NCBI GenBank assembly: GCA_030605385.1
Contig: JAUWIL010000001.1
Location: 1 to 52,575, forward strand
From: Methanobacteriota archaeon
GTDB taxonomy: Archaea > Halobacteriota > Syntropharchaeia > JAUWIL01
Direction of reading: 5' to 3'
Length of the DNA: 52,575 nucleotides
Shown here: positions 1 to 52,575 of the stretch, piece by piece
Layout of the letters: every line of letters begins with the position of its first letter
How positions within the stretch are numbered: the stretch's first letter is position 1
Notes under the pieces: generated by a model
What the model was told of the DNA's origin: nothing
Databases searched by the model: none
What the model saw: only the letters and a program-made list of their open reading frames with translations
Position numbers and translations under genes: made by a program

Positions 1-116
1 AAGAGACTAGATCCAGAGGATACCGAAATCAGGTCAAAGAAATCAAGATAAAATTCATCATCCACAACATAGACAGATATATAAAACAAAATATTCAATT
101 TATTCTGGGAGGATTT

Positions 117-2102
117 CTACGGAGCCACTGTAGTTGTTCCTTTTAAACACTCATCTATCTGTCCATCGCAGTCATCATCTATGCTGTTGTCACATACCTC
201 TGTAGTCGGTTTAACTTCGCCAACGCAACTTCCCCATGATCCTGCAGAACAAGTTTGCGTTCCAGATGCACAGGCACCAACATCACTGCCACAGGATTGT
301 GTCAGACCCTCATCTGTGCTGCCATCGCAATCATCATCTATACCGTTGCATGTTTCAGTGGTTGATCCTACTTCACCAGCACAGCTACTCCATACCCCAC
401 TTGAGCATGTTTTAGTTCCTGCTACACAGGCACCAACATCGCTGCCGCAGGATTGCGTCAGGCCCTCATCTGTGCTTCCATCGCAATCATCATCCTTGTT
501 GTTGCAGGTTTCTGTTGCACCGGGATGAATGCTTGCATCGGCATCATTGCAATCATCTCCCCCAGACGACAGAGCATAGTATCCGTCTAAATCGGCATCC
601 TGAGCCCCCAGAGGAAAACCAACAAATGTTCCATTTTGCTTTATGAGTGAGTGGGATACGCTTGCTTCAAGCTGAACCTTAGACCAAACATACAAAGCAT
701 CAAACTCATAATCCGTGCTGACTGAGAATACTTCACCTGCACTTGCAGTGAATGCGTGACCTGTGTCGGGACTGCTTGGACCTCTTGTGTTAAAGGTTCT
801 GCCGTGCGGACCTGAAACAACTACTGCATAGCCGCATCCACTTTTATCTACACCTGGCTCTATTTGAACCATAATATCACCCGACTCTAGGGCAGTAAAC
901 GTTCGTGTCACAGTGCACTCGGCACCAGTATACATATACATATACTTGACCCAATCTGGATAGCTAGAGCACACCCAGTCCGTCCCGTCCCATACAACTT
1001 TCTGGTATCCAACATATGTTTCAGGACAGGTTGAAGGCGGAGATTTATATGTTTGCGTGCAAGTACTCTGGCAGCACCTATCAGAATCAGAAGCCGCTAT
1101 AAATGCCCCACTACAATACTCAGTATTAGGGCACACATCCCCTCCCTGACTGGAACAGGTAGGATTCGGAGATGGTAACGTTGCGCTTAGTATCCTGTAA
1201 TAGCCTCCATCATAGCCTGAATAGTACATTCTCTTAGAGCCATCGTCCAATGTTATTGTATTTGATGCATATGCAGTACTGTCGTATGTTCCGCCTTTGC
1301 TTATTCTTGTTCCGCTCTCCTTGGTCAATGTCAGCCCATCTGAGGATGTAGCACTTAGTATGTTCCCACCAGATTTTGAGTAGTACATCCTGTAAGATCC
1401 ATCTGATAGTCTTATGACATCAGGATAGCATACTTGATCCGATGTGCTATCACGCTCTATACGAACGCCGCTCTCCTTGGTCCACGTGAGACCATCAGAA
1501 GATGTGGCACTGAGGATTCGGTATGCACTGCTACCCGATTCCGAGCCGAAATAGTACATTCGATACGTGCCATCATCAAGTTTTATTACCTCGGGATTGT
1601 GCACTTGCCCGCTGTCATAGGTTCCCCCAGTTGTTAACCTGTATCCACTCTCTTTCGTCCATGTTAATCCATCAGAAGAAGTTGCACTGAGGATGTAGTG
1701 GTTGGGTGCACCTCCAGCAACCCCCATATAATACATCCTATAGGATCCACTATCGAGCTTTATAACGTCTGGAGAGGCTATAGCGTCAACATTAAACTCC
1801 CCACCAGGGCTAAGCCTCACACCACTATCCTTAGTCCATGAAACACCATCTGAGGAAGTTGCACTCAATATACGCAGTGTTGAGCCGTCATAGCCTGTGT
1901 AGTACATCCTGTACCCGCCGGATATCTTCACAACATCTGAGATGTATGCATAGTTGCTGTCGTATGTTCCGCCTACATCTATCCGGATTCCACTTTCCTT
2001 CGTCCATTCTTCGCTGGCTGATGCAGGATATGCTGATATCGCCAGCATTAGCAGCAGCATCAATACCATTCCAAGTTTTATCAAACCGTACTTTTTATTC
2101 AT
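117..2102 (-). CDS. Secreted multidomain protein: signal peptide, about six Asp-box beta-propeller blades, Cys-rich linker, beta-rich domain, three C-terminal Cys-rich CxxxDDDCDGxxDEG repeats
   Basis: ORF 117..2216. Start moved to M39 because MNKKYGLIKLGMVLMLLLMLAISAYPASA is a typical signal peptide with a G-rich RBS upstream. About 45-50 aa blades repeat, each ending RILSATSSDG(L/V)(T/S)WTK (SxDxGxTW Asp-box). The C-terminus repeats CN..DDDCDG(S/Q)(T/I)DEG three times. Confidence 0.7.
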   Translation of the reverse strand: MNKKYGLIKLGMVLMLLLMLAISAYPASASEEWTKESGIRIDVGGTYDSNYAYISDVVKISGGYRMYYTGYDGSTLRILSATSSDGVSWTKDSGVRLSPGGEFNVDAIASPDVIKLDSGSYRMYYMGVAGGAPNHYILSATSSDGLTWTKESGYRLTTGGTYDSGQVHNPEVIKLDDGTYRMYYFGSESGSSAYRILSATSSDGLTWTKESGVRIERDSTSDQVCYPDVIRLSDGSYRMYYSKSGGNILSATSSDGLTLTKESGTRISKGGTYDSTAYASNTITLDDGSKRMYYSGYDGGYYRILSATLPSPNPTCSSQGGDVCPNTEYCSGAFIAASDSDRCCQSTCTQTYKSPPSTCPETYVGYQKVVWDGTDWVCSSYPDWVKYMYMYTGAECTVTRTFTALESGDIMVQIEPGVDKSGCGYAVVVSGPHGRTFNTRGPSSPDTGHAFTASAGEVFSVSTDYEFDALYVWSKVQLEASVSHSLIKQNGTFVGFPLGAQDADLDGYYALSSGGDDCNDADASIHPGATETCNNKDDDCDGSTDEGLTQSCGSDVGACVAGTKTCSSGVWSSCAGEVGSTTETCNGIDDDCDGSTDEGLTQSCGSDVGACASGTQTCSAGSWGSCVGEVKPTTEVCDNSIDDDCDGQIDECLKGTTTVAP

Positions 2103-2561
2103 TCTTTTGCCCCCCCATTCCAAAGGTTTTGCTCCATATTTCATTTTCATCAGAGTTTGCTTTGATTGGCTGGACATCTTGAGTTTCTTCACCGTAGGAT
2201 TTTGTTCATGCGGCATGGTATATTCACCGACATGCTCTCAGCGCCGACAGCTACGCTAAAACAGCCAAGAATTAGAATTATGATGAGTGCTGTAAGTGCT
2301 ATCTTTCTGTGTGCTTTATCTGCCATATGTAACCTATCCATTTGGAAATAGTGAACATAATATATTTTAGTTTGATGATGTATATGTGATTAGTAGCTTA
2401 TGGAGCTTTATCCTACATAGTTGTTTAGGTGCTTCCACATTAACTTGCAGATCCGTCTTTGCCCGCTCACATTGTAATTATGGTACAATCGGATAAAAAT
2501 GTTACCCATAAATTAAGTGTGCCTCATTAAGCTTTTTTCTGTAAGGCATGAGTAAGCTACT

Positions 2562-2720
2562 ATGTCAAAAAAAAGATACAGGACAGTCTCACTGCCAGAG
2601 GAACTTTTTGAAAAAATAGAAGCTGTAATCGAAAGCAAAGAATATGGGTACAGTAGTGTTACTGAGTTCATTAAGGAATTAGTAAGGGAGCGGTTGAGGG
2701 AGTTGGGGTATAAGGTTTAG
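2562..2720 (+). CDS. Ribbon-helix-helix (CopG/Arc-like) small DNA-binding protein, 52 aa
   Basis: ATG at 2562 to TAG at 2718-2720, below the ORF-track length cutoff. MSKKRYRTVSLPEELFEKIEAVIESKEYGYSSVTEFIKELVRERLRELGYKV fits the beta-strand (RTVSLP) plus two-helix RHH pattern. Confidence 0.6.
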   Translation: MSKKRYRTVSLPEELFEKIEAVIESKEYGYSSVTEFIKELVRERLRELGYKV

Positions 2721-2776
2721 GGGTGTAAAACTCTTTCTCCAACCTTCTATTTCTCCACTTCAAACCGGAAAATAGG

Positions 2777-2815
2777 CACGTTATGTTTATGTGTGAGTGG
2801 TGGTATAAAATAAGG
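2777..2815 (+). promoter_or_regulatory. Copy 1 of a ~40-nt conserved motif with TATA-like box, directly upstream of the TIR-like gene
   Basis: CACGTTATGTTTATGTGTGAGTGGTGGTATAAAATAAGG. A TATAAAATAA box lies about 25 nt before the GGAGGTGA RBS and the ATG at 2832. Confidence 0.45.
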
Positions 2816-2831
2816 GGGAGGTGAGTCATCC

Positions 2832-3314
2832 ATGCCATACACAGTTTTTCTAAGCCATTGCACGAGTCCCGAGGATATGAAATATGTGAATTGGTTCGAT
2901 TCTACACTTAGAAATCAATGTATTGGGTGCTATGTTGCTGAATGGTATCGAGAGCCAAACAACCTTATAACAGACAAAATAAAAAACGCAATTAATGATA
3001 GCCAATGCGCTCTAGTATTATGGACGAAAAAAGGAAGAGGATCCCAATTCGTCAATCAAGAAGTAGGTTATGCTGAAGATAAAAAACTAATAATACCTCT
3101 TGTAGAAAAGGGAGTTCCATTAGGAGGGTTCCTTTATGGAAGGGATTGTATTGAATTTGAAAGAAACAATCCAACAGGAGCATTAAATAGTACCGTTGAA
3201 TATATCAATCAACTTAAGCTTGCCAAAGAGCAACAGGATATGGCAACGGGCATGGTTACTCTTCTCATTAGCCTTTTTACACTCGGAGGTCTACTTGCTG
3301 CAGCATCAAGGTAA
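2832..3314 (+). CDS. TIR-like domain protein with C-terminal transmembrane helix
   Basis: The N-terminus YTVFLSHCTSPED, then SQCALVLWTKKG...FVNQEVGYA...KLIIPLV, matches the TIR/DUF1863 layout (strand-SH start, conserved W/E helix). The last ~25 aa (GMVTLLISLFTLGGLLAAA) are hydrophobic. GGAGGTGA RBS lies 8 nt upstream. Confidence 0.6.
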   Translation: MPYTVFLSHCTSPEDMKYVNWFDSTLRNQCIGCYVAEWYREPNNLITDKIKNAINDSQCALVLWTKKGRGSQFVNQEVGYAEDKKLIIPLVEKGVPLGGFLYGRDCIEFERNNPTGALNSTVEYINQLKLAKEQQDMATGMVTLLISLFTLGGLLAAASR

Positions 3315-3326
3315 GAAACCTTCTTC

Positions 3327-3593
3327 CTAATACTTATTTTTACAGTATTGCTCTATTTGGTTCAACATCCCCTCGCTACCCGCAACGACCTTAATGTCTC
3401 GCAAGTCCTCCACTATCTTTTCAAAGACCTTGCATTTTCCTTTGAGGTGGGCGAGAGGGTGAAGATAAAAATCGACCCGGAGGGAGAAAGACTGATCGTT
3501 GAGAAACGGTACTCGTTTTGTCTCTCTTTTGTCTCTCTGCACTCTATTAAAGATTGTCAGAGGGTGCGACTCAGATAAAGTTAACTTTGTCAT
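3327..3593 (-). CDS. Hypothetical protein, last gene of a four-gene minus-strand operon
   Basis: ATG start with a GAGG RBS. It overlaps the stop of the upstream gene by 23 nt. No recognisable domain. Confidence 0.4.
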   Translation of the reverse strand: MTKLTLSESHPLTIFNRVQRDKRETKRVPFLNDQSFSLRVDFYLHPLAHLKGKCKVFEKIVEDLRDIKVVAGSEGMLNQIEQYCKNKY

Positions 3594-4401
3594 CTTTTAC
3601 CGCCTCTAGTTTATCCTCCCATATGTTATACTGGGTCATGTATTTCTCCCTCCTCTCGGCTAATCTTGTATCTAATTGAGTGGATTGTACGAACTCCTCT
3701 ATTTCGTTTGCCATCCTTCTTATCGTATCTATATCGCTTTTTATTTCCTCGCATTCCCTTATTTCCAATAGTTCTTTCTCGAATCTAGGAAAGATATCTT
3801 TAATGTAAATATGGCTATGTTTTTCCCCCAATATTGATCTTGTTAGTTTTGGGACGCCATCTCTTTTTAACCATTGTTTGCCATCTTTCATTCCAAATTC
3901 CGCTTCAAATTTGGGGATGTATCGTTCAAGTTCCTCGGAAGTCTCTATCCACCCTTCAACTTTTTCTTTGATATCCTTTTCTACTTCTCCTAGGTTAGAG
4001 TTATATTCTCCAACCTGTTTTCGGTATTCTGCTACGTCCTCAACCAGCTCCTTATGTCTTTTAATAAAATCTTTTTCAGCACCCGTATCGCCTTTTAAAC
4101 TCGGCCCCCAATATCTTAAAGAATCTATATTCCCACTCTTTATTTCAGATATAGTTTCCCCATTCATATATAGAGTTCTCATGATGGGGTCTATTATCTT
4201 GGCTATCGCGATTACTACACTGTCTCTTTCTCTGTCTTTACGTAGTTCATCTACCTGCTCACTTACCTTTTTGACACACACCCAAGTTATTATTGCTAAG
4301 AGTGCTGTTGCAACTGCAGTGACTGCTGCTGCGAGATTATTTGTTATTCCCTCTACCGCCATCACTACTATTTCTTCTGCTACCATTACCACTGTTTGCA
4401 A
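3571..4401 (-). CDS. Membrane-anchored helical/coiled-coil protein, unknown function
   Basis: N-terminal hydrophobic helix (AAAVTAVATALLAIITWVCV), followed by about 230 aa rich in E/K with heptad-like character. No known catalytic motif seen. Confidence 0.55.
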   Translation of the reverse strand: MQTVVMVAEEIVVMAVEGITNNLAAAVTAVATALLAIITWVCVKKVSEQVDELRKDRERDSVVIAIAKIIDPIMRTLYMNGETISEIKSGNIDSLRYWGPSLKGDTGAEKDFIKRHKELVEDVAEYRKQVGEYNSNLGEVEKDIKEKVEGWIETSEELERYIPKFEAEFGMKDGKQWLKRDGVPKLTRSILGEKHSHIYIKDIFPRFEKELLEIRECEEIKSDIDTIRRMANEIEEFVQSTQLDTRLAERREKYMTQYNIWEDKLEAVKDDKVNFI

Positions 4402-4461
4402 CCCTCCTATCTATAACAGGAACAGTTGTCAGCCAAATGAAAGGGCTGAACGTCTAAACTC

Positions 4462-4977
4462 CTAGTTCCTCCCTCTCTCTTTTGCAATAGCTTCTTGTAT
4501 CATTCTTTTAACCCTATCTTCATCCTGATTAATATCATCTTCATTGAACCACAGAACCTTCCACCCCCTCTCATTTAGTGCGTTCTCCTTCCCCGCATCT
4601 CTTTCTTTTGCATGCCAGTAGTCAGCGCCAGGCTCTATAGCAACTTTTTCGTTTACAAATGCGAAGTCGATCCAATATCTTGAAACATTGTACTGCTTTT
4701 CGTAATCCTCATGTTCTTTGAAGCACAGTTCGTTTAGATATTGCTCAGTCCTTTTTTCCAAGTCTGTGTCTTTTTTTGATGGCGGCACTACTTCTCGTTC
4801 AAAACGAACTTCATCTACTACAAAATTTAGTTCACAGTCTTGACAAGTTACTATGAAAGGAGGCTTCTGCTTAAGATAAAGGTTAAAGATGTTATAATAT
4901 CTCATACATTTTGGACATTTTGTCCACAGGTTCGTCCCACCGCCTATGTACGCAATACTTTTCATCATCTCTACCAT
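4462..4977 (-). CDS. Zinc-ribbon plus DUF559 (Vsr-like endonuclease fold) protein
   Basis: CPKC...CQDC zinc ribbon at the N-terminus. The C-terminus YWIDFAFVNEKVAIEPGADYWH...RDAGKENALNERGWKVLWFNEDDI matches the DUF559 pattern (Y.vDF...IE.DG..H...D..R...L...G..vlRf). Confidence 0.6.
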   Translation of the reverse strand: MVEMMKSIAYIGGGTNLWTKCPKCMRYYNIFNLYLKQKPPFIVTCQDCELNFVVDEVRFEREVVPPSKKDTDLEKRTEQYLNELCFKEHEDYEKQYNVSRYWIDFAFVNEKVAIEPGADYWHAKERDAGKENALNERGWKVLWFNEDDINQDEDRVKRMIQEAIAKERGRN

Positions 4978-4978
4978 A

Positions 4979-5521
4979 TTACCGCAGCTCCAACAATTCT
5001 ATCCCATATTTTTCCAATGTGGACAGCAACTCTGGATCTCTCTGCTTGCAGATTATCAGCTTCTGTATCTCGTTGACAGGATAGTTTTCTTTAACAAGAA
5101 CTTCGTAACTCAGCACTTGCCCGATTGCTTCGAAATTCAGTTTATCTTTGATTTCCGCTAAAACAATATTCTTATCCTTTATCATGTTAAGGAATCCTCT
5201 TTCAATATCTTCATCAGGAGACTTAGATCTCTTCCTGAATTTCACTATTCTTACATTATAAGAATCAGGAGTTTGAGCGCCAGTTTTTCCTTCAGGAATA
5301 AATATAGCATCAACTCTTTTTATTTCAGTTGACACGGTCTCACTCTCAAACACAGGTTTAACATGTACTTCTGCATAAATAGTTCCCCTAATTTCAGGAT
5401 CTTCTAACATCTTTTTATAATATTTATGCAACAATATGTCTTCTTTCCCCTTTGTCTTATTAGGTGGCCAAGGATCAGTATATGTTCCCATCACCAGGCC
5501 TACTGCTGACTTTTTAGCCAT
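4979..5521 (-). CDS. Putative PD-(D/E)xK nuclease-fold protein
   Basis: ORF 4979..5563. Start set to the ATG at 5521, which has a GGTGAT RBS 6 nt upstream. VDAIFIP ... VLAEIKDK gives a D...E-x-K arrangement. One nt separates its stop from the next gene's start. Confidence 0.45.
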   Translation of the reverse strand: MAKKSAVGLVMGTYTDPWPPNKTKGKEDILLHKYYKKMLEDPEIRGTIYAEVHVKPVFESETVSTEIKRVDAIFIPEGKTGAQTPDSYNVRIVKFRKRSKSPDEDIERGFLNMIKDKNIVLAEIKDKLNFEAIGQVLSYEVLVKENYPVNEIQKLIICKQRDPELLSTLEKYGIELLELR

Positions 5522-5625
5522 GTTCTTATCACCTTGCCATACTAACTTAACTATCAGGTGCAACCAACTTAAATGTACTTCTAGACATTTCTATACGCTT
5601 TCATGCTCCCATCAGAATAACAGCT

Positions 5626-5665
5626 CACGTTATGTTTATGTGTGAGTGATAGCATAAGAATAATG
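5626..5665 (+). promoter_or_regulatory. Copy 2 of the same motif, in the spacer between the minus-strand operon and the PIN gene
   Basis: CACGTTATGTTTATGTGTGAGTGATAGCATAAGAATAATG. The first 23 nt are identical to copy 1. Confidence 0.4.
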
Positions 5666-5822
5666 ATAGCTTTGATCTCAGGAAGATTGAAGTTCAAGCA
5701 TGAAGGTGTGTAAGCAAAATAGATTTCGTATGTCGTACCAAGATGATAGAATATATGGCATTAATGTCTGGTATGCCTAAGTTAGGCGACACACATATAT
5801 GTGAAGTAAACACGTAGGGATT

Positions 5823-6293
5823 ATGATGAAACGGAAGTTTAGAGTATACATAGACACGTCGGTCATCGGGGGATATTTAGACGAGGAGTTTAAAGATGCT
5901 TCAACGATGCTTGTTGGAAGATTTAAGAGAGGGGAGCTTGGAGCAGTAATCTCAGAGATCACCAAACTTGAATTGAAAAAAGCACCCAGCGATGTGCAGG
6001 GTGTGCTTAAAGAAATACCAGAAGAAAATATAGAGTATGTTGAACTAACCGATGAAGCAACAACCTTGGCTAAGGGATACGTATCTGACGGTGTATTGGA
6101 TGAAAACAAAATTGCAGATGCACAGCATATAGCCATCGCTACAGTTCATAATGTAGATCTGATTGTGAGTTGGAATTTTAAACACATAGTCAACATTAAT
6201 AAAATCAGAGGCTTCAATGCGGTAAACTTGAAAATGGGCTATCCACTAATAGATATAAGAAGCCCTCAGGAGGTGATATCCTATGAAGAATAA
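5823..6293 (+). CDS. PIN-domain protein (VapC-like toxin)
   Basis: YIDTSVIGG (first acidic residue), ISEITKLE, ADAQHIAIA and the SWNFKH C-terminal motif follow the PIN-domain spacing. Confidence 0.6.
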   Translation: MMKRKFRVYIDTSVIGGYLDEEFKDASTMLVGRFKRGELGAVISEITKLELKKAPSDVQGVLKEIPEENIEYVELTDEATTLAKGYVSDGVLDENKIADAQHIAIATVHNVDLIVSWNFKHIVNINKIRGFNAVNLKMGYPLIDIRSPQEVISYEE

Positions 6294-6414
6294 AAAATTT
6301 GATGCAGTGAAAATGATGAGGGAGATAAGGGACGAATTAAGTAAAAAATTTATACACATGACTTTTGAAGAGCAGAAAAAGTTCATCAAGAAAAGTCTAG
6401 AGCAGACAGCATAG
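6283..6414 (+). CDS. Small 43-aa protein overlapping the PIN gene stop, possible cognate antitoxin or partner
   Basis: ATG at 6283 overlaps the PIN gene 3' end by 11 nt. MKNKKFDAVKMMREIRDELSKKFIHMTFEEQKKFIKKSLEQTA is helical and charged. Below the ORF-track cutoff. Confidence 0.35.
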   Translation: MKNKKFDAVKMMREIRDELSKKFIHMTFEEQKKFIKKSLEQTA

Positions 6415-6482
6415 GGGGCATACACGTCGCATGAAAGGCACCGGTAGCATATATGGGCATGTGAAGGGCAGGATAATGATTT

Positions 6483-6881
6483 ATGTCACAAAAAGGTTGG
6501 TATTATAATCCCCCCAAGCCAAAGGTTCCTGAGGTAGAAAAAAACAGGATTAAGAGCATTTGTGGTGAGTATATTAGGACTGTTTTAAAACCTAAACATA
6601 TAATCCCCAGCCCCTCACATAAAGAGTATTATCATATTGAAGATATGTTTACAAAATGGTGGCGGAATTACTTTTATTTTTATGCCAAATACCATTATAC
6701 AGATCCAAATGCAATTAAGGAGTTTTTAGATCATGGCTTTGCCAGATTGGAATATGTTAATGAACACAGGTTCAATTTATCGTATATGAGACATACAGGA
6801 CAATGGTGGGAGGTTTTTTCAGAATTATCATTGGAAGAATGCTTAGACACCATCGAAGAAATGCCACATTTTAATCCATAG
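6483..6881 (+). CDS. Hypothetical protein, DUF3024-like
   Basis: Clean 132-aa ORF. The W/Y-rich core and the C-terminal GFARLEY...W.L.YMRHTGQWWEV...L.E.L..IEE resemble DUF3024 as I recall it. Not verified. Confidence 0.4.
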   Translation: MSQKGWYYNPPKPKVPEVEKNRIKSICGEYIRTVLKPKHIIPSPSHKEYYHIEDMFTKWWRNYFYFYAKYHYTDPNAIKEFLDHGFARLEYVNEHRFNLSYMRHTGQWWEVFSELSLEECLDTIEEMPHFNP

Positions 6882-7053
6882 AAAAGGCTAAATAAAGCAT
6901 ACTATTTACATGAAAGCTAACGGACTCGCATAACAGGTGGGCATGCGGTTCGCTGCATTCACCAAAATGCTCGGCTTGATCACATAATGCTCTCCTCTTC
7001 GTATTGAATATTACCGATGTTACAGGCTGTTGTAATAAGTGTAATGTTGGTGA

Positions 7054-7200
7054 ACTATAACGGTTAACCCGTTTAAGCCGGGATCTGGTTTGTATCCGCC
7101 TTATTTTGCTGGTCGTGTGAGGGAGATTGAAGTCTGGGCAGGTGGATGTATTACGCAATTGGCTTCATGGCACTTCTTTGAAAATGATGATTGTACTTAA
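7054..7200 (+). pseudogene. N-terminal fragment of an archaeal-type AAA/STAND ATPase (no start codon, truncated after ~45 aa)
   Basis: The frame reads TITVNPFKPGSGLYPPYFAGRVREIEVW... The NPF.PG....PP.F.GRE.E motif is the usual N-terminus of the archaeal ATPase family. There is no P-loop downstream and the frame stops at 7198-7200. Confidence 0.3.
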
Positions 7201-7277
7201 ACTCATGTTGTTCAATTGGGTTTAATCGAGAAACATTTAAACACAATTATATTCATTATTATAACTGAGGTGATAAA

Positions 7278-7421
7278 ATGGAAAAAAGACAAGTATGTTT
7301 TACCATTGAGGAGGATATAGTGAAAAACATGGAAGAACTAAGGGACAAAACCGGCGTGCCAGTGAGCAAGCAAATTGAGTTAGCTCTGAAAGGATACAAA
7401 ATCGAAAAAGTAGAGCAATAG
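7278..7421 (+). CDS. Ribbon-helix-helix small protein, 47 aa
   Basis: MEKRQVCFTIEEDIVKNMEELRDKTGVPVSKQIELALKGYKIEKVEQ shows the strand-helix-helix pattern. GAGGTGA RBS upstream. Confidence 0.5.
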   Translation: MEKRQVCFTIEEDIVKNMEELRDKTGVPVSKQIELALKGYKIEKVEQ

Positions 7422-7518
7422 TAAATTTCGGAGCATTTTAATGACGTATATTGAATTGAGTTTGGGTATCGTTATTGGTATTATTTTATCTTTAGTAGTG
7501 GATGTCGCCACAATACGC

Positions 7519-7863
7519 CTATATCTTAACCGATATCGTATCTTGATCTTCAAGAAAAACCTCTGCCACTGAATGGTTCGCCAGATCCAGTGCGTCTGCA
7601 ATTGCTTTTGGTATGGTTATCATGTATGAGTTGCCTCTTTTCGAGATTTTCACTTTCTCGTGTTTCTTAGCTTGCAGGAACAGGTAGGCTTTTTCCAGCG
7701 CTCCTGGGCTGAGCAGCTCATACTTGCACTTGGCGCATTTCCAACCACGTACTTTCAATCCTTCCACATCGATCTCGGTGCGCTCACACAGGTTGTTGCA
7801 CTGAGGGCACTTTAATCCCCCCTCTTCAAGATTCTTTAGTTCATCTATTTTTGATTCCGACAT
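7519..7863 (-). CDS. Antitoxin-like protein: YgiT/MqsA-type zinc ribbon fused to an AbrB/SpoVT domain
   Basis: CPQC...CAKC zinc ribbon. The C-terminal VKISKRGNSYMITIPKAIADALDL...VAEVFLEDQDTISVKI is a SpoVT/AbrB swapped-hairpin signature. Confidence 0.6.
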   Translation of the reverse strand: MSESKIDELKNLEEGGLKCPQCNNLCERTEIDVEGLKVRGWKCAKCKYELLSPGALEKAYLFLQAKKHEKVKISKRGNSYMITIPKAIADALDLANHSVAEVFLEDQDTISVKI

Positions 7864-8110
7864 GTTTTATTAACCACACTTCCTCGTCCAGAGAGTATGA
7901 GTAGCTGGGCACGAGCTTGGTGAAGACGATCTGATTCTTCCGATCGATTGCCCGGCCAACCTCTCCCTTCGTCATTCTTGCATCCTCGTAGTCGTATCCA
8001 TCCTCAATTATCTCCTGTAGTTTCCAGGGCGAGATGTCATGCCTCACCATATCTTTCAGCGCGTCTTTGCTGGGAATGCATAGTTTGCTTCTGAAGCGAA
8101 CATCAAACAT
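7841..8110 (-). CDS. Small toxin-like protein (possibly DUF4258/RelE-fold), upstream partner of the AbrB antitoxin
   Basis: Overlaps the antitoxin gene by 23 nt. The ATG at 8110 gives MFDVRF... An in-frame TTG at 8158 would add 16 aa encoded by the family A repeat. Family assignment is tentative. Confidence 0.45.
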   Translation of the reverse strand: MFDVRFRSKLCIPSKDALKDMVRHDISPWKLQEIIEDGYDYEDARMTKGEVGRAIDRKNQIVFTKLVPSYSYSLDEEVWLIKHVGIKNR

Positions 8111-8162
8111 GTCTGAAAACCTTTGGTTTTCATACTGTTGCGGAACTGCGTTCCGCAAACAT
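8105..8162 (+). repeat. Family A double-hairpin unit, solo copy
   Basis: AAACATGT CTGAAAACC TTT GGTTTTCA TACTGTT GCGGAAC TGC GTTCCGC AAACAT. Confidence 0.85.
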
Positions 8163-8317
8163 CTCTGGCTCCTGTATAAACAGTATGTTTAAACACCCTA
8201 TTAAAACTTTTTGTTACCAACGTTGTTTTTATCTTCCTTATACTTCAACCGCTATGTTATTCTTTCTCAAGCAACCTTGCTGTATTATAAAGTACAACTT
8301 TGTAATACAGAGAAAAA

Positions 8318-8669
8318 TCATTTGATTTTTCTCGCTGTTTCCTCGCTTATCTCTTGCTGCTCGCTGGTTGCGCCGGTCTCTATTCTGCGCTCCCTGGCCA
8401 TCCTGATCACGTCATACACGCTCTTGTTCAGCATGACTGCAGCATGTCTAAAACACTGCGTGTTTTATACGGTTGAAAAACTACGTTTTTCAAACACTGC
8501 TGAGAGATATCCTGCCGCGCGCGTATAAGTCCATCACGTACTCTGCAGCCCCCATGTAAAAAAGCTGTCTCATTGTAGTGCTTTTGTCCACGTACATCTC
8601 CCCGGTGCGCAGCTCCACCAGTGGAAGAATGTCCTCCGGTATTCGTAGTGGATATGATACCATGCCCAT
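8318..8669 (-). pseudogene. UPF0175-family (antitoxin-like) gene split by a family A hairpin unit
   Basis: The 5' part, 8669..8490, encodes MGMVSYPLRIPEDILPLVEL...AAEYVMDLYARGRISLSSV and stops inside the repeat. The 3' part, 8443..8318, encodes AAVMLNKSVYDVIRMARERRIE... Joining the two flanks gives an in-frame ...GRISLSSAAVMLNKS... typical of UPF0175. Confidence 0.6.
8444..8497 (+). mobile_element. Family A double-hairpin unit inserted inside a coding sequence
   Basis: CATGT CTAAAACAC TGC GTGTTTTAT ACGGTT GAAAAAC TAC GTTTTTC AAACA, flanked by CA on both sides. Confidence 0.75.
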
Positions 8670-8799
8670 TTACATCACCTCCATCAGTTTATTTTTTGCT
8701 TTTAGATAACTTGACCTGTTTACGTACACCCTGACGTTTTCCAGCGCCGCATACAAAGTATGTGAAGCGCGCAAAGAACGAAACGCCACTTCCATCCAG

Positions 8800-9777
8800 C
8801 TATATCTTATCTATCTCGCGCATCTCGTTATAGTTAATGGCGGCGCCCATGGCGTATATCTCCGCAGATGAATTATCCTCCAGGACTGCGGCAATCATGT
8901 TAATTCCAGTGCACATGGTTATGCCGGCATGCCGTCCACTCACACGTATTCCAAGGTTTTCTTCCTCGCTGATCTTTATGGTGCCGTCGATACCTATACC
9001 TGCCATGTTTTCGATTATGCGCTTTGCATCATCGACTGCTGCGGAAGGTATTTCTCTGTAGTTGGCGAGAATCTTGCCGCTGCCCGTTCTGGCTGCACTT
9101 AGTATTGACGTCATGCCCCTGCTTATGAATATCTCGGTTGGATTCATTGATGTGCCGCTGTATCCTATCAGATCTGTGAATGCGGTTGGGCTGCTGCCAA
9201 GTATCTGTAGCGTGCCCGAGTATTTCATATCTACTGGTATTCCGCTTCTGATCAGCGCGCCGTCCACCGTCATGCTGCATATTGTTGCTATGCCAACCCT
9301 CCCGAAAGGTATGACAATACTGCCCCCAGCTCCTTCTTCCAGTATTTTCACCCGATTGCTCACAGCGTACCCTGCCTGTATAACCTCCTTTATTATGCCA
9401 ACGGCACGGTCAAACAGGCCTTTATCTACTATAAGTACGTCGCCGATCACCATGCCGCCGCCCTCTTCCAGATTGAATACCGTGTTGTAGATGAGTTCCT
9501 CTATCCTTGTTATCGTGAAGCCGAGACGGTCTTCCACAAGAGCGTCCTCAAGTTCTTTCAATCCGAAACTGGTTATGCTTCTGCCGTAGTTCCCGTGTTT
9601 GACGGTAAGCGTAGCACTGTCGAGTGAGGCAAGGTGGTACCTCACAGCGCGTTCGGTCACATCATACCCCCTCTTCATCAGTTCTTCTGCGATAGCCCTG
9701 GCTCCAAGCGGATCAGTGCTGTTACTGAGTATCCGCAGTATCTCTATCAGCATCCGCTCTGTCTTTTTTCTTGCCAT
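8800..9777 (-). CDS. nrpR: NrpR-type nitrogen regulatory repressor (wHTH plus DUF128 domain)
   Basis: The N-terminus ILRILSNSTDPLGARAIAEELMKRGYDVTERAVRYHL is a winged HTH. The remainder matches the DUF128/NRD layout of short Methanosarcina-type NrpR. Confidence 0.7.
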   Translation of the reverse strand: MARKKTERMLIEILRILSNSTDPLGARAIAEELMKRGYDVTERAVRYHLASLDSATLTVKHGNYGRSITSFGLKELEDALVEDRLGFTITRIEELIYNTVFNLEEGGGMVIGDVLIVDKGLFDRAVGIIKEVIQAGYAVSNRVKILEEGAGGSIVIPFGRVGIATICSMTVDGALIRSGIPVDMKYSGTLQILGSSPTAFTDLIGYSGTSMNPTEIFISRGMTSILSAARTGSGKILANYREIPSAAVDDAKRIIENMAGIGIDGTIKISEEENLGIRVSGRHAGITMCTGINMIAAVLEDNSSAEIYAMGAAINYNEMREIDKI

Positions 9778-9840
9778 AGCACCAATACTCCAACTGGGGT
9801 GTCATTCTGTATCTATTTTTCTGCACGTATTTGCACACTG

Positions 9841-9895
9841 CTTGCGGAGCAAAGCTCCGCAACCGTATAAAACACGCAGTGTTTTATACATGTAT
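9841..9895 (-). repeat. Family A double-hairpin unit, solo copy in inverted orientation
   Basis: The reverse complement reads ACATGT ATAAAACAC TGC GTGTTTTAT ACGGTT GCGGAGC TTT GCTCCGC AAG. Confidence 0.8.
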
Positions 9896-9934
9896 CTGGC
9901 AAACGTGAGATATTTCACCCACATATCGAATAGT

Positions 9935-10729
9935 TCAGCCCACGCAGTATATGATATTTGATATTTCTGCCAGCTTATCGGCGGGTATCTGTTCTGCACG
10001 CAGTTTAAGATAGTCCTCAGGTATATCATCAAGCGCTTTTGTTATATCTAACTGGGGCAGCATATGACCCGTCTTAAGAAGCGCCTTTCGCAGGGTCTTG
10101 CGGCGCTGTGTGAATATCGCAGTTATAAAATCCATGAAAAAATCCTCATTCCTGACGCTGTACGGCGGCTTGCGCGGTTTTAGTTCAACCACGGCAGACG
10201 TTACCTCTGGCATCGGATAAAAAGCGCTCCGCGGCACTACCTCAAGTATTCTTGGCGTCGTATAGTAGTTCACGGCTATTGACAATCTGCCGTAGTTCTT
10301 TGAGCCAAATTCTGCGGTCATGCGCCTGGCAAACTCGTACTGGTACATCAGAACTGCCAGCCTGAAGCCCAGCCCGATTAGCCTGAATGTAATCCTGGAC
10401 GATATGGAATACGGCAGGTTTGAAACTGCTTTATCCACCTCAGGCAGATCTATTTTCATCGCGTCGGCATGTATTAACTCAATATTATCTCTACCACGGT
10501 ACTTGTTTTCCAGTTCTCCGAACAAATCCTTATCCACTTCTATCGCTATGACTCTTCCAGCCTTCTCAACCAGCTTATCTGTCAGGTTTCCATAACCTGG
10601 TCCTATTTCGAGTATGGTCTCTTCACTGCCTATACCAGCATACTCCACGATGCGCTCTATTACCCGCTCGTCTCTGAGAAAATGCTGACCTCTACTGCGC
10701 CTGCGCATGATACCACTGCCACCGGTCAT
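9935..10729 (-). CDS. ksgA: 16S rRNA (adenine1518/1519-N6)-dimethyltransferase KsgA/Dim1
   Basis: GQHFL, the SAM motif ILEIGPGYGNLT, and NLPYSISS. Confidence 0.9.
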   Translation of the reverse strand: MTGGSGIMRRRSRGQHFLRDERVIERIVEYAGIGSEETILEIGPGYGNLTDKLVEKAGRVIAIEVDKDLFGELENKYRGRDNIELIHADAMKIDLPEVDKAVSNLPYSISSRITFRLIGLGFRLAVLMYQYEFARRMTAEFGSKNYGRLSIAVNYYTTPRILEVVPRSAFYPMPEVTSAVVELKPRKPPYSVRNEDFFMDFITAIFTQRRKTLRKALLKTGHMLPQLDITKALDDIPEDYLKLRAEQIPADKLAEISNIIYCVG

Positions 10730-10744
10730 ATTTTTTATTTGCCT

Positions 10745-10869
10745 GTCGAACTTTCAGTTCGACTGTCTTGCGAAAGATCTGATTTCGCAAAGTCTTGCAA
10801 AACATAGTTTTGCGGGATATCTGAAGGCTCTGCCTTCAGAGATATCTTGCAGAACGAAGTTTCGCGGGA
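10745..10869 (+). repeat. Family B hairpin array (5 hairpins of 19-27 nt)
   Basis: GTCGAACT/AGTTCGAC. Then TCTTGCGAAA..TTTCGCAAAG, TCTTGCAAAAC..GTTTTGCGGGA, TATCTGAAGG..CCTTCAGAGATA and TCTTGCAGAAC..GTTTCGCGGGA. Confidence 0.85.
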
Positions 10870-10963
10870 CATCGTCATCCGCCCGGAATCCAGATGTTTC
10901 AGATAAAATGATATTATGAGAAAAGCTGTAGTTATTATCTTTGGTGAATGGTTTGGGAGCTTT

Positions 10964-11572
10964 TCAGGGGCTGCCTGTCCTCGGCGTGAATATACGGTAT
11001 TTGCAGTTCTCGTCCTGCAGCTCCTCCTCTATTCGGTTCGCCACTATCTTGTCTGGATTGTGTATTGTCTTGACTCTCTCTGAGAGTTCTTCGAAGCTCT
11101 TGAATGGACCCTTCTTCCGTTCATCAAGTATCTCCCGCAGCGTTTTTTTACCTATGCCTGGCAGAAGGCTCAGCATGTGAAGGCGCGTTGTTATTGGATA
11201 CGATTCGTTGTATACTTTGATGAATCGTTCCCCGTTTTTGTCAACAATTGTCTTGAGTATGAATGGGAGTTCTATCTGGGCATTGTGCGTAAGTTCATCA
11301 TACCTGAGCCTGCGCTTGACGTGGTCTATCACATCGCGCTCTCCGTCTCCTATATACGCCCGGTCGTACTGCTGGGGTACCGTATCCTCTTTGGGAGCGA
11401 GTTCCATTAGAATGAAGTTTTCTTCTCCAACCGCCTGCAACAGCGGGTGCTTCTGGTAGAGCGGTCTGGTGTCATCCGGATGCCCGTGCGGCAGGTAATC
11501 AAGAATCCATACGTAGAGTTCTCTCGCTCTTCTGGCATTACTGTACGGCATCAGCAGATCCCCAAAACTCAC
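10964..11572 (-). CDS. DUF655 family protein (OB-fold plus HhH, predicted nucleic-acid binding)
   Basis: Conserved archaeal neighbour of rpoF and ksgA. Motifs: LDYLPHGHP...YIG...R, and a C-terminal HhH LPGIGKKTLREIL. Confidence 0.7.
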   Translation of the reverse strand: MSFGDLLMPYSNARRARELYVWILDYLPHGHPDDTRPLYQKHPLLQAVGEENFILMELAPKEDTVPQQYDRAYIGDGERDVIDHVKRRLRYDELTHNAQIELPFILKTIVDKNGERFIKVYNESYPITTRLHMLSLLPGIGKKTLREILDERKKGPFKSFEELSERVKTIHNPDKIVANRIEEELQDENCKYRIFTPRTGSP

Positions 11573-11922
11573 TTTATGTATTTGCCTACAATATCAAGTA
11601 TTTCTTCAAGTTCTTTATTATTCAGCGTGAACCGTTCCTTGGCGTATATTGATCTAACCTCATCATTCGATTGGGGCATTATATCGGCTATCCTTACGGC
11701 TATGTCAGGGCGCACCTTATCCAGCTTGCTTAGTTCTCCAACGAGCTTCCTGGCGGATTTGGCATCGATCTTTGCGAATGTCTCGACGTGCTCTATCACC
11801 CTTCGCATGCCGTAGGGCAGCTCCCCCTCATCCTTGCTTCGTCCCTTCTTAACTTTGCTCAATATGTTCTTGACTTCAGCATATGTGAGCATATCTTCGG
11901 CAAGAACTTCTCTGACTATCAT
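11569..11922 (-). CDS. rpoF: DNA-directed RNA polymerase subunit F (Rpo4)
   Basis: Size, the start ...LTYAEVKNIL..., and its position between rpl21e and the DUF655 gene. 4-nt overlap with the downstream gene. Confidence 0.75.
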   Translation of the reverse strand: MIVREVLAEDMLTYAEVKNILSKVKKGRSKDEGELPYGMRRVIEHVETFAKIDAKSARKLVGELSKLDKVRPDIAVRIADIMPQSNDEVRSIYAKERFTLNNKELEEILDIVGKYIK

Positions 11923-11929
11923 AGCGTAT

Positions 11930-12220
11930 TCACCTCTGGGGTATCAGGTGTACCGGTCGTGATATTACTTCCTTCCTGGCATTGCCGTCGGTTACCTCAA
12001 CTATATATGCCCTGCCTCTCTTTCCAACAATCTTGCCGGTCTTACCGTGGAACCTGGGGTTGGGCATGCCCTTATGAATGCTTGGTTCTATATTTATGTG
12101 CACACTTTGACCCATATCAAATTCCCTCACGTGGCGGGTTATCGGTAAGAGTCCCCTCTCACGTATGCTCTTTTTCAGTTTGTATCGCGTTTTCCGGCGT
12201 TCGCCTCTAGACCTTGCCAT
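11930..12220 (-). CDS. rpl21e: 50S ribosomal protein L21e
   Basis: [15 protein letters not shown]...[18 protein letters not shown], typical of L21e. Confidence 0.9.
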
Positions 12221-13500
12221 TGCCGTTCACCTGTTAGATCCATACTTACTTCGATTACGTCCAATTCCTTGACTGCCGCATCGATTCCAAGCAAGCTACT
12301 GATGCTAGGCTCCGTACGACCCATATCGCCATTGACGAACTCTTTTACGTAGAGTCCTCCTTCACACCGCAACTGTATGACTGCCTGAGTGCCGGTGATA
12401 TCGTCAAATGATATTAATGCAGCCTCATGTATCTTTCTGTTGCGCTGCAGGTCGGCACGTCTGTGCATTACCCTTGTTGGGGTCTGCTGTCTGATGATAA
12501 TCCCTGATAATGCTCTCAAGGTCGATTTAAGTTTTTCTTTGTTTACTTTAGACTTAAATGTGGCTGAAATGTTATAAACCTTATCCGATTCGGTGCTCTT
12601 TATGTGCCTGACGACCTCTTTGTCAGCGTATCTGGCGTCCAAAACTTCCACACGACCTTTATTATCTTCATTTATTCTGGACACTACTTCTACAAGGTCT
12701 GCGTGACGTATCAGCGGCGATATAATCTCCATTACAAATGGGCGCCCGCTCCCGAGCATTCGCGCATCTATATCTTCACGCCCCGCGCCGTGCAGTATCA
12801 TATCTTCTCCTTTGAAAAAATCCAGGACTGATGACCTTATGAGTTCCTCGACAGATTCACTATACTGTTTGCCAGTGTAATTGCATTTCTCGCATCCCTT
12901 GCCTCTGCACTCCCTGCACGGCCAGCGCGTCTGCGGAATCCCCCGTTCAAGCTTTCTGTACCTGCCGTATATGAACAATGAGTTTATGTCCAGCCTGACC
13001 TGCTCCCGTTCTATGTCCATGATAACGACTACATCGGGGCGCTTGAATTCGACTTCCTTTTTGGTGATGCTGCATATCCGCTTGCCAACCTCGCGATTGA
13101 GTTCTGACTTTAGCAACTCGGCAAACGTCGTTCCCGACAGAGTCCACAACACCTCCTCGTTCTCAGCCAGCAAACCGGTTATCATTGTGCCTACCAGAAA
13201 CGTATCGAAGTCCACGCTCTCAAGCTCTTGAACCGCACGCTCTGCCCACACATCGAGTTCCGTGAACAGCCCGTTGCAGACCCAGCAGTCTTTACCATGG
13301 TCTAACGCCAGCGCTTCATTCCGCTGCATCGACAGCATGATTCTTACTGCGCGCCCCCGCTCATCGTTGCTCATACCAGTGGAAAGGTTTGCGAACTGGC
13401 GCCCAAGGCAGTGGTCACATATAGGGCCCTCGCTGACTGTTTTCCGTGCTATCTCCAGTATTCCGTCCTCATCAGCCATTTTCTGCGCCATCAGTTCCAA
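12175..13500 (-). CDS. pus10: tRNA pseudouridine(54/55) synthase Pus10
   Basis: N-terminal zinc CDHC...CWVC, a THUMP-like middle region, and the catalytic region [16 protein letters not shown]. The 3' end overlaps rpl21e by 46 nt in another frame. Confidence 0.85.
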
Positions 13501-13705
13501 TACCTCTAACGTATTATCCTTCTTTCTCTCACGTATTACCCTTCATTAATACTTCTCGCATCATGATACCTTATGTCCTGCATCGTTAACCTGTTTTTCA
13601 GTATCCGATTGAAGATGGTATGTATCCGATTGAAGATAGTGTCACTCATTTATGTACCACCTTTACCAATCCAGCATCGCTTATTACTCCACCCTTATGT
13701 TGCAT

Positions 13706-14404
13706 TCAAATCTCCACCTTCAGATCCTGCGAAACGGAGTTTCGCGGGACAGGCGAAAGCTTTGCTTTCGACAAGGTCCTGCGAATGTCAAGCTCGTTAT
13801 GTACTACTATCATGCAGTGGTCCACATGCAGTGATTTTTGTCCGACGCTTACATTTCTTGCACAGGCATCTGCAAGGAGCCGCTCATATTCTTCACCAAG
13901 TCCCATATGGTCGCCAAGCACGAAAATCAGTTTATCACCCATCTCAATTTCTCTTATCCACTCGCCTGTTTCAACAAGATATATTATATCTGTGCCGTCA
14001 CCGCACCCTTCCAGCACATCCTTCATGTCCCCTTTACGTATGTATACGCCAGGAGTTGACAATATTTCATGCTCGGTGATGTTCTGCCTTCCAAGCGCCT
14101 TGCTTATCAGCGAGGCTGCGCTTCTTTCATCCGGGCTGAGATATCTCAGCTCACTGCCTTCAAAGCGTATCAGGATCGGGGGATTTGGCTCTCCGAGCAG
14201 CAGAAGCCAGAGTCTTGTATCTCTCCGTATATCGTGCGACAGAAAGAACGCTGAATTGACGCACCTGCATACTATATCCATCCTGCCGGCTGAACCTGGG
14301 AGGTCTTTCAGGCTGAAACCGCCGGTCGTAGTAGCTGTGCTGCTAACCACCAGAAATTCCCTTCTAACGCCCTCTCCCCTAACACCCATGTTGATCTCAC
14401 TCAC
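13706..14404 (-). CDS. trmY: tRNA (pseudouridine54-N1)-methyltransferase TrmY (SPOUT)
   Basis: GRMDIVCRCVNSAFFLSHDIRRD...LSPDERSAASLI matches TrmY/DUF358. The last ~28 codons are encoded by family B repeat sequence. Confidence 0.7.
   Translation of the reverse strand: MSEINMGVRGEGVRREFLVVSSTATTTGGFSLKDLPGSAGRMDIVCRCVNSAFFLSHDIRRDTRLWLLLLGEPNPPILIRFEGSELRYLSPDERSAASLISKALGRQNITEHEILSTPGVYIRKGDMKDVLEGCGDGTDIIYLVETGEWIREIEMGDKLIFVLGDHMGLGEEYERLLADACARNVSVGQKSLHVDHCMIVVHNELDIRRTLSKAKLSPVPRNSVSQDLKVEI
13725..13790 (+). repeat. Family B hairpin array (2 to 3 hairpins) overlapping the trmY 3' end
   Basis: TCCTGCGAAAC GGA GTTTCGCGGGA, then CAGGCGAAAGC TTT GCTTTCGACAAG, then a truncated GTCCTGCGAA. 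Confidence 0.8.
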
Positions 14405-14622
14405 TTAAACCGCTTAAATCCACCGCACTGCACAGCTCGTATGCAATATGTGCAATATCACAGTATTATTATGTGTGGCTGACCTCTTTTTAACCCACAA
14501 CAAGTATATAGGTTATCATATAGCCCATAGATTGGCACATAGACTAACATATAAACGGTATTTTGTTAAGATTTTGATACACCCCTGAACATTTAGTATT
14601 CGGATGAGCGCTTGATGTTAGG

Positions 14623-16110
14623 ATGATTATGATGGAATTTGAAGAGAATGCTACCATTCCATGGCAGGATGTTATCGCATCAAATGTCATGAAGCGCCAT
14701 AAGAAGAATGTGGTAGCCACGGGCATAACACCTTCGGGTCATATACACATCGGCAACCTGCGAGAGGTGATAACAGCCGAAGCGGTGCATAAGTCCCTTC
14801 TGAAGCTGGGGGCAGAGTCCAGACTGATATATGTGGCAGATACATACGATCCGTTGCGCAGGGTGTATGATTTCCTTCCGGGTTCATTCGAGAAGTATGT
14901 CGGGTGCCCTATCTCGGAAATACCCGACCCGTTCGGATGCTGCAGCAGCTATACGGAGCATTTCCTGCACCCCTTCCTGAAATCACTTGAAAAAGCTAAA
15001 ATCAATATCGAGCCCTACAAGGCTGACGAGCTTTACAAGAGCGGTGCCTTCGATGGTGCAATAAAAACGGCGCTCTCCGCGAGGGACAAAATTGCAAATA
15101 TAATCGATAGTGTTTCCGGCAAGACTACGCCTGCTGACTGGTATCCCTTCAATCCTATATGCGAAAACTGCGGGAGACTTACAACCACCAGAGTCACTGG
15201 ATTCGACACTGAGAGTGAGATTGTAGAGTATGCCTGCGAATGCGGGCAGAGTGGAACAGTACCCATACAGGGAGGCGGCAAGCTTACGTGGCGTGTTGAC
15301 TGGGCTGCGCGCTGGGGCATACTTGGCGTTACGGTGGAGCCTTTCGGTAAGGATCATGCAGCAGCAGGAAGCTCGTATGACAGCGGCAAGCGCCTTGCCA
15401 GAGAGATCTTCGGATACGAGGCGCCCTACCCGATACCTTTCGAGCATATACTGCTGAAGGGTAAGGGCAAGATGAGCAGTTCAAGGGGTGTGACGATATC
15501 AGTTGAGGACATGGTGGAGGTGCTCTCGCCCGGTGCCCTGAGATACTTAATAACCCGCGTGAAACCCGAGAAGCACATCGAGTTTGATCCTGGACTTGCG
15601 ATGCTGAAGTTCGTTGATGAACACGACGAACTGCACACCGGCGAAAGGGGCTTCGTGCCCTTCAGGCACATGGTCAATGCCGTTCAGATTGCAAGGGGAG
15701 ATTTCAAGCAGTTGAAAGGGGTTCTCCAGAGAAGCGGATATGATACCAGTGATGAGGAGGATATCATGAGAAGAGCTGGTAACGCAGAGGAGTGGTTAAA
15801 GAAGTTCGCGCCAGACATTGTAAAATTCAGCGTGCAGGAAAAGATGCCCCCCTCTGCAAAGTCGCTGACAGACAAACAGAAGACTGCTCTTGGAGAACTG
15901 GCAGAGAGTCTGGAGAAGGAGTGGACCGCCGAAGACCTGCATGATGAGATATACAGAATAGCAGAATCCACTGGTATGGATGCAAAAAACCTGTTCAGGG
16001 CAATATACATATCTCTGCTCGGATCTAAATCAGGACCCAGAGCCGGCTGGTTCCTGGTATCGCTGGACATGGATTTCCTCATAAAGCGTTTTAATGAAGT
16101 ATCACGGTAA
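14623..16110 (+). CDS. lysS: Lysine--tRNA ligase, class I
   Basis: The class I signatures HIGN (PSGHIHIGNLRE) and KMSSS are both present. Length is consistent with archaeal LysRS-I. Confidence 0.9.
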   Translation: MIMMEFEENATIPWQDVIASNVMKRHKKNVVATGITPSGHIHIGNLREVITAEAVHKSLLKLGAESRLIYVADTYDPLRRVYDFLPGSFEKYVGCPISEIPDPFGCCSSYTEHFLHPFLKSLEKAKINIEPYKADELYKSGAFDGAIKTALSARDKIANIIDSVSGKTTPADWYPFNPICENCGRLTTTRVTGFDTESEIVEYACECGQSGTVPIQGGGKLTWRVDWAARWGILGVTVEPFGKDHAAAGSSYDSGKRLAREIFGYEAPYPIPFEHILLKGKGKMSSSRGVTISVEDMVEVLSPGALRYLITRVKPEKHIEFDPGLAMLKFVDEHDELHTGERGFVPFRHMVNAVQIARGDFKQLKGVLQRSGYDTSDEEDIMRRAGNAEEWLKKFAPDIVKFSVQEKMPPSAKSLTDKQKTALGELAESLEKEWTAEDLHDEIYRIAESTGMDAKNLFRAIYISLLGSKSGPRAGWFLVSLDMDFLIKRFNEVSR

Positions 16111-18363
16111 TTGCAGCATCGATTTTATTTTGGGTGGAGTGTGGAAAGCACGAACTCGCCAAAAATATCAGAGGACTTCCTGAAGTACTTCCCAAAGGAG
16201 GAGTTCTATCCCAATCAGCTCGAAGCGATGCAGAGAATACATTCTGCGCTCATTGAAAGAAAAGTGGTTCTGTTTGAGGGTGCCTGTGGTACCGGAAAGA
16301 CTCTGAGTTCTCTGGCTCCGGCGCTTGATGTAGGTAAAAAACTCAACAAACTGGTAGTTATAGCCACAAATGTGCATCAGCAAATGCTTCAATTCATAGA
16401 GGAGGCGCGTGAGATAAGGGCTGCAGTGCCCGTAAAGGTAATTGTTCTGAAGGGTAAACTGCACATGTGCCCGGAGAACAAGGGCTACGACGAGTGCGAC
16501 GTGCTCAGAGAGAATACTTACGAGGCAGTGCAGCTTCAAAATGATATCGAGCGAAACAACGCGCAGATAGGGCGGTTAGAGAGGGAATACCGCGAGACGT
16601 CGGATGAGAGTAAACTCGGGCTGCGCGACGGACTCAGCGCAGAAACAGAGATGATGCAGCGCAAACTCTCTCAGACTGAGAGGCGAGAATGTAAAAGCCT
16701 CCGGGCAGTTCTCAGCGCAGACGAGAAGTTTATGAGTGAGTTTAGAAGATGGCTTTTCGCTGATGTACGGACCGCAGAAGAGGTCAGCGCAAAGGCGGAA
16801 GAACATGGAATGTGCGGGTACGAACTGCTAAAAAGGGAGATGCGCAGCGCAGATCTCCTGATATGCAATTACCATCACGTGCTGAACTTTGAGATACTGC
16901 AGTTCATACTGAACTGGGCTGACAAGAGTATCGAAGATGTCATACTCATATTCGATGAAGCTCACAACGTGGAATCTTCGGCAAGATCGCATGCATCCAG
17001 AACTATATCTGAGAAGGTAATTGAAGGCGCTCTCAATGAGCTTGAAAGCATGCGGTCTGAGATGCCAAATGCGATTGATGTAGATGATGTCAGGAGATTC
17101 GTAGAGGCTTTGAGAAATGCCCTGCACGACGCGTACATATCGCATCTGGAGTTTGGTGAACTGGAGCGCGTGGGCAGTGACTGGCATGACATCATAATAC
17201 GGGACCCGAAAGATACCGAGGATATGGTAAGCAAGAGTCTATACGGGCAGATCGATTCCAGTGAGGCAAGGGAATTTCTCAAGAAGACGTACATCATTGG
17301 AACAAAGATCGAGGCAATCTTCAGGGATCGATTCAAGAAAGGGGAGACCGAGACAAGGCGCACCTCCTCCACACTGGCTGTAGCAAACTTTATGCTGGAA
17401 TTCATTAAATTCGCAGGCACAAAAGCATATTATCCTGTCATAAATGTGAGGAGGGAGCCGGGCGGAGACATAACAGCAAGACTGGAATTGTTCATGTGCA
17501 TACCCAAGAATGTTACCTATCCGCTGATAGAGAGCGTGCACAGCGCAGTTCTGATGTCTGCAACCCTGCAGCCGTTCGATGTAATGAGGAGTACGCTGGG
17601 AATAACGAGAGGCGCGACAGAATTCAGCTATGGTCCCAGCTTTCCCGAGAATCGCAGACTCACCTTGACCGTGCCCACACCCCCTCTTTTCGCAAAGAAC
17701 CGTGAGGATTCCGATATCATACGCATCACATGTAATGTACTCGGAGAGATTGTAGACAAGTCACACGGAAACGTGCTCATAATATTCCCAAGCAACGCTG
17801 AGGCTGCACGGTATCATGAGATATTTTTCAAATCCGATGAGTATAGGGGAATTAAGATTTTCCTGGACGAAGCAGGGAAAAGAGCAGAGGAGATACGAGA
17901 TCAGTTTTTCCAGATCGGTGAGGAAGGGGGCAAATCAGTGATGTTTACATACCTCTGGGGAACGCTGTCCGAAGGCCTCGATTACAGAGACGGGCGCGCC
18001 AGAGTTGTAGCTGTAGTTGGGGTTGGATATCCTGCACTGAATGAGAGAATGCGCGCCATCCAGGTAGCATACGACCATGAATTTAACGGCAATGGGTGGG
18101 AATATGCAATAGAGATACCAACCATACGCAAAGTGAGGCAGGCATTGGGGCGAATAGTGCGCAGCCCCACCGATTATGGTGTGCGCATCCTTGTAGATGC
18201 GAGATATACGGGCCCTGCTGAGCAAATACTCGGCAAGTACTCGGTGGCAGGATTGTTTCCGTACGAAGAGCGTCACGAATTTATCGATGTTGAGCCGGAA
18301 CGTATTGGATATTCGCTGATGAACTTCTTCAATGACACCGAACGAGCAGATGAATCAATGTAA
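16111..18363 (+). CDS. xpd: XPD/Rad3-family ATP-dependent DNA helicase
   Basis: Walker A GACGTGKT, DEAH box (FDEAHN), and four Cys of the FeS domain (HMCPEN..ECD..., RRECKS, HGMCGYE). The start is uncertain: TTG at 16111 or GTG at 16141. Confidence 0.8.
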   Translation: MQHRFYFGWSVESTNSPKISEDFLKYFPKEEFYPNQLEAMQRIHSALIERKVVLFEGACGTGKTLSSLAPALDVGKKLNKLVVIATNVHQQMLQFIEEAREIRAAVPVKVIVLKGKLHMCPENKGYDECDVLRENTYEAVQLQNDIERNNAQIGRLEREYRETSDESKLGLRDGLSAETEMMQRKLSQTERRECKSLRAVLSADEKFMSEFRRWLFADVRTAEEVSAKAEEHGMCGYELLKREMRSADLLICNYHHVLNFEILQFILNWADKSIEDVILIFDEAHNVESSARSHASRTISEKVIEGALNELESMRSEMPNAIDVDDVRRFVEALRNALHDAYISHLEFGELERVGSDWHDIIIRDPKDTEDMVSKSLYGQIDSSEAREFLKKTYIIGTKIEAIFRDRFKKGETETRRTSSTLAVANFMLEFIKFAGTKAYYPVINVRREPGGDITARLELFMCIPKNVTYPLIESVHSAVLMSATLQPFDVMRSTLGITRGATEFSYGPSFPENRRLTLTVPTPPLFAKNREDSDIIRITCNVLGEIVDKSHGNVLIIFPSNAEAARYHEIFFKSDEYRGIKIFLDEAGKRAEEIRDQFFQIGEEGGKSVMFTYLWGTLSEGLDYRDGRARVVAVVGVGYPALNERMRAIQVAYDHEFNGNGWEYAIEIPTIRKVRQALGRIVRSPTDYGVRILVDARYTGPAEQILGKYSVAGLFPYEERHEFIDVEPERIGYSLMNFFNDTERADESM

Positions 18364-18409
18364 AGCTTCCTCACACTTCTGTTTGACTGCATAGGTCGAT
18401 CAGGTTATA

Positions 18410-18814
18410 TCAACTGCCCCCTCCGTCAATTCTGTTTACCGCCAGCCCGGACTTATCGAAATTGCGGTATGCATTGAACAGCGCATCGGTGGGGCATGCT
18501 GTCATGCAGAACTGGCATCTACGGGTGCTTGGACATGCGCTCCATGTTTCGTCAGTCAGCGCAGGCATCATCATGCTATTATATCTTATGGCGTCGAACG
18601 GGCAGGCGCTGACGCAGACGCCGCAGCGCGAGCATGATGCAAGAAAAGCATCAAGGTCTATGTTGGCTATGTCAGAGGCCCGCATGTTCCCGCAGCCTGG
18701 AACGTTCATATTTGTGAAGCCACCGCTGAAAATCTTCTGCAGACCGAGCGGGAGAATGCTGAACAGCGCGGTGAATCCGATGAACTTCAACACTTCCCTG
18801 CGAGTCAGATCCAT
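18410..18814 (-). CDS. 2x[4Fe-4S] ferredoxin-domain protein with N-terminal twin-arginine-like hydrophobic leader
   Basis: CSRCGVCVSACP and CQFCMTACP cluster motifs. The N-terminus is MDLTRREVLKFIGFTALF. Confidence 0.7.
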   Translation of the reverse strand: MDLTRREVLKFIGFTALFSILPLGLQKIFSGGFTNMNVPGCGNMRASDIANIDLDAFLASCSRCGVCVSACPFDAIRYNSMMMPALTDETWSACPSTRRCQFCMTACPTDALFNAYRNFDKSGLAVNRIDGGGS

Positions 18815-18839
18815 AGTATGATGCCCCTACCGATATGCT

Positions 18840-20066
18840 TCAACTAGTTGTTCTATATCCCTTGTCCCTCAACCATGCCTTAACAAGGCTCTTGAAAACG
18901 GCAGGACTGCTCCTGTGCATAAGCAGCTTCCTTATCAGTATGGATGGATGGTCCATATCTCCATATTCAACTATCAGCCTCATCAGACTCTCGTCGCCGA
19001 GCGCTTCGATTGCCTTATCGAGTTCCCTGTCACTTAAATTCCTGAATATGTCGTGGAGCTTCAGACCGATAGAAAGTTCACGTCCAACGGCATTACGCCA
19101 GCCCTGCTCATAGCCTGCCAGAGCCTTCGCACTGCTGTCACCTTTCCCGACAGCGTCAGCGGCAACCTCTCCCGCAATCTTTGCACATGTTGCGCCCATG
19201 TAAACACCGCCGCCTGAAGTCGGCTTTACATGCCCTGCCGCATCGCCGACAATCATAATTCCATCTCCCACCGTCTTTCCCGGCGGCTCAAGCGGTACGC
19301 CCCCCATATTCAAACCAAGTACTGAGTCCCTGCAGCGCCCTGAAACTACAGGGTGCGTTTCGATGAGATTCCTCAGATTTTTAACCGCCTCACCCTGAGT
19401 GGTGCTGTAGCAGCAAATGCCAACGCGTGCTATGCTGTCCGTGAGCGGTACACTCCATGCAAAGAACCCTGGAGCGAATTCGCTGCCCAGAAAAACTTCC
19501 ACAAAATTCTCATCACGCACATCATAAGCGACCTCGAACTGTACGCCCGAGAGCATGCGCCCGGGAGCATCAAGACCTGCAAGTCTGCCAACCGTGGACT
19601 GCGCCCCGTCCGCCCCGATGACGACCTTACTGCGAACGTACTGGATTTCTCCTCCGTTGTTGAATTTGACTACGCGGGCACCGCCGTCATACTCACCGAC
19701 ACCTGTGACGTGTGATTTTAGTATAATTTCTGCGCCGGAATCAAGGGCGCGGTCTGCCATCAGCCTGTCGAGCAGGCACCTTTCTACGACATATGCGATG
19801 TCGCGGTGGCTGTCAATGCAAAGTTCCCTTCCGCCGGGAGAATATATGAATGCACCTCTTATGGGGTGCACAATGCACCTTTCACTCTGCTCTATGTCAC
19901 ATGCCTTCAGCGCGTTCTCGCTGAACAAGCCGGCACACTGCACGGGCTCACCAACCTCTGCATGCTCCTCATGGAGAAGAACGCGTGCACCTCGCACTGC
20001 CGCATATCTTGCAGCAGTGCTCCCGCTGGGTCCTGCACCCACAACAACCACATCGCATTCCTGCAT
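18840..20066 (-). CDS. Geranylgeranyl reductase family flavoprotein (digeranylgeranylglycerophospholipid reductase-like)
   Basis: FAD fold DVVVVGAGPSGSTAA, with the length and motifs of archaeal GGR. Confidence 0.8.
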   Translation of the reverse strand: MQECDVVVVGAGPSGSTAARYAAVRGARVLLHEEHAEVGEPVQCAGLFSENALKACDIEQSERCIVHPIRGAFIYSPGGRELCIDSHRDIAYVVERCLLDRLMADRALDSGAEIILKSHVTGVGEYDGGARVVKFNNGGEIQYVRSKVVIGADGAQSTVGRLAGLDAPGRMLSGVQFEVAYDVRDENFVEVFLGSEFAPGFFAWSVPLTDSIARVGICCYSTTQGEAVKNLRNLIETHPVVSGRCRDSVLGLNMGGVPLEPPGKTVGDGIMIVGDAAGHVKPTSGGGVYMGATCAKIAGEVAADAVGKGDSSAKALAGYEQGWRNAVGRELSIGLKLHDIFRNLSDRELDKAIEALGDESLMRLIVEYGDMDHPSILIRKLLMHRSSPAVFKSLVKAWLRDKGYRTTS

Positions 20067-20172
20067 GACATCAATACCGCTAATTTCTTATGAATACCAC
20101 AACATATTTGGAGTATAGCTAGATAAGACATATGAAATAACTGGTTATAAAGAGTGTGGGAGTGATTTGGTG

Positions 20173-20538
20173 ATGGGCATACTGGGCGGCGGTGAGGAGT
20201 ACAAACAGTGCATAGTCGTCAGAGATGATATAAAACTCTCTCGCGGCAAAACAGCGGTTCAGGCAGCTCATGCGGCAATACTCGCATACAACAACGCGGG
20301 CAGAACTGAACGTTCGAGGTGGATGAACAGCGGTCAGAAGAAGGTCGCACTTAAAGTAGGCACGCTGGAAGAGCTGAGGGGGCTTGAGAGGAAAGCAAGA
20401 AAGGTGAAAATCCCTTGTGCAATTGTTGTGGATGCAGGTCTTACCGAGGTGCCCCCTGGCACGGTGACGGCTCTGGGCATTGGACCTGCGAAATCATCGC
20501 AGCTTGATGCCGTGGTTGGGCACCTTAAACTTCTGTAG
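20173..20538 (+). CDS. pth2: Peptidyl-tRNA hydrolase, archaeal Pth2 type
   Basis: KQCIVVRDDIKLSRGKTAVQAAHAA...AIVVDAGLTEVPPGTVTALGIGP. The ATG at 20173 is chosen inside the TTG-initiated ORF. Confidence 0.85.
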   Translation: MGILGGGEEYKQCIVVRDDIKLSRGKTAVQAAHAAILAYNNAGRTERSRWMNSGQKKVALKVGTLEELRGLERKARKVKIPCAIVVDAGLTEVPPGTVTALGIGPAKSSQLDAVVGHLKLL

Positions 20539-20688
20539 ATTTCTGTGTTGCTGTGGTGCCCCACAAAGAGGAGGAACTTGGGCAGAGTATAAATGCTATT
20601 ACAGCAAGAGATATATTTCGCCACCATAATAGAGGGGGCATAATAAATAGAGGTACAACTAGGATAAATAGGAGTGTGAGATAAAGTT

Positions 20689-20994
20689 ATGAACGATAAG
20701 CAGGATGATGCACAGCAAGGTCCCATAAGCACCATACTTAAAGGCGTCGACGAGATAGGTACGAGGCTCGACAGTCTGACCGAAAAAGTCGTGGATCCCA
20801 TAAAGGAAACTGTTGACCTCGCGATTAAAGATGTTAATGAAATGCTAAAAGAAGTGATCGCTAGAGTGCCTAGTCTGTCCGATCTTGTCAGTGAGATTGC
20901 AGACAAAGAGATGGAGGCTGAACTCAGCTTCAATGACCTGACGTTATCAGGGAGCGTATCATTCAGGGCGGCCCCACTGAAAAAGATGAAATAA
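20689..20994 (+). CDS. Hypothetical protein
   Basis: Clean ORF whose stop abuts the next start (TAA then ATG). No domain recognised. Confidence 0.45.
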   Translation: MNDKQDDAQQGPISTILKGVDEIGTRLDSLTEKVVDPIKETVDLAIKDVNEMLKEVIARVPSLSDLVSEIADKEMEAELSFNDLTLSGSVSFRAAPLKKMK

Positions 20995-21414
20995 ATGGAT
21001 ATGGATCCAATACGATTTCTGGATAATATAAGCAGTGGCTCCGTAAGTCTGACGCTCAAGGAGGATGGAGGCAGCCTTGGCTCTATAACCATATCTAGAA
21101 ACGATATATCCATTGATATACGGAGTGCACGCAGGCTTTACAGGTATGCAAAGATTTTCGGCGGCGCGCCGCAGCTCCACCATGATGGAGAGAGTGGTGA
21201 TGAGGAGGGACGGCAGGCAATCAAAGAAATATCAGCGCTAATGGAAATACACGGCAAAACGCTGCGTCTGAAATACCGGGGATACGAGGTCCTGGAGCTT
21301 GGAAAGGAGTCAAAGCCCGGTCTGGTTGGAAAAGTTATGAAAAAGGTTGTGGTTGACGCGCCTCCCGAGCTGGACAGAGTTATCAACATCATACTGTCAA
21401 AGTTCAAAGTATAG
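20995..21414 (+). CDS. Hypothetical protein
   Basis: Starts at the nucleotide after the stop of the upstream ORF. No domain recognised. Confidence 0.45.
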   Translation: MDMDPIRFLDNISSGSVSLTLKEDGGSLGSITISRNDISIDIRSARRLYRYAKIFGGAPQLHHDGESGDEEGRQAIKEISALMEIHGKTLRLKYRGYEVLELGKESKPGLVGKVMKKVVVDAPPELDRVINIILSKFKV

Positions 21415-21641
21415 CAGAGCACAGAGCTCGGGATAAATGCAAAAATCATGATGCCGTATGATTCATTCATAGAAGCGTCAATAACTAATTATGCTTGTAG
21501 CGGCTGCCAATAGCCAATCGTACTGTGGGCATTGCCAATAGCCATGTCCAATAACCGATTCTAATATGATATCCTAAAGCAATAACTTAAAATAGCGTTG
21601 GCAACAACACGGAACGAAGAATAAATGCCACCATATACAGC

Positions 21642-21774
21642 GCTCCGGTAGTGTAGGCCGGCCAATCATGCAGGACTCTCAAAAACTTTGAAGTTACGGG
21701 TTTTATCATAAAAAGGAGGTAATGCTCGGGTTTGGGGCACTCCTGCGACTGGGGTTCAAATCCCCGCCGGAGCA
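21642..21774 (+). tRNA. tRNA-Glu(CUC) with an intron of about 58 nt in the anticodon loop
   Basis: Acceptor GCTCCGG/CCGGAGC plus discriminator A. D-arm GTGTAGGCCGGCCAATCAT as in archaeal tRNA-Glu. Anticodon stem CAGGA (21671-75) pairs with TCCTG (21741-45). Loop is CT-CTC-A. T-arm is TGGGG TTCAAAT CCCCG. No encoded CCA. Confidence 0.8.
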
Positions 21775-21813
21775 TACTTATTTTTATGCCCTGCCTCACC
21801 AAATTACGGAGTG

Positions 21814-21847
21814 CCCTATTTTCCCAGCCTCCCTATTTTCCCAGCCT
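21814..21847. repeat. Perfect tandem duplication, 2 x 17 nt (CCCTATTTTCCCAGCCT)
   Basis: Read directly. It spans the crotonase-family stop codon. Confidence 0.9.
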
Positions 21848-22585
21848 GTTGGTATATATACAAATAACCTGATTGCGGTCCTCCATGTTAAGTGCCTGCT
21901 CCAGTCCAGCTGCATCAAGATTCTGATTTATCGCTTCCTTGGTCAGCCTCAACCCTATTGGATTCTTTGATACCATTATTTTGGCAATCTCTTTCGCAGT
22001 TTCCATGAGTTTGTCCCGCGGCACGATCCTGCTCACAAATCCGAGATTGCATGCATCATCTGCGCTCATGAATTCGCCGGTAAGAAGAAACTCGTATGCT
22101 CTGCCCGCTCCGATCAGGCGCGGTAGAAGGTAGCTGCTTCCCATGTCCGCGCCGCCGAGCCCAATGTTCAGGTATGCCGCGTTGAATCTTGCGTCAGGAG
22201 TTATGATGCGCACATCTGATGCCATGGCAAAGCTGAATCCTGCGCCTGCTGCAGATCCGTGAACGGCGCATATAATCGGCTGGGGCACCTGCCGCATGGC
22301 AAGTATCAGTCTCGAGAACTTCATCTGAAACCTGTACACCTCACCTGGGCTGAGACCAAATGTGGCAGGCCCGGTCTCCTTCATGTCGAGTCCCCCGCAA
22401 AATCCTTTCTCACCTGCACCGCTGAGTATTATCACTCTTGCCCTCAAATCATATTTCCGTTCATACCAGAATGCCTCGAGTTCCTCTATCATCCTATCGT
22501 TAACTGCGTTCAGGCAGTGCGGTCTGTTCAGTGTCAAATACCCAATCTTGTTTTTGGTCTCGTAGAGTATTGTTTCATATTGCAT
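21833..22585 (-). CDS. Enoyl-CoA hydratase/isomerase (crotonase) family protein
   Basis: Start set to MQYETILYETKNKIGYLTLNRP. Oxyanion-hole region FCGGLDMKE, and AVHGSAAGAGFSFAMASD. Confidence 0.8.
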   Translation of the reverse strand: MQYETILYETKNKIGYLTLNRPHCLNAVNDRMIEELEAFWYERKYDLRARVIILSGAGEKGFCGGLDMKETGPATFGLSPGEVYRFQMKFSRLILAMRQVPQPIICAVHGSAAGAGFSFAMASDVRIITPDARFNAAYLNIGLGGADMGSSYLLPRLIGAGRAYEFLLTGEFMSADDACNLGFVSRIVPRDKLMETAKEIAKIMVSKNPIGLRLTKEAINQNLDAAGLEQALNMEDRNQVICIYTNRLGK

Positions 22586-22680
22586 GTGAAGGGTCCCCCT
22601 AATGCGCTCTAAAATTGTGTGCAAGCAGTAATATAATGCTTGCCATTTCTTGTCTGCCAATAGCTCCTAATCAGCCGCCA

Positions 22681-23748
22681 TCAAGCCTGATCCGCCATCA
22701 AGCCTGATCTCCCGGCCCCTTTTATCGCACCTATGTGCGGAGAATGTCTTATCTGCGTGTCATCTGACAGCGCGGATGAATATGATGCAAGTCTCCGTAT
22801 ATTCCTACTCACCTTGGACAGTATTATCGCCATCTGGGCATCATTCACATCACGGAATATGGCTTTATCAACTTCCCTCTGCATGGCCCTCATATCCTCC
22901 ATATGACTTATGACGTTGTCAGCAAGCGAGAAGTTATCATTGAAGAATGCCCGAAGAGCATCTTCCTGCAGCTCCTTCGCAAGCCTGGACATGTTCAGCA
23001 GCCCCTCCTTTATCTCGCGGCTGAACTCCCTGTTGTTTAATTCCAATGTTTGTATGGCGATATCTCCGGAGTAGTATGCCATCCGCGCGATGTCCCTTGA
23101 TGCGAGTACTACTATGACGCAGTCCCTCAGGTTGCGTGATGAGCATATGTCCATGGCCACATCCCTATTGATTGTGGTGATGGTCAGCTGCCTTATAGTA
23201 AGCCTGTACAGCTTGTTCACGTCATTTGATCTGTTGATTACGTCCTGCGCAAGCGCCATGTTGCCGCCAAGCAGCGCATCTATGGCGTCCTGATGCATTG
23301 TCACCGCCAATGTATGCATCCTGCGCAGTATTGTCTTCATCGGGAACTTGCTGGGGTCCACGAGCGTTCTTATCGTCACTCTGTTGGAGAACTCCTCCAA
23401 TATTTCAGTGCCAATCAAGTCAACTATGGAGTTTTTGATCTGCCCCTTCCATTCTGGTTGGATGACCTTCTTTGATACCACATTGATTATGTCGCATCCC
23501 TGCATATAGCAGCTCTTTATAGCCCTATCTATCAAGGTGGGGCTGAAGTATTCCTCTAATAAAAGCACACATTCCCGTCTGGCTTCCTCTTTCTTATATG
23601 TCGGTGGGTATATCTTGACTGTCCCGTCATTTTCGATTGATAGGCTGACAGTATCCCCATTATCAAGTCCCTCCCGGTTGACCCATTGCTTTGGCAGTGT
23701 AATCATATAACTTCCGCTTGCGCTTTTCTGTATTTTTCGTGAATCCAT
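22681..23748 (-). CDS. AbrB/SpoVT-domain plus PhoU-domain regulator (archaeal phosphate uptake regulator-like)
   Basis: Start at the ATG at 23748 with a GAGGTGGTG RBS. The N-terminal SGSYMITLPKQWVNREGLDNGDTVSL is AbrB-like. Helical PhoU-like repeats follow. Confidence 0.65.
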   Translation of the reverse strand: MDSRKIQKSASGSYMITLPKQWVNREGLDNGDTVSLSIENDGTVKIYPPTYKKEEARRECVLLLEEYFSPTLIDRAIKSCYMQGCDIINVVSKKVIQPEWKGQIKNSIVDLIGTEILEEFSNRVTIRTLVDPSKFPMKTILRRMHTLAVTMHQDAIDALLGGNMALAQDVINRSNDVNKLYRLTIRQLTITTINRDVAMDICSSRNLRDCVIVVLASRDIARMAYYSGDIAIQTLELNNREFSREIKEGLLNMSRLAKELQEDALRAFFNDNFSLADNVISHMEDMRAMQREVDKAIFRDVNDAQMAIILSKVSRNIRRLASYSSALSDDTQIRHSPHIGAIKGAGRSGLMADQA

Positions 23749-23931
23749 ATATAAACACCACCTCAAAAATCATAGTTTACATACTTCTACGGTTGAATGT
23801 ATATTAAACTTACTATATGTATGTCCTACTTACTATATATATGTTCAACCTACACTACATACGTACTTGGTAATCAATATACGTAAACTATATATTTCCT
23901 GTTGTTAAGTATGTAGTTGGAGGTATAAAAT

Positions 23932-25614
23932 ATGGAAGTCCTAGAAATAGAACCTCTTAAAGACAAAAAGCTGCAGGTGGTGCTTGTAGCCAGGGAATAT
24001 GATGAGAAATGGATGTTTCATCCAACCAAGAAGTCACCTTTCAAGAGCTTCTCTAGGGAGTACTGTGACTTTGTCAGCGGTGTTGTGGCAAAATATGAAC
24101 CCAGCGTGGTTACGGAAGAGCTAGGAAACCGCAGCATGAAGGAATTCATGAAGAGCGATCGGCTTGTAAAGTACATGAAGAAAAACAAGATAATGGTTTT
24201 GCCTGTGGATATACCTGATGCTGCCAGAGCGTATATCGAGTCCACGATAACTCCAAAACTGGAGGTGCTCGATACGATTACCAAAGAGGTCAACAGTATC
24301 CTCACCAAAAACCCGGAGAGGGCAGACGAACAGGACGTTCAGAACATGATTGCTTGGGGGCAGTACCTGGAGGATGAGATATGCAGGGAGGAGAAATACG
24401 TCGGAACAACCGTCCGAGAAGGATGGATGGTTAGCGGAATACTCGATAACGCCAGAAAGCACAATGGTAAAAAAGTGACTTGCGTCCACATATGCGATCT
24501 GCAGCACTTCGAGGGATTGACGAAGTTATTCAAAGAAGTCGGCGCTGATGTTGAAGCAATAGCAATTGAGAAGAAAGTTGCACAACCAGCGGATGCCAAC
24601 TATATGGCAGATGTTCTTAAGCCGCTCAACATCACGATAAAGCCCATCAAGGGAGGTAAAGGTGGAAGCGAGAAAGAGTATGTCCTGTACATGCTCGACA
24701 CAGACGAGCAGGCAAGCCCTTTTGATATCAACATGGCCATAGATGCCGGGTTTGACCACATCATACCTTATGCCAGCATGACACCAGATAAAGTAACCAG
24801 GCTGGTGCAGGATATGATATTCTCCAGAGGGCACAACGGCGTGAAATATACCAGCATCTTCGTAGGCGGGCAGGATATGGCCATGGCAGATGCCATAGTT
24901 GACAAGATAAAGGAAACCATGTTCCCGCCATTCCAGGCGTCGGTAGTGGTTGATCCAAGGGGAGCCAACACAACGGCAGCCGCATTGGTGGCGAAAGTTA
25001 TAGATGCCATGAGATCGGTTGAAATTGGCGATGTGATTGGTAGAAAAGTAGTAGTACTCGGCGGCACAGGACCCGTAGGGAGCACTGCAGCAGTGATACT
25101 TGCAAAGGAAGGGTGCGATGTAGTCGCCGTTGAAACCGATTCATCCAGCGATCAGGAGATGACAGAGATCAATGTGGGTAGAATTGCAAACGCCAATGGT
25201 GTTACATTACAAGCAAGACACCTCGGAAAAACTACGGACGTAAAAGATCTGATTGCAGATGCTGATGTTGTATTGTCGACCGCAAAACCTGGAGTGCAGA
25301 TAGTTCCCAAATCGATCGTGAATACGCTCGCGCCGATCAAGATAATGGCAGACATAAACGCGGTACCGCCAGCCGGCATCGAAGGGGTGGAAGCGCGGCA
25401 CGACAAGGTCGAGATTGCACCCGGAATATATGGCATCGGATCACTTGCCATAGGAGCCCTCAAATACAATGTTGAGATGAAACTGCTCCGCAACGCGAGA
25501 AGGGTTGGCGACACTGGCATATACGACTCAATGGCTGCCATAGAGGTTGCCAAAGAACTGCTGGGGCCTGCCAAGAAGGTGACCATAACATCAAACGGAG
25601 CGATACCTGCCTGA
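23932..25614 (+). CDS. Fusion protein: unknown ~235-aa N-terminal domain plus MtdA-like NAD(P)-dependent methylene-H4MPT dehydrogenase domain
   Basis: The C-terminal ~320 aa align by eye along the whole length of Methylobacterium MtdA: LDTDEQASPFDINMAIDAGFDHIIPY, IFVGGQDMA, DPRGANTTAAALVA, VVVLGGTGPVG, ADINAVPPAGIEG. Confidence 0.65.
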   Translation: MEVLEIEPLKDKKLQVVLVAREYDEKWMFHPTKKSPFKSFSREYCDFVSGVVAKYEPSVVTEELGNRSMKEFMKSDRLVKYMKKNKIMVLPVDIPDAARAYIESTITPKLEVLDTITKEVNSILTKNPERADEQDVQNMIAWGQYLEDEICREEKYVGTTVREGWMVSGILDNARKHNGKKVTCVHICDLQHFEGLTKLFKEVGADVEAIAIEKKVAQPADANYMADVLKPLNITIKPIKGGKGGSEKEYVLYMLDTDEQASPFDINMAIDAGFDHIIPYASMTPDKVTRLVQDMIFSRGHNGVKYTSIFVGGQDMAMADAIVDKIKETMFPPFQASVVVDPRGANTTAAALVAKVIDAMRSVEIGDVIGRKVVVLGGTGPVGSTAAVILAKEGCDVVAVETDSSSDQEMTEINVGRIANANGVTLQARHLGKTTDVKDLIADADVVLSTAKPGVQIVPKSIVNTLAPIKIMADINAVPPAGIEGVEARHDKVEIAPGIYGIGSLAIGALKYNVEMKLLRNARRVGDTGIYDSMAAIEVAKELLGPAKKVTITSNGAIPA

Positions 25615-25620
25615 TGGTGT

Positions 25621-25647
25621 TTGAGGATTTGAGGACGATATCCTCAA
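25621..25647 (+). terminator. Hairpin TTGAGGAT...ATCCTCAA downstream of convergent genes
   Basis: 8-bp perfect stem immediately after the stop at 25614. Confidence 0.3.
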
Positions 25648-25676
25648 CAATTAGAATTGATTAACAACATCCGTAC

Positions 25677-25705
25677 CTGCCACCCGTCCATACGGCGGGT
25701 GGCAG
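25677..25705 (+). terminator. GC-rich hairpin CTGCCACCCG...CGGGTGGCAG
   Basis: 10-bp perfect stem with a 9-nt loop in the convergent spacer. Confidence 0.35.
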
Positions 25706-25975
25706 CCTACACTAATTTTAAAGACTCGTTCTAAAAACAATACTTATTTTCCCGCAGGATGGAATTTGCTGCTGAACCACTACATCAATCTGAAAAAATC
25801 CCCTTGAAAATGTTAGAACCGCTGACTATTCAACAAAGATGCTACATTACTTCAATGGTATTACTGCTGCACTGCGTTTGCACTGCACCATCTGGTTGTA
25901 ATCTGGTTATACCGGTTACCTTCTGCGCCACTATTTTATAAGAAAATGAGATGTACCTGAATGGTTCGACTTTAT

Positions 25976-27268
25976 TCATAAAAGCCATTCATCACGCGTA
26001 CTCCCTGTGATCTCGCCGGCTATGTTGGTGCGCATCACGCGTGCTATCTCATCCCCATCCTGCGTCTGCGCCAGCGTCCACATCAGCTTGACAAGCGCAG
26101 TCTCGGGCAGCATGTCTTCTCCCTCTATTACACCAATCCTCAACATATCCCTTCCCGTGTCGTAGACGCGGTCGCACACCCTCCCATACAGGCACTGTGA
26201 GGTTGTCACAACCGTCACATCATTCTTTACGGCATCCTCTATGCTGCAGAGCCATTCAGTTGACACGTGTCCCAGTCCCGTACCCTCAATAACTATTCCC
26301 GGGTAGCCCTTTGATACATAGAAATCGATAATATCCGGTGATGCACTCGGGTAGAATTTTATCAATGCGCATCTTGATTCCAGCTTGTCATGTAATCCCA
26401 GTTCTCTTTCTCCCCTCTTGACATGGTTTTCCGCTAGTGTTATCCTGCGCGTTTTATAATCTACTTCACCTATTGGCGGTACGTTTATTGATTTAAATGC
26501 ATCCCTCCTGGACGTGTGCATCTTCCTTACTTTTGTACCCCTGTGTATATGGCATGTTGTATCAGATGTGCCAGAGTGCATGACAACTGCCACTTCTCCA
26601 AGATCGCTCGTGCACGTTATCGCGGCACATACTGCATTGACCACATTGTCGCTGCTGGGCCTGTCTGCGCTTCGCTGCGATCCTACCATTATCACGGGTA
26701 CAGGAGTTTCAAGCATGAAGGATAGCGCCGCTGAAGTGTAGCCCATGGTGTCCGTGCCGTGGGTTATCATAATGCCATCTGCACCGTTTTTGATCTCTTC
26801 ATGTGTTTTTCTCGCCAGTTCCACCCAGTATTCGGTTTTCATGTTCTCGCTAAGTATGCTGTATGCTACCTGTGCGTTGTATTCTGCTATCTCTGCCAGT
26901 TCGGGTATTGCGTTAAGTATGTCCTCTGCGGTGAACTGGCTGGTCACTGCTCCCGTGCGGTAGTCTATCTTACTGGCTATGGTTCCGCCTGTTGAGATTA
27001 TCGATACCTTTGGCAGGTCTTGCGGAAGCCCTCCGGAGGGTTCTATCTGTTTGGATTCTTGTTGTTTGGACTCTTGTGATAGCGCTTCGGCTGACCCTTC
27101 TTGTTTACTCTCTAGAATAGTTATCTGGATTTCTTCTGACCTGAAGCCTATATTATAGCCATTATCCAGCTTTATTACGGTTTGACCTGTAGTCGAGGGC
27201 ATCAGTATTCCCTCATACCTACTAGAGCCTTTCCCTACTACTACCCGGTCTCCATCCCTTACTGACAC
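25976..27268 (-). CDS. gatD: Glutamyl-tRNA(Gln) amidotransferase subunit D
   Basis: N-terminal AD1 domain (GDRVVV...YEGILMP), then an asparaginase domain (ISTGGTIAS..., HGTDTM). Confidence 0.9.
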   Translation of the reverse strand: MSVRDGDRVVVGKGSSRYEGILMPSTTGQTVIKLDNGYNIGFRSEEIQITILESKQEGSAEALSQESKQQESKQIEPSGGLPQDLPKVSIISTGGTIASKIDYRTGAVTSQFTAEDILNAIPELAEIAEYNAQVAYSILSENMKTEYWVELARKTHEEIKNGADGIMITHGTDTMGYTSAALSFMLETPVPVIMVGSQRSADRPSSDNVVNAVCAAITCTSDLGEVAVVMHSGTSDTTCHIHRGTKVRKMHTSRRDAFKSINVPPIGEVDYKTRRITLAENHVKRGERELGLHDKLESRCALIKFYPSASPDIIDFYVSKGYPGIVIEGTGLGHVSTEWLCSIEDAVKNDVTVVTTSQCLYGRVCDRVYDTGRDMLRIGVIEGEDMLPETALVKLMWTLAQTQDGDEIARVMRTNIAGEITGSTRDEWLL

Positions 27269-27333
27269 AAATCTAAACGTTTACTTGGATTTGTTATAAT
27301 TGTTTGGGTTCAATGGTGATCCCATCTGGAAGA

Positions 27334-27615
27334 TTACCCCATGGTTATTTCCGATGCAATCCTTTCAGCTAGCTCCTGCATTCTTACCGACGTCCTCCCG
27401 ACACCCGAATTCTTATCATCGGTTATTATTGATGCAAGCTCGTTCCCAAGCATGAATATTGCTTGTTTATGTTCAGCCTTGCTCCTGTGTATGTGTGCCG
27501 GGCTTATGTTGAGAGTTGCATAGCTTCCAAACCCTGATTCCATTCCCTTATCTTCAAAATACTTCTTTAGTTGTGCCAGCAATATGTGGAGATGTATCAA
27601 TTCTTCCTTTCGCAT
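27334..27615 (-). CDS. UPF0058 family protein
   Basis: MRKEELIHLHILLAQLKKYFE... is the conserved archaeal UPF0058 N-terminus as I recall it. Confidence 0.55.
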   Translation of the reverse strand: MRKEELIHLHILLAQLKKYFEDKGMESGFGSYATLNISPAHIHRSKAEHKQAIFMLGNELASIITDDKNSGVGRTSVRMQELAERIASEITMG

Positions 27616-27929
27616 AATCTCTCCCCCATTTACCTATACCTTCTTCACCTTGCTGAAGATGATAAAAATAGTATTCAAATATATACTAAGTAATATAGTA
27701 GGAAGGTAACTTCCTACAATCCCATATATAAATTATATACTTAATATGCCACGATTTATCATGGCAATTTAATACTTCGACTACTCTTACCTTAATTTAC
27801 AAAATTGCTTGCAGAACGCTCCGCCTTTAAAGACGGGGATGAATGCAGCACATCATCAAGCAATTTTGTAAACGCTACAAACTTTAGTTTGTAGTAGTTT
27901 ACCATGACATATAACACCTAATAACGCAT

Positions 27930-29390
27930 TCAATTAGCGAGAAGCTCCTTACTGGCAATTATTTTGAGCGATACCGGCATCTTTGCAACGTTACCAATCT
28001 TTATGCCAATCAGGTAGTCCAACCTCTTCTCAGCAGCAATATCTATGATTCTCTGAGTGATTACGCCATCGAATACTACACCTTTGGTGTCATTATTAGA
28101 TTCTTTGAGCGTTTCTACGAGGTCCCGCACAGCCACCTCCTTGACTGTCTTCTTATCGCTGTCCAGGAGCCTTGCGTTCAACGTGCTGTTGAGTTCCTCA
28201 GCATGAATCCTTAACTTACTATCAGCCCCAACAGGCTTGATCATCATACTCTGGGTGTGCTCTGCATTCACATGCCCTCGCGGGACTGCATTGTCCCGCA
28301 AGACCTTTGGTCTAGGTCTATCTGGACTCTGAGTGCCGGCAACAGGTTCTACCCGTTCAACCCTGCCCTTTCTCCGTATTGATAGAATTCTCTTGGATTG
28401 GCTACCATATTGTTTGCTATCCTGCTTCCGTGTCTCATCCCTACCCAATGCCTGCCTTGAGTCTTGATGTCTTGTGGGGGGTTGACGTCTTGAATCACGT
28501 GGGCTGCTGGTGTCACGCCTTTGCTGTTGATACGGGCGTCTTCCACCATTCTTCAACGCATACATATCTCTAGCCTGTTCTATGGGAATCTTGTTGCGGA
28601 GTGACTTTATGATCTCCTTCTGCGTCAGCTCCTCGACCCCTTTGCCATCCGGCGCTCTTGCAACATAATCCACATCTGCAATCTGTATTAACTCCTTCAG
28701 TATAAGTTCGCCCCCGCGGTCGCCGTCAGTAAAAGCCGTAACCGTCTTCCTCTTGCTCAGTTCCACTACTGAATGCGGTACATTCGTACCCTCCACAGCA
28801 ACAGCATTCTTGATGCCGCATCTGAGAAGTTTGAGTACGTCAGCCCGGCCCTCAACTATCAGGATCGCATCTGAACTGATTACGTTCGGACCTGCAGGCA
28901 GCTTCTCGCTACCAAAGTATGTTATCTCCTCTACGCGTATTGCCTGTTTTACCTCACCCATAATCTCCTGTGTTTCGGGAATGGCTTCATCAAACATATC
29001 CTGAACTATGTTCTTCGCGCGATCGATGATGTGCCTGCGCTTTGATGCGCGCACATCCTCAACACTGGCCACTTTTATATTCGCTACACATGGTCCAACT
29101 CTATCTATCGTCTCAAGTGCTGCCGCAAGTATGGCAGTCTCGGTCTTGTCCAGACTGGAAGGTATCTGAACTGTTCCCCTTGACTTTCCGGCACTGGACT
29201 CTATGTTAACTTCTATCCTGCCTATGCGACCCGTTTTCTGCAGGTCGCGCAGGTCGAGATCGTCACCTAACAAGCCCTCTGTCTGCCCAAATATGGCGCC
29301 CACTACATCTGGACGCTCCACAATTCCTTCCGCAACTATGTTAGCGCAAATGACATACTTTGTTGTATCATAATCCTGCATTATATTCAC
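27930..29390 (-). CDS. dnaG: Archaeal DnaG primase (Toprim)
   Basis: KYVICANIVAEGIVERPDVVGAIFGQTEGLLG, the Toprim motifs ILIVEGRADV and FTDGDRGGE. An R/Q/S-rich disordered insert of about 95 aa lies before the C-terminal domain. Confidence 0.9.
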   Translation of the reverse strand: MNIMQDYDTTKYVICANIVAEGIVERPDVVGAIFGQTEGLLGDDLDLRDLQKTGRIGRIEVNIESSAGKSRGTVQIPSSLDKTETAILAAALETIDRVGPCVANIKVASVEDVRASKRRHIIDRAKNIVQDMFDEAIPETQEIMGEVKQAIRVEEITYFGSEKLPAGPNVISSDAILIVEGRADVLKLLRCGIKNAVAVEGTNVPHSVVELSKRKTVTAFTDGDRGGELILKELIQIADVDYVARAPDGKGVEELTQKEIIKSLRNKIPIEQARDMYALKNGGRRPYQQQRRDTSSPRDSRRQPPTRHQDSRQALGRDETRKQDSKQYGSQSKRILSIRRKGRVERVEPVAGTQSPDRPRPKVLRDNAVPRGHVNAEHTQSMMIKPVGADSKLRIHAEELNSTLNARLLDSDKKTVKEVAVRDLVETLKESNNDTKGVVFDGVITQRIIDIAAEKRLDYLIGIKIGNVAKMPVSLKIIASKELLAN

Positions 29391-30012
29391 ACCTCCGAAT
29401 CAACAAATAGAATAGCTAGATAATCAGGGGTTTTGATCCCCCAATTCGGAGATTTATATTTACCTAAATCCACTCACTGCCATGTATCAAAGCAGTATAC
29501 TGTCATTCAGGCTTTTTCTGGTCCTCAAGTGCAAACAAAGCACTTGGCAGCCACCAAAAGCACTTAGCAGCTATAAAATGCCTTTATAAAACTTCCTTTA
29601 TAAGGCCCTTATAAGATATTGCGCTGCATCAAGCTTACCTATAGCGGCAAATTCCTCAAGTGTTCCTTACCCCCGAGGGGTCGTACTACCGTTATAAAGC
29701 ACATATAAGAATGGTTGAATCAAACTTGCTGCAACCCTACGTGCAGTCCCTTATTCAATCCCTTCCCTACAATAGCCTTACCAGAATATTACTCCTGCTA
29801 ATTTCTCACAATATACATGATGATGAATATGATTCGTGATTATCTAGCCATCTATGTAACCATCTATGCATTTCGGATGATTGTTGATATTGTTGTAATA
29901 TGCTACACATTTAGCCAAGCTATGCTTTAATAAGTTTGCGGTGTTGATATTAATTATTGTGTTAAAATATTGTGTTAAAAAAACAAAAGTTGGTTTTATA
30001 ATTATGCGCTTC

Positions 30013-30495
30013 CTATTCACTCCATACAGTCTTTGCACCAACAGCTAATCTCAGCTTCTCAAGATACGAATAGAGACTTTCAACGTCATATACTTCCTTC
30101 CTAACAAGAGAAGCAATTCTCATCCTAATGGAGTCTTCGACCCGTATGCCCCTGTGCCTTAAATAAATCCCTATGCGTTCGGCAAGTTCGTCCCCTTTTG
30201 AATCCCAGTCTGTAAGAATTACTGCAACAGCGCTAAAACCAGAATTAGCAGTCGCTCCCGAGATATCTTTACCTCCCCTACTGGAAAGTTCATCATGTAT
30301 TCTGTCAGCAAGAGGGAAGAGCGCGTGATGGGATACCATAAGAATATTGCCGTGTATACCAAGTTCCTCCAGAGAGGCTTTGTCCTTCATACCCTCAACT
30401 ATCAATACAGCTCCGGACTCGCAAAGACTGCGTATTTCGTCTAAAGCCTGTTCAACCCGCTCCAATCTCTTAAGGTCATTCATGGCAGGGTACAA
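30013..30495 (-). CDS. Small Toprim-domain protein (UPF0292/RNase M5-like)
   Basis: LIVEGMKDKASLEELG and VILTDWDSKGDELA form the Toprim E ... DxD pair. Confidence 0.65.
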   Translation of the reverse strand: MYPAMNDLKRLERVEQALDEIRSLCESGAVLIVEGMKDKASLEELGIHGNILMVSHHALFPLADRIHDELSSRGGKDISGATANSGFSAVAVILTDWDSKGDELAERIGIYLRHRGIRVEDSIRMRIASLVRKEVYDVESLYSYLEKLRLAVGAKTVWSE

Positions 30496-30651
30496 TCTCC
30501 AACAATCTATAAAAAACGCATTCGAAGTAAGTAGGTGCCTCAGAACTCATAGGGTCTGTCATCACCCTTTAAGGGGCTCAGCTATTATCTTCTTCATCAT
30601 CGGCACCTGTAGAAATATCGGGAGTCAAGTGCCTTAATAGTTCTTACCACA

Positions 30652-30767
30652 TCTTGCGAAGCACAGCTTCGCGGGATATCTGAAGGGTGCGCCTTCAGAA
30701 ATATCTTGCGAAATCGGAGATTTCGCGAGACAACCGAATACGAAGTATTCGTTAAGTCTTGCGGGGG
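30652..30767 (+). repeat. Family B hairpin array (4 hairpins plus a truncated fifth), abutting the pyrF stop
   Basis: TCTTGCGAAGC..GCTTCGCGGGA, TATCTGAAGG..CCTTCAGAAATA, TCTTGCGAAATC..GATTTCGCGAGA, CAACCGAATAC..GTATTCGTTAAG, then TCTTGCGGGGG. Confidence 0.85.
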
Positions 30768-31427
30768 CTACCTGCTTCTACCTATCTCGTCTATGATTCG
30801 TTCGGCAGCCACCCTTGGATTATCAGATTTGTATATGCTGCGCCCCACTATGATATGATTTGCACCGTTAATGATGGTTTCGCGCACACTCCCACCCTGC
30901 GCACCTACGCCCGGGCACATAATCTCCATATTAGGTCCGACTATGTCACGTACAACGGCGATGCGCTCGGGCCGTGTCGCAGGCGCTATTATTCCGTCTG
31001 CGTTGCAATCCACTGCCATGTGCACCATGCGCTCCATGCTTGGCTGTAGAAACTCAACCGCACCTGGATGACTCATTTCCACTACCACATATACCATACC
31101 ATTATGCTCGCGAGCGCTGTCCACACACGTCATGAGGCTGTCTCTACCTGTGAATGCGTGCGTTATGATTGCACCGGCTCCTGCCTGAAATATCTGCTGA
31201 CATATCAGGCGATTGGTGTTAGGTATGTCAGCCACCTTCAGGTCTGCTATGACGTGTATGCGTTTGCTGAGTTCACTTATGACGGTTTTACCAGTCGATA
31301 ATATTAGTGGATACCCCACTTTCACCGCGTCAATCAAACCCTGGAGCTGATCGGTTATGCCTAGCGCTTCATCTCCAGAGGTTACATCGAGCGCTAACAC
31401 AAGTCCCGTGCTATTAGGTATTCTCAT
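30768..31427 (-). CDS. pyrF: Orotidine 5'-phosphate decarboxylase
   Basis: LVLALD, ADLKVADIPNT, IVGRSI. Confidence 0.9.
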   Translation of the reverse strand: MRIPNSTGLVLALDVTSGDEALGITDQLQGLIDAVKVGYPLILSTGKTVISELSKRIHVIADLKVADIPNTNRLICQQIFQAGAGAIITHAFTGRDSLMTCVDSAREHNGMVYVVVEMSHPGAVEFLQPSMERMVHMAVDCNADGIIAPATRPERIAVVRDIVGPNMEIMCPGVGAQGGSVRETIINGANHIIVGRSIYKSDNPRVAAERIIDEIGRSR

Positions 31428-31460
31428 TTTCCTTCCTCATCTAATTCATATTTTTTACAT

Positions 31461-31838
31461 GTATGAAATGCGAAGCATGTCCGAAAACCTTAGGTTTTCG
31501 TACTGTTGCGGAACTTCGTTCCGCAAACATGTCTGGAAGCGAAGCTTCCATACGGTTACAGAGCTCCGCTCTGTAAACATGTTTAAAAATCTTTGATTTT
31601 TAAACGGTTGAAAAACTACGTTTTTCAAACATGTCTAAAAGTGGAACTTTTAGACTGTTATGGAACTTTGTTCCATAAACATGTCCGAAAACCTTAGGTT
31701 TTCGTACTGTTGCGGAACTGCGTTCTGTAAACATGTATGAAAAGCTCTGCGTTTCATACGGTTATGGAGCTGTGCTCCATAAACATGTTTAAAAATCTTT
31801 GATTTTTAAACGGTTGCAAAACTACGTTTTGCAAACAT
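31461..31838 (+). repeat. Family A double-hairpin array: one truncated plus seven complete 50-52 nt units
   Basis: Units start at 31476, 31528, 31578, 31630, 31680, 31732 and 31784. Every junction reads AAACATGT. Confidence 0.9.
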
Positions 31839-31873
31839 TCCAATCTCTCACTTTTTACATTCCAATCTCTCAC
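31836..31873. repeat. Direct repeat CATTCCAATCTCTCAC x2 separated by TTTTTA (part of a 22-nt tandem duplication)
   Basis: Read directly. It covers the dys stop codon. Confidence 0.9.
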
Positions 31874-32834
31874 GGGTAGCAGCAATTATTATCGGCAGCG
31901 CTATGGTGATGTCCGCATATACCGTTACGTAGCTGCCGCTCCCCTTCACCTTACCCCACGACTTGGCCTCATCGAGTGTGGCACCTGAGAGTCCGCCTGT
32001 CTCTGGACGGTCCATTGTAATCTGTATACTATAATCCATGCCCCCTCTCGGTATGGCTATCATACTCTGAAGTATGTAGTTCTTCGGAAGACCGCCGCCA
32101 AGTATGAATGCTCCAAGGCTCCTTGCCTCATAGCATATGTCCATGAACTCCTTCATATCCTCAAAAACGTCAACGTTTAAACTTAGGGTCTGTTTGTGAA
32201 GCCATGCCTGGAGCCCTATTGCCGAATCGGCTATGCCGGGGCAGTATATGGGCACTTCCATCTCATAGCATGCCCCGAGGATCGAGTTCTTGCAGTCTAT
32301 ATTTTCACCCAGTGCGGTTATCAGCTCACGTATGCTAAGGGTTCTGCCCTCCAGACCTGCAAAGGCGTTCAGCATGTGCTCCTCAAAGGTCGTGAAGTGT
32401 TCTTCGGGCAGAAAAACATCGAATATGCGGTTTATCTGCTTATCCCTAAGTTCAATGTCATTTACCGCCGCAGTGCCGTGATAATGATGTCCGCCAAGTG
32501 ATTCTATGATGTCGTGCACGATGTTCGCACCAGTGGTAACCAGTACATCCACATACCCATCATACACCATGTCAGATAGTATCCTGCGCATCCCTGCCGG
32601 TACCAGCGCTCCTGCCAGCCCGAGAAACTTGGTGGTATCGCTGAGCATCATCATCTCCATTATATCCACAGCTTCAGCGATTCTTCCTGCGCCGAATGCG
32701 CATCCGCCCAGCTCATTGACAAGTTCGTTAACGGTCATTGGGGTCCTGATCTGCGCGTGACGTATGATCAGACTGCTGTCGAGCATACCTTCAGGGCCGC
32801 CGCCAGGATTTCGTTCATCTCGCTCTTCGTTCAT
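31848..32834 (-). CDS. dys: Deoxyhypusine synthase
   Basis: Start set to MNEERDERNP at the ATG at 32834. The upstream extension looks non-coding. Conserved regions: TGANIVHD, GGGLPKNY, and the SWGK lysine region. Confidence 0.85.
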   Translation of the reverse strand: MNEERDERNPGGGPEGMLDSSLIIRHAQIRTPMTVNELVNELGGCAFGAGRIAEAVDIMEMMMLSDTTKFLGLAGALVPAGMRRILSDMVYDGYVDVLVTTGANIVHDIIESLGGHHYHGTAAVNDIELRDKQINRIFDVFLPEEHFTTFEEHMLNAFAGLEGRTLSIRELITALGENIDCKNSILGACYEMEVPIYCPGIADSAIGLQAWLHKQTLSLNVDVFEDMKEFMDICYEARSLGAFILGGGLPKNYILQSMIAIPRGGMDYSIQITMDRPETGGLSGATLDEAKSWGKVKGSGSYVTVYADITIALPIIIAATRERLECKK

Positions 32835-33059
32835 AGTTGTAGTTAGGATTATTGCACTATGTATAATATGAATATTGCGGAAACAGAGTTTTCGCCGGAA
32901 ATTGTGTATGCAGTTTGATGTCGGTTGCATCAAGGGAGACGCGATTGAGGGATATAACCAAATATTCATAAATACTTAAGTGGATGACGATTATACCTCT
33001 ACCAGAAAAAACATGCCCCTCTAACATTCTCTCTAACACCTACTGTATGTGGTGCTGTT

Positions 33060-34037
33060 ATGCGTGACATAGCTGATATCATAATGGGGAAGGTTGATGT
33101 TGCATCATACTCAACCCGCCTGCTGATAGGTTTGCCTCTAACCGTACTGATGCTGGCGCTCATCATCATAGGCGCCACATATGCCGACTGCGGTGCACCC
33201 GTGCAGATGGGGGTTGATTTTAAGGGCGGCACGATTATCACACTTAACACCAGTGAAGGAACTGCTGCACTCGCTGAGAAGTTTTCCTCATATCCAGATG
33301 TGTCCATACGCGAGGGTGGGGGGCGCATGATGGTTCATCTCGGTCCAATGAACGAGAAGTTGATGGATACTCTCGTAGAAAGTGTGAACCATGATTACCC
33401 CGGCAGTGAGATTCGTACTATGGGCGAGGTATTCGGCCATGAACTTCAGTGGCAGGCAGTTCAGGCAGTTGCCTATGCATTTATCGGAATGGTAATTGTT
33501 ATCTTCATAATATTCCGCACCATGGTGCCGTCATTCTCGGTTGTGTTTTCGGCAATGTCAGACATGATAATAGCTGTGGCAATTATGGATGCGGTCGGGA
33601 TGCAGATGTCTCTGGCAACTGTGGCTGCACTTCTAATGATCATAGGATATTCTGTGGACAGTAATATTCTTCTCAGCACGCGTATGCTGCGGACAGGGAA
33701 AGGGAGAGTTGAGGACAAGATCAGGGGTGCTATGCGCACCGGACTTATGATGTCAACTACCACGATGTCGGCTATTCTCGTAATGCTAGTAGTGTCAAAC
33801 TCGTTCTATCTTATCCCCCCATACACAAGTATTCCAGTACTCCGGGACATATCTCTTGTGCTGCTTTTCGGCATGTGTGCCGATATGATGAATACATGGT
33901 TGCTTAACGCGGGTATTATGCGCATGTACCTCGAGTACCTCGAGCGCATGAAAAAGAAACGAAGTAAAAAGAAGAGGACGAAAAGCACCAGAAGTAAGGG
34001 AGATAAGAGTGGTAAAAGAGGGGGCGGCCGCAGATGA
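33060..34037 (+). CDS. secF: Protein-export membrane protein SecF
   Basis: GVDFKGGT motif, six-TM C-terminal half (IGYSVDSNIL), and a K/R-rich tail. Confidence 0.85.
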   Translation: MRDIADIIMGKVDVASYSTRLLIGLPLTVLMLALIIIGATYADCGAPVQMGVDFKGGTIITLNTSEGTAALAEKFSSYPDVSIREGGGRMMVHLGPMNEKLMDTLVESVNHDYPGSEIRTMGEVFGHELQWQAVQAVAYAFIGMVIVIFIIFRTMVPSFSVVFSAMSDMIIAVAIMDAVGMQMSLATVAALLMIIGYSVDSNILLSTRMLRTGKGRVEDKIRGAMRTGLMMSTTTMSAILVMLVVSNSFYLIPPYTSIPVLRDISLVLLFGMCADMMNTWLLNAGIMRMYLEYLERMKKKRSKKKRTKSTRSKGDKSGKRGGGRR

Positions 34038-35704
34038 GCGGAGAGTACGGTATCATGATCAAAGACTGGAAGGTAATCCTGTTGGTAGCGCTGGTGCTCC
34101 TCAGTCTTATCGCCATACATCCTCATTATTCGCCATCTGATGGTTTTAGCTCCAACCTGCATTACGGTCTTGACCTCGAGGGAGGTTCGTGGTTCCAGCT
34201 TGGGCTTCAGGGCGCAATCGTTAACGTAACTCCGGATGCCGGAAGTATTGTCAAGCACTTTGTTGAGAGCGGAATTAATGACACTGTAACAATCACCGAA
34301 GTGAGTCCCGACACTGTGAAATTTACCACCAATACAATTGTCAGCGAGAAGATAATTAACGGTCTGGGGTTAGGCAATGCGCGTATAAGGCGCTATGACA
34401 ACTACAGTGTCGTTACACTAGATACAGATGAAAGTATTCTGATTCGTAAGTACATTTCCAATGCAACCGACTCTGAAGTAACACCTGTACTCTACAATAA
34501 CAGGCATATGTATGAAATACGCGGCAGTGTGAATAAAAGTAAGCTCGAGGAAATACTGGCCGCCGTCAACTCAAGCATATCCATTGATAATGGCGAGCCC
34601 CAGTTCTTCGATAGCGTATCCCCTGAAACATTTGAGCTCACCATGAAAATATTATCAGATAAAATTAATGTGCTCGGTCTGATGGATGCTCCTATCAGGT
34701 CTATAGGTGATAAGTTCCTGCTGATTGATCTGGCTGGCGTAGATATCTCCACCGCAAGGAATATTATCGGAAATCCTGGTAAGTTTGAGATACGCATACA
34801 GACTGTCGACAACGAGAGCGCGCATGTGCTATATGGCGATGATATCTCAAGAGTTGACATACCGCAGAAAGCTGATAGGAGCAAATATTCTCCATGGGGC
34901 ACGCCGTTCCAGCTCAGCGAGGTTGGGGCTGCCAAGTTCCGTGAGGCTGCAATCAATTATGGGGCTGTGGATGCACCCAAAGCGCACAACCTGATTATGC
35001 TCCTCGACGGTAAAACCATTTATGATGCGCCATTATCACTTGATCTGGCAAAATCCATCAAGAGCAGTTCCGTAAGCAGCCTGGTAGCATCCACGGGCGT
35101 TGGTGATGAGAGTTTAAAGGCAGCCAGAGAGCTGCAGGTGCACCTGAGTGCAGGTGCACTGCCTGTTAATGTCGATATTGTGGGCTCGGGTCAGGTACCG
35201 GCACCCCTGGGTGCCATGTTCAAACAGCAGGCAGGTATTGCCGGGCTGCTGGCATTAGTGGCTGTATCAGCAATGGTTTCCATGCGTTACAGGCGCAGGG
35301 AGATCATACTTCCTATGCTCGCCACATCTTTCAGTGAAGTTCTTATACTTCTTGGCTTTGCCGCAGCAGTCGGCTGGGAACTGGACCTGCCAAGTGTTGC
35401 AGGTATCATTACAGTAATTGGCACGGGCATAGATCAGCTTGTTATTATTACGGATGAAACCATGTGCATGGAGGTTGCACCGTCAACCAAGCTTTATTCC
35501 ATGCGCCTTGGCAACGCCTTCAGAATCATATTCGGTGCTGCCGCCACCACGATTGTCGCAATGTGCCCACTCATCTGGATGGGGCTTGGCGTACTGGGGG
35601 GTTTTGCCATCGTAACAGTGGTCGGCGTCCTTGTAGGTACTCTGTTCACCCGCCCTGCCTATGCAAGAATCCTAAGAGCGCTCCTCATAGAGCATGCACG
35701 ATAA
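34034..35704 (+). CDS. secD: Protein-export membrane protein SecD
   Basis: 4-nt overlap with secF. LGLDLEGGS motif, a large periplasmic-type loop, and a C-terminal TM bundle (GIDQLVIITDE). Confidence 0.85.
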   Translation: MSGEYGIMIKDWKVILLVALVLLSLIAIHPHYSPSDGFSSNLHYGLDLEGGSWFQLGLQGAIVNVTPDAGSIVKHFVESGINDTVTITEVSPDTVKFTTNTIVSEKIINGLGLGNARIRRYDNYSVVTLDTDESILIRKYISNATDSEVTPVLYNNRHMYEIRGSVNKSKLEEILAAVNSSISIDNGEPQFFDSVSPETFELTMKILSDKINVLGLMDAPIRSIGDKFLLIDLAGVDISTARNIIGNPGKFEIRIQTVDNESAHVLYGDDISRVDIPQKADRSKYSPWGTPFQLSEVGAAKFREAAINYGAVDAPKAHNLIMLLDGKTIYDAPLSLDLAKSIKSSSVSSLVASTGVGDESLKAARELQVHLSAGALPVNVDIVGSGQVPAPLGAMFKQQAGIAGLLALVAVSAMVSMRYRRREIILPMLATSFSEVLILLGFAAAVGWELDLPSVAGIITVIGTGIDQLVIITDETMCMEVAPSTKLYSMRLGNAFRIIFGAAATTIVAMCPLIWMGLGVLGGFAIVTVVGVLVGTLFTRPAYARILRALLIEHAR

Positions 35705-35739
35705 AATCCTGCACATTGCAATTCAAACCCGTCTTTGTG

Positions 35740-35775
35740 GGTGGTAGTTGACCCAGAGGTGGTAGTTGACCCAGA
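35740..35775. repeat. Perfect tandem duplication, 2 x 18 nt (GGTGGTAGTTGACCCAGA)
   Basis: Read directly, in the convergent secD/trkH spacer. Confidence 0.9.
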
Positions 35776-35826
35776 ACAAGACCGTGCAGCAACCTCATTC
35801 TGCCCAACCCTGCCCGGAACATCTGC

Positions 35827-37248
35827 TCAGAATGGCTCCATGCCCTTGAACAGGGATCTCACCAGCATCAGTACTGGTATAATCTCAAGTCTGCCTATCC
35901 ACATGTTGAATATGAGTACTGTCTTTGCGATGGGGGACATATCCGGGCCCGTTATGCCTGTAGAAATGCCGACGTTTCCCTGTGCCGATGCTACCTCAAA
36001 TATCACATCGCTTAGCTCATACCCAGCCGGGACCGTGTGCAGAAGCACTATAACTCCAAAGAACAAGAATATTATCCAGAGGACCGTTATAAGCGATGTC
36101 TCGGCTATCAGGCTGTTCGCCTCCTCCTCACTCAGAGATTTGTCACCCAGCTTCAAGGTTAAAACGGCGCTCCTTGGAAGAAATACTTTCTTGAACCACA
36201 ATCCTACTCCCTTGTATGCCAGTATCGTTCGTATAAGCTTGACACCTCCCGCAGTAGAGCCTGCTGCACCACCCACTACCATTGCCAGAGCTACTATGAG
36301 CTGTGCCGTGGACGACCACTGGTGCACATTGGCTGTCTGGAAACCTGTGCATGTGATTCCGGATATAAACTGGAATACTGAGTATCGTATTGAAGCCAGG
36401 AGGTTTGAGCCCGTGATATAATTCTCAAGTGCCAGCACGGTGCACCCGGTAAGCACAGCCAGGAATAGCGCTTTGCACTGCTGATCACGTATGAGGGCCT
36501 TAAAATCTCCCATGAGGAATCTGTAGTGTATGAGAAACGGTATTGCACCGAGTATCATTATCGGTATTATCGCAATTTCTATCAGGTAATTGTTGTAATC
36601 TGCTATACTCCCATCTTTTACCGAGAAACCTCCAGTCGCAATGCCCGTCATAGCATGGTTTATTGAATCCCATAAGGGCATCCCTGCAAATAAGAAAAGC
36701 AGTATCCCTATCAGGGTGAACAAGAGGTATATCCACCATATGGTGCGCACTGTCGAGATGATGCTTGGGTGTATTCTCTCCTCCCGCCCCTCGGACTTGT
36801 AGAGTGCATATGCACCGGTACCGGGACGTGTCAAAATCGATACCATGAGCACTATCACTCCAACACCTCCTACCCACTGCATGAGGCTTCGCCAGAACTG
36901 TAAGGTTTGCGGAATGGTGCTTGGTCGGGCTATCATTGTCAGTCCTGTACCTGTCCAGCCCGACATACCCTCAAAGACGGCGTCAAGCGGGGGCATACCC
37001 AATATCATAACAAATGGAATTGAACTCAATCCTGCTATTACTAGCCATGAAAGTGCCGCAACCACCATCGCATGCTTCATTTCTGGCGGTTTTGCATTCC
37101 TGCAAAGAAGTACAAGCATCATCCCTGCCCATATCGTAATGGAGGCAGGTACTATGATGCCCCTCGCAAGGTACTGCTCGCGGTATGCCCACGTAACTGC
37201 CAGCGGCAGGAGCATTACGATGCCTGCTATTACTAACAGACTTCCCAT
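35827..37248 (-). CDS. trkH: Trk-type potassium uptake protein TrkH
   Basis: Multi-TM protein with the repeated GTGL/TGGF selectivity-like motifs (GWTGTGLT, ATGGFS, TCTGFQ, GNVGIS). The start is uncertain: ATG at 37248, or TTG at 37278. The longer ORF overlaps trkA. Confidence 0.8.
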   Translation of the reverse strand: MGSLLVIAGIVMLLPLAVTWAYREQYLARGIIVPASITIWAGMMLVLLCRNAKPPEMKHAMVVAALSWLVIAGLSSIPFVMILGMPPLDAVFEGMSGWTGTGLTMIARPSTIPQTLQFWRSLMQWVGGVGVIVLMVSILTRPGTGAYALYKSEGREERIHPSIISTVRTIWWIYLLFTLIGILLFLFAGMPLWDSINHAMTGIATGGFSVKDGSIADYNNYLIEIAIIPIMILGAIPFLIHYRFLMGDFKALIRDQQCKALFLAVLTGCTVLALENYITGSNLLASIRYSVFQFISGITCTGFQTANVHQWSSTAQLIVALAMVVGGAAGSTAGGVKLIRTILAYKGVGLWFKKVFLPRSAVLTLKLGDKSLSEEEANSLIAETSLITVLWIIFLFFGVIVLLHTVPAGYELSDVIFEVASAQGNVGISTGITGPDMSPIAKTVLIFNMWIGRLEIIPVLMLVRSLFKGMEPF

Positions 37249-37354
37249 ATCCCTCAGTATCGTCTTTATGTTGGAGAGCAAGTCCTTGCACTTCCTGTTG
37301 CCATGACCCTTTAAGCTAAAATTGCCTTCCGATTGATTGCCTTCAGATTTGTGC

Positions 37355-38059
37355 TTATTTGTTGGCCTTGTTACCGTTGTTGGTATTATCAACGCCGTTA
37401 TCCTGATTTGAGAAGAATAGTTTAGCAGTCTTGTCCACCAACTTTGAGGCTGCAAAAATCGTGACGCGGTCGCCAACCTTGAGTTCAATATCGCCTTTAG
37501 GCACTACTATGTCGCCGTTTCGCTCTATCGCCACAATGAGTACATCGCTGCCGAGTGGGAGCTTTGCTATTTGTTTTCCCGCAGCCTTTGAATGCTCTGT
37601 TATGGTGGTCTCGAATATCTCTGCGCGTCCACTGGCAACACTGATATACTCTTTTATGCTTGGACGTATCATGACTCTCCTGAGACTCTCCGCCACAGCA
37701 AGATCCGGATTCTCCTGCACCCGCACACCTGCGCGTTTGAACATATCCACATGATCCTGCTGGTTGACGACCGATACAATGTTGGGTACGCCTACCTCCT
37801 TCCCGACCAGTGCAGTCATAAGATTCGTTGCATCGTCAGAGGTTGTGATAAGTATTGCATCGGCGCTTTTTACTCCTGCCTGCTCCAGTATGCTCCGGTC
37901 AGTGGAGTCTCCAACAATTGCCAGAAGGTCATATTTGGCAGCAATATCCTTACACCTCTCAGGATTCTTGTCTATTACTGCAATGTTGTCCTTCTTCTTT
38001 GATATCAGGTACACCAGATTCTGTCCGATTCCCCCGAGACCCACAATTATAATATACAT
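37355..38059 (-). CDS. trkA: Trk system NAD-binding protein TrkA (RCK-N plus RCK-C)
   Basis: MYIIIVGLGGIGQNL Rossmann motif and a C-terminal TrkA-C domain. Confidence 0.85.
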   Translation of the reverse strand: MYIIIVGLGGIGQNLVYLISKKKDNIAVIDKNPERCKDIAAKYDLLAIVGDSTDRSILEQAGVKSADAILITTSDDATNLMTALVGKEVGVPNIVSVVNQQDHVDMFKRAGVRVQENPDLAVAESLRRVMIRPSIKEYISVASGRAEIFETTITEHSKAAGKQIAKLPLGSDVLIVAIERNGDIVVPKGDIELKVGDRVTIFAASKLVDKTAKLFFSNQDNGVDNTNNGNKANK

Positions 38060-38414
38060 AATACTAAGTCACTTCAAGAGTCTGTTTTACTGTTGAGCTA
38101 TTCTTACCTCATTCGAGTATACTGAATATAAGGATTTCCCTACTAACTAAGAAAATATAATATGTTTTAACCTGTTTAAACCGTTATCAGGATTTTTAAT
38201 GCTGCCCTTTTTAATATTACTTGCTGAAAAATCGCTTTAATTTCATTATAGTCGATTAAATGCCCATTAATGGCGTTATATCCTGATTTGCCCTGTTTCA
38301 GCATGTATTTGGCCAATGCCTTTATAAAAAAGTTTGACTAAAGACTGAATTAGAATTATATGGTGCGCCCATATGGCTTTTAATTGGCTAATCCAGTCAT
38401 TAACACGAATCACA

Positions 38415-38450
38415 GGCACTTTTAGGAATATCGGCACTTTTAGGAATATC
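38415..38450. repeat. Perfect tandem duplication, 2 x 18 nt (GGCACTTTTAGGAATATC)
   Basis: Read directly, upstream of apgM. Confidence 0.9.
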
Positions 38451-38515
38451 TTTAATACTCCTCTGCTATCCCTATACTTGGGTACTTGGGAGGTACCTGG
38501 GAGGTTGCCCTAGGT

Positions 38516-39721
38516 TTGAAGTACGTTGTTCTTGTTGGAGATGGAATGGCAGACGAGCCAATAACAGAGTTGGGTAATAGAACGCCTCTTCAGGCTGCCG
38601 ACAAGCCAAATATGGACTATTGCGCCGAGAGAGGTGTCAACGGACTTGCACGCACGGTACCGCACGGCATGGGTGCCGGTAGTGATGTGGCGAATCTGTC
38701 CATCATGGGGTATGACCCTGCGGTCCGCTATACCGGCCGGGGGCCCCTTGAGGCTGCAAGCATGAACGTGCCGCTGGAGGATGATGACCTCGCATACAGG
38801 TGCAACCTGATAACCGAGGACGGCGGCATGATTGTGGATTACAGCGCAGACCACATAAGCAACGAGGAGGCTGCAGAGCTGATACGATTCGTTGACGAAC
38901 GGCTCGGCAGCGAGAATGTGAAGTTTCACCCTGGAATCAGCTACAGGCATCTGCTGGTTTTCAAACATACCTGTGAAGATCCGACTGATATAACCTGCAC
39001 CCCGCCGCATGACGTGCTCGGGAAGCGCATAAGTGAGTATATGCCCGGAAGTGCAGCCAATAGCAGAATAGCTGAAATTATGAGGAATATGATAAATGAC
39101 TCTAAGAAAATCCTCGAAACGCACAGAGTCAATGTCGATAGGGTGAACAGGGGGCTGCATCCCGGCAACATGATCTGGCCGTGGGGCGGGGGGCGGCGCC
39201 CGGAGATGTCCACTTTCAAAGAACTCTACAACGTAACTGGGGGTGTGATATCCGCAGTTGACCTGATCAAAGGCATTGGCATATGTGCCGGACTAAAGGT
39301 TGTGAACGTTTCTGGCGCAACAGGCTATCTTGATACCAACTACGCGGGCAAGGTGGATGCCGCACTAAACGTACTTGAAAAAGATGATTTTGTGTTCGTG
39401 CATATTGAGGCGCCGGATGAGGCGGGACACTCGGGAAAACTGGATTTGAAGATGCAGGCTATTGAGGATTTTGATCGCAACGTTGCGGCACCCATGCTCG
39501 GTGCATTGGAGGCAAAGTACAGCGAGTATGCCGTTCTGGTAATGCCTGACCACCCAACGCCTCTGAGAATCCGTACGCACTCCAGCGACCCTGTGCCGTT
39601 CACAATATTCCGCACCGACTGGAGGGCGGATGACGTTAAATTATTCGACGAAGTGTCGGCAAAATCTGGAAGCATGGGTGTCGTTGAAGCGCATAAGCTC
39701 ATGGGCATGCTTTTGGGATGA
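38516..39721 (+). CDS. apgM: 2,3-bisphosphoglycerate-independent phosphoglycerate mutase, archaeal ApgM type
   Basis: (M)KYVVLVGDGMADEP start (TTG at 38516), ...HIEAPDEAGH..., MPDHPTP. Confidence 0.85.
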   Translation: MKYVVLVGDGMADEPITELGNRTPLQAADKPNMDYCAERGVNGLARTVPHGMGAGSDVANLSIMGYDPAVRYTGRGPLEAASMNVPLEDDDLAYRCNLITEDGGMIVDYSADHISNEEAAELIRFVDERLGSENVKFHPGISYRHLLVFKHTCEDPTDITCTPPHDVLGKRISEYMPGSAANSRIAEIMRNMINDSKKILETHRVNVDRVNRGLHPGNMIWPWGGGRRPEMSTFKELYNVTGGVISAVDLIKGIGICAGLKVVNVSGATGYLDTNYAGKVDAALNVLEKDDFVFVHIEAPDEAGHSGKLDLKMQAIEDFDRNVAAPMLGALEAKYSEYAVLVMPDHPTPLRIRTHSSDPVPFTIFRTDWRADDVKLFDEVSAKSGSMGVVEAHKLMGMLLG

Positions 39722-39967
39722 TGCTGGCATCTTTAGGATAATGCTGGCACCCTTGGGAGACTACTGACACCCTTGGAAGACTACTGGTACCATCTCCTGG
39801 GTCAGTACTACTAGTACCATAGAGATTAAACAAAAGTCTAAACAAAAGTCAAATATGAGTATTGAAGGTGGTGCTTAATGCACTTTAACATACCCTCCAG
39901 CAATCGTATTCAGTCAGGAGTTTTTGGTGCAATATGAATGTGATATAGTGTAGTGTGGTGTAATTGT

Positions 39968-39995
39968 AATATGGGTGTAGCAATATGGGTGTAGC
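39968..39995. repeat. Perfect tandem duplication, 2 x 14 nt (AATATGGGTGTAGC) covering the cofE start codon
   Basis: Read directly. Confidence 0.9.
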
Positions 39996-40743
39996 CGAGA
40001 TTCGCTTATTTGCTCCTGAGGAAGTCCCTCTGATAAAAGAGGGGGACGACATAGTCGATATCATACTCGACGCAGTGGAACTCAAGAGTCATGATATAGT
40101 AGTAATTGCATCAACCATAATGTCCAAGTCTGAGGGTAGAGCTATTTCCCTCGATAGTATCAGACCGTGCGCCAGAGCGGTTGAGCTTGCATCGAACCTG
40201 AACGAAGACCCGAGATTCATGGAGCTTGTTCTGCAGAACAGCCGCAGAATAATAGTCGAGCGCCCCATACTTCTGACCGAAATGCCGAACGGGTACATAT
40301 GCATCAAGGCAGGTATAGACAGGTCCAACGTCAAGGATGGTAAGGCACTACTGCTCCCCGCTGACCCTGATAAGAGCGCGAAAGGTATACACGACCGGAT
40401 TCTCGAGCGCACCGGAAAGAGGGTGAGCATAATAATATCAGACACATCAGGCAGAGCCTTCCGCATGGGTCAGACCGCAGTAGCCGTAGGGTGTGCGGGC
40501 ATTGGTCCGCTGCTGAACTGGGTCGGAATGAAGGACCTTTACGGGCACGAGCTTGAAATAACAGAGGAAGCCGTGGCTGATGAACTTGCAGGCGCATCAA
40601 ACCTGCTCACAGGCGAGGGCAACGGCGGTAAACCCATAGTAGTGGTGCGCGGATTAGACCTGTACTCGGATTCACATGGTGTTGCGGCACTACACCGCAA
40701 AGACGAGGATGATGTAATAAAGAGGGCTTTGCTGCATGTTTAA
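39985..40743 (+). CDS. cofE: Coenzyme F420-0:L-glutamate ligase
   Basis: IKEGDDIVDII..., IKAGIDRSN, IISDTSGRAFRMGQTAVAVG. The stop codon lies inside the first family A repeat unit. Confidence 0.85.
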   Translation: MGVAEIRLFAPEEVPLIKEGDDIVDIILDAVELKSHDIVVIASTIMSKSEGRAISLDSIRPCARAVELASNLNEDPRFMELVLQNSRRIIVERPILLTEMPNGYICIKAGIDRSNVKDGKALLLPADPDKSAKGIHDRILERTGKRVSIIISDTSGRAFRMGQTAVAVGCAGIGPLLNWVGMKDLYGHELEITEEAVADELAGASNLLTGEGNGGKPIVVVRGLDLYSDSHGVAALHRKDEDDVIKRALLHV

Positions 40744-40966
40744 AACGCAAGGCATTTTAGACGGTTGTGAAATCTCTGATTTCACAAACATGTCTGAAAA
40801 AGCAACGCTTTTTCATACGGTTACAGAATCTTCGATTCTGCAAACATGTTTAAAATGCAAGGCATGTTCGAAAACCTTAGGTTTTCGTACTGTTGTAGAA
40901 CGTAGTTCTACAAACATGCCTAAAACACTACGTGTTTTATGCTGTTGCAAAACGTAGTTTTGCAAA
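40735..40966 (+). repeat. Family A double-hairpin array: four complete units and one truncated unit
   Basis: Units start at 40735, 40789, 40845 (18-nt stub), 40863 and 40915. Confidence 0.9.
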
Positions 40967-41007
40967 CAGGAGAAAAGATGAAGTAAAAAAAAGTGGTGAT
41001 AATATTC

Positions 41008-41541
41008 ATGAGCGGCGCCAGAGCCAGACGTCTTGAAAGCGACTATAAGCGCATGTGCGAACTCGATAAAAGCAGTAATTTCATCTCTTTTGCCTGCGAG
41101 GGGGACCCGCCAGAGAAATATGCAGTCACCTTCAGATGCAAGGGCATTATGAAGCGCGACGACGGCAGTCTAGCGAATTCCGTCCGCCATACTCTCGAGA
41201 TCTACCTGACGATGGATTATCCGATGCGCCAGCCCCAGTTGAAGTGGATGACTCCCGTATTTCACCCGAACATACTGGGCGCCACGCACCCATACAACCC
41301 GGGTACCGTGTGCCTCGGAAGCTGGGTGCCTTCCATGTTTCTCGACGACCTCTGCATAAAGCTGGGCGAGATGATTCAGTACAAAAATTTCAGCCTGAAC
41401 AGCCCACTGGATGCCGAGGCTGCGGTATGGGCAAACAAGTTCAAGCTTTCGATGCCAGTCGATGATCGACCTCTGCTGTTAGGCAGCGCCGAAAAATGCG
41501 ATGGTGAGGGCGATGATGAGTTTGACATAATAGTAGAGTAA
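41008..41541 (+). CDS. Ubiquitin-conjugating enzyme E2 (UBC fold)-like protein
   Basis: N-terminal ARRLESDYKRM helix, ...PEKYAVTF..., YPMRQPQLKWMTPVFHPNI......GTVCLGSWVPS: an HPN triad, a catalytic-position Cys and the following W.P, in the canonical E2 order. Confidence 0.7.
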   Translation: MSGARARRLESDYKRMCELDKSSNFISFACEGDPPEKYAVTFRCKGIMKRDDGSLANSVRHTLEIYLTMDYPMRQPQLKWMTPVFHPNILGATHPYNPGTVCLGSWVPSMFLDDLCIKLGEMIQYKNFSLNSPLDAEAAVWANKFKLSMPVDDRPLLLGSAEKCDGEGDDEFDIIVE

Positions 41542-41911
41542 CGGGTAATTATTTGATATGATGTTTGATATGGTAATGGAGTAACGAGTAATTAATAAAA
41601 TGATGAAGTGAGCCAATAGAGTAGGCTGTATGAGTGGAATGAGCGCCATAAGCAGAGTTCATGATGCCTTCCGTAATCTTTTTTAAATATTTATTGCAAA
41701 TGAGAACCAATATAAGTGAATAGTTTGGTAATTGATGGTCTGGATAGTATGGTAATGGTAATTGGTGGTTTGGTATTGTCTGGTATTATTTATGCTGTGG
41801 GGTATGCAGTTGATTAATCTGACCTGCAAGCGTATGCAATTGATTGACCTGACATGCAACTGATCGAGTGCTATGTGCTTGTAAGGGCAAAAATAAAGGT
41901 GAAACGCAACT

Positions 41912-42802
41912 ATGGCTAAAAATACAGGGGAGTTCAAGGGAACCGATAAATACTATCTTTCACCCGAGCTTGGCGACATAGTCAACATAGCGCTTGCAAT
42001 GGAGAAACCTCTGCTCCTGATGGGTGAGGCCGGAACGGGTAAGACGCAGCTGGCTTTCGAAGTGGCGAGAGCGCTTAACATGCCCATAGAGGTTGCCAGA
42101 TGCAAATCTACAATGAAAGGGGAGGAGCTGTGCTATACCCACGACTCTGTACTGCGCCTGTACGACTCGCGGTTTGGGTCAGGGGAGACGGGACGCGTGG
42201 TTGATAATTTTGATGATTACTCGATATACGGTCCCATAGGCAGGGCATTCATTTCAGAGGAGCGGTGCGTACTGCTGCTCGACGAGATTGATAAGACCGA
42301 GTCAGACGTGCAGGACAATCTCCTTGACGTGCTGGAAGAATGTGAGTTTACCATACGCGAGGTGAACCGCACCATCAGGGCAAAACACCGTCCATTCATA
42401 TGTATAACAAGCAACGCCAAACGCGAGCTCTCTGACCCGTTCCTGCGAAGGTGCTACTGCCATTACATCGACTTTCCCACGGTCGAGCAGATGAAAAAGA
42501 TTATCAGGCTTCACTACCCGGTGGTGAACGAGGGAGTTGTAAACACCGCCATAAGCCTGTTCTACGACCTTCGGGACCGCGGGTTCGAGAAGCCGCCAGC
42601 AAGCAGCGAGCTTCTGGATTGGATAGGTGCGCTCGATAGATCCGGAATTCGTGCAGATAAGCTTGCCTCTGCCAAGAATGACCCCAAAAAACTGCCGTTC
42701 TCTGGCGTACTGCTGAAGCGGGCTGGCGATATCAAGATGTTTCGCGAAGGGCGCTCTGGAAGTGCCTCTGATGGCTACCGCCGTATGCGATATAGATATT
42801 AA
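41912..42802 (+). CDS. MoxR/CoxD-like AAA+ ATPase
   Basis: Walker A GEAGTGKT, Walker B LLLDEIDK, sensor and arginine region SNA..ELSDPFLRRC. Confidence 0.8.
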   Translation: MAKNTGEFKGTDKYYLSPELGDIVNIALAMEKPLLLMGEAGTGKTQLAFEVARALNMPIEVARCKSTMKGEELCYTHDSVLRLYDSRFGSGETGRVVDNFDDYSIYGPIGRAFISEERCVLLLDEIDKTESDVQDNLLDVLEECEFTIREVNRTIRAKHRPFICITSNAKRELSDPFLRRCYCHYIDFPTVEQMKKIIRLHYPVVNEGVVNTAISLFYDLRDRGFEKPPASSELLDWIGALDRSGIRADKLASAKNDPKKLPFSGVLLKRAGDIKMFREGRSGSASDGYRRMRYRY

Positions 42803-42864
42803 TGGTATGGGCATTAAATATTGAATCAATTTTAATTTAGACCGGTTGCTGTTGAGGCGGTTCC

Positions 42865-44076
42865 ATGCTGTTCACTGATTTCTTCTACACAATGAAAGAG
42901 TACGGCGTACCCATTACGACGCAGTATATCCTCGAATTTCGGGAGGCTGTGGAAAAGGGACTTGCCAGCAATCTGGAAGAGCTGTACCTGCTGCTCCGCC
43001 TCATATGCGTGAAGCGCATAGAACACATGGATAGCTTTGAAAGAGCGTTCGCAAAATACTTCTACAATCTGGAGCTGCCAGCACCCGAGGATACTACGAA
43101 CCTCGGCAAACTTCTCGAGAACAAGCCGTTTCAGGATTGGCTGAACCGGGAACTCAAGAAGGGCAACCTCACGTGGGAAGATATTCACTACAGGATGCCT
43201 CCAGATGAACTATTCAAGCGCTTCATCGAGACCGTGATGAAACAGATGGATGCGCATCACGGCGGTGATAAGTGGATCGGAACGAACGGAAGTTCGCCAT
43301 TCGGTCATTCCGGTACCAGTCCATACGGCATCCGCGTGTACGGAGATTCAGCCTATCAATCCGCAATAAAGATGATAGGTGAGAGGCGGTATGCAGATTA
43401 TTCAAGCAAGGCTGAACTGCGCGCAGAAAACGTGCGCCAGGTACTTGGAACCCTGAAGAATATGGTACCTGCAGGACCCGTGACTGAACTCGATCTGGAC
43501 GAGACCATATACCGCACCGCCCGCAACGGGGGTGAGATAGAGATGGTTTTCACGGGTGAACTGCGTGATAAAATCAAGGTAGCCCTGCTTATGGATAATG
43601 GCGGTTATTCGATGGACCCATATATGAGACTCATAAAGCTGGTTTTCTCAAAAACGGCAGACCGCTTCAAGGAGTTAAGCACATATTATTTCCACAACTG
43701 CATATATGGTACCGTGTTCACAGATGCCGCGCGGAGCAAGCCATATCCCATGGAGAAGTTTCTCACGCATAATGCCGAGACGCGCGTTATCATCATCGGC
43801 GATGCGTCAATGGCTCCCGAGGAGCTGATGATGCCAAACGGCGCGATAGATTATGGTGTTGATGACGGGGAGCCGGGACGGGTGTGGCTTGAGCGCATGC
43901 GGGATAGATTCAGGTACTGCGTGTGGCTCAACCCGAAACTAAAAGAAGATTGGTACATGACGCACGGCAGCCATACAATTGACATTATCGGCAGGATCAT
44001 ACATATGGAAGACCTCACTCTTGAGGGCATAAAGAACGCTGTAGAATATTTGAATGCCCAGAAGCAGGCGGTATGA
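42865..44076 (+). CDS. VWA domain-containing CoxE-like protein
   Basis: N-terminus MLFTDFFYTMKEYGVPITTQYILEF, typical of the CoxE-like family. C-terminal VWA-like region (LLMDNGGYSMDPY...IIIGDA). Canonical partner position after MoxR. Confidence 0.65.
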   Translation: MLFTDFFYTMKEYGVPITTQYILEFREAVEKGLASNLEELYLLLRLICVKRIEHMDSFERAFAKYFYNLELPAPEDTTNLGKLLENKPFQDWLNRELKKGNLTWEDIHYRMPPDELFKRFIETVMKQMDAHHGGDKWIGTNGSSPFGHSGTSPYGIRVYGDSAYQSAIKMIGERRYADYSSKAELRAENVRQVLGTLKNMVPAGPVTELDLDETIYRTARNGGEIEMVFTGELRDKIKVALLMDNGGYSMDPYMRLIKLVFSKTADRFKELSTYYFHNCIYGTVFTDAARSKPYPMEKFLTHNAETRVIIIGDASMAPEELMMPNGAIDYGVDDGEPGRVWLERMRDRFRYCVWLNPKLKEDWYMTHGSHTIDIIGRIIHMEDLTLEGIKNAVEYLNAQKQAV

Positions 44077-44275
44077 AGGGGGCTGTCTGCGCTGCTGTTG
44101 TTGTGTTATTGTTTGCGAATGGGAGTTTTAGATTTTGGCGTATAAGGTGCATGCAGTTCCGCCGTATATGTTATGTTCCATGTTAGATTAATTTTTTATA
44201 ACAATACAACCATGGGATTATACAGCATCAAACCAACTGGTGAAACGGTATTAAACAATCAATGAAATGCATTCG

Positions 44276-44360
44276 GTTAGTATCGGGTTGTTAGTATCGG
44301 GTTGTTAGTATCGGGTTGTTAGTAGTAATGAAAATCGGTTCCTGGTAATCGGTTCCTGGT
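44276..44360. repeat. Two adjacent tandem repeats: about 3.5 x 14 nt (GTTAGTATCGGGTT), then 2 x 14 nt (AATCGGTTCCTGGT)
   Basis: Read directly, upstream of the CorC/HlyC-family gene. Confidence 0.9.
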
Positions 44361-44397
44361 AATACAATGAACACCGCATTCGTGTGGGAAAACTGAG

Positions 44398-45693
44398 ATG
44401 AATATGGGGACTTTTGAATTAGTCGAGATAATTGCGCTGATAATACTTCTTGCTCTGTCTGCATTCTTCTCCAGCTCCGAGACTGCCTTCATCGGGCTGG
44501 GCAAACTGCGCCGTGCCAAGCTCGCCGAGAGCGGCAAGCCGCGGGCAATGACTGTCAAGCACTTACTTGAGTACCCCGACCGGCTGCTGGTAACAATACT
44601 CATCGGAAACAATGTTGTTAATGTTGCGGCTGCGGCAATTGCTACCTCACTGGCAATAGAGGTCTTCGGCAACACGGGCATAGGCATAGCCACCGGTGTG
44701 ATGACCTTTCTCATACTGATATTCGGCGAGATTGCACCAAAAGCGTATGCATCGAAAAATACCGAGAGACTTGCCCTATCCTTCGCCCCAATCATACGGT
44801 TTCTGGAGTGGGTGCTCTATCCGGTTGTTGTCGCCCTATCGCATATAATGGATGCTCTGTTCCGTGCTTTTGGCAGTGATGCTACAATCCAGCACGCCAT
44901 ATTCAGAAGTGATGAGGACTTTAAGGCTCTGATCGCTGTTGGCAGCGAAGAGGGTATCATCGAGGAAGATGAGAGGGAGATGATTCACAGTGTCATCGAG
45001 TTTGGCGATACTATCGCAAAAGAGGTTATGGTCCCGCGCATGGATGTGGTGAGTATCGAGGACAGCTCCACCATAAAGGATGTGCTGGAAGTTGCCACAG
45101 AAAGCAATTTCTCGCGCATACCTGTTTACAGAGAGAGTATGGATAATATTGTGGGTATACTGTACGTGAAGGATCTGCTTAAGCACCTGAAAGATGGTGA
45201 AGGGAACAAGATGGTGAGCGACATAATGAGAGAAGCCTACTATGTGCCTGATACCAAGAAGCTTGATGACCTGCTGCATGAACTCCAAGACCGGCGCATA
45301 CATATGGTTATAGTGCTCGATGAGTACGGCGGTACAGCCGGAATCGTTACCATTGAGGACCTGCTGGAGGAGATCGTGGGCGAGATATACGATGAATACG
45401 ACTCGCAGGCAGCTCCTGTAAAGATTGTTGGTGATAATGCCGCGATTGTGGATGCACGTACGCACATTGATGATGTTAACGAAGAGCTATGCATCGGACT
45501 TCACGAGGAAGAATCATTTGAGACAATCGGAGGGCTGGTGATAAGCCGCCTTGGTCGTACTGCGCGAGTCGGCGATGTCGTGGAAGAGAATGGTGTGCGA
45601 ATCGTTGTTGAGAAGGTTGCCCGCAACCGCATCCTCCACGTGCGCGTGGCATGGGGCGGGGACGTGTCCGAACACGGACCGCATAAAGGATAA
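44398..45693 (+). CDS. CNNM/HlyC/CorC family transporter (DUF21 plus CBS pair plus CorC_HlyC)
   Basis: N-terminal 4-TM DUF21 (FFSSSETAF), CBS pair (VMVPRMDV...), and a C-terminal transporter-associated domain. Confidence 0.8.
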
Positions 45694-45714
45694 CTAATTT
45701 GGTGGTGTTCTACT

Positions 45715-46470
45715 TTGGGGCGTCTTGTTATTCTCGGCTCTGCAAGCTGCATTCCCCAGCGCAGCCGCTCAAGCACCGCGTTGCTGCTGGACGTGGATGA
45801 CGGTATATACCTCATGGACTGCGGCGGCTGCACGCCCCGCGATATCGTGCGCGCAGGTTATGAGCTGAAGGATATTGGTGCCATACTGCTGTCCCACACC
45901 CACGGAGACCATATCCTCGGCATGCCCGACCTCCTGATGAGTATGCACCTGCTCAAACGCGAAAGAGAATTGCAGATATTCGGTCCGGGCGGTACCGAAG
46001 ATACGATAATCAGCCTGTGTGAGATATCATACCATGGGTTCATGAAAAAAGATGACCTTTTCCGGATCGAGTTTAATGAGCTTGATGGTGAGCGGATAGA
46101 GTTTGACTCCAGTCTGGGCGCAGCAAGCGGAGACCACTCCGTACCCTCCTATGGCTTCAGGGTCGGAGACGTTGTGTATTCCGGCGATACCCGTCCCTGC
46201 GAGCGAATTACCGCACTGTCCCGTGGTGCAAGAGTTCTGGTGCACGAGGCATCTGTAACATCCGAGCTTGAGGAGCTGGCGAACCGGCACGGACACTGCA
46301 GCGCAAGACAGGCGGGCATGGTTGCGCGTGATGCTGGCGTCGAGATGTTGATTCTGGTTCACATTGAGAGCATGTACGAGGGGCGCGAGAAACTGCTGGC
46401 AGACGAGGCAGGCAGGGTTTTCCATGGTGAGGTATTGGTCGGGGCGGACCTTGTGAACATAAAGATTTAA
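45715..46470 (+). CDS. MBL-fold metallo-hydrolase, RNase Z/ElaC-like
   Basis: ILGSAS..P...R, MDCGG, LSHTHGDH. TTG start. Shorter than canonical RNase Z. Confidence 0.6.
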   Translation: MGRLVILGSASCIPQRSRSSTALLLDVDDGIYLMDCGGCTPRDIVRAGYELKDIGAILLSHTHGDHILGMPDLLMSMHLLKRERELQIFGPGGTEDTIISLCEISYHGFMKKDDLFRIEFNELDGERIEFDSSLGAASGDHSVPSYGFRVGDVVYSGDTRPCERITALSRGARVLVHEASVTSELEELANRHGHCSARQAGMVARDAGVEMLILVHIESMYEGREKLLADEAGRVFHGEVLVGADLVNIKI

Positions 46471-46639
46471 GCCAGAATGCGAATATTACGTTTTAACAAA
46501 AATCTTATAGCTTAGTTAGTTAAACCTGTAATAAAAGTCCAAAATAAAAATCCAAAGGCGATTTATGGGTGGACCGCTCCATCATTTACACGGTCCCCGA
46601 TTTAGTTCGTGCCTTAATTCCCACAGAAGGTGTCAGGTA

Positions 46640-47584
46640 ATGGTAGACGGTTTTGGAGGCGTTGAGAAGATCTGGATGAACGGCAAGATAATCGACTGGA
46701 ATGATGCCAAGGTCCATGTCCTATCACATGCACTTCACTACGGCTCCGGCGTCTTTGAAGGCATACGATGTTACAAGACCGATAAGGGCTCCTTCATATT
46801 CAGGCTGGATGAGCACATAAAGCGCATGTACAACTCAGCCAAACTATACCTGATGGAGATTCCCTTCGAGCCTCGGGAGATGAAAGATGCGGTTAAAGAC
46901 GTCATTCGCGCGAATAAGCTTGAAGCATGCTACATCCGCCCCCTGGCATTTTACGGCTACAGCACTCTTGGGGTGCATCCACGCCAATGTCCTGTCGAAT
47001 GTATCGTGGCTGCATGGCCGTGGGGCACTTACCTTGGAGAGGATGCGCTTGAGCAGGGCATAAGATGTACCTTCACCTCATGGGCAAAAATACATCCAAA
47101 AATGATGCCAGTATCTTCCGCAAAGGCTGTTGGGCAGTACCTCAACGCGATGTTGGCTGTGATGGATGCGCACAGCAAGGACTTTGATGAGGCAATCATG
47201 CTGGATAACTACGGCTATGTTTCCGAGGGGCCTGGCGAGAATATCTTCATAGTCCGCGATAATGTTCTATACACACCGGGACTCGAGTCATCCATACTGC
47301 CGGGAATAACCAGAGATGCCATCATAACAATCGCAAGTGACCTTGGCTACAAGGTATGCGAGAAAATCGTAACCCGCGAAGAGGTTATGAGCGCTGATGA
47401 GGCTTTCTTCAGCGGAACGGCTGCAGAGGTTACCCCTATACGCGAAACTGACGGGCGCATCATAGGGGAAGGGCGCAGAGGAGCTGTTACTACAGAGATA
47501 CAGCGCAAGTTCTTCGATATCGTGAATGCCCGCGACAATGCATACATGCACTGGCTGGAGCCGTGTACGATCGAGAAGAAGTAG
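46640..47584 (+). CDS. ilvE: Branched-chain amino acid aminotransferase
   Basis: Start set to MVDGFGGVEKIWMNGKIIDWNDAKVHV. Motifs: SHALHYGSGVFEGIR, PGITR, SGTAAEVTPI. Confidence 0.9.
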   Translation: MVDGFGGVEKIWMNGKIIDWNDAKVHVLSHALHYGSGVFEGIRCYKTDKGSFIFRLDEHIKRMYNSAKLYLMEIPFEPREMKDAVKDVIRANKLEACYIRPLAFYGYSTLGVHPRQCPVECIVAAWPWGTYLGEDALEQGIRCTFTSWAKIHPKMMPVSSAKAVGQYLNAMLAVMDAHSKDFDEAIMLDNYGYVSEGPGENIFIVRDNVLYTPGLESSILPGITRDAIITIASDLGYKVCEKIVTREEVMSADEAFFSGTAAEVTPIRETDGRIIGEGRRGAVTTEIQRKFFDIVNARDNAYMHWLEPCTIEKK

Positions 47585-47655
47585 GCTTTTTATTATGCCA
47601 ATAACGGCGAGTGGCAGCGGAGCATTCGCAGAGATATCCTGATTTGTTCAAGCAG

Positions 47656-48681
47656 CTACAGGCACCTTTCGAGCAGCTTTGCCACCGCGAATGCTGGAAA
47701 TACCTTTGAAATATCGGGATTGAACAGGTCCGATGCCGAAGCGCAGGGCAGCCCGATTCTTGCTGCTGCTTCGAGTGCTAAAAATTCCCCCTGACCTGCA
47801 GCAAATACCCTTTCAAGGGCATAATGATCTGAAATCTTCCTTATGGTACTGCTCAGTTCCTCTACCTGCACGTTATATATCTGCCTGGCAATGTCGAGTA
47901 TTCCATCATCTCCAAGTTCTTCCACATCACAGCACAGAACCCGCGCAATACGTTTCATCGCAGCCTCATGCGTTATGGCGTCGCTGAGTTTTTCATATGC
48001 ATAATGGTCTGGAGGCATGCACTGATAATCCTCAGCCGAAACTTTTTCGAGCAGCAGGTACACATCACCGGTGATGGCGAATGACTCAGATGCAATGCCG
48101 TACTCGGTACCGTATAGAATGACGCTCTTTGTCAGCGCAGCAACGTTGGTTCTAAGCACGCCGCGATACAGGAGCCGCCCCATCCCAAGTCGTTGGAAGT
48201 CTGTGACGAAACCGCCGGGCACCTCTCCGCTCACAATGGGTATTACATCTGTTGTGGTACTCCCCACGTCAACGAAGATTGCGTTGTCTGTCACATCCCC
48301 GGCGATCATACCGGCAGAGGCAAACCAGTTAACTGCCGAGAAGGAGAGCGTGTCAACCCTGACTTTATGCTTGAATTCGCCATCTGACCTGTAGAACGTG
48401 GGATTCGGAAATACCTTTTCGACCGTGTCCGCGATCTTTACAACGCCCTCGCTCTTGGAGCTGAATGAGTCTGCCTCTTCCCCTGTCATCACAACCCCCA
48501 CTCCCGCGATATCCCTCCATTCGCACCCGAGTGCATCAAGAGCGATGCTCCGCAGGCTCCCAAGACCGTCGACCAGAGAGGTATCGGTCCACAGCGGGTG
48601 GTGATACGATAATGCAACCCTTCCGTCAGAAGATGCCAGCTTGGTATTTGCGCCTCCAACATCCAGGCCGAGTGCTACCAA
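47656..48681 (-). CDS. Hydantoinase/oxoprolinase-like ASKHA ATPase (H4MPT-linked C1 transfer pathway protein family)
   Basis: LGLDVGGANTKLA phosphate-1 motif and VDVGSTTTDVIPI phosphate-2 motif. Confidence 0.65.
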   Translation of the reverse strand: MVALGLDVGGANTKLASSDGRVALSYHHPLWTDTSLVDGLGSLRSIALDALGCEWRDIAGVGVVMTGEEADSFSSKSEGVVKIADTVEKVFPNPTFYRSDGEFKHKVRVDTLSFSAVNWFASAGMIAGDVTDNAIFVDVGSTTTDVIPIVSGEVPGGFVTDFQRLGMGRLLYRGVLRTNVAALTKSVILYGTEYGIASESFAITGDVYLLLEKVSAEDYQCMPPDHYAYEKLSDAITHEAAMKRIARVLCCDVEELGDDGILDIARQIYNVQVEELSSTIRKISDHYALERVFAAGQGEFLALEAAARIGLPCASASDLFNPDISKVFPAFAVAKLLERCL

Positions 48682-48839
48682 ATCTAACCCACACCCCCAT
48701 CAAATCTAATCCACACTCACATCAAACCTAACCTACACCCAAACCAGTAATTGAACTTATAACATTATTGGCATTATCATTGGCATTATTAGCATTATTA
48801 TTGGCATTATCATTAACATTACTAGCATTATTATTGACA

Positions 48840-50042
48840 TTATAACATTATTAGCCCCAGAGCCATGGCGATGAGCGCGCCTGACATGGTTCCAAGGAGA
48901 TTGACTCCATTGTTGGTAAGAATGCCCTTCCGCTCCAGCGTCGCGCCCAACAGACTGTCAACATTGGTTCCCAAAAATCCACCGAGCACTACAAAGCACA
49001 GAACGAACGGATTGGATATTATGCCCATCAATACGGCAAGCAAGCCGATCAGGATAGATGACAGCAGTGCTGCGAATTCGCCAAGTGGCGAAATACCGCC
49101 GTCAGTTCCGGGCGGTACCTGTTCGAACGTCGTGATGAGGACTGTCCTTTTCCTGTATGTTTCCCCCACCTCAGTGGCCATCGTATCACCCGTTGCGGCG
49201 GCAACAGCCCCGAGATATCCTATCGTGAAAATCGGCATATGTAAAACCACCCCTGCAACAGCCGTTATCAAAGCGACCATTCCATTGCCAAAGACGTTGT
49301 GGTAGTTGCGCACACCCTCCTGGGCGATACCCAGAGACTGCTTGTAGCTATACTTGTATCTAGTTGAAGCTCCGCCCAGCACAAGGAATGTCATCATGAT
49401 AAAGAACCACCATATATTCTGGAATATGATTATTAGCAGCCCGAGTATGGCGCCGCTGAGCATCCCACTTATCTCAAGAACGCCTTCCCTGTAGGATATA
49501 TAACCTACGACCAGAACTATCGCAAGTACCAGCGCGGTATATTCAGCCGGAACTGTATAATTGAAGGTGCTGAATAGCCACATTAGCATCCCTGACCCGA
49601 TTATGACCATCATGTTGTCGTCTACCTGAAATGATACAAAGCTGAGGAGGGTGCCGCCGAGAGCGCCTATGACAACGAGCAGGAAGCAAAGTTCATAGTC
49701 CAGCGCCCCATAGATGTTGGTTCCTATTATCAGACATGATATGAAGGATACCAGTATTCCCGAGATAAGATACAACAGCGTTCCATTGAAGGTTTGAAGA
49801 CGCTCGAATTCATCCTGATATCCTATCTTTGTTGAGAATTTACCTGCGACGCAGATCATTACCGCGCCAGCCACAAGATAAAACGGCATGCCCAGAAACA
49901 TATTGAACATGAGCAATACGAGTGTTGAGAAAAAAAAGTGGAACATGCGCGGCATATCCTTGAACCCGAATATCCCGACAAGCGCGATATTAAGCGCTAA
50001 TAATACCCACAGCGCGTCCTCCAATACAGTTATCAAAGCCAA
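48840..50042 (-). CDS. Polytopic membrane protein with C-terminal DUF92 (TIGR00297) domain
   Basis: Ten or more hydrophobic segments. GTDGGISPLGEFAA and DSLLGATLE match DUF92 signatures. Confidence 0.6.
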   Translation of the reverse strand: MALITVLEDALWVLLALNIALVGIFGFKDMPRMFHFFFSTLVLLMFNMFLGMPFYLVAGAVMICVAGKFSTKIGYQDEFERLQTFNGTLLYLISGILVSFISCLIIGTNIYGALDYELCFLLVVIGALGGTLLSFVSFQVDDNMMVIIGSGMLMWLFSTFNYTVPAEYTALVLAIVLVVGYISYREGVLEISGMLSGAILGLLIIIFQNIWWFFIMMTFLVLGGASTRYKYSYKQSLGIAQEGVRNYHNVFGNGMVALITAVAGVVLHMPIFTIGYLGAVAAATGDTMATEVGETYRKRTVLITTFEQVPPGTDGGISPLGEFAALLSSILIGLLAVLMGIISNPFVLCFVVLGGFLGTNVDSLLGATLERKGILTNNGVNLLGTMSGALIAMALGLIML

Positions 50043-50187
50043 GTTTACCAGCTCCGTGCAAGTCTTCCCAGTTCAGTCCTTAAGGATTCCCAATTCCCTT
50101 CCCAATTCAGTACTTTATACTTCTACAATTACTTACTGCACCCACTTATATCCCATTTGCCTCTTTTCTCTTATATCCCCCTCTCTA

Positions 50188-51429
50188 TTACTTGAAGAAA
50201 TCAGCAAGCTTCCGCTGGGCAAGCAGGTCGGAAAAAATTCTGGAACTCGGATACCATTCTTTTCTGGGCGTATGGATGCGCAAAGCGGCATCTGAGAGGG
50301 CTTCCTCAACTGTCTCGAATATCAGCGGTCTGGAGTTCATCGTCATCCTCGCAACCTCCCGCACCACCCACACGCCTAGCGGCGCCCAGTAATCAGAGGT
50401 TATCTCGCGCAATGCCAGTATCATTGCCTGACGGTTCATTGTGCGCATATGTTCAAGTATACTCACACGGGCGGCATAATACCCACCTCCAAGCGGCGAG
50501 TAGCCGCGCTTTGCTATGTAAACTTCATGGTCAGCGCAGACCCATGAGCGTTCAGTATTGCCGGACCATGCGGAGCGCGGCATCCAGATCTCGATGAGTT
50601 CGAAGGCGAACTCCCTGGGAATGAGCAGTACCTCAAAATGATTGCCAAACCTCTCCCCCGAGTACAGCTGCACGGTGTCTATCACGGGAAGATCTCTAAC
50701 CCGTTCCTTGAGCTGCTTTCCGAGCATGTCATCCACGGCGGTAATCGACCATCTGGTTGGAACGAGCCTTCTGCGCCGCTTCTCTCCAAGCAGTCCCACC
50801 GATAACAGGCGAGTTATATGGTACGGGGATATGTCAGACGCGTGCAGTTCTTCTACCGCATTGTATGCCCTTGCATCCGTGTCACTCACAAGGCGGTCCA
50901 CTTTGCGCGGAACAGTCGGGTTCTCTGTGATGCGCATGCTCTTTATCTCGCCGGAAGGTGCCATGGGCATGAGCACCCCGTCAAAGCGCAGTTCTCCCTT
51001 GATGGGCCTCATGAACTTCATTTCGGTGTCCACAGGCATATCAGAAAGTGCTATTTCCTGCGTCTTCTCAAGGTTCCTGGTCGGCCATCTGGCATCCGTT
51101 ACCCTCATACCGCTTCTACCGCGCACAAGGGCGGTGCGGATGTTTATAATGTCCTGTATGCTCAAATCCAGCCATCTATCAGGCCGGTCGTATTTCAGTG
51201 CATCATCCATCTCCACAAGCGGCGGCACCATCGGGCCGGTTGATACCCTCGGATAATCGTGCGTACCCACAAAAACCGCCGGAGGAGAGGCGCCGAACAC
51301 GCTGTCTCCAAGCTCCCTTAAGCCGTGTGACTTCATGGACTCGAAACGGCTCAATATGGGGCAGTGGGGTCTACCGCACAACCCGCGCCCCTTGCATTCC
51401 ACACAGGATACTTTATTCTTCCAGCCCAT
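50188..51429 (-). CDS. nreA: DNA repair protein NreA
   Basis: N-terminal CVECKGRGLCGRPHCPIL zinc motif, the length, and a C-terminal PIP box. Confidence 0.75.
   Translation of the reverse strand: MGWKNKVSCVECKGRGLCGRPHCPILSRFESMKSHGLRELGDSVFGASPPAVFVGTHDYPRVSTGPMVPPLVEMDDALKYDRPDRWLDLSIQDIINIRTALVRGRSGMRVTDARWPTRNLEKTQEIALSDMPVDTEMKFMRPIKGELRFDGVLMPMAPSGEIKSMRITENPTVPRKVDRLVSDTDARAYNAVEELHASDISPYHITRLLSVGLLGEKRRRRLVPTRWSITAVDDMLGKQLKERVRDLPVIDTVQLYSGERFGNHFEVLLIPREFAFELIEIWMPRSAWSGNTERSWVCADHEVYIAKRGYSPLGGGYYAARVSILEHMRTMNRQAMILALREITSDYWAPLGVWVVREVARMTMNSRPLIFETVEEALSDAALRIHTPRKEWYPSSRIFSDLLAQRKLADFFK
50194..50217 (-). other. C-terminal PCNA-interacting peptide (PIP box) QRKLADFF
   Basis: Canonical QxxLxxFF one residue before the stop codon. 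Confidence 0.7.
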
Positions 51430-51592
51430 GGGTCAATTCTGCCCTCCCGATTTGATTAAAGCGTTTTGCAGTAGTGCTGTATTCATTATCTAATTATCTC
51501 AGACAGCAAGAGTATATCGGTGGGCGCCCACACTCGCTCTAACGTAGAGCATCACGTTTGGTGTGCGCTGATGTGCAGTTATCTGTACAACC

Positions 51593-51628
51593 GCAGTGTC
51601 CGTAGCAGTGTCCGTAGCAGTGTCCATA
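51593..51628. repeat. Tandem repeat, 3 x 12 nt (GCAGTGTCCGTA; the third copy has one mismatch)
   Basis: Read directly, in the divergent nreA / SCP2 spacer. Confidence 0.9.
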
Positions 51629-51728
51629 CAACATCTGGCGATAATAATCAAATGGATAATCGAATGGTAATAATTGAATGATAACATATATATCTTAGAT
51701 AATACCACATGATGCTGAGGTGAATATT

Positions 51729-52235
51729 ATGGGAATACCTTTTCCTTCAAAAGAGTGGATGTCAGCAGGCATGGAAGCTATAAATTCTAATGCAGAATAT
51801 GCAGAATCAGCCAAGAACTGGGAGGGAGACTTTCTGCTGGTGATTGAACCTGATGAAGAGCTACAGATGAAAATAGAAGCAGCTGAGAATGATCCTGAAC
51901 TCAAGAAGCTGAAGGATTCTATGTTGGCGGACCTGGGGTTCAGCGAAGATGACTTACAAACGACATATGCACACCTTGGCTTATTCCATGGTAAATGCAC
52001 TGCCTTGAACTTGCTGAGTGAGAGTGAGAAAGACAACGTGGAGGTAGCATACAAATTAAAGGGTCCATACGCATCATGGGAAGCTCTGGTTAAAGGCGAG
52101 ATAGGTGTGATAGCAGCGGTCATGCAGGGCAAGCTGGAACTCGAAGGTGATATGACCCAGATCGTTGCAGATGCAGATGCAGCCGTAAAGGTGATGGAAT
52201 CACTCCAGAAAGTCGAGACCGACTTCTTGTCATAA
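51729..52235 (+). CDS. SCP2 sterol-binding domain protein
   Basis: C-terminal AAVMQGKLELEGDMTQIV is the SCP2 hallmark. The ATG at 51729 is chosen inside the GTG-initiated ORF. Confidence 0.6.
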   Translation: MGIPFPSKEWMSAGMEAINSNAEYAESAKNWEGDFLLVIEPDEELQMKIEAAENDPELKKLKDSMLADLGFSEDDLQTTYAHLGLFHGKCTALNLLSESEKDNVEVAYKLKGPYASWEALVKGEIGVIAAVMQGKLELEGDMTQIVADADAAVKVMESLQKVETDFLS

Positions 52236-52380
52236 AAGTGAACGACAGACCAAGAATCAGACTGAGACTTATTAAGGTGCACTTGTCCTGCAAACGGAAC
52301 GTGGGCCAAGAGCGCCCCCATAATATTTGAATGGCATTTTTTCTTACGACGCGTGAGACGTTGCGAGTTCCAATTTGATT

Positions 52381-52575
52381 CTATGATTTTTCCAAAGCAG
52401 CCGCATCGATCATAGCCATTATCTGCCCGTCCTTGAATCCTCTCTGCTGCATGGCACCGCTCGGGCATGCGCTCACACAGGTGCCGCATCCCTTGCACAT
52501 AGCAGCGTTGACGCTGGCTGTGCGCATGCCGTCATCTTTAACATCCACGGTTATCGCAGAGTATGCGCACACGGG
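52381..52575 (-). CDS. C-terminal part of an iron-sulfur protein running off the window (HdrA-like 4Fe-4S tail)
   Basis: [15 protein letters not shown] cluster motif followed by GF.DGQI..MI. The 5' end lies beyond 52575. Confidence 0.4.

What the first reader, a model, noticed from the sequence alone, without database searches (positions are those of the whole stretch)
2340..8700. AT-rich accessory island packed with toxin-antitoxin, nuclease and TIR genes and gene debris
About 6.4 kb lies between the secreted-protein gene and nrpR. By eye it looks clearly more A/T-rich than the flanking housekeeping DNA. It contains only small genes. These are two RHH proteins, a TIR-like protein, two nuclease-fold proteins, a PIN protein, a zinc-ribbon/AbrB pair and a DUF3024-like protein. 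It also holds two disrupted or fragmentary genes and two family A repeat copies. No integrase, tRNA or recognisable att site marks its ends.
Basis: partly seen in the sequence, partly recalled or inferred. Interest (0 to 1): 0.65.

Follow-up and report, generated by a model that had tools for sequence, protein, structure and literature searches.

The report
Foreign low-GC defence and toxin islet
A 5-kb stretch of foreign-looking, A/T-rich DNA next to the nitrogen regulator gene nrpR of an uncultured methanogen-related archaeon carries a jumble of small toxin–antitoxin, nuclease and TIR immune-type genes, some already broken; this kind of accessory islet is common and is not a new kind of system.

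Summary
Interval 2340-8700 has 39.4% GC against 48.2% for the rest of the window, and the listed genes are there.

**Two parts.**
- A foreign-looking core (about 2217-7513, 38% GC). Its nine genes have GC3 of 0.28-0.46, against 0.50-0.65 for 28 host genes.
- A host-composition tail (7519-8799).

**Core contents.** These look like independent modules:
- an RHH protein
- a tail-anchored TIR protein
- an operon with a RecB-motif protein, a Zn-ribbon-DUF559 nuclease and a membrane protein
- a PIN toxin with a conserved small downstream partner
- DUF3024
- an RHH antitoxin whose 148-aa partner gene is cut after about 24 codons, exactly at the compositional boundary

**Tail contents.** A Zn-ribbon-AbrB pair, and a UPF0175-like gene split by a 55-nt host hairpin repeat.

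**Ends.** No integrase, tRNA or end repeats were found. A 23/32-nt direct repeat brackets 2.85 kb (TIR plus the nuclease operon). One low-coverage contig from another sample shows the head-to-tail junction of that segment; this is unresolved.

**Limits.** Synteny could not be tested, because no close relative exists in the collections. No complete known defence system is present.

**Verdict.** An ordinary, decaying accessory/defence islet: a new member of a known kind.

The parts
2217..7513 (.). Compositionally foreign low-GC core of the islet (about 38% GC)
   Evidence: GC, GC3, codon usage and tetranucleotide signature all differ from 28 host genes. The right limit is set by loss of homology to the RHH-148aa module.
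2189..2341 (-). 50-aa ORF with a signal-peptide-like hydrophobic stretch, out of frame with the BNR gene; status uncertain
   Evidence: ORF list. No family search was done on it.
2562..2720 (+). 52-aa ribbon-helix-helix protein (orphan regulator or antitoxin)
   Evidence: Pfam RHH_1 1.1e-3 (below cutoff), NikR N-terminal models 1.8e-5, phrog_38461 1.5e-9. It is not a conserved neighbour of the TIR family in 34 loci.
2777..2808 (+). Direct repeat D11, copy 1 (23-nt exact core), 24 nt upstream of the TIR start codon
   Evidence: two copies in the window, 0 expected by chance.
2832..3314 (+). 160-aa tail-anchored TIR protein (TIR domain plus C-terminal hydrophobic helix)
   Evidence: TIR_2 3e-12 and ThsB-like PADLOC hits ~1e-6. 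AF2 model pLDDT 88; Foldseek top hits are SPARTA TIR-APAZ, plant NLR TIRs and TIR-STING. The motif VNQEVGYAE with Glu77 is invariant. The hydrophobic tail is present in 30 of 34 family members.
3327..3593 (-). 88-aa ORF with no homologues and host-like codon usage; real gene or filler, uncertain
3571..4392 (-). 273-aa protein with one N-terminal TM helix and a long helical domain; third gene of the minus-strand operon
   Evidence: No Pfam hit. An exhaustive HMMER search found only 20 distant relatives, some with an extra N-terminal signal peptide plus domain before the TM helix.
4462..4977 (-). 171-aa Zn-ribbon + DUF559 (Vsr-like PD-(D/E)XK) endonuclease
   Evidence: DUF559 6.2e-12, MTES_1575 1.4e-6, PADLOC 'HEase' 3.9e-7, PHROG homing/HNH endonuclease families.
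4979..5521 (-). 180-aa protein with a RecB-type motif (D71, E123-x-K125, Q135-xxx-Y139); first gene of the operon; its stop codon ends 1 nt before the next gene's start codon
   Evidence: Only 2 homologues in 5.8e9 clusters; the motif residues are invariant. No Pfam or PDB sequence hit. The AF2 model failed.
5626..5657 (+). Direct repeat D11, copy 2, in the divergent intergenic region upstream of PIN
   Evidence: Contigs L005 and L007 end here, and L006 crosses from here into the copy-1 context.
5823..6293 (+). 156-aa PIN-domain toxin
   Evidence: Pfam PIN 2.9e-5, 25.1 bits against a cutoff of 23.6. Relatives found in L009-L012.
6283..6414 (+). 43-aa partner overlapping the PIN stop codon (putative antitoxin, toxin-first order)
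   Evidence: A homologous small ORF lies in the same position in L009, L010, L011 and L012.
6483..6881 (+). 132-aa DUF3024 protein
   Evidence: Pfam 3.3e-18.
6882..7177 (.). Non-coding gap with no recognisable gene, RNA family or stable fold
7278..7421 (+). 47-aa RHH_3 antitoxin-type protein
   Evidence: Pfam RHH_3 1.4e-6. It is >=90% identical to proteins of low-GC Methanosarcinales MAGs. DNA over 7178-7499 is 78% identical to L098-L101.
7441..7572 (+). Remnant of the 148-aa partner gene: the first ~24 codons are homologous, the rest is unrelated
   Evidence: tblastn of the L098 148-aa protein. Homology ends at 7499-7513.
7519..7863 (-). 114-aa Zn-ribbon + AbrB/MazE-type DNA-binding protein (putative antitoxin), host-like codon usage
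   Evidence: MazE_antitoxin 6e-5 and zinc-ribbon models ~1e-2, with CPQC...CAKC visible in the sequence. Codon log-odds +0.14.
7841..8158 (-). 105-aa ORF overlapping the start of the ZnR-AbrB gene by 23 nt (putative toxin); its first ~23 codons are made of a family-A repeat, so the true start is uncertain
   Evidence: No family in Pfam, NCBIfam, PADLOC, PHROGs or plasmids. Repeat overlap.
8089..8166 (.). Family-A double-hairpin repeat copy
   Evidence: hairpins at 8114-8132 and 8138-8158.
8330..8669 (-). UPF0175-like antitoxin gene split by a repeat insertion
   Evidence: Removing 55 nt restores one 98-aa frame. Pfam UPF0175 E=0.016 across the junction; PADLOC PDC-S70 5.6e-4.
8444..8498 (.). 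55-nt family-A double-hairpin insertion inside the UPF0175-like gene
   Evidence: hairpins at 8449-8467 and 8473-8493. The insertion is also present in population contig L095.

Best explanation
The flagged interval is an accessory 'junk-drawer' islet made of two layers.

**Layer 1 (about 2217-7513).** This is DNA acquired by horizontal transfer from a lower-GC gene pool, about 38% GC, like some Methanosarcinales MAGs. It is a mosaic of small modules that are not functionally linked:
- (a) An orphan RHH regulator.
- (b) A single-gene, tail-anchored TIR protein. By analogy with other prokaryotic TIRs, it is inferred to consume NAD+ or make a nucleotide signal at the membrane once triggered.
- (c) A tightly packed minus-strand operon: a RecB-motif protein, a Zn-ribbon-DUF559 Vsr-like endonuclease and a membrane-anchored helical protein (plus perhaps an 88-aa ORF). 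It is inferred to be a DNA-cutting module, either restriction-like or homing-like.
- (d) A PIN RNase toxin with its conserved small downstream partner, acting as a toxin-first toxin-antitoxin pair.
- (e) DUF3024.
- (f) An RHH antitoxin whose 148-aa membrane partner has been deleted after about 24 codons.

**Layer 2 (7519-8799).** This is older or native DNA with host codon usage. It carries a toxin-first pair (a 105-aa ORF plus a Zn-ribbon-AbrB antitoxin, an architecture like MqsRA) and a UPF0175-type antitoxin gene inactivated by insertion of one 55-nt copy of the host's hairpin repeat.

**How it behaves.** The islet has no mobility gene of its own. It grew and decays by illegitimate or short-homology recombination, and the right junction lies inside a gene.

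**Shown:** composition, domain content, the two gene disruptions, conservation of the PIN pair, and independence of the RHH and TIR genes.

**Inferred:** horizontal origin, donor pool, and all biochemical activities and any anti-virus role.
For: - **Composition and codon usage.**
- **Right junction is real.** Three independent assemblies from other samples span it at 99.8-100% identity (L095, L096, L097).
- **Right junction is a truncation.** The RHH gene plus 100 nt upstream and the first ~60-72 nt of the partner gene match L098-L101 (78% nt identity; the RHH is >=90% identical at protein level). Homology stops at 7499-7513, 6 nt before the stop codon of the convergent host-type gene. Those MAG loci have 38-40% GC.
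- **Modules are independent.** The TIR family occurs in many phyla, with the best GTDB-genome match only 41-44% identical and with varying neighbours. The PIN+small-ORF pair recurs elsewhere without the other islet genes.
- **TIR fold and motifs.** The TIR fold, the catalytic-type Glu and the tail anchor are all present. Single-protein TIR systems, including a TIR+TM one, protect E. coli from phage (PMC11350192).
- **Decay.**
- **No mobility signals.** No tRNA, integrase or end repeats.
- **Host repeats.** Host hairpin repeats occur only outside the low-GC core.
Against: - No presence/absence polymorphism or empty site was seen. All population contigs show the window's arrangement.
- The left boundary is not anchored. 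The only left-flank gene has intermediate codon usage (GC3 0.41, log-odds -0.06) and the contig ends 116 nt beyond it, so the atypical region, and possibly a mobility gene, may continue off the contig.
- The absence of host repeats from the core is not significant (about 0.5 expected).
- No complete known defence system is present.
- Nuclease activity of the 180-aa protein rests on a motif only.
- An 88-aa ORF inside the core has host-like codon usage.
- The head-to-tail D11 junction in L006 hints that part of the islet might still move.
Confidence: 0.7

Rival explanations
1. The islet is the right-hand remnant of a larger integrated mobile element (provirus, plasmid or integrative element). 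Its integrase and left att site lie beyond the start of the contig, or have been deleted.
For: - The contig begins only 116 nt left of the BNR gene, and that gene has codon usage intermediate between core and host.
- Assemblies often break in variable regions.
- The RHH at 2562 hits a PHROG family (1.5e-9), and the PIN has relatives on IMG/VR contigs.
- The right junction is a truncation, as expected for a decayed element.
Against: - No capsid, replication or integration gene is present in 1-8800.
- Five islet proteins have no relatives in IMG/VR.
- There is no tRNA anywhere in the window.
- A secreted BNR/MopE protein is not typical cargo of such elements.
Confidence: 0.17
2. The 2,849-bp segment bounded by the D11 direct repeats (TIR gene plus the nuclease/membrane operon) is a discrete cassette that recombines through the 23-bp repeat core. 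It would form a circle or a tandem duplication in part of the population, so it would still be mobile or amplifiable although it encodes no recombinase.
For: - The 23-nt exact core (32 nt at 91%) occurs exactly twice, with 0 expected.
- Contig L006 from sample ERZ4219663 reads window ...5625 + core + 2800-2830, the head-to-tail junction, with the copy-1 variant bases.
- Contigs from two further samples stop at copy 2.
Against: - L006 has 2.4x coverage and extends only 31 nt past the core. A SPAdes multi-k chimera through a 23-nt repeat is a plain alternative.
- No empty site (RHH-D11-PIN) was seen.
- Contig coverages inside and outside the segment are similar (3.2 vs 2.6-3.3; 2.4 vs 2.0; 1.3-1.7 vs 2.3), so there is no fixed duplication.
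- The core is absent from the JGI metagenome collection and from IMG/VR.
- The repeat may simply be a shared promoter or operator: it sits just upstream of TATA-like sequences of two plus-strand genes.
Confidence: 0.1
3. The region is native and not horizontally acquired. Its low GC would simply reflect weakly expressed short genes and long intergenic spacers, or the join would be an assembly or binning chimera.
For: - Small genes and spacers tend to be A/T-richer.
- Other short low-GC patches exist in the window, for example 27-28 kb and 29-30 kb.
Against: - The difference lies in synonymous third positions of every core gene, with no overlap with 28 host genes. Small host-side genes in the tail (ZnR-AbrB, 105 aa) are host-like.
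- Three independent assemblies span the compositional junction, which argues against a chimera there.
Confidence: 0.03

Closest known systems
Defence islands / toxin-antitoxin-rich variable regions of archaeal and bacterial genomes (Makarova, Wolf, Snir & Koonin 2011, from my own knowledge)
   Same: Clustering of unrelated small defence-type and toxin-antitoxin genes (TIR, PD-(D/E)XK nucleases, PIN, RHH, AbrB), atypical composition, pseudogenes, and a location beside housekeeping genes.
   Different: Very small (5-6.5 kb). No complete named defence system, no mobility gene, and variability between strains has not been demonstrated.
Single-protein TIR anti-phage systems, including a TIR+TM type (PMC11350192); ThsB of Thoeris
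   Same: A short protein consisting of a TIR domain with the conserved Glu plus a membrane helix. PADLOC ThsB models and solved NADase TIRs are the nearest matches.
   Different: No ThsA-type partner in the window. The tail-anchored ~160-aa family is distinct (no NCBIfam model). In 13 of 34 related loci the gene is coupled to a 93-aa+PIN pair that is absent here. Activity is untested.
VapBC-type PIN toxin-antitoxin modules
   Same: A PIN-domain protein with a tightly overlapping small partner gene. The pair is conserved in other genomes.
   Different: Gene order is toxin first. The 43-aa partner has no recognisable DNA-binding domain.
MqsRA / HigBA-type toxin-first modules with a zinc-binding antitoxin
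   Same: A small upstream ORF overlapping a downstream protein that combines an N-terminal four-Cys zinc ribbon with a C-terminal DNA-binding domain.
   Different: The DNA-binding domain is AbrB/SpoVT-type, not HTH. The 105-aa ORF matches no toxin family, and its 5' end is made of a repeat element.
DUF559 / Vsr-like endonucleases, including EDxHD-type free-standing homing endonucleases (from my own knowledge)
   Same: The DUF559 domain scores above the Pfam cutoff. PADLOC 'HEase' and PHROG homing-endonuclease families hit the same domain.
   Different: Only 171 aa, with an N-terminal zinc ribbon instead of the DNA-binding modules of known homing enzymes. It is co-transcribed with two unrelated proteins.

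Membership tests
Genomic island acquired by horizontal transfer | Base composition and codon usage deviate from the host genome | tested here: met
   GC 0.381 vs 0.482. GC3 ranges do not overlap (p=4e-6). Codon chi2 347 vs 31-95. Tetranucleotide distance 32 vs 10-15. This holds for 2217-7513 only.
Genomic island acquired by horizontal transfer | Mobility genes (integrase, transposase) and a tRNA or direct repeats at the ends | tested here: not met
   No such Pfam domain in any islet ORF or in the 20 largest other genes. No tRNA. No end repeats. The left end may lie off the contig.
Genomic island acquired by horizontal transfer | Present in some and absent from other close relatives | not testable with these tools
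   No relative closer than 52% NrpR identity. Population contigs all carry the block.
Thoeris (ThsA+ThsB) | ThsB-type TIR protein | tested here: inconclusive
   Pfam ThsB_TIR 7.6e-5 (23.5 bits, cutoff 21.2) and PADLOC ThsB models ~1e-6 over residues 4-86 only.
Thoeris (ThsA+ThsB) | Adjacent ThsA effector (SIR2 or TM with a SLOG or Macro sensor) | tested here: not met
   No such domain in any ORF of 1-11000. Not seen among conserved neighbours in 34 family loci.
Single-protein TIR(+TM) defence systems | TIR fold with the conserved catalytic-type glutamate | tested here: met
   AF2 pLDDT 88, Foldseek probability 1.0 to NADase TIRs. Glu77 in VNQEVGYAE is invariant.
Single-protein TIR(+TM) defence systems | Membrane helix in the same polypeptide | tested here: met
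   C-terminal 19-residue window with Kyte-Doolittle hydropathy 2.0. Conserved in 30 of 34 relatives.
Single-protein TIR(+TM) defence systems | Protects against virus infection; NAD+ consumption | not testable with these tools
   Needs an experiment.
Type II toxin-antitoxin, VapBC | PIN-domain toxin | tested here: met
   Pfam PIN 25.1 bits against a cutoff of 23.6.
Type II toxin-antitoxin, VapBC | Cognate antitoxin gene adjacent and co-conserved | tested here: met
   An overlapping small ORF is conserved in L009-L012.
Type II toxin-antitoxin, VapBC | Antitoxin upstream, with an RHH, AbrB, HTH or PHD DNA-binding domain | tested here: not met
   The partner lies downstream, is 43 aa long and has no DNA-binding family hit.
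DUF559 / Vsr-like endonuclease | Match to the family profile above the curated cutoff | tested here: met
   45.8 bits against a cutoff of 20.6.
RecB-like PD-(D/E)XK nuclease (for the 180-aa protein) | Profile or fold match; D, ExK, QxxxY motifs | tested here: inconclusive
   The motifs are present and invariant in 3 sequences. There is no Pfam or PDB sequence match, and the AF2 model failed with pLDDT 33.
UPF0175 antitoxin | Match to the family profile | tested here: inconclusive
   The reconstructed 98-aa protein gives E=0.016, 15.3 bits (cutoff 27.9), but the match spans the repaired junction. PADLOC PDC-S70 5.6e-4.
Site-specific cassette (integron-like or circle-forming) | Direct repeats bounding the unit, and a circular junction | tested here: inconclusive
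   The repeats are present. There is a single low-coverage junction contig, L006.
Site-specific cassette (integron-like or circle-forming) | Cognate recombinase nearby | tested here: not met
   None in the window genes scanned.

The most novel reading that the evidence does not exclude
The D11-bounded 2.85-kb unit (tail-anchored TIR plus the RecB-motif/DUF559/membrane-protein operon) is a recombinase-less defence cassette. It would excise or amplify through its 23-bp direct repeats, as the head-to-tail junction in contig L006 hints. That would make it an archaeal counterpart of integron-type shuffling of defence cassettes.
Probability: 0.08. Interest if true: 0.7.

Novelty: new member of a known kind. 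Interest (0 to 1): 0.3.

Why it matters
- **Main point.** This is a clean, small example of how accessory defence and toxin-antitoxin genes accumulate and decay beside core genes in an uncultured Methanosarcinales-like archaeon. It shows a foreign block whose edge cuts a gene, and an antitoxin gene knocked out by a mobile 55-nt hairpin repeat.
- **Candidate genes.** It yields a few targets for experiment:
  - a widespread but uncharacterised family of tail-anchored TIR proteins
  - a very rare nuclease operon
  - a toxin-first PIN pair
- **Limit.** None of this changes current concepts.

Tried and rejected
- **Synteny.** Scans with NrpR of GTDB genomes and JGI metagenomes found nothing. An exact look-up of NrpR found nothing. 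The nearest homologues (52% and 48% identity) have unrelated neighbours. The test is therefore not informative.
- **Structure of the 180-aa protein.** A 3-sequence alignment gave pLDDT 33, which is unusable. PDB sequence and Pfam searches were empty.
- **RHH52 as cognate partner of the TIR.** Rejected: it is not conserved in any of 34 family loci.
- **Remnants of the 93-aa+PIN pair that accompanies the TIR family elsewhere.** None in the window.
- **Provirus signal.** No IMG/VR relatives for RHH52, TIR, the 273-aa protein, DUF559 or DUF3024.
- **Plasmid relatives.** Only a 27% identical TIR in a Natrinema plasmid. Nothing for ZnR-AbrB or the 105-aa ORF.
- **Hidden RNA or gene in 6882-7277.** No Rfam hit, no Pfam hit in six frames, and fold z-scores of -1.6 and -0.3.
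- **D11 elsewhere.** Absent from the JGI metagenomes and from IMG/VR.
- **Empty site.** No PIN-bearing contig reaches D11 copy 2.
- **Tandem repeats in the islet.** Only two trivial 11-nt arrays.

Full report

The window has 47.1% GC. Interval 2340-8700 has 39.4%, and the rest of the window has 48.2%. The stretch 2251-7500 (38.1%) is the lowest-GC 5.25-kb stretch in the whole 52.6 kb. The drop is not caused by spacers.

- Nine genes between 2562 and 7421 have GC3 of 0.28-0.46. Twenty-eight genes to the right have 0.50-0.65, with no overlap (Mann-Whitney p=4e-6).
- Pooled synonymous-codon usage differs with chi2=347 (41 d.f.). Contiguous host blocks of the same size give 31-95.
- The tetranucleotide distance of 2501-7500 from the host DNA is 32 (x1000), against 10-15 for all host windows.
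- A leave-one-out codon log-odds score gives -0.10 to -0.27 for core genes and +0.13 to +0.44 for host genes.

ZnR-AbrB scores +0.14, the 105-aa ORF +0.12 and the 5' half of the UPF0175-like gene +0.27; GC over 7500-8800 is 45.2%.

The only gene on the left, a secreted BNR/MopE-motif protein (117-2216), is intermediate (GC3 0.41, log-odds -0.06). The contig starts 116 nt beyond it. The left flank is therefore not housekeeping DNA, and the atypical region may run off the contig.

The right flank is a long run of core archaeal genes: nrpR, ksgA, DUF655, Pus10, LysRS, an XPD-like helicase, GatD, DnaG, deoxyhypusine synthase, SecDF, TrkH, aPGM and Nre.

**2. Gene content**

- **2562-2720.** A weak RHH (Pfam 1e-3; NikR N-terminal models 1.8e-5; phrog_38461 1.5e-9).
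- **2832-3314.** TIR_2 (3e-12).
- **4462-4977.** A four-Cys ribbon plus DUF559 (6e-12), also hit by homing-endonuclease models of PADLOC and PHROGs.
- **5823-6293.** PIN (above the Pfam cutoff).
- **6483-6881.** DUF3024 (3e-18).
- **7278-7421.** RHH_3 (1.4e-6).
- **7519-7863.** A zinc ribbon plus an AbrB/MazE domain (6e-5, just under the cutoff).
- **4979-5521 (the second 'nuclease-fold' protein).** It has no family hit and only two homologues among 5.8 billion clusters. The three sequences share invariant D71, E123-x-K125 and Q135-xxx-Y139, the RecB-type signature. PDB sequence search, a Pfam scan of all three members and an AF2 model (pLDDT 33) gave nothing. The nuclease assignment is therefore an inference.
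- **3571-4392.** It has one N-terminal TM helix and a long helical domain. An exhaustive HMMER search of 1.8 billion representatives found 20 distant relatives. The longer ones carry a signal peptide and an extra domain before the TM helix, which puts the conserved domain in the cytoplasm. None has a Pfam domain.
- **Operon structure.** The stop codon of the 180-aa gene ends 1 nt before the start codon of the DUF559 gene. The 273-aa gene follows after 70 nt. The same order is seen on population contigs L005 and L006. This is one operon.

**3. Which genes belong together?**

*The TIR protein.*
- It is a stand-alone unit. Ten database homologues of 154-164 aa share VNQEVGYAE, IPLVEKGV and a C-terminal hydrophobic tail.
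- A genome scan returned 80 loci from many bacterial and archaeal phyla, with a best identity of only 41-44%. Thirty of 34 full-length members keep the tail anchor.
- The AF2 model (pLDDT 88, pTM 0.80) is a TIR fold followed by one long helix. Its best structural neighbours are NADase TIRs: SPARTA TIR-APAZ, plant NLR TIRs, TIR-STING and BtTir.
- The upstream RHH is not conserved next to it in any of the 34 loci.
- In 13 of them the TIR gene is translationally coupled to a 93-aa protein and a PIN protein. No trace of either exists in the window.

*The window's own PIN.*
- It belongs to a different family. Its 43-aa overlapping downstream ORF is conserved in position and sequence in four unrelated loci, L009-L012.
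- It is therefore a real, toxin-first pair.

*The RHH at 7278.*
- It is >=90% identical to proteins of 'Methanosarcinales archaeon' MAGs. There it is followed, after 16 nt, by a 148-aa membrane protein.
- The window matches those loci at 78% nucleotide identity from 7178 to 7499. The window ORF 7441-7572 shares the first ~24 residues with the 148-aa protein and then diverges.
- The partner gene has therefore been cut at 7499-7513. That is the point where codon usage switches, 6 nt before the stop codon of the convergent ZnR-AbrB gene.
- Those MAG loci have 38-40% GC, like the core. This makes such lineages plausible members of the donor pool.

*The host-composition tail.*
- The 105-aa ORF overlaps the ZnR-AbrB gene by 23 nt, with the toxin first. 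The architecture is analogous to MqsRA. The ORF matches no family, and its first ~23 codons consist of a family-A repeat copy.

**4. Gene debris**

On the minus strand, 8669-8490 encodes 59 aa ending ...GRISLSSV*. A second frame continues with AAVMLNKSVYDVIRMARERRIE... Removing exactly 55 nt (8444-8498) fuses them into one 98-aa frame.

The 55 nt are one double-hairpin unit of the repeat family that also forms arrays at 31457-31838 and 40765-40969.

The repaired protein gives a weak UPF0175 match that spans the junction (E=0.016), and PADLOC PDC-S70 at 5.6e-4. The identification as UPF0175 is tentative, but the disruption is not.

The insertion is also present in the population contig L095.

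The 296-nt gap 6882-7177 contains nothing recognisable.

**5. Ends and mobility**

- The window has no tRNA.
- No recombinase was found in the islet ORFs or in the 20 largest other genes.
- No repeats lie at the ends.
- The one notable repeat is internal. A 32-nt direct repeat with a 23-nt exact core (2777-2808 and 5626-5657) has 0 matches expected by chance. It brackets the TIR gene and the nuclease operon (2,849 bp start to start).
- Both copies lie just upstream of plus-strand genes (TIR, PIN) and of TATA-like A/T runs. A shared promoter or operator is the simple reading.
- However, contig L006 (sample ERZ4219663, 2.4x coverage) reads ...5625, then the core, then 2800-2830 with the copy-1 variant bases. 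This is the head-to-tail junction expected from a circle or a tandem duplication. Contigs from two other samples stop at copy 2.
- Contig coverages do not indicate a fixed duplication. No empty site was found, and the core is absent from the other collections.
- A low-coverage assembler chimera through the 23-nt repeat cannot be excluded. This stays an open lead.

**6. Is the join real?**

Nine short contigs from three other ENA samples and one SRA run are 99.7-100% identical to the window. They cover 2408-3372 and 3989-8859. Three of them span the compositional switch at ~7500, and one reaches into nrpR, so the right junction is not an assembly artefact. No independent contig covers 2100-2408.

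**7. Synteny**

Synteny could not be tested.
- The closest NrpR homologues are 52% and 48% identical (Halobacteriota MAGs) and have different neighbours.
- Scans of 185,579 species genomes and of the JGI metagenomes with NrpR found no close relative.

**8. Interpretation**

The evidence fits an ordinary accessory islet. About 5.3 kb of horizontally acquired, lower-GC DNA is made of unrelated small modules. It abuts about 1.3 kb of host-type DNA with further toxin-antitoxin-like genes. Both parts are decaying, by truncation and by repeat insertion.

PADLOC finds no complete known system, only ThsB-like and homing-endonuclease-like single hits.

- **TIR protein.** It is the best candidate for an active defence gene. 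Single-protein TIR systems, one of them TIR+TM, protect E. coli from phages, and mutation of the conserved active-site residues of the TIR NADase was tested there (PMC11350192).
- **Nuclease operon.** Its function (restriction-like, abortive, or selfish homing) is inferred from domain content only.

Rivals:
- the remnant of a larger integrated element whose integrase lies off the contig (0.17)
- a still-recombining D11-bounded cassette (0.10)
- a native region or assembly chimera (0.03)

**9. Novelty**

Defence and toxin-antitoxin islands of this kind are well known (Makarova et al. 2011, from my own knowledge). This is a new member of a known kind, in a poorly sampled archaeal lineage.

Two points go slightly beyond routine. 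One is the possible circular junction. The other, outside the window, is the cross-phylum TIR-93aa-PIN operon.

Noticed in passing
window 8089-8166, 8444-8498, 9842-9892, 31457-31838, 40765-40969: The 'family A' repeats are strings of ~26-nt hairpin units that alternate between two types...ACATGT-stem-loop-stem-TAC and GTT-stem-loop-stem-AAC. The flanks are conserved, while the stem sequences differ between copies yet stay complementary. One 55-nt double-hairpin copy sits inside a coding gene (the UPF0175-like gene), so the element has been mobile, MITE- or REP-like. No Rfam match in 2000-10000.
   Followed up: partly
window 10745-10871, 13724-13782, 30651-30726: A second, different hairpin repeat family (GCGGGATATCTGAAGG...CCTTCAGAGATATCTTGC) lies in host intergenic regions.
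   Followed up: no
L014, L017, L020, L021, L023-L030, L034-L036 (TIR match coordinates as): In 13 of 34 loci from many phyla, the tail-anchored TIR gene overlaps by 1-4 nt a ~93-aa protein (no Pfam or PADLOC hit), which in turn overlaps a ~132-aa PIN protein (Pfam 6e-14). This looks like a conserved three-gene operon that PADLOC does not list. It is absent from the window.
   Followed up: partly
L006 (ERZ4219663 NODE_74324) vs window 4265-5625 and 2777-2830: This contig joins the left context of repeat copy 2 to the right context of copy 1. That is the head-to-tail junction of the 2,849-bp TIR+nuclease segment. It may be a circle, a tandem copy or a low-coverage assembly chimera.
   Followed up: partly
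L098 5617-9973, L099, L100 (Methanosarcinales MAGs GCA_048452865.1, GCA_030667685.1): The intact RHH+148-aa module lies beside a type I restriction gene cluster and RhuM, and about 3 kb from an NrpR-like (NRD1_2) gene that is 40-45% identical to the window's nrpR. Two lineages therefore have this module close to an NrpR-family gene. This could be coincidence or a shared hot spot.
   Followed up: partly
window 117-2341: The secreted BNR/MopE-motif protein gene has internal 156-177-nt repeats, and its GC3 is 0.41, between core and host. Just upstream is a 50-aa ORF (2189-2341) with a second signal-peptide-like segment in another frame, possibly a further gene fragment.
   Followed up: no
window 3327-3593: This ~270-nt patch inside the low-GC core has host-like codon usage on both strands (88-aa minus ORF +0.10; 76-aa plus ORF +0.23) and no homologues.
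   Followed up: no
window 27001-28000 and 29001-30100: Two further short low-GC patches (0.40-0.42) contain small ORFs (27334-27615, 29844-30041). They were not examined.
   Followed up: no

Follow-up and report, generated by a model that had tools for sequence, protein, structure and literature searches.

A predicted tail-anchored TIR protein in an archaeal genomic island and the widespread, uncharacterised family to which it belongs

In this study, we analysed a 52,575-nt stretch of an archaeal chromosome (hereafter the window), in which the gene at 2832–3314 on the plus strand encodes a 160-aa protein that is without doubt a TIR protein and whose C-terminal end is predicted to anchor it in the membrane. 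On balance, we favour the reading that this is a self-contained single gene for a minimal tail-anchored TIR of the NAD+-cleaving type, which would function in conflict or defence and act through residue E77. The small ribbon-helix-helix (RHH) gene that precedes it most likely came to lie there by chance and is best regarded as a separate gene, either for a small regulator or for an orphan antitoxin-like protein. [quoted passage not shown]

Results

The 160-aa protein, whose features were defined from Pfam matches, an AlphaFold (AF2) model, hydropathy and a family alignment, scored 47.5 bits against Pfam TIR_2 (PF13676; cut-off 28, E 3e-12, residues 5–111) and 23.5 bits against ThsB_TIR (PF08937, formerly DUF1863; cut-off 21.2). 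The initial annotation, which had been made from the DNA alone, was therefore right to describe a TIR-like domain of the DUF1863/ThsB style. The AF2 model, built on 11 sequences (pLDDT 88), has the flavodoxin-like TIR fold, and Foldseek matched it to the SPARTA TIR-APAZ protein, RPS4/RUN1, TIR-STING, BtTir, SARM1 and ThsB, each at probability 1.00. Based on the model and the profiles, the TIR domain spans residues 3–114 (nt 2838–3173). It is followed in the model by an uninterrupted helix (residues 115–159), the first part of which forms an amphipathic stalk (residues 115–137, nt 3174–3242) and the second part of which is a tail-anchor transmembrane (TM) helix as predicted by hydropathy and the model (residues 138–159, nt 3243–3308). 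The latter segment of about 21–22 residues is uncharged and hydrophobic, with a Kyte-Doolittle mean of 2.16 for the 17-mer at 141–157, and is followed by a single residue before the C-terminus. Neither the Pfam scan nor the model revealed a second domain. These features predict a tail-anchored anatomy, with a cytoplasmic TIR domain, a single TM helix at the extreme C-terminus and no signal peptide, in keeping with the single C-terminal TM helix and absence of other domains that had been described initially.

Directly before the start codon of the TIR gene, inspection of the plus strand at 2804–2824 identified a TATA-like TATAAAAT (2804–2811) and a Shine-Dalgarno-like GGAGGTGA (2817–2824), which together suggest that the gene may have its own promoter. 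A scan with bacterial-type promoter and terminator models, which is unsuited to an archaeon, returned no more matches than expected from shuffled sequences, and an Rfam scan of positions 1–10000 identified no RNA family.

A profile search of PDB sequences had active NADases as its best matches, namely AbTir (34.9 bits), BtTir, TIR-STING and the CRISPR-associated Cat1. Residue E77 (nt 3060–3062), within the segment NQEVGYA, aligns with the Glu of the AbTir WTNYE motif and is invariant in all 182 non-redundant family members of TIR-TM architecture that were aligned. An aromatic residue (W/Y/F) is present at position -4 from E77 in 155 of the 182, and in the family the Glu is surrounded by the motif S-x-[WYF]-V-x-Q-E-x-G. 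Judged by sequence, the combination of this motif and a strictly conserved Glu is typical of active TIRs, and the assignment of a putative catalytic Glu to NQEVGYA in the initial annotation is upheld as far as an alignment can do so.

The TIR-TM family is considerably larger than was evident from a word-indexed search, which found only 10 relatives, whereas a full HMM scan of 1.84 billion representative sequences yielded 143 clusters at E <= 1e-30; clustered at 50% identity, the family therefore has no fewer than 143 clusters. Sequences of 140–215 residues make up 123 of the top 149 representatives, and 107 of those 123 have a C-terminal hydrophobic 17-mer. Where the sources name these proteins at all, they are called 'hypothetical protein'. 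Scans of genomes and metagenomes identified 73 loci, including that of the window, that encode a TIR domain with a C-terminal TM helix, and these are found in Nitrospirota, Dehalococcoidia, Deltaproteobacteria, Aerophobetes, Elusimicrobia, Planctomycetota, Actinomycetota, Asgard archaea, Bathyarchaeia, Thermoplasmata and others. The distribution is patchy across both bacterial and archaeal phyla, and the family moves horizontally among bacteria and archaea. A viral origin of the family was also considered and set aside, as there was no confirmed match in IMG/VR.

Apart from the window's protein, its clade comprises four sequenced members, each located on a short contig, and the closest relatives of the protein have 66–72% identity to it. 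The neighbours of those closest relatives are unrelated to those in the window and include an Mrr-like nuclease, a PEGA-like surface protein and an N6/N4 DNA methylase. More generally, as a raw observation, the genes beside solo members of the family often encode restriction enzymes (BglI, Tsp45I, SfiI), methylases of type I or II, HEPN proteins, ApeA or additional TIR proteins.

The initial annotation had joined the TIR gene and the RHH gene (2562–2720, plus strand, 52 aa) into a two-gene module, and both open reading frames were recovered as described, on the same strand and separated by 111 nt with no overlap. The 52-aa protein can be assigned to the RHH proteins (CopG/NikR-N-like) with moderate confidence: it scored 19.3 bits against Pfam RHH_1, just below the cut-off of 20.5, and further support came from matches to phrog_38461, a family of small viral proteins (E 1.5e-9), and to RHH models of the NikR N-terminus (E 1.8e-5). 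Only one homologue was found among 5.8 billion proteins, on contig L086, with 63% protein identity (32/51). Non-synonymous divergence between the two is 0.30 and synonymous sites are saturated, a pattern of purifying selection which indicates that the RHH gene is genuine. The motif GTGTGCCTCAT(T/A)AG, identified by inspection 5' of the RHH gene (2517–2531, plus strand), is also present 5' of the homologue (L086 171–185) and may represent a promoter or operator element of the RHH gene.

Conservation of the pair was not observed from either side. A Pfam scan covered the 85 same-strand ORFs that end no more than 600 nt 5' of the TIR-TM gene at the window's locus and at 39 others, and it matched RHH only in the window; among all 73 TIR-TM loci the window is the only one with this particular RHH gene upstream of the TIR-TM gene. 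A tblastn search of 125 loci with the RHH protein matched only L086, the contig of its homologue, where no TIR gene follows within 380 nt. When the window is compared with its closest relatives, DNA and translated matches are confined to 2838–3248, inside the TIR coding sequence. The sole other contig with an RHH-TIR pair, L126, was ruled out as independent support since its DNA is 100% identical to that of the window, and it thus represents the same strain. We therefore conclude that the RHH gene is most likely a chance neighbour and not a conserved partner of the TIR gene, and that the two should not be annotated as a system.

A module restricted to this organism, in which the RHH protein represses the TIR-TM gene or serves as its antitoxin, would escape some of that argument, and it is marginally the likeliest of the alternatives, although we consider it unlikely. 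Antitoxins and repressors classically have the RHH fold, the small gene precedes a potentially toxic one, as in type II toxin-antitoxin systems with RHH-type VapB/VapC or in MazEF, and at other loci TIR-TM genes are linked to antitoxin-like ones. In addition, the hexamer GTGCCT of the motif upstream of the RHH gene recurs, inverted, at 2774–2781 on the 5' side of the TIR gene, where ~0.05 chance matches are expected. An operator common to the two promoters was nevertheless rejected as too weak, as it amounts to this 6-nt match and arms that are 71% complementary. Type II systems are conserved, tightly linked and usually overlapping pairs, and that is not what was seen here given the 111-nt gap, the absence of RHH from all 39 other loci and the lack of homology in the flanks; moreover, where TIR-TM genes do associate with antitoxin-like genes, in a sister clade, they are a third, upstream gene and not the toxin of a two-gene pair. 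The putative promoter elements of the TIR gene also argue against dependence on the RHH gene, as may a repeat that could place the two genes in separate units.

That repeat is an exact 23-nt direct repeat, CACGTTATGTTTATGTGTGAGTG, whose first copy (2777–2799, plus strand) abuts the TATA-like box before the TIR gene and whose second copy (5626–5648, plus strand), of uncertain belonging to the feature, lies between orf194 on the minus strand and a PIN gene on the plus strand (5823–6293). Two copies are present in the window whereas none is expected in shuffled sequences, and no further match was found in viral contigs or in the fetched loci. The repeat may be a regulatory cis element shared by the two sites, or it may delimit a 2.85-kb insert that contains the TIR gene and has copy 2 as its right border, and in the latter case the RHH gene would be outside the unit that brought the TIR gene.

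The preferred reading of a single, self-contained gene was also compared to known systems in which TIR proteins act with partners. Like the window's protein, Thoeris ThsB proteins are small and nearly TIR-only, and the match to ThsB_TIR above the Pfam cut-off, the conserved catalytic Glu and the best PADLOC ThsB match (~1e-6) would all be compatible with a ThsB-type sensor that makes a cADPR isomer or His-ADPR for an effector encoded elsewhere. We regard such a signalling role as improbable. The PADLOC ThsB matches (E 1e-6 to 7e-3) are weak, generic and much weaker than that to TIR_2, with the protein scoring far better against general TIR_2 and NADase-type TIRs. No adjacent ThsA effector (SIR2-SLOG or Macro-TM) was found, with no SIR2, SLOG or Macro-TM match in the 53 ORFs of the 52.5-kb window and no ThsA among the 25 listed of the 65 Pfam families in 113 neighbours of solo homologues. 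A membrane anchor is, to our knowledge, not a described feature of ThsB.

Membership in the other TIR-containing systems was rejected together with that in Thoeris, based on the lack of partner genes and of fused sensor domains. No ThsA-type protein, cyclase, Argonaute or other known partner was found among the 53 ORFs. For CBASS and Pycsar there is neither a fused sensor (SAVED, STING or cNMP-binding) in the protein nor a cyclase in the window, and the CAP12/PycTIR match, at 13.4 bits, is below the cut-off of 24.7 for that model. The structural match to SPARTA involves its TIR part only, with no APAZ or Argonaute in the window.

It could also be argued that the protein has no enzymatic or conflict function, but is a scaffold, adaptor or housekeeping nucleotide-binding protein, as many TIR domains are pure interaction modules and some TIR-TM relatives are located among housekeeping genes (ETF, ArgJ, MutS). 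This carries little probability in our view, based on the invariance of E77 and its surrounding motif, the patchy occurrence across phyla and the location of the gene in a low-GC island. The initial annotation had itself named homologues in housekeeping contexts without RHH partners as evidence that would count against it: RHH partners are indeed lacking, and the contexts are mostly variable islands and not housekeeping ones.

The window as a whole is a euryarchaeal chromosome, as indicated by genes for class I LysRS, XPD, geranylgeranyl reductase, an H4MPT-dehydrogenase domain, GatD, DnaG, SecD, NrpR, Pus10 and KsgA. The island is located at ~2.0–7.5 kb and has a GC content of 0.37–0.40 versus 0.46–0.49 in its flanks. 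In addition to the TIR gene, it contains genes for a DUF559/Vsr-like endonuclease, a PIN protein, a DUF3024 protein and an RHH_3 protein, an AbrB/MazE-zinc-ribbon gene followed downstream by a 105-aa ORF, and several orphan ORFs. No viral relatives of orf276 or orf194 were found. None of the window's neighbouring genes is shared with the other TIR-TM loci among the 73. It is very improbable that the TIR-TM protein operates in a system specific to this island, either together with the genes between the two repeat copies (orf88, orf194 and those for the DUF559 endonuclease and the TM/coiled-coil protein of 276 aa) or co-regulated with the PIN gene. In favour of such a system are the 23-nt repeat, the convergence of orf88 on the TIR-TM gene with a 12-nt gap and the adjacency of the membrane protein orf276. 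Against it, no homologue of any of these proteins was present in 125 loci (72 other TIR-TM loci among them), PADLOC identified no system component among the neighbours beyond a generic homing-endonuclease model, and no integrase marks a mobile element, nor does a tRNA, of which there is none in the window.

A different arrangement was found in one large, essentially monophyletic bacterial clade, which by one count accounts for 36 of the 73 loci. There the TIR-TM gene comes first, followed by a gene of ~93 aa (with a 4-nt overlap in 27 of 33 cases) and then by a toxin gene. The third gene encodes a PIN protein in 27 loci, overlapping by 1–16 nt, other PIN types in two loci and MazF/PemK in one; in L018 and L105, a Fic gene is located ~125 nt downstream and does not overlap. 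The same gene order was recovered in five of five places when the 93-aa protein was used as the query. In one of these places, the TIR-TM/93-aa/PIN cassette has inserted into an ETF operon and splits it.

The N-domain of the 93-aa protein is conserved and rich in beta structure (AF2 pLDDT ~86), and its C-terminal tail is poorly ordered and varies with the type of toxin. It had no Pfam match and no PDB match at E <= 0.001. Modular antitoxins are characterised by just such a pairing of a constant N-domain with a toxin-dependent tail, and on that account the 93-aa protein appears antitoxin-like. The association with this cassette places the TIR-TM family among toxin-antitoxin and conflict genes. 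The clade of the window's protein is outside the cassette clade and has neither the 93-aa gene nor the PIN gene of the cassette.

Discussion

What is new here is the architecture, as a variant among the TIR NADase-type effectors, and the fact that it belongs to a widespread, uncharacterised and unnamed family. The initial annotation had not recognised the arrangement of a bare membrane-anchored TIR preceded by an RHH gene. With at least 143 clusters, the membrane-anchored TIR itself is not rare, but the literature that we searched describes neither prokaryotic TIRs that end in a tail-anchor or other C-terminal TM helix nor TIR-TM/PIN operons, and the combination of TIR and tail anchor is apparently common yet undescribed.

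Among characterised proteins, the stand-alone TIR NADases of bacteria and archaea of the AbTir, BtTir/BtpA and TcpO type resemble the window's protein in having a TIR_2-type domain with the catalytic Glu and the preceding aromatic residue in the same positions. However, they are soluble and usually have an N-terminal coiled coil, whereas the window's protein has a C-terminal stalk and a predicted tail-anchor TM helix, and identity to them is below 20%. The nearest analogue that we found is TirC of the amoeba Dictyostelium, in which a bare TIR is likewise tethered by one hydrophobic helix and the tether restrains a toxic, filament-forming NADase (PMC13142454). TirC differs in being eukaryotic, in having its TM helix at the N-terminus and in its TIR being from the TIR-STING lineage, and its recognisable homology to the window's protein is that of the TIR fold. 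Hydra TRR-2 (PDB 4w8h), which was among both the fold and the sequence matches, similarly consists of a TM helix and a TIR with essentially no other domain and no ligand-binding domain, but its TM helix is N-terminal and its TIR C-terminal, and it is a signalling adaptor that is not known as an NADase.

Self-association is a prerequisite for the activity of SARM1, AbTir, TIR-STING, SPARTA and ThsB, as it is for characterised TIR NADases in general. By analogy, the TIR-TM protein would be inserted into the membrane post-translationally and be held at its inner face as an inactive monomer or dimer. Virus infection, or possibly stress on the membrane or envelope, could then cause the TIR domains to self-associate, and the clustered domains would cleave NAD+ through Glu77. 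The outcome might be NAD+ depletion, leading to growth arrest or abortive infection, or potentially the formation of an ADPR-derived product. A role in defence or conflict, as the initial annotation had also envisaged, is plausible for the single gene, considering the low-GC island in which it is located and the relatives found beside restriction-modification, HEPN, ApeA and toxin-antitoxin genes; it was the RHH-TIR module proposed to carry out that role that did not stand.

A broader proposal, which we offer more tentatively and consider possible but less likely than not, is that TIR and tail-anchor proteins of ~155–165 aa form a class not described before: NADases anchored in the membrane that serve immunity or addiction and are widespread among uncultivated bacteria and archaea. 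Their genes would occur either solo, as in the archaeon of the window, or as the first gene of a tripartite cassette, in which the 93-aa protein would be an antitoxin with an N-domain that tracks the TIR-TM protein and a C-terminal tail that tracks the toxin (PIN or MazF), thereby coupling TIR activity at the membrane to the freeing of an RNase toxin.

Bacteria, plants and animals all rely centrally on TIR domains for immunity, and the means by which the lethal NADase activity of these domains is restrained are under active study. Among prokaryotes, a minimal TIR to which only a tail-anchor helix is added would represent the simplest regulated form known, and the TIR-TM family would offer a tractable model of how a tether in the membrane controls the oligomerisation of TIR domains, in parallel to the recently described TirC of the amoeba. 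The significance of our findings is mainly in the family and in the TIR-TM/93-aa/PIN cassette of its bacterial members, not in the gene pair of the window, and that operon represents a candidate new three-component toxin-antitoxin or defence system.

Operon context of the TIR-TM family

In one bacterial clade, the gene for the TIR domain with a single C-terminal TM helix (TIR-TM) is the first of a conserved three-gene operon in which TIR-TM (158 aa) is followed by a 93-aa antitoxin-like protein and a PIN protein (loci L001, L007–L027, L089–L124 and L127–L131; for example, L026 2428–3574 and L128 2528–3668). The TIR-TM and 93-aa genes overlap by 4 nt in 27 of 33 loci. The third gene can vary: L038 has MazF in place of PIN, L007 and L019 have PIN genes of other types, and in L018 and L105 a Fic gene lies ~125 nt downstream. 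Within the 93-aa protein, the N-domain stays the same and the C-tail varies with toxin type. Searches of Pfam, PDB and the literature found no match.

The low-GC island and its candidate regulatory elements

The TIR-TM gene of the window lies in a low-GC island (~2000–7500; GC 0.37–0.40 versus 0.46–0.49), bounded by the genes for a 699-aa BNR/MopE-repeat surface protein and NrpR, in which no integrase or tRNA was found. Toxin-antitoxin-like and nuclease genes crowd the island. Along this part of the window are genes for a DUF559/Vsr-like endonuclease (4462–4977, −), PIN (5823–6293, +, overlapped by a 43-aa ORF), DUF3024 (6483–6881), RHH_3 (7278–7421) and an AbrB/MazE-zinc-ribbon protein (7519–7863, −) with its accompanying 105-aa ORF (7841–8158, −).

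Convergent with the TIR-TM gene, after a gap of 12 nt, are an 88-aa ORF (orf88; 3327–3593, −) and the gene it overlaps, which encodes a 276-aa protein (orf276; 3571–4401, −) that combines a long coiled coil with a TM helix at its N terminus. Pfam, PADLOC and PHROGs matches to both were no better than noise, and no relatives were found in viral contigs.

An exact 23-nt direct repeat, CACGTTATGTTTATGTGTGAGTG, abuts the TIR-TM promoter (2777–2799) and recurs upstream of the PIN gene (5626–5648), extending to 32 nt at 91%; the chance expectation for the exact repeat is 0. It had no match in the viral contigs searched or the other loci compared. The repeat may be either a regulatory element that both sites share or the border of an insert of 2.85 kb, which would contain TIR-TM, orf88, orf276, DUF559 and orf194.

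A second motif, GTGTGCCTCAT(T/A)AG, is common to the RHH gene upstream of TIR-TM and its homologue on L086 (window 2517–2531; L086 171–185). In both it lies ~45–50 nt before the start codon, directly 3′ of a TATA-like box, and is a candidate autoregulatory operator.

Other architectures of the TIR domain

Four giant proteins of 1,400–2,300 aa from the representative search (P0015, P0016, P0030 and P0112) have 5–7 tandem TIR copies that match the family profile closely. The Asgard TIR-TM gene in L009 (2344–3599; Promethearchaeota MAG) has a fragment of a TdeIII-like restriction enzyme on one side and, on the other, a HEPN-domain gene that begins 5 nt past the TIR-TM stop codon.

Bathyarchaeia loci have two tandem TIR genes that overlap (L040 5270–6333; L048 5394–6336; L051 118–1142): TIR-TM is preceded by a TIR paralogue of ~180–197 aa whose C-terminal hydrophobic segment is weaker. 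The arrangement suggests hetero-oligomers.

Haloarchaeal relatives of the same domain (~200–210 aa; haloarchaeal loci within L042–L075, such as L054 5986–6609) have a C-terminal CxxC...Y(Y/F)F(D/N)P zinc-ribbon-like motif where the TM helix would stand, which is an alternative way to equip a minimal TIR.

Follow-up and report, generated by a model that had tools for sequence, protein, structure and literature searches.

The locus considered here poses one question: does the 52-nt repeat that interrupts a minus-strand reading frame represent an insertion into a formerly intact gene, and does it testify to mobility of the repeat family to which it belongs? The window, i.e. the whole stretch of 52,575 nt that was analyzed, contains several members of this family, named family A. 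The interrupted gene consists of two parts. The 5' part (8497..8669, minus strand) covers codons 1-57, including the start codon, plus two bases of codon 58, and a GGAGG Shine-Dalgarno-like motif immediately precedes it. Upstream of the start at 8669, the sequence reads GGAGGTGAT. The reading frame as called (8490-8669, minus strand; the 59-aa ORF P0001) encodes MGMVSYPL...ARGRISLSS, runs into the repeat and, in agreement with the original prediction, ends two codons later with a valine codon and a TGA stop. Both codons, together with the last base of codon 58 as read in this frame, are located inside the 52-nt unit. Directly past the unit, the frame resumes with AAVMLNKSVYDVIRMARERRIETGATSEQQEISEETARKIK (AAVMLNKS...), shifted by one base, and extends to a stop at 8318. 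In this 3' part (8318..8444, minus strand), the gene continues from the last base of codon 58 through codon 99 to the stop codon. The part can be aligned with the C-terminal halves of intact homologues and is +1 out of frame relative to the 5' part as long as the unit is present.

Since 52 mod 3 equals 1, the gene halves lie in different frames and are joined by excision only. Removal of 8445-8496 in silico recovered the expected single ORF of 99 aa, in which GRISLSS is followed directly by AAVMLNKS and the repaired junction reads GGCAGGATATCTCTCAGCAGTGCTGCAGTCATGCTGAAC. Without the unit, neither half contains a further stop. The insertion point lies between the second and third bases of codon 58, at the center of an 11-bp near-palindrome (CAGCA-C-TGCTG). 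The insertion causes a frameshift and a stop two codons on; what remains is thus a pseudogene or, at most, a gene for an N-terminal fragment of 59 aa.

The inserted unit, TGTCTAAAAC...TTCAAACA, is full length (8445..8496, plus strand; covariance model 71.6 bits, E=2.5e-14). Its position had been given as 8446-8497, which is off by one base. The unit had also been described as flanked by CA on both sides. This applies to the left flank (8443..8444, plus strand), where the CA is either target sequence or one copy of a 2-bp duplication. On the right, the second CA represents the last two bases of the unit itself (8495-8496) and the flank is CT. The CA before the unit and the CA at its end form a 2-nt direct repeat, and for this reason the same product results from excising 8443-8494, 8444-8495 or 8445-8496.

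The identity of the gene was examined with the repaired protein. In Pfam, PF03683 (UPF0175) was the sole match (residues 43-85). The match is significant (E=4.8e-5) and to the family named in the original prediction, but its score of 23.4 bits falls below the gathering cut-off of this family (27.9 bits). It covers the junction at residues 58/59, and neither fragment alone matched anything in Pfam. A word-indexed protein search identified three intact relatives of 99-104 aa with 61, 52 and 45% identity, which align ungapped around the junction. An exhaustive search of 1.84 billion representative proteins yielded 93 homologues at E<=1e-3, 23 of them at E<=1e-10, with a best value of 7e-20. Most of the 93 homologues are about 100 aa long and give one continuous match with equal coordinates in query and match. 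The halves are therefore not separate conserved ORFs in relatives, which are single proteins of about 100 aa without a gap across the junction.

When the repaired protein was aligned with 27 intact relatives (28 sequences), the alignment was gap-free from the conserved YPLRIP motif to past GAT. The junction is located inside the best-conserved block of the family, with the consensus GRISxGRAAELL, where G52 is conserved in at least 90% of the sequences and L63 is invariant. The placement of the UPF0175 core at the junction has thereby been borne out. PF03683 is matched by 23 of the 28 aligned sequences (best E=6.8e-9). The closest intact relative (P0002, 61% identity) has continuous DNA at the site, ...ATCTCTCTCAGCAGGGCAGCC..., and lacks the insert. 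Judged by these matches, the repaired protein is a real member of a UPF0175-type family of about 100 aa, a putative antitoxin.

Taken together, the repaired ORF and the intact, ungapped relatives show that a 52-nt non-coding unit of a dispersed repeat family was inserted into a formerly intact UPF0175-type gene of about 99 codons. The insertion is good evidence that family A has been mobile. The earlier view of the repeat as a mobile unit holds in this sense for a past event only. Two ENA contigs from other assemblies (L004 and L005; identity to the window 99.8-99.9%) have this insertion as well. One of them (L005) spans it entirely with identical junctions, the other (L004) starts at the unit. 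The presence of the insertion in two independent ENA assemblies indicates that it is no assembly artefact of this contig. Neither protein search, word-indexed or against the 1.84 billion representatives, revealed an empty site, i.e. an intact orthologue closer than 61%. The two near-identical contigs, the only ones found, provided no empty allele. The insertion is accordingly dated, by sequence comparison, only as younger than the split from the lineage with the 61%-identical orthologue. Both halves are still stop-free, which fits a fairly recent event.

The surroundings of the gene suggest why the insertion was tolerated. UPF0175 genes have been reported exclusively adjacent to COG2405/DUF3368 PIN-like genes, with which they form a putative toxin-antitoxin pair (PMC5499597). 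On a relative's contig (L001), the UPF0175 gene overlaps an upstream gene of 169 aa by 4 nt. This upstream gene carries a precomputed match to PF11848 (DUF3368), which was not recovered when we scanned the gene with current versions of Pfam and NCBIfam. The corresponding interval of the window, 130 nt from the start of the UPF0175 gene to the stop of nrpR, contains a 41-codon ORF only (8670..8795, minus strand), closed by a stop just upstream, beside nrpR. The ORF occupies the same relative position as the upstream gene of the relative, and its end matches the C-terminus of that gene in BLASTP with E=1e-4. It is probably the C-terminal remnant of a COG2405/DUF3368-type PIN-like toxin partner gene. 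On this evidence, the presumed toxin gene had already been largely deleted when the antitoxin gene was hit. With the partner reduced to a remnant of about 40 codons, the orphan antitoxin was probably dispensable and the insertion tolerated. The locus resembles the described UPF0175/COG2405-DUF3368 pairs in that the repaired product aligns to UPF0175 and in that the relative has an overlapping upstream gene with a precomputed DUF3368 match. It differs in the position of the partner, upstream and not downstream, in the survival of a remnant only in the window, and in the sub-cut-off score of the repaired protein (PMC5499597).

A small islet of defense or toxin-antitoxin type extends from 2.8 to 8.7 kb, with TIR, DUF559/REase, PIN, DUF3024, RHH and zinc-ribbon/AbrB proteins. 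It is surrounded by housekeeping DNA (ksgA, nrpR, pus10, gatD, pyrF, cofE, apgM). A scan of 7800-10000 for bacterial-type terminators and promoters was uninformative.

Family A was located by scanning for a pattern and with a covariance model derived from 17 units. The window contains 14 full units at five loci, three solo and two arrays of seven and four. Besides the inserted unit, a second solo unit (8110..8161, plus strand; covariance model 76.3 bits) separates a GGAG Shine-Dalgarno-like motif from the TG of the start codon (ATG) of the gene that follows (7841-8110, minus strand). Its excision restores tacaGGAGccagagATGTTTGATG, i.e. GGAG-N6-ATG, and its left flank, CAAACA, equals the 3' end of a family A unit. 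The third solo unit (9839..9890, minus strand) is located in the ksgA-nrpR spacer in opposite orientation. An array between pyrF and a deoxyhypusine synthase gene (31459..31837, plus strand) comprises seven head-to-tail units (full units 31478-31837), preceded by an 18-nt partial unit at 31459. Another array (40737..40968, plus strand) of four head-to-tail units and an 18-nt partial unit (40847) begins 7 nt before the cofE stop, so that the stop codon of cofE is supplied by the array. ORFs cover about 83% of the window, yet four of the five loci are noncoding, and two of these four (8110, 40737) touch gene ends. No part of the window matched Rfam at gathering thresholds.

The inserted unit resembles different relatives in its two halves. 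Its left 33 nt match 9860-9892 at 97%, and the units at 8445 and 9839 form a 33-nt inverted repeat (97%). Its right 34 nt match 31598-31631, also at 97%. Half a thus corresponds to the 9839 unit and half b to the 31580 unit. Halves a and b combine differently among units, and identical stem variants recur across arrays and in another genome.

All units have the form T-[GT..hairpin a..AC]-N-[GTT..hairpin b..AAC]-A, with a hairpin period of 26 nt and a unit length of 52 nt. In the inserted unit, hairpin a extends over about 8446-8470 and hairpin b over about 8471-8495. The feet, the A/T tracts and the linkers AAACA/TGT and ACNGTT are conserved, the inner stem and the loop are variable. The feet are GTC, GTT or GTA in hairpin a (GT...AC) and GTTG or GTTA in hairpin b (GTT...AAC). 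On the stated structure, 95.5% of the cells are paired, compared with 80% in shuffles and 29-49% with the partners slid. Changes on both sides occurred in 13 of 20 pairs, and G-U was found in only 3 of 333 cells. The near-absence of G-U wobble argues that the stem pairing is kept at the DNA level, in single-stranded hairpins or cruciforms, and not in RNA. Folded as DNA, the inserted unit forms two hairpins (-12.2 kcal/mol, z=-5.1), which leave only 1-2 nt at either end of the unit. The ends show a weak inverted-repeat likeness, with about 9 of 12 positions matching between 5'-TGTYTRAAAA and the reverse complement of the 3' end, TGTTTGNRRAAC. This likeness arises because both hairpins are palindromic and alike, with a shared consensus. 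A CRISPR array was considered and rejected, with hairpins abutting at a 26-nt period, no spacers, variable stems and no Rfam match.

The flanks of the units follow a rule. The left flank of the first unit is RCA at 5/5 loci (AACA, AGCA, TACA, TACA, TGCA), always in the same orientation, with a conserved part of 3 nt only and with the rule drawn from only five independent loci. Every family A unit ends in RCA, and the right flanks share no consensus. An extra CA beyond the array period is present at 5/5 loci, with a chance probability of about (1/16)^5. The CA...CA arrangement can be read as target plus element end or, equally, as a 2-bp target duplication. All 11 array units are arranged head to tail, most of them differing in sequence. 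The RCA flanks, the head-to-tail arrays and the mostly noncoding loci fit a mobile element that would insert beside a short oriented target and be purged from essential sequence.

The best explanation overall, which we regard as moderately probable, combines an insertion into the UPF0175-type gene with a minimal element moved by a hairpin-recognizing enzyme. In its specific form, the unit would be a minimal, non-autonomous element that is mobilized in trans by an enzyme acting on single-stranded-DNA hairpins and inserted 3' of RCA without duplication. This form is put forward tentatively, at slightly less than even weight. The mover is modeled on the Y1 HUH transposases, either IS200/IS605-like or REP-associated, that have been proposed for the haloarchaeal PATEs and the bacterial REPs. 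Insertion would take place 3' of a short target (RCA, with AAACA as the best match), and the target would not be duplicated. The RCA end of the unit would recreate the target for the next insertion, which would explain strictly head-to-tail arrays of non-identical units. Seamless excision, restoring the gene, is predicted. Among the approximately 27 window ORFs scanned, no transposase (Y1, TnpB or DDE) was found, nor an IS605-type tnpA/tnpB gene or a RAYT. A point against the HUH model is that no room is left for the 5' leader and the guide sequences of IS200/IS605 ends and PATEs, because the hairpins reach so close to the unit ends.

A classical MITE moved by a DDE transposase, in which short imperfect terminal inverted repeats would be bound double-stranded and a 2-bp CA target duplicated, is considered unlikely. 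CA on both sides of a 50-nt core at 5/5 loci would be in accordance with such a duplication, and about 9 of 12 positions agree between the left end and the right end read in reverse complement. MITEs are widespread in archaea (PMC11602168). However, a symmetric transposase acting on the non-palindromic CA should yield both orientations, whereas CA and never TG, read in the orientation of the unit, was observed at all five loci and the 11 array units run head to tail. Two similar palindromic hairpins by themselves produce the inverted-repeat likeness, and the strict Watson-Crick compensation of the stems is not needed for a double-stranded inverted-repeat element. The ORF scan of the window, moreover, yielded no DDE transposase.

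A copy of the unit may also have been introduced without transposition by a host process, e.g. template switching, microhomology-mediated repair or gene conversion from another copy. The target is centered in the near-palindrome described above, and the unit looks mosaic, half a being close to the 9839 unit and half b to the 31580 unit, which suggests recombination between copies. At 8110, flank and unit end share 6-7 nt of homology. Host copying is nevertheless judged improbable. The inserted unit is complete with the exact boundaries of the family, no target bases were lost or gained beyond the CA ambiguity, the same RCA boundaries occur at all loci, and the microhomology at 8445 amounts to only 2 nt.

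It is very improbable that the gene is still functional through removal or skipping of the 52 nt at the RNA level, be it as a bulge-helix-bulge intron of the archaeal type or through translational bypassing. The frame is restored by exact removal, both gene halves are stop-free, and the exon flanks CAGCA/UGCUG can pair in RNA and close both hairpins. This flank pairing is, however, peculiar to the 8445 site, with the other units in unrelated contexts; the near-absence of G-U pairs speaks against selection at the RNA level, and the partner gene has already been destroyed. As to the individual forms, the RNA fold of 8425-8520 consists of a 5-bp flank helix closing two hairpins (z=-1.46) without two 3-nt bulges separated by 4 bp, and a bulge-helix-bulge intron was rejected. 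Translational bypass was rejected with differing in-frame take-off and landing codons.

A repeat-induced misassembly that placed the unit inside the gene is hardly credible: population contigs often break at repeats, as seen in L004 starting at the unit and in an array at the end of contig L006, but the flanks represent the halves of a single gene in the correct order and on one strand, and L005 from a different ENA assembly reads through the insertion with identical junctions.

Movement by a hairpin-recognizing enzyme invites comparison with known small elements. In Haloquadratum walsbyi, IS605-type transposons decay to 52-bp PATEs that consist of the termini only (ISHwa23, HqIRS46 core-deletion forms), with strain-specific insertions. 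These PATEs have a 5' target of 4-5 nt (TCTAC) resembling the 3' end of the element (TTCAC), and the target is not duplicated (PMC3119063). Family A shares with them the Halobacteriota host, the length of 52 bp, a non-coding size, near-terminal palindromes rather than long inverted repeats, and the occurrence as insertions. In both, a short oligonucleotide flanks the element on its 5' side and is similar to the element's 3' end (TCTAC and ...TTCAC in PATEs, RCA and ...RCA in family A). A clear target duplication is lacking in both, with the CA...CA of family A also readable as a 2-bp duplication. In contrast, the Haloquadratum 52-mers carry one GC-rich palindrome and a 5' leader of about 20 nt, whereas family A units consist of two AT-rich hairpins extending to within 1-2 nt of the ends, have compensated stems of highly variable sequence and form head-to-tail arrays. 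For family A, neither a parent transposon of the IS605 type nor a TnpA or TnpB is known.

With the bacterial REP, BIME and REPIN sequences and their RAYTs, family A has in common short extragenic palindromes, conserved feet, compensated stems and pairing at the DNA level. Solo copies and clusters, several subfamilies per genome and occasional insertions into genes are likewise shared (PMC3116915; PMC6006769). REPs have a 5' GT[AG]G foot, whereas no family A unit has GTAG or GTGG. REPs occur typically as inverted pairs in REPINs and BIMEs, whereas the family A arrays are all direct, head to tail. REP-associated TnpA classes have been reported from bacterial phyla only in one survey of REP/RAYT systems (PMC3116915; PMC6006769).

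Classical MITEs are, like family A, small non-autonomous repeats, mostly intergenic and occasionally inside protein-coding genes. They differ by terminal inverted repeats related to a parent IS and by target duplications of fixed length, and no parent IS is known for family A. Rickettsia palindromic elements are small repeats inserted into ORFs in frame and translated. The family A insertion, unlike these, shifts the frame and truncates the gene. Family A fits the full definition of neither PATE, REP nor MITE. The disruption of a dispensable gene by a miniature repeat is an event of a known kind.

Outside the window, the distribution of family A is narrow. A strict two-linker pattern, applied to 185,579 species genomes, detected one true locus (L006), at a contig end in a Methanophagales MAG. 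Three pattern matches in JGI metagenome contigs and one in IMG/VR viral contigs were all chance on inspection. A protein search with the concatenated spurious ORFs translated from the array gave no matches. No family A units were present on the contigs of the nearest GatD relatives (L011, L012) or of the intact-homologue relative (L001-L003). Within the collection, GatD proteins of other lineages reach no more than 67% identity to that of the window; the named matches are MAGs of Methanoperedens, Methanosarcinales, Syntropharchaeia and Halobacteriota. The host is therefore an uncultured Halobacteriota archaeon, probably close to the Methanophagales-labelled MAG, and family A appears confined to one uncultured Halobacteriota lineage. 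Literature on hairpin repeats in ANME and methanogens, on archaeal REP/RAYT and on archaeal MITEs contained no description of family A; the nearest precedent is that of the PATEs. As far as the searched literature shows, the family is undescribed.

The complete unit in a conserved gene core represents the cleanest proof from sequence data alone that family A spreads by insertion; with this location, the family is not merely a set of conserved intergenic signals. The finding has consequences for annotation. Gene callers were misled at the split gene (fragments of 59 and 38 aa), at a 105-aa ORF extended into a unit and at the C-terminus of cofE. If hairpin transposition holds true, the locus would offer a tractable case for the mobilization of single-stranded-DNA elements of about 50 nt in archaea. 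Family A would then serve as a strain-typing marker and explain contig breaks at arrays in these genomes. A wider reading, which we consider rather unlikely, includes the similarly built family B. Families A and B would be the archaeal counterpart of the bacterial REP/BIME, i.e. 26-nt single-stranded-DNA hairpin modules placed by a domesticated or still unknown hairpin-specific enzyme 3' of the end of its own product, with self-targeted arrays, module shuffling and possibly seamless excision. If true, the two families would constitute the first REP-like replicator system to be described in Archaea, with a host lineage that is related to anaerobic methane or alkane oxidizers, and gene disruptions such as the UPF0175 split could be reversible.

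A second solo copy of family A, the 52-nt repeat of two abutting hairpins, occupies positions 8110-8161 (+), with a Shine-Dalgarno-like GGAG on one side and the TG of a start codon on the other. The start codon belongs to an ORF of 89 aa on the minus strand (MFDVRFRSK..., 7841-8110). Excision of the unit in silico restores GGAG-N6-ATG. Gene callers place the start of this gene at TTG 8158, within the unit, yielding a product of 105 aa, residues 1-16 of which are translated repeat. The left flank of the unit, CAAACA, is identical to the 3′ end of a unit.

The 3′ end of a gene is affected at cofE (F420-0:gamma-glutamyl ligase; 39985-40743, +), which overlaps a four-unit family A array (40737-40968, +). 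The array starts 7 nt before the cofE stop, so that the two final codons of the gene, together with its TAA, derive from the first unit. Without the array, the C-terminus would read ...ALLQEKR*.

Partial family A units of 18 nt (TGTWTRAAATGCRAGGCA) were found at 31459-31476 and 40847-40864; in both places a unit of one and the same subtype (TGTYCGAAAACCTTAGGTTTTCGTACTGTTG...) comes next. The resulting 70-nt composites at 31459 and 40847 are 85% identical to each other, and hence represent either a longer variant element or one unit inserted after GCA within another unit. The remainder of an interrupted unit was not found downstream of either partial unit.

A second, distinct hairpin family, family B, is present in three intergenic spacers of the window (10745-10871, 13724-13790 and 30651-30760). 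In its abutting hairpins of about 26 nt, CTTGC-stem-loop-stem-GCGGGAYAT alternates with ATATCTGAAGG...CCTTCAGAGATAT. Families A and B share the same architecture, whereas their feet and linkers differ. The AT-rich metagenome contig L007 carries several copies of its own repeated hairpin (TTCGGATTATATAATCCGAA) at 1130-1300, unrelated to family A; this region had been matched in a pattern scan by chance and was rejected as a family A locus.

The split UPF0175 gene lies in a small islet of defense and toxin-antitoxin-type genes (2832-8669) with housekeeping genes on either side. The islet also includes genes for a TIR-domain protein (2832-3314), a DUF559/REase-like protein (4462-4977), a PIN protein (5823-6293), a DUF3024 protein (6483-6881), an RHH protein (7278-7421) and a zinc-ribbon plus AbrB/MazE-like protein (7519-7863). 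Four metagenomic UPF0175-type homologs (P0069, P0065, P0054 and P0109) diverge from the family directly after GRIS(L/V)S, near the position struck by the family A unit in the window. Each of these divergences may reflect a frameshift, an error in sequencing or a different insertion at much the same place.

A 41-codon ORF (8670-8795, −) abuts the nrpR stop and resembles the C-terminus of a gene on a relative's contig, L001 (E=1e-4), where that gene is located upstream of an intact UPF0175 homolog. The precomputed DUF3368 label of the L001 gene was not reproduced in Pfam and NCBIfam scans. The 41-codon ORF is probably what remains of a deleted PIN-like toxin gene.

The inserted unit and a solo unit in the ksgA-nrpR spacer form a 33-nt inverted repeat of 97% identity, with arms at 8443-8475 and 9860-9892. 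Between the arms lie 1.4 kb that hold nrpR, the remnant of the toxin gene and the 5′ half of the split UPF0175 gene. No inversion between the two copies is evident in the present gene order, and the repeat could serve as a substrate for inversion.

Follow-up and report, generated by a model that had tools for sequence, protein, structure and literature searches.

Small palindromic repeats and the Y1 transposases that accompany them are well studied in bacteria but are little documented for archaea beyond the palindrome-associated transposable elements (PATEs) of haloarchaea. We know of no REP-RAYT system in archaea, the domain to which the host considered here belongs. PATEs are derived from IS200/IS605 (IS1341-type) transposons, encode no transposase, carry near-terminal palindromes, are not accompanied by target duplication and, in forms consisting of the termini only, are reduced to 52 bp (PMC3119063). 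REP, BIME and REPIN elements are imperfect palindromes of 20–40 nt which are extragenic and clustered (PMC2817692, PMC3479197, PMC3733652). A REP-RAYT system is characterised by a RAYT gene in single copy with REPs on its flanks, by more than 100 REP copies per genome and by a GTAG or CGTC tetranucleotide conserved at one palindrome end. REP and IS200/IS605 hairpins alike are imperfect, and correction of the mismatch in an E. coli REP abolishes TnpA-REP binding (PMC3479197).

We have extended these comparisons to a window of 52,575 nt, one whole contig (JAUWIL010000001.1) and a chromosome fragment of an archaeon, in which strings of hairpins constitute approximately 2% of the sequence. The host is a deep-branching relative of Methanosarcinales and Methanocellales. 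Its KsgA protein is the single member of its own cluster (P0001), the next best homologues among 5.8 billion proteins being 50–54% identical and the closest originating from Methanocellales, Methanoperedens and other Methanosarcinales. New in this case are REP/PATE-like palindromic elements which, in an archaeon, are arranged as phased strings.

Results

The genes surrounding the hairpins are encoded on the minus strand and correspond, by Pfam, to Pus10 (12175–13500), L21e (11930–12220), RpoF (11569–11922), DUF655 (10964–11572), KsgA (9935–10708 or 10729) and NrpR (8800–9777). Further housekeeping genes in the window include those for class I LysRS, an XPD-like helicase, GatD, deoxyhypusine synthase, SecDF, CofE and Nre, as well as pyrF. 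The original prediction described a tightly packed operon whose 235-nt spacer between DUF655 and ksgA is filled by five hairpins. The packing is as described, RpoF and DUF655 overlapping by 4 nt and L21e and RpoF being separated by 7 nt. Five hairpins are also present, but they cover only 128 nt of a spacer of 234 nt, or 255 nt with the ksgA start at 10708 given by the database gene call (257 aa) in place of the alternative start at 10729 (264 aa). The hairpins, each of 23–27 nt, abut one another at 10743–10870 and are read here on the + strand. The first, D (GTCGAACT ttc AGTTCGAC, 10743–10765), is a solo, strand-symmetric hairpin with energies of −9.9 kcal/mol on + and −10.2 on −, and the second, B0 (TCTTGCGAAA gatctga TTTCGCAAAG, 10766–10792), is a solo B-type hairpin in whose foot T-A, T-A replaces T.G, T.G. 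These are followed by B1 (TCTTGCAAAAC ata GTTTTGCGGGA, 10793–10817), C (ATATCTGAAGGC tct GCCTTCAGAGAT, 10817–10843) and B2 (TCTTGCAGAAC gaa GTTTCGCGGGA, 10845–10869). As the last three align as a composite at three loci, the five hairpins are two solo hairpins and one composite.

The pattern TCTTGC-N8-16-GCGGGA matches three times in the window, always on the + strand, compared with 0.04 matches expected from shuffles, and looser variants add copies at 13725 and 30704. These, with the copy at 30652, bear out the predicted recurrence of the type. Up to nine hairpins abut in succession in the window, compared with at most two in 20 dinucleotide shuffles and at most two in 777 kb from 59 loci of relatives. 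An intrinsic terminator, which requires a G+C-rich hairpin and a T run, was rejected, a T run being absent after the B hairpins on both strands. Rfam 15 covariance models gave no hit at gathering thresholds, with generic miRNA-precursor-like matches only below threshold, and a weak IS605-orfB-II match (25 bits, E 0.13) was not reproduced on re-search.

Alignment identified the repeated unit as a composite of ~80 nt formed by three hairpins, B1-C-B2, at three loci, with the layout (A)TCTTGC..GCGGGA - TA - TCTGAAGG..CCTTCAGA - RATA - TCTTGC..GCGRGACA. B1 and B2, both TCTTGC..GCGGGA on the + strand, are in direct orientation near the two ends of the element. Copy 1 (10792–10872, +) comprises the last three spacer hairpins and can alternatively fold as one long hairpin. 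Copy 2 (30651–30732, +), with B1 at 30652–30676, C at 30676–30702 and B2 at 30704–30730, has 84% identity to copy 1 over 58 nt and carries compensatory changes in its stems; it lies in the interval from the pyrF stop to a candidate C/D-box sRNA and is abutted by a solo hairpin, E (CCGAATAC gaa GTATTCG, 30733–30753, +). Copy 3 (13724–13790, +) is diverged, B1 reading TCCTGC..GCGGGA and being followed by C' (GGCGAAAGC ttt GCTTTCGAC) and a decayed B2. A covariance model of six B units retrieved five canonical copies on the + strand (38–42 bits), then a candidate on the minus strand at 28273–28306 (TCTTGCGGGAC aatgca GTCCCGCGAGG; 21.3 bits, E 2.5e-4), then hairpins of another family. The candidate is an uncertain one, located inside the low-complexity, disordered linker of a Toprim/DnaG-like ORF and oriented opposite to the B copies. 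In total, the six B units are accompanied in the window by more than 30 related ones, and every unit is located either between genes or at the end of a gene.

The sRNA candidate next to copy 2, at 30536–30606 on the minus strand (GATGATGA ... CTGA ... GTGATGA ... TCTGA), reaches 39 bits with sR41 (E 3.5e-7), short of the gathering score. It is likely an archaeal C/D-box sRNA, 45 nt from the composite.

Double compensatory changes are present at three B stem pairs. Between B1 of copies 1 and 2 there are two such changes and one loop change, with zero uncompensated stem changes, and 95.5% of B stem cells are paired, compared with 24–56% when the partners are slid. Together with family A stems (below), which vary yet remain self-complementary, the double compensatory changes indicate that structure is conserved rather than sequence. 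The composite loci are unlinked, 3 kb and 20 kb apart, and their flanks are unrelated. A target-site duplication is absent, no direct repeat being common to the flanks of copies 1–3, a comparison that covers three copies only. The left flanks read CAAAG, CCACA and TCAGA and a right end of ...GACA is common to two copies, the boundaries being imprecise. B flanks read (A)TC...GA(Y)A, and GTAG and CGTC are absent.

Copy 3 extends into a PF04013 RNA methyltransferase ORF (13706–14404, −) at its 3' end. The last ~25 residues of this TrmY-like protein (ending ...LSKAKLSPVPRNSVSQDLKVEI at the stop) lie past the end of the Pfam match and are encoded by copy 3 (13706–13790, −), indicating that insertion replaced the original C-terminus and stop codon. 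The methyltransferase gene adjoins that for Pus10, which makes the pseudouridine methylated by TrmY-type enzymes.

Outside the window, searches for the element were negative. The composite core, GCGGGAYATCTGAAGG-N3-7-CCTTCAGA, had zero matches in a metagenome scan, and TCTTGCRAA-N7-9-TTYGCGGGA had only two in viral contigs, both chance occurrences within high-GC coding sequence. Blastn of the string against plasmids and phages returned no match, the B covariance model detected no B copies over 71 fetched loci, only weak Argoarchaeum hairpins, and a 1617-aa six-frame translation query of the A and B strings matched no protein at E ≤ 1.

Several known structures were considered and rejected. In a CRISPR array the spacers would vary, whereas here the units abut at distances of 0–4 nt and the variation is in the stems. 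The 3-nt centre is too short for the tyrosine-recombinase core of integron attC or dif/Xer sites. A TIR-type MITE is inconsistent with the lack of a duplication, the ends appearing inverted only because each terminal hairpin is itself palindromic. Mimicry of the KsgA helix 45 was discounted as there is no resemblance and copies occur at unrelated genes, and an assembly artefact as the copies are contig-internal, diverged, present at several loci and flanked by intact genes. We conclude that B1-C-B2 is a dispersed, inserted, structure-constrained palindromic element.

The window also contains at least 11 perfect tandem direct repeats with periods of 11–18 nt, 2–3.5 copies and 100% identity, at 3516, 21814, 22675, 29955, 35740, 38415, 39827, 39968, 44276–44324, 44333 and 51593. 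They are mostly intergenic or at gene ends, several being directly upstream of start codons. Tandem repeats have been described in Borg elements (PMC9879509); the repeat habit is similar, but the window is a housekeeping chromosome fragment.

These repeats bear on another origin for the strings, namely local tandem duplication or slippage with occasional recombination, intrastrand repair keeping the palindromes, and neither a dedicated transposase nor a function. The 11 or more perfect intergenic duplications of 11–18 nt are in keeping with it, as are family A arrays with periods of 52 and 102 nt and an indel in Ca. Argoarchaeum bounded by a 6-nt direct repeat (both below). We consider this origin quite unlikely, as an 80-nt composite recurs at loci that are unlinked (3 kb and 20 kb apart) and have unrelated surroundings, and is present in a junction that was ancestrally of 2–20 nt, and slippage does not account for feet and linkers that are conserved while the upper stems vary with compensation.

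The ancestral state of that junction is evident from relatives, in which the gene order Pus10-L21e-RpoF-DUF655-KsgA is kept. DUF655 and KsgA are separated by ~20 nt in ANME-2 and other Methanosarcinales and by 14 nt and 2 nt in Methanocellales-like contigs, and the genes overlap in Methanomicrobiales; hairpin strings are found at none of the compared DUF655-KsgA loci. With gaps of 2–20 nt or an overlap in relatives versus 234–255 nt here, the string is derived, that is, an insertion. Below the string, a TATA-like box, TAAAAAATATGA, at 10726–10737 (−) precedes the ksgA ATG at 10708 by 17 nt. The same 12 nt recur without change at 31446–31457 (−), 18 nt ahead of the pyrF ATG and again at the edge of a hairpin string. 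The two copies are probably TATA boxes of the leaderless genes ksgA and pyrF. The position of the box below the string suggests that ksgA is now probably its own transcription unit and that the strings lie between units. The view that the hairpins reside inside the ksgA operon thus calls for qualification, the junction having ancestrally been of 2–20 nt and ksgA now probably being transcribed separately.

On the + strand, the B foot pairs as T-A, C-G, T.G, T.G, a pattern that had been proposed to favour this strand. Stem cells are 95.5% paired on + (10 as G.U) and 83.3% on − (11 unpaired), and RNA folding energies agree, with + and − values of −12.3/−6.5, −7.6/−3.0, −16.1/−12.9, −16.2/−10.7 and −15.4/−12.3 kcal/mol. 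The comparison of folding energy on both strands, run as had been suggested, thus gave each B hairpin a + strand advantage of 3–6 kcal/mol with RNA parameters and 1–2.4 with DNA parameters. It also holds that all three B loci are on + between minus-strand genes, the weak candidate at 28273–28306 (−) aside. A shared orientation at three loci has, however, a probability of 0.25 (p = 0.25), and the presence of T.G at the same two positions in every copy indicates that it is inherited and reflects 1–3 independent events only. Combined with the symmetry of sister family A, these considerations make the evidence for one relevant strand thin. The strand asymmetry of the B subfamily is real but inherited. 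GC skew in the window tracks gene orientation only and says nothing on replication direction.

The original prediction went further, proposing that either a specific DNA strand or an antisense transcript is the relevant molecule. The asymmetry on which it was based is confirmed, but the argument for a single relevant strand is weakened as described. Between the two, a DNA strand fits better, given the like-oriented subterminal palindromes, the T.G or bulged-T feet of IS200 ends and the finding of no consistent + strand promoter ahead of the three B loci. An explanation based on + strand RNA would have the strings transcribed from bidirectional TATA boxes and functioning as structured ncRNA, or as a roadblock or insulator against antisense transcription running into the upstream gene. 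It would account for G.U feet that add 3–6 kcal/mol per hairpin on + only, for a foot position 3 that pairs as U-G, U-A and C-G while C.A is never seen, and for the antisense placement of all three B loci with respect to neighbouring genes. TATA-like boxes at 10726–10737 and ~30633–30640 are, in addition, 11–15 nt from the string starts, so that a divergent start would fall in the first hairpin. Nevertheless, we regard this explanation as unlikely. The copy at 13724 has no promoter-like box ahead of it, Rfam gives only generic miRNA-like hairpin matches, and the T.G positions are inherited, not independently evolved. Family A shares the core yet is symmetric, with sense and antisense loci equal in number. 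It also counts against the RNA explanation that archaeal termination does not, to our knowledge, depend on hairpins.

Family A is more abundant than B and consists of a 52-nt unit with two alternating hairpins, A1 (GTCYGAAAACC nnn GGTTTTCRTAC) and A2 (TTGCRRAAC nnn GTTYYGCAA), the latter taking the form TTGCGGAAC nnn GTTCCGCAA in the largest string. This string alternates A1 and A2 with a 52-nt period at 31457–31840 (+). A second string, at 40735–40970 (+), is situated between two + strand genes, cofE and a UQ_con ORF; a third, at 8083–8495 (+), has hairpins at 8083–8195 and 8446–8495 downstream of nrpR; and a dimer, A1 then A2, is inverted in the nrpR-ksgA spacer at 9840–9889 (−). Strings extend to ~14 hairpins, head to tail, with a 26/52-nt period, arrays of family A having periods of 52 and 102 nt. 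Stem feet and linkers are conserved, and upper stems and loops differ between neighbours with each unit still self-complementary. The core of A2 (TTGCAAAAC gta GTTTTGCAA) is that of B (TCTTGCAAAAC ata GTTTTGCGGGA), from which it differs in that GG replaces AA in the 3' arm of B, converting T-A into T.G, and in the flanks. Strings of family A show no strand asymmetry in folding (−158.2 vs −157.7 kcal/mol for the largest), and family A is co-oriented with neighbouring genes at two loci and anti-oriented at two. Counted together, six of the seven A and B string loci are on the + strand, in line with the reading favoured in the Discussion. The B-core hairpins belong to a lineage-specific superfamily of palindromic units of 21–27 nt, with 9–11 bp stems and 3-nt loops.

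Two gene groups in the window were recorded separately. The UQ_con (ubiquitin-conjugating, E2) domain ORF at 40993–41541 is followed by a MoxR-type AAA ATPase (41912–42802) and a 403-aa protein that has no Pfam match (42865–44076), genes which may form a ubiquitin-like modification cluster in an archaeon. The region 2832–7863, of lower GC (0.39), encodes TIR-domain, DUF559/restriction-like, PIN, DUF3024 and MazE-like proteins and looks like a defence or toxin-antitoxin islet.

A further alternative is that the hairpins are arrayed dsDNA sites for a dimeric regulator or nucleoid protein, for example the neighbour-encoded NrpR, whose operator is GGAA-N6-TTCC. Some A2 units do read GGAAC-nnn-GTTCC, nrpR is located at 8800–9777 and the half-sites TTGC and GCAA occur at fixed spacing. 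An NrpR operator array was rejected, however, as the spacing is N5 not N6 and the GGAA/TTCC half-sites are missing in most units. For duplex recognition in general, upper stems vary freely but are compensated, a pairing that a duplex-binding protein does not need, and T.G feet are meaningless in duplex DNA. We therefore judge dsDNA sites to be very improbable.

The elements resemble PATEs in being archaeal, too short to encode a transposase and devoid of strict terminal inverted repeats (PMC3119063). Similar palindromes lie near both ends in the same orientation and target duplication is lacking, as judged from the three copies of the composite; minimal PATEs are of ~52 bp and the family A unit is of 52 nt; and both occur in intergenic DNA and at gene ends. 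In contrast to PATEs, there is no known resident IS200/IS605 element with palindromes matching those in the window, no conserved 4–6 nt target or terminal oligonucleotide is visible in the composite, whose boundaries are imprecise, and the strings abut head to tail, with ~14 hairpins and a 26/52-nt period, an arrangement undescribed for PATEs. With REP, BIME and REPIN elements they share imperfect, extragenic and clustered palindromes and the existence of sub-families with alternative complementary stem residues, which is seen in both B and A units. They also share a stem irregularity that confers polarity and, in REPs, is required for recognition by an ssDNA-acting Y1 enzyme. They differ in that the GTAG or CGTC tag is absent and, from BIMEs and REPINs, in that neighbouring B units are direct, not alternating or inverted.

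A metagenome scan with the A1 hairpin returned 25 loci. In six of these, the hairpin is flanked on one side by the left-end palindrome and on the other by the start of a gene for a Y1 transposase of IS200 type (PF01797, E 1e-33 to 1e-35); six more share that IS200 flanking sequence, five of the six being cut at contig ends, and ten, in archaeal contigs of low GC, belong to a conserved 5' leader that is unrelated. The commonest A1 hairpin shares 21 identical nt with a hairpin located inside the left end of IS200 elements found in unrelated metagenomes. The match is a lead, not proof, as a simple short palindrome in ~4–5 independent contexts is near chance in ~10^12 bases. A conserved motif of ~40 nt, AAGGTGACTTGTTAGGAAAACCTTAGGTTTTCATACGA, was also observed in archaeal metagenome contigs of low GC, where it precedes start codons by 8–10 nt (L060, L065, L067, L069, L075, L078, L079, L081, L082 and L084, with two copies in L075).

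The shape of the IS200 ends tells more than the A1 match. In the IS200 elements fetched (L061–L064 and L073), the palindrome at the left resembles that at the right and has the same orientation, with 9–10 bp stems, 3–4 nt loops and, on the tnpA-sense strand, a T.G wobble or bulged T near the foot, as in CCTCGAGGC tct GCCTCGGGG and CTTCGGGGC tct GCCCCGGGG. The likeness to the IS200/IS605 group thus extends to stems of 9–11 bp, loops of 3–4 nt, T.G or bulged-T irregularities of the active strand, and similar left and right ends in direct orientation, as are B1 and B2. The window hairpins differ in that neither tnpA nor tnpB lies between or near them and in that the B sequence is unlike the IS ends found, a comparison of the B hairpin with known IS ends having given no match. 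In a survey of 20 IS200 loci from viral contigs, the count of T.G versus C.A was obscured by noise. The C hairpin, taken as 10821–10841 (CTGAAGGC tct GCCTTCAG), and the terminal palindrome of L063 and L064 (CCTCGAGGC tct GCCTCGGGG) have the 11-mer AGGCTCTGCCT, including the loop, in common; this sharing may be chance.

Hairpins of 21 nt are also present in Ca. Argoarchaeum (GoM-Arc1), for which we found no earlier description. They read CTTGATTAC tgc GTAATCAAG, CTGCACAAC gaa GTTGTGCAG and CTCGATTGC ttc GCAATCGAG and occur directly after ksgA in three genomes, plus a second locus (L004:10741–10840 and 1291–1351; L006:3092–3306; L007:10726–10746). They are like the window hairpins in their 9-bp stems, 3-nt loops (tgc, gaa, ttc) and CTTG...CAAG foot, in the succession of several units, seen at two or more loci, in indel differences between genomes, and in a 14-mer, TGCAGAACGAAGTT, common with B2 at 10848–10861. 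In contrast, their sequences are otherwise different, units are 10–40 nt apart and the T.G foot is lacking. L006 and L004 differ, in an otherwise identical stretch, by a 49-nt hairpin-bearing indel bounded by a TCTGCA direct repeat. Phased repeats of small hairpins are thus in flux in at least one further lineage of the group.

Discussion

The reading that we favour, and to which we would give an even chance, is that the B hairpins are non-autonomous REP/BIME- or PATE-like elements recognised as one-strand DNA hairpins by an IS200/IS605-type Y1 transposase encoded elsewhere. The B hairpins are the subterminal palindromes of a ~80-nt non-autonomous element, B1-C-B2, that colonises intergenic DNA. 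They would be extruded on one particular DNA strand and be recognised and moved in that form, the candidate enzyme being an HUH Y1 transposase encoded at another genomic site, either a TnpA of IS200/IS605 or a RAYT-like relative. As an irregularity specific to one strand, the T.G, T.G foot would identify the active strand and lend polarity to a near-palindrome, and strings may grow by insertion beside existing units in combination with local tandem duplication. Both the ssDNA mechanism and the identity of the enzyme are what we infer.

Several observations run against transposition. No Y1 or HUH transposase gene was detected in the window, by Pfam on 48 ORFs or by tblastn, there is no GTAG/CGTC tag and the three copies have no left-flank target in common. 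The gain in stability from G.T is small with DNA parameters (1–2.4 kcal/mol) and larger with RNA parameters (3–6), and the many perfect tandem repeats of short period in the window demonstrate that arrays can arise by local duplication alone.

A more far-reaching proposal is that the strings represent an undescribed archaeal system, either a vertically inherited counterpart of REPIN-RAYT or antisense RNA insulators or processed small RNAs produced from bidirectional TATA boxes. We rate this proposal low in probability, and we know of no documented case of a vertically inherited REPIN-RAYT partnership in archaea. If either version were true, a phasing of 26 nt, together with feet that are conserved beneath upper stems that vary freely but are compensated, would be a sign of machinery dedicated to recognition.

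In the organism itself, a conserved informational operon, Pus10-L21e-RpoF-DUF655-KsgA, has been split by the strings, which have also rewritten the C-terminus of one protein. The Argoarchaeum hairpins suggest a wider phenomenon which can be surveyed in public genomes. If the RNA reading were true, the strings would represent antisense insulators of a new type. If recognition as ssDNA were true, the T.G foot would provide a simple means of telling the active strand and, given the full genome, the orientation of the elements could be read against replication direction in an uncultured archaeon.

Follow-up and report, generated by a model that had tools for sequence, protein, structure and literature searches.

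REP units of bacteria are thought to be recognized as folded single-stranded DNA (PMC2817692, PMC3733652). They carry a GTAG or CGTC tetranucleotide tag at one end of the palindrome (PMC3733652) and, when clustered, the units alternate in orientation (PMC2817692). The double-hairpin repeats that we describe here were found in an archaeal contig of 52,575 nt (JAUWIL010000001.1, referred to as the window), and they share with REP/BIME elements their condition of short palindromic units present in many copies in intergenic spacers and at the 3' ends of genes, as well as the formation of mosaic arrays with defined linkers that grow and shrink. Size and copy number are also those of the bacterial elements, i.e., palindromes of 20–40 nt with many extragenic copies. 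However, there is no GTAG or CGTC tag, the hairpins being preceded by ACATGT or ACNGTT, and the alternating orientation is absent, both arrays of the window running head to tail on one strand. In addition, the stems vary widely within the genome, whereas the REPs of one genome share their sequence. The archaeal host also sets the family apart from REP/BIME, and a scan of 30 window proteins revealed no RAYT (Y1 HUH) gene.

The PATEs derived from IS200/IS605 have a hairpin near each end and a short insertion site of fixed sequence, and they are roughly 100 nt long or more. The archaeal unit is similar in that hairpin A is located 3–6 nt from its left end and hairpin B 3–5 nt from its right end, in the lack of a long terminal inverted repeat, and probably in being inserted next to a short fixed sequence, in this case RCA^, with no target duplication apart from a possible one of the shared CA. 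It differs by its length (52 nt) and by a right end that is identical to the target sequence, leading to head-to-tail arrays, and neither TnpA nor TnpB was detected among the 30 scanned proteins. The third likeness is to the mitochondrial double-hairpin elements of Allomyces, sponges and yeasts, which also have two adjacent hairpins per unit and are found inserted in spacers, occasionally within genes, and also in tandem. Those of Allomyces are reported to come without flanking duplication and to have no known mechanism (PMC2800124, citing Paquin et al. 2000). These elements are organellar and unrelated in sequence, and those of sponges have conserved stems and variable loops, while in the archaeal unit it is the linkers that are invariant and the stems that vary with compensation.

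Other described systems are more distant. The regular alternation of constant and variable segments recalls a CRISPR, but the constant segments are only 6–8 nt long (direct repeats of at least 23 nt would be expected), the variable parts are self-complementary hairpins, there is no leader, and copies are also found singly, one of them inside a gene. No cas domains were found in the scanned window genes, and the lone match to a CRISPR repeat in Rfam had E = 4.5, far below threshold. DDE-derived MITEs have a target-site duplication of fixed length and a terminal match of ~10 nt or more, against 3–5 nt in this case, where moreover no duplication extends beyond CA; a review describes Methanobacterium thermoautotrophicum as being without apparent MITEs (PMC10969869). 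C/D-box small RNAs were considered and dropped because neither box is found, type III antitoxin or TIGR-type arrays because the units differ too much from one another and lack a partner gene, NrpR operators (GGAA-N6-TTCC) because of the spacing, and integron attC sites because core sites are missing; replication-origin repeats were dropped as well. By its behavior the family most resembles the REP/BIME, the IS200/IS605-derived hairpin elements and the mitochondrial double-hairpin elements. It is a small double-hairpin family with traces of insertion, and the literature searched for such arrays in methanogens contained no description of it.

The locus in which these repeats are most informative is the junction between dys and pyrF, two genes of the minus strand (region 30600–33200) that are separated by 420 nt. 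Its features are the following.

30768–31427, minus strand: pyrF, coding for orotidine-5'-phosphate decarboxylase (OMP decarboxylase), from the ORF list (P0121; PF00215)
31424–31460, minus strand: vestigial tail of dys (..CKKYELDEEGK*), now the leader of pyrF, the sole open frame of three
31452–31460, unstranded: TTTTTACAT, the 9 nt adjoining the array on its left, which belong to the interrupted 22-nt unit
31461–31838, plus strand: array of double-hairpin repeats, 378 nt (31460–31837 in the equivalent register TGT...ACA)
31839–31851, unstranded: TCCAATCTCTCAC, the 13 nt of that interrupted copy adjoining the array on its right, which give the present dys stop (minus-strand TGA, 31848–31850)
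31852–31873, unstranded: intact 22-nt unit, TTTTTACATTCCAATCTCTCAC, which codes for the final dys codons and keeps the uninterrupted ("empty") insertion site
31848–32834, minus strand: dys, coding for deoxyhypusine synthase, from the ORF list (PF01916), with its stop codon now at 31848–31850 and a product ending ...ATRERLECKK

The database entry of this protein for the 52,575-nt contig, P0001 (312 aa), is identical to dys over its whole length. The sequence TTTTTACAT is found on the plus strand of the whole window only at 31452 and 31852 (one reverse-complement copy is located at 8554), CATTCCAATCTCTCAC only at 31836 and 31858 of the same strand, and the full 22-mer just once, at 31852. In this 22-mer (31852–31873), TTTTTACAT is fused directly to TCCAATCTCTCAC, i.e., the two sequences that flank the array today. 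The coordinates and repeat positions of the original prediction were all exact to the base, and so was its reconstruction by the removal of 400 nt (31461–31860), which comprise the 378 nt of the array (31461–31838) and 22 nt more (31839–31860). As had been claimed, their excision gives back to dys an end that overlaps the next gene: the present terminus ...ATRERLECKK* becomes ...ATRERLECKKYELDEEGK, the reconstructed protein running ...RERLECKKYELDEEGK, and the new TGA overlaps the ATG of pyrF as ATGA. The vestigial tail carries GAGGAAGG before this ATG (31425–31427), its own TGA being located at 31424–31426.

The presence of an intact copy next to the interrupted one reveals the order of events. 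Since 22 is 1 modulo 3, the second copy is read by dys (31839–31851) out of frame and opens with a TGA, by which the duplication shortened dys by eight codons, in full agreement with what had been proposed. To judge from its fused halves, the intact 22-mer is a fossil empty site that has been kept beside the filled one. Such a copy can only derive from an uninterrupted site, indicating that the duplication predates the array. The idea that the array had been inserted into the end of a gene has to be abandoned in this respect: with the duplication coming first, what the array entered was a piece of the former dys tail that was no longer coding, 10 nt downstream of the new stop. The duplication was also considered as the target duplication of a transposition event and rejected, the array being located inside one of the copies and not between the two. 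Filled and empty sites side by side at one locus are a rare situation and, because the locus has preserved its own empty site, the order of the events that split a coupled gene pair can be read from a single sequence.

The fit had been regarded as unlikely to be due to chance, and this holds by virtue of the fossil site and of the bases that precede the insertion, the frame alone being a weaker argument. Along the 37 nt that precede the ATG of pyrF only one of the three frames is open, namely that entered by dys. A coincidental fit of this kind can be roughly estimated, rather than computed, at ~0.15 (about 1 in 6), i.e., ~1/3 multiplied by ~0.45 for an AT-rich stretch to stay open. The ACAT found at the left edge of the array is uninformative, because RCAT precedes every copy of the family. 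What carries information is the additional TTTTT, found before only 3 of the 533 ACAT sites in both strands of the window, two of the three being the copies of TTTTTACAT at this locus (p ~0.002–0.006). The number of units in the array could be mis-assembled, as this is a short-read MAG, although both boundaries are independent of the unit count. That the 400 nt are derived DNA and the 420-nt gap between dys and pyrF secondary is supported by these data.

Compact junctions had been expected in relatives, and they were found at the level of orthologous junctions. The gene pyrF follows dys after 2 nt in the MAG GCA_965642175, 3 nt in a Methanoperedens MAG and 4 nt in Methanosarcina mazei, and an ANME-2 MAG has an ATGA overlap between them (CCATGAAA). 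The repeat was absent from all four of these dys-pyrF loci. From these examples we infer that a compact junction is typical of Methanosarcinales. The closest relatives in the collections are only 66% (dys) and 60% (pyrF) identical, and look-ups of the exact sequences of the window pyrF and dys retrieved no other contig, the protein clusters having one member each. The nearest dys orthologues (66%) end ...RERLEGK or ...RERLERK, which is the length of the present protein, and have a JAB gene downstream instead of pyrF, also with an ATGA overlap. This indicates that the reconstructed tail of eight residues is lineage-specific; a dys tail of similar length is found elsewhere, ...RSRLGEKGRGTP in ANME-2. 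The original prediction had named, as evidence against itself, orthologues that consistently end at the present position, with a long spacer and no ATGA overlap before pyrF in any relative. The first part is what the closest dys orthologues show, while the dys-pyrF junctions of the relatives are compact or overlapping and repeat-free. With relatives at or below 66% (dys) and 60% (pyrF) identity, sequence and comparison together suggest that the ancestral junction was probably compact, with an ATGA overlap.

The array itself is made up of an 18-nt part-unit (31457–31474, flanking ACAT included) followed by seven units of 50–52 nt that start at 31475, 31527, 31577, 31629, 31679, 31731 and 31783. 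All of them follow the plan ACATGT-hairpin A-ACNGTT-hairpin B-AA, in which hairpin A has a stem of 7–9 bp and a loop of 3 nt, and hairpin B has 7 bp, or 9 with the TT/AA of the linkers. Folded as single-stranded DNA, the array forms 15 hairpins (z = −16.9 against shuffles). The whole window has 69 perfect hairpin calls versus 7.6 in shuffles, many of them being one hairpin counted at two loop sizes. A motif scan of the window gave 10 unit matches where 0.17 were expected, and a covariance model built from 14 units located five loci, so that hairpins of 17–25 nt are present at five loci in 52.5 kb, with one copy intragenic. Apart from the array between dys and pyrF these are:

8107–8158, plus strand: single unit with AAACAT on both flanks, adjoining a candidate ATG (8110–8108, minus strand)
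8444–8495, plus strand: single unit in a UPF0175 gene, which it splits into the fragments 8490–8669 and 8318–8443 (minus strand)
9842–9893, minus strand: single unit between the ksgA stop and the nrpR start, found by the motif scan and the covariance model
40734–40965, plus strand: second array, of four units and an 18-nt part-unit, found by the covariance model

The clearest case of insertion is that of the UPF0175 gene. Neither half of the split gene had a match in Pfam. After exact excision of the 52 nt (the registers 8443–8494 to 8445–8496 give the same product) a protein of 99 aa is obtained, with a score of 23.4 bits and an ungapped alignment across the junction; when the junction is changed by −1 or +2 residues the score falls to ~15 bits. 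Three homologues of the merged protein (99, 104 and 102 aa) are 61%, 52% and 45% identical over 99–100% of the query, and all three, full-length, belong to PF03683 and are gapless at the junction. Furthermore, the orthologous empty site was found in a metagenome contig as CTCAGCAGGGCAGCC, where the window has CTCAGCAG, the 52 nt and TGCTGCAG. By this comparison the 52-nt unit is demonstrably a discrete insertion in the UPF0175 gene. In the database, this antitoxin-like gene (8318–8669, minus strand) is represented by a truncated 59-aa N-terminal product alone (P0242), and the region 2832–8700, to which it belongs, is rich in defense and toxin-antitoxin genes (TIR-domain, DUF559/restriction-endonuclease-like, PIN, MazE/AbrB-like and UPF0175). 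The second array also affects a gene. Its first unit provides cofE (F420-0:gamma-glutamyl ligase, 39985–40743) with its last three codons and stop (40734–40743), by which the protein that now ends ...ALLHV* would end ...ALLQEKR* after excision. We have found, in methane-cycling archaea, repeats that are inserted next to genes or within them, provide new stop codons and accumulate in arrays, and the family could help to explain the evolution of spacers and gene ends in these genomes.

The six independent sites have left junctions that read RCA^T in all cases (6/6), and all right ends are ...ACA. The array had been proposed to be inserted at CAT, and an insertion is indeed located there, although the junction is better written as ACA^T because CA alone is common to the six. 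The two sites whose empty state is known had a single CA or ACAT prior to insertion, and a 2-bp duplication of CA would look the same as none. The terminal inverted repeat is just 3–5 nt (TGT/ACA), and beyond the shared CA the target site is not duplicated. As the end of the unit is the sequence of its own insertion site, each insertion recreates the target, which results in head-to-tail arrays joined by ACATGT. All this describes a dispersed family of repeats that bears clear marks of former insertions and must have been mobile at some time.

Outside the window, a unit with identical linkers was present, among the matches listed, in a Methanophagales MAG (75 bits) and in many Methanobacterium genomes (44–62 bits), one of them a complete chromosome. 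The scan of the genome collection gave at least 43 stretches, over half of which were chance matches in bacteria. In Methanobacterium the unit is found as a module within longer arrays of mixed composition, with up to 11 hairpins, and the neighbors of these arrays, judging from their translations, are unrelated housekeeping genes with no conserved neighbor among them. At two orthologous loci from different Methanobacterium species (L034, 2300–3100, and L017, 1600–2500) the flanks are 81–91% identical, and the arrays differ by ~110 nt and by whole hairpin modules, with an identical last hairpin. The Methanophagales MAG SB_Co_68 (L020, 7240–7370) has a single unit between a gene stop and a putative tRNA gene of the opposite strand, with a GGTGGGATTCGAACCC motif. 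When metagenomes were scanned for two joined units, a single true match was obtained, Methanobacterium-like by its GC content of 33%. In viral contigs the unit pattern had six hits, none of which was confirmed by the covariance model.

Taken together, the 420-nt gap has most likely a secondary origin in at least three steps, from an ancestor with an ATGA overlap through a 22-nt duplication to the insertion of double-hairpin units that belong to a once mobile family. The ancestral dys would have ended ...RERLECKKYELDEEGK, with its TGA overlapping the pyrF ATG, as suggested by the sequence and the relatives. The tandem duplication of the 22 nt (TTTTTACATTCCAATCTCTCAC), which is directly visible, then shifted the frame to the TGA at the second copy, leaving a dys without its last eight codons, ending ...LECKK, and a spacer of ~43 nt before pyrF. 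The double-hairpin repeats entered this spacer at ACA^T. Our leading candidate for the agent is a transposase that recognizes hairpins in single-stranded DNA and acts in trans, like the TnpA of IS200/IS605 or a RAYT. The 52-nt unit (TGT-hairpin A-ACNGTT-hairpin B-AAACA) recreates the preferred site with its ...AAACA end, allowing units to pile up head to tail, and the array also grew by an internal duplication of ~204 nt, from units 1–3 to units 5–7. As a consequence, the translation of pyrF is expected to be uncoupled from that of dys, and the 15 hairpins, several of them with runs of T4–T5, now occupy a former operon junction.

A serious rival, though we judge it unlikely, is a copy-and-paste process that needs no dedicated transposase, i.e., microhomology-mediated template switching during replication. 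Hairpins would stall the fork, and the nascent strand would re-prime at an ACA or CAT elsewhere, copy one or several units and switch back. The junctions are what such a process would leave, sharing only 2–6 nt (CA, AACA, ACAT, AAACAT) with no real terminal inverted repeat and, as said, no target duplication beyond CA. By Pfam no transposase, integrase, recombinase or cas gene was found among 30 window proteins, which include most of the long ORFs, and this genome is unusually prone to duplications of the slippage type. There is also a composite of the 18-nt part-unit plus a full unit common to both arrays (~84% identity), as if copied from one to the other. This truncated unit (ACATGT-NNRAAATGC-RAR-GCAT) is found at 31457–31474 and 40844–40861, each time joined to a CGAAAACC-type unit, and suggests that either a unit was inserted at GCA^T within the arm of a hairpin or the two have a deletion in common, the composite being copied between the loci afterwards. 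However, template switching predicts ragged ends, and the copies share their ends TGT...ACA (50–56 nt), with the exception of the two 18-nt part-units. In addition, Methanobacterium and Methanophagales carry the same unit and linkers, which implies a shared recognition system or horizontal spread.

Going beyond a secondary origin by insertion, one might think of an undescribed archaeal mobile system common to the Methanobacteriales, the Methanophagales and this Methanosarcinales-like lineage, although this is a speculative reading to which we give little credence at present. Its enzyme would read the linkers ACATGT, ACNGTT and AAACA alone on folded single-stranded DNA, leaving the stems free to change, and a fold-back step of copying or repair would keep the arms perfectly complementary. 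If true, an element ending in its own target would generate arrays at gene junctions and rewrite gene ends repeatedly.

The pairing of the stems bears on whether the unit acts as DNA or as RNA. Linkers are invariant, and the stems vary widely yet remain paired. In the 14 window units, 98.5% of the cells are paired and 12 of the 15 pairs have changes on both sides; extending the set to 27 matches (the window and 16 other loci) gives 99.2% paired cells with ~1% G-U. Units 3 and 7 differ at two positions only, which are the two members of one compensated pair. This very strong signal of covariation and folding, and the location of the arrays in spacers between co-directional genes, could be taken as an indication of a functional structured RNA (an mRNA stabilizer, processing signal, terminator or small-RNA array) kept by selection in a regulatory position. 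REP elements of bacteria do have secondary roles as signals of the stabilizer or terminator type. We consider this explanation improbable for several reasons. A G-U fraction of ~1% is far below what is expected for the helix of a functional RNA. When strands are matched against the ORF lists, the unit is opposite to the flanking genes at 3 of the 5 window loci. One copy destroys a gene (UPF0175), and the dys-pyrF junctions of the relatives work without an array. Rfam had no match in the whole window at the gathering score, nor any for the repeats even at E up to 10, the hits at that level being sub-threshold chance ones to microRNA-type hairpins. The nearly exclusive Watson-Crick pairs, the mixed orientation with respect to transcription and the absence from Rfam indicate a DNA-level element rather than a conserved RNA. 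The invariant linkers with free, perfectly paired stems point to a unit that is recognized or copied as a DNA fold rather than one that functions as RNA, and a design of this kind suggests a recombination system that reads structure. A secondary effect of the array on expression, acquired later, is possible.

Units from different loci are in some cases very similar (U1-W1 90%, U1-V3 87%, V4-W2 85%, U3-W2 83% and U6-W3 83%), while neighboring units within one array are only 58–69% identical. The higher similarity between loci than between neighbors indicates that the founding units were imported and not amplified on the spot. This makes very improbable the origin of the array in situ, through rounds of slippage or inverted duplication of local sequence with nothing imported, for which a part of the array does speak: units 1–3 are 92%, 73% and 96% identical to units 5–7 at a spacing of ~204 nt, which is local growth and reads as an internal segmental duplication of ~204 nt. 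For the founding units such an origin is contradicted, since the four basic unit types (58–69% identical among themselves) resemble one another no more than they do units elsewhere, 9 to 23 kb separate them from their best matches in the window (83–90% identity), and the family is present in other archaeal orders. The array holds four unrelated unit types. Two events had been proposed for this locus, a duplication and an insertion, and both took place. Four unrelated types plus the internal duplication imply more, and more than one event is needed, the insertion of a pre-built block being possible as well.

Perfect tandem duplications with a period of 11–22 nt number 13 in the window, that of 22 nt in dys included, against none in shuffles.

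3516, 13601, 21814, 22675, 29955, 31835, 35740, 38415, 39827, 39968, 44276, 44333 and 51593: perfect short tandem duplications, of ~2–3.5 copies

All 13 are located in spacers or on gene starts or stops and none is inside a gene. Their restriction to non-coding positions indicates that they are real and have been filtered by selection, rather than being assembly noise. Several of them rewrite a C-terminus or double a start codon; examples are the 17-nt duplication at 22675, by which the C-terminus of another gene has been rewritten, and that of 14 nt at 39968, which doubled the start codon of cofE. Their number suggests that the rate of slippage-type duplication is unusually high in this lineage, and the duplication in dys evidently belongs to this genome-wide class. 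Perfect short duplications at gene edges are a second, independent route for the remodeling of gene ends. That the array, the 22-nt duplication or both were produced by the assembly of repeats from short reads is the least credible explanation of all: the contig belongs to a MAG, and the assembly of like units in tandem is difficult, but the units differ at many positions and so anchor uniquely, random artifacts would mostly strike coding sequence while the 13 duplications avoid the interior of genes, and the family is found in independent assemblies that include the complete Methanobacterium chromosome.

The window contains a second, different family of double-hairpin repeats, with the plan TCTTGC-hairpin-GCGGGATA-TCTGAAGG..CCTTCAGA-RATA. 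It is located at 10766–10860 and 30652–30762, with a remnant at 13715–13775. One of its arrays starts within ~10 nt of the pyrF stop, which places hairpin arrays on both sides of pyrF.

Follow-up and report, generated by a model that had tools for sequence, protein, structure and literature searches.

A single-copy HUH enzyme has been proposed to mobilise REP/BIME elements, acting on single-stranded DNA in its folded form (PMC8266576, PMC2817692, PMC3733652), and in bacteria they have roles of the terminator, mRNA-protecting or binding-site type (PMC8266576, PMC2817692). At the ends of IS200/IS605 elements and in REP-RAYT systems, recognition is by shape together with fixed single-stranded parts (PMC8266576, PMC2817692). 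The TnpA-REP enzyme of E. coli requires an irregularity in the stem, and tnpA-REP has been reported from bacteria (PMC8266576). PATEs are IS605-derived, transposase-free elements of haloarchaea with a typical length of 370-570 bp; 52-bp terminal-only versions also exist and appear to be mobilised, those of Haloquadratum having a single palindrome and an 18-nt 5' leader (PMC3119063). PATEs insert next to a 4-5 nt target without duplicating it, and their sequences are heterogeneous within a family (PMC3119063).

Here we describe a previously undescribed family of short double-hairpin repeats (family A), centered on an array in a 52,575-bp stretch of archaeal DNA that makes up one entire NCBI contig and is called the window below. 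The best reading of the family, whose host is an ANME-1-related archaeon, would file it with the REP/PATE kind. Marine methane oxidation depends centrally on ANME-1 archaea, which have not been cultured, and to our knowledge almost nothing is known of the forces shaping their genomes.

Like REP/BIME, family A consists of short extragenic palindromes at high density, single or in tandem, between co-directional genes, with a fixed short motif at the 5' foot of the hairpin and an irregularity in the stem. The size and copy number by which REP/BIME are recognized (20-50 nt, extragenic, many copies) are also found here. Unlike REP/BIME, family A has no GTAG/CGTC tag, its feet being ACAT (hairpin 1) and AC(G/T)G (hairpin 2), and it combines two alternating hairpin types in direct orientation with linkers of 2-4 nt. 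Whereas BIMEs are inverse REP/iREP pairs, the units of family A all stand head to tail in both arrays. The host is archaeal, and the stems are far more diverse between copies than in REP/BIME. No tnpA-REP/RAYT gene flanked by REPs (REPtron) was found in the window or in contig L137 of Methanophagales archaeon SB_Co_68, the second genome with family A.

The haloarchaeal PATEs are the closest archaeal precedent. Family A resembles them in being archaeal and transposase-free, in the absence of terminal inverted repeats, in having palindromes at the ends and a short fixed terminal oligonucleotide, and in the heterogeneity of sequences inside one family. Unlike the 52-bp PATE, a family A unit holds two abutting hairpins. 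PATE palindromes match resident IS605-type transposons, whereas no such parent is known for family A, and the head-to-tail arrays of family A have not been described for PATEs. An autonomous IS605-type element sharing the family A ends was sought in the window, in 11 kb of SB_Co_68, in plasmid and phage collections, and in viral contigs, and none was found.

With IS608 the family shares two hairpins, one near each end, and would also share recognition by shape and insertion 3' of a short sequence resembling its own right end. In IS608 the hairpins lie about 19 nt from the left end and 10 nt from the right end, with guide and cleavage sequences. In contrast, at both ends of family A copies the hairpin foot lies within 0-3 nt of the element end, which leaves no room for guide sequences. 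Also unlike IS200/IS605, family A has neither tnpA nor tnpB and measures 50-52 nt in all.

Anatomy of the array between dys and pyrF

The array (31458-31838, + strand) is gap-free and head-to-tail. It fills the space between the dys stop (31848, - strand) and the pyrF start (31427, - strand), where the original prediction had placed it. Domain matches identify both flanking genes, pyrF (PF00215, 30768-31427, - strand) and the deoxyhypusine synthase gene dys (PF01916, stop at 31848, - strand). The predicted composition of seven complete units of 50-52 nt and one truncated unit also stands, the truncated one (18 nt) being at the 5' end. Full units start at 31476, 31528, 31578, 31630, 31680, 31732, and 31784, and the array closes with AAACA at 31837. 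Tandem periods of 52, 102, and 26 were obtained with TRF. As predicted, the array contains neither unique spacers nor an ORF. Its parts are as follows.

31458..31475, + strand: partial 5'-terminal unit, CATGT ATGAAATGC GAA G; hairpin 1 cut after GCAT, at the point where unit 1 begins
31476..31527, + strand: unit 1, 52 nt; hairpin 1 GTCCGAAAACC/GGTTTTCGTAC, its third pair being a C.T mismatch, and hairpin 2 TTGCGGAAC/GTTCCGCAA; 81.5 bits
31528..31577, + strand: unit 2, 50 nt; CTGGAAGC / ACAGAGC type; matched by an identical partial copy at the SB_Co_68 contig end
31578..31629, + strand: unit 3, 52 nt; TTAAAAATC / GAAAAAC type; 97% identical to unit 7
31630..31679, + strand: unit 4, 50 nt; CTAAAAGT / ATGGAAC type
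31680..31731, + strand: unit 5, 52 nt; 93% identical to unit 1; two G.T wobbles in hairpin 2
31732..31783, + strand: unit 6, 52 nt; ATGAAAAGC / ATGGAGC type; nearest relative (93%) in the other genome, SB_Co_68 fragment L002 2204-2153
31784..31838, + strand: unit 7 and the right end of the array, ending …GCAAACAT; 81.6 bits

Units follow the pattern CAT-[GT N8-9 loop3 N8-9 AC]-(G/T)G-[TT N7 loop3 N7 AA]-A, in which the first bracket is hairpin 1 (10-11 bp) and the second is hairpin 2 (9 bp), with KG between them. Both are triloop hairpins, 21-25 nt long. All stem examples quoted in the original prediction are correct, but its stems were too short: hairpin 1 (really 10-11 bp) takes in the GT of CATGT and the AC of ACKGTT, and hairpin 2 (9 bp) takes in TT...AA. 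Two other details have to be amended. The junction palindrome is ACATGT, not AAACATGT, and the linker given as A(C/T)(G/T)GTT is AC(G/T)GTT, with no T at the second position and a single copy reading GCTGTT.

Hairpins 1 and 2 of a unit are ~63% alike; thus, the unit is a doublet of a ~26-nt module, represented by two diverged copies. The single-stranded linkers and closing pairs alone are constant (RCA|TGT…AC-KG-TT…AAACA); the stem interiors drift, and always with compensating changes. Runs of A4/T4-5 occur on both strands of most hairpin-1 stems. About 30 of 36 loops, read on the defined strand, begin with T (U), so that the strands are mildly asymmetric, and some loops are flipped (TAC vs GTA) while their stems are identical.

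Three other classes of structured DNA were considered and rejected. A CRISPR array has identical direct repeats, unique spacers of similar length, and cas genes or a leader. Here spacers are absent, the repeats vary while the linkers are fixed, no cas gene occurs in the window, and the Rfam CRISPR-DR model scores 16.6 bits, below its threshold of 45. Integron attC sites, 55-140 nt long, each fold into one imperfect hairpin that has extrahelical bases and R''/L''…L'/R' boxes; every ORF-bearing cassette has one such site, and an integrase is nearby. The family A unit has two near-perfect triloop hairpins with AAC/GTT at the top of the stem rather than at its base, and there are neither cassettes nor an integrase. 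A replication origin was ruled out on anatomy.

Structural conservation and covariation

The array has far more secondary structure than expected by chance. Against dinucleotide shuffles, the folding z-score is -13.1 for RNA of the + strand, -15.6 for RNA of the - strand, and -17.6 for DNA. Across the window there are 26 perfect triloop hairpins of at least 8 bp, compared with 0.79 +/- 0.88 in shuffles; 23 of them belong to family A and three to a second family (B).

For covariation, 17 full units (14 from the window and three from the other genome) were aligned and the following structure was applied:

......(((((((((((.....)))))))))))..(((((((((.....)))))))))....

In this alignment 95.8% of the pair cells are paired, vs 31-51% when the partners are slid by 1-3 columns. 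Changes on both sides are observed in 14 of the 20 pairs (65 cells), a level reached by none of 500 shuffles. The compensatory variation on a fixed scaffold noted from the letters alone is thus borne out. Individual comparisons illustrate it: the single stem difference between units 3 and 7 is compensated (GAAAAAC/GTTTTTC vs GCAAAAC/GTTTTGC), and between the two genomes there is a clean compensatory swap (GCAAAAC vs GCAGAAC). Perfect palindromes can also persist without selection, through template switching between the arms.

The sole recurrent non-pair is C.T at the third pair of hairpin 1, present in nine of the 17 units, with one T.T in addition. This conserved mismatch recalls the irregularity required by TnpA-REP (PMC8266576). 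Three G.T and two A.C intermediates were counted, and both strands fold equally well; because the intermediates are so few and the strands fold alike, the strand of action is not discriminated.

Dispersal and taxonomic range of the family

A covariance model built from the aligned units and run unfiltered on the window (52.6 kb) recovered five loci. They hold 14 full units, which score 23.9-83 bits and in 11 cases more than 40 bits. Besides the array at dys, the loci are:

8105..8162, + strand: single family A unit; 83 bits, E 1.6e-19
8440..8497, + strand: single family A unit; 72.1 bits; a putative - strand ORF of 59 aa takes its TGA stop (8490-8492) from the right end of the unit
9838..9895, - strand: single family A unit in the opposite orientation, between nrpR and ksgA; 73.9 bits
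40732..40969, + strand: second array of four full units and one partial unit; cofE takes its two final codons and its TAA stop (40741-40743) from the first unit

Beyond the window, an exact-pattern scan of 185,579 species-representative genomes gave four matches, of which one is real: the contig end of Methanophagales archaeon SB_Co_68 (GCA_029241965.1), an ANME-1 MAG. In 11.2 kb of this contig there are two family A loci, the contig-end array and a single unit at L137 8183-8240. Presence in one of the 185,579 species-representative genomes under the exact-pattern scan makes family A a sharp lineage marker, and the copy at the SB_Co_68 contig end shows that the family breaks assemblies. The same scan of metagenome contigs gave eight matches, none with hairpins; in viral contigs a loose pattern gave chance matches only and a strict one gave none, and BLAST searches of plasmid and phage collections returned no family A match. 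When the array was translated in six frames and compared with proteins, in search of spurious ORFs called in other arrays, no match was found either.

The original prediction of a dispersed family is supported by the five window loci and the two of the second genome, which also speak against a local satellite. The repeat family is real, strongly structure-constrained, and dispersed. It is carried by an ANME-1-related (Methanophagales) archaeal lineage. The gene content of the window is methanogen- or ANME-like (NrpR, CofE, class I LysRS, Nre, an H4MPT-type domain), and its GC content is 47.1%, vs 47.8% for the SB_Co_68 MAG fragment.

The family had not been recognized in the original prediction, and this agrees with our searches. 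Rfam at gathering thresholds gave no match over the whole window, no tRNA or tmRNA was found, and the searched literature describes neither such repeats in ANME-1 nor tandem double-hairpin arrays in archaea. At permissive E-values the best sub-threshold Rfam hit at the locus was mir-190, a eukaryotic miRNA model (30.4 bits vs 48).

Insertion of the array into the dys-pyrF junction

The flanks of the array reveal its target, which is preserved as an intact copy next to the split one:

31452..31460, + strand: left half of the split target, TTTTTACAT, 9 nt
31839..31851, + strand: right half of the split target, TCCAATCTCTCAC, 13 nt; holds the present dys stop codon (31848-31850, - strand)
31852..31873, + strand: intact 22-nt copy of the target, TTTTTACAT^TCCAATCTCTCAC, an internal 'empty site'; encodes the present dys C-terminus …RERLECKK

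When the two flanks are concatenated, they reproduce exactly the 22-mer that stands intact 14 nt downstream of the array. Hence a 22-nt tandem duplication came first, and the array then entered one of the copies, after ACA(T). Joining the flanks also restores a dys reading frame, with its TGA overlapping the pyrF ATG as ATGA. ACAT occurs once in the intact copy of the target but twice at the filled site, which fits either an element-borne end or a duplication of 2-4 bp. The reconstructed dys tail is …KKYELDEEGK; the C-terminal tails of DHS homologs are too variable to confirm or reject it.

The spacing of the two genes in relatives agrees with this order of events. The stop of dys and the start of pyrF overlap as TAATG in L138 (61% identity in DHS, 54% in PyrF). 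The dys-pyrF spacer is 20 nt in L139 (60% identity in DHS), vs 420 nt in the window; neither locus has a family A match. This presence/absence view comes from distant relatives that are only about 60% identical in protein, the best pyrF homolog being 60% identical and the closest dys homologs likewise about 60%. For the gene adjoining the array in SB_Co_68 no homolog was found. The array is therefore an insertion into a formerly tight dys-pyrF operon junction.

The 22-nt duplicate must be older than the array and yet is still perfect, while adjacent units share just 60-70% identity. It follows that the diversity of the units was imported rather than generated in place.

Ends, target sites, and gene neighborhood

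At all six independent loci the left junction reads RCA|TGT, and the right ends are all A(A/G)CA followed by any base; tandem junctions consequently share ACA. CA is present on both sides at each of the six loci, and ACA is identical on both sides at three of them, the dys site included. The junction palindrome offers no hint of a restriction-modification link, because neither ACATGT nor CATG is avoided elsewhere in the window.

Such ends bring to mind MITEs, with which family A shares a miniature size, non-coding and intergenic character, multiple copies, and TG…CA ends. Under one unlikely explanation, family A would be a MITE-like element mobilized by a classical transposase, of the DDE type or another that acts on double strands. 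The unit would then run TGT…ACA, with short terminal inverted repeats, a 2-3 bp target duplication (CA or ACA), and hairpins that are incidental to, or part of, the terminal repeats. This would account for the classic start in TGT and finish in ACA, for the CA or ACA flanks just described, and for the single ACA of the intact dys target as against two in the filled site. However, it agrees poorly with other properties of the copies. No real terminal inverted repeats extend beyond 3 nt: what would be the rest of the repeats are the 5' arms of two different hairpins, variable between copies. The flanking triplets differ at three of the six loci, and the window has no DDE transposase. The covarying internal hairpins and tandem head-to-tail arrays also distinguish family A from MITEs, and compensatory change within each hairpin is unexpected if a protein reads double-stranded ends.

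All copies lie in non-coding DNA or reach no further than the final codons of a gene, with stop codons overlapped in cofE (TAA), the putative 59-aa ORF (TGA), and a 306-aa ORF of the SB_Co_68 MAG. The three loci in cleanly defined intergenic gaps all lie between co-directional genes; the two singletons at 8.1-8.5 kb are among small, doubtful ORFs and fall outside this classification. Counted by gaps, copies occur in five of 22 co-directional gaps vs none of 12 divergent or convergent gaps, a difference that is not significant.

This placement might be expected of host cis-acting elements multiplied for their usefulness and spread by duplication or recombination, for example terminators or insulators, elements protecting mRNA 3' ends, or binding sites of chromosome-structuring proteins as proposed for bacterial BIMEs. 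Such roles, with which a mobile origin is compatible, are known for bacterial REP/BIME (PMC8266576, PMC2817692). The A4/T4-5 runs on both strands of most hairpin-1 stems agree with a role of this sort. Oligo-T is the archaeal intrinsic termination signal. We nevertheless consider selection for host function an improbable origin of the family: the array split an operon junction that overlaps in relatives, which looks like damage rather than design, copies overwrite the 3' ends of genes and supply their stop codons, and the preference for co-directional gaps, although it includes all three cleanly defined loci, does not reach significance.

The strong covariation and the very stable predicted RNA folds could instead reflect structured-RNA genes, with the arrays transcribed and cut into unit-length trans-acting hairpin RNAs as a spacer-less relative of CRISPR-like or sRNA clusters, and the mild bias toward T (U) at the first loop position also speaks for this. 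Several observations make this very unlikely. Relative to the genes beside them, copies stand in either orientation, and no upstream sequence, promoter-like or other, is common to the five window loci; together these two facts argue against a dedicated RNA gene. In addition, copies overlap stop codons, loops are flipped between identical stems, the two strands fold equally well, and Rfam offers no family, its closest sub-threshold model being the eukaryotic miRNA.

Proposed mechanism

We read the array as a cluster of miniature non-autonomous mobile DNA elements of the REP/BIME or PATE kind, mobilized by a Y1/HUH enzyme, and hold this reading with about even confidence. Copies would fold as single-stranded DNA and be recognized in that form by an HUH/Y1 enzyme that acts in trans and is of the IS200/IS605 TnpA type or the RAYT type. 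What the enzyme reads may be the shape of the hairpins together with the fixed linkers, not the sequence of the stems, and this would explain the covariation. Insertion would occur just 3' of RCA (ACA^T). The terminal ACA of each unit would recreate the target, so that new units or blocks could pile up head to tail. Any left end could pair with any downstream right end for excision, and whole blocks would thereby move.

No Y1/HUH or other transposase was found among about 50 scanned ORFs of the window, in agreement with the original prediction, or in the 11 kb of SB_Co_68. A derivation from IS200/IS605 is a plausible best guess at the mechanism. If a Y1/HUH enzyme is responsible, the family would represent a REP/RAYT-like archaeal system of different architecture, with direct arrays and highly variable stems, and its natural covariation would be a ready-made mutational scan of the features such an enzyme recognizes.

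A more radical scenario, to which we give a low probability, is a novel archaeal system of mobile DNA that has no relation to Y1 transposases and uses the ~26-nt hairpin module as its cassette, or else the processing of transcribed arrays into trans-acting hairpin RNAs. In the former case, hairpins 1 and 2 of family A and the hairpins of family B would be joined head to tail and reshuffled by a dedicated structure-specific enzyme. In either case the lineage would have a genome-wide, structure-encoded repeat system without a described counterpart.

Separation of formerly coupled genes is a likely side effect of the elements. Family A and its sister family B (window 10745-10870, 13724-13782, and 30650-30745) remodel operons, turning the overlapping, translationally coupled dys-pyrF and DUF655-ksgA into pairs 230-420 nt apart, and their hairpins rewrite the 3' ends of genes. 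The added bidirectional hairpins with T4-5 runs could also affect transcript ends.

Relations among copies and apparent mobility of blocks and modules

The three-unit block at 31676-31838 is 89% identical to L002 2098-2260 of SB_Co_68, and the flanks of the two are unrelated. For most units outside the dys array, and for unit 6 within it, the nearest relative is found at a different locus or in the other genome. Apparently, the elements move as single units or as multi-unit blocks.

Inside the dys array we observed one duplication of 204 nt, which relates units 1 and 5 (93%) and units 3 and 7 (97%). Taken alone, it could be the trace of a purely local satellite grown by slippage or unequal crossing-over at one locus. 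The dispersal of family A refutes that explanation: there are four other loci in the window and further copies in another genome, and the closest relatives of unit 6 and of most units elsewhere lie at a different locus or in a different genome.

Modules smaller than a unit have also been exchanged. In unit 8443, hairpin 1 is 96% identical to that of unit 9892, and hairpin 2 is 100% identical to that of unit 31578. Thus, hairpin-1 and hairpin-2 modules are reassorted between units. Finally, the composite of a partial unit and a full unit of the CCGAAAACC type recurs in both arrays, at 31457 and at 40844 (40845-40914), with 85% identity.

Hairpin loops and additional inverted repeats

Among the double-hairpin units of family A, identical hairpin 2 stems carry loops that are reverse complements of each other, GCAAAAC TAC GTTTTGC versus GCAAAAC GTA GTTTTGC (31814-31834 versus 40945-40965, and also 40893-40913). 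Thus, the loop is flipped between the arms. Despite these flipped loops, T is the first loop base in ~30 of 36 loops when read on the defined strand. Two more inverted repeats lie at 8281-8333, between the single family A units at 8.1 and 8.4 kb. The first is CTGTATTA…TAATACAG; the second, GAGAAAAATC ATTT GATTTTTCTC, matches the family A model weakly, with 20.5 bits.

A second family of tandem hairpins, family B, resembles family A in style and is built of ~26-nt modules with triloops and compensatory stems, exemplified by TCTTGCGAAGC ACA GCTTCGCGGG and by ATATCTGAAGGN NNN GCCTTCAGARATAT.

Family B loci in the window, with z-scores for DNA folding
10745-10870, z-score -7.1
30650-30745, z-score -6.9
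13724-13782, z-score -3.6

DUF655 and ksgA are separated by 234 nt, a gap filled by the array at 10745; in a relative (locus L141) these two genes overlap (ATGA). The copy at 13724 encodes the last ~25 residues of a Methyltrn_RNA_2 ORF.

Short tandem duplications

Perfect short tandem duplications are unusually frequent in the window, and their number in 52 kb is far above chance. Their periods range from 11 to 22 nt, each has 2-3.5 copies, and the copies are 100% identical. Most are located at gene boundaries, and the 22-nt duplicate beside the dys-pyrF array (31830s-31873) belongs to the same class.

Perfect short tandem duplications
21814-21847
22675-22709
35740-35775
38415-38450
39827-39850
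39968-39995
44276-44324
44333-44363
29955-29980
51593-51625

Genomic surroundings and composition

Immediately downstream of the second family A array is an ORF whose product, by domain match, is an archaeal E2-like protein:

40993-41541, + strand, ORF with ubiquitin-conjugating (E2, UQ_con) domain

In a Methanophagales MAG (stretch L137, region 8060-8170), a putative tRNA gene, called by eye, is found on the opposite strand ~30 nt from the single family A unit.

Over the whole window, neither ACATGT nor CATG is avoided. Three tetranucleotides are strongly avoided, GGCC (49 observed versus 147 expected), GATC (130 versus 227) and CTAG (39 versus 70), which suggests restriction-modification pressure.

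The stretch at 2000-8700 has a GC content of 39% versus 47%, and two single family A units are situated at its edge. It looks like a defence/toxin-antitoxin islet, which also contains small RHH-like ORFs.

ORFs of the low-GC stretch
2832-3314, TIR-domain ORF
4462-4977, DUF559 ORF
5823-6293, PIN ORF
6483-6881, DUF3024 ORF
7519-7863, MazE-like ORF
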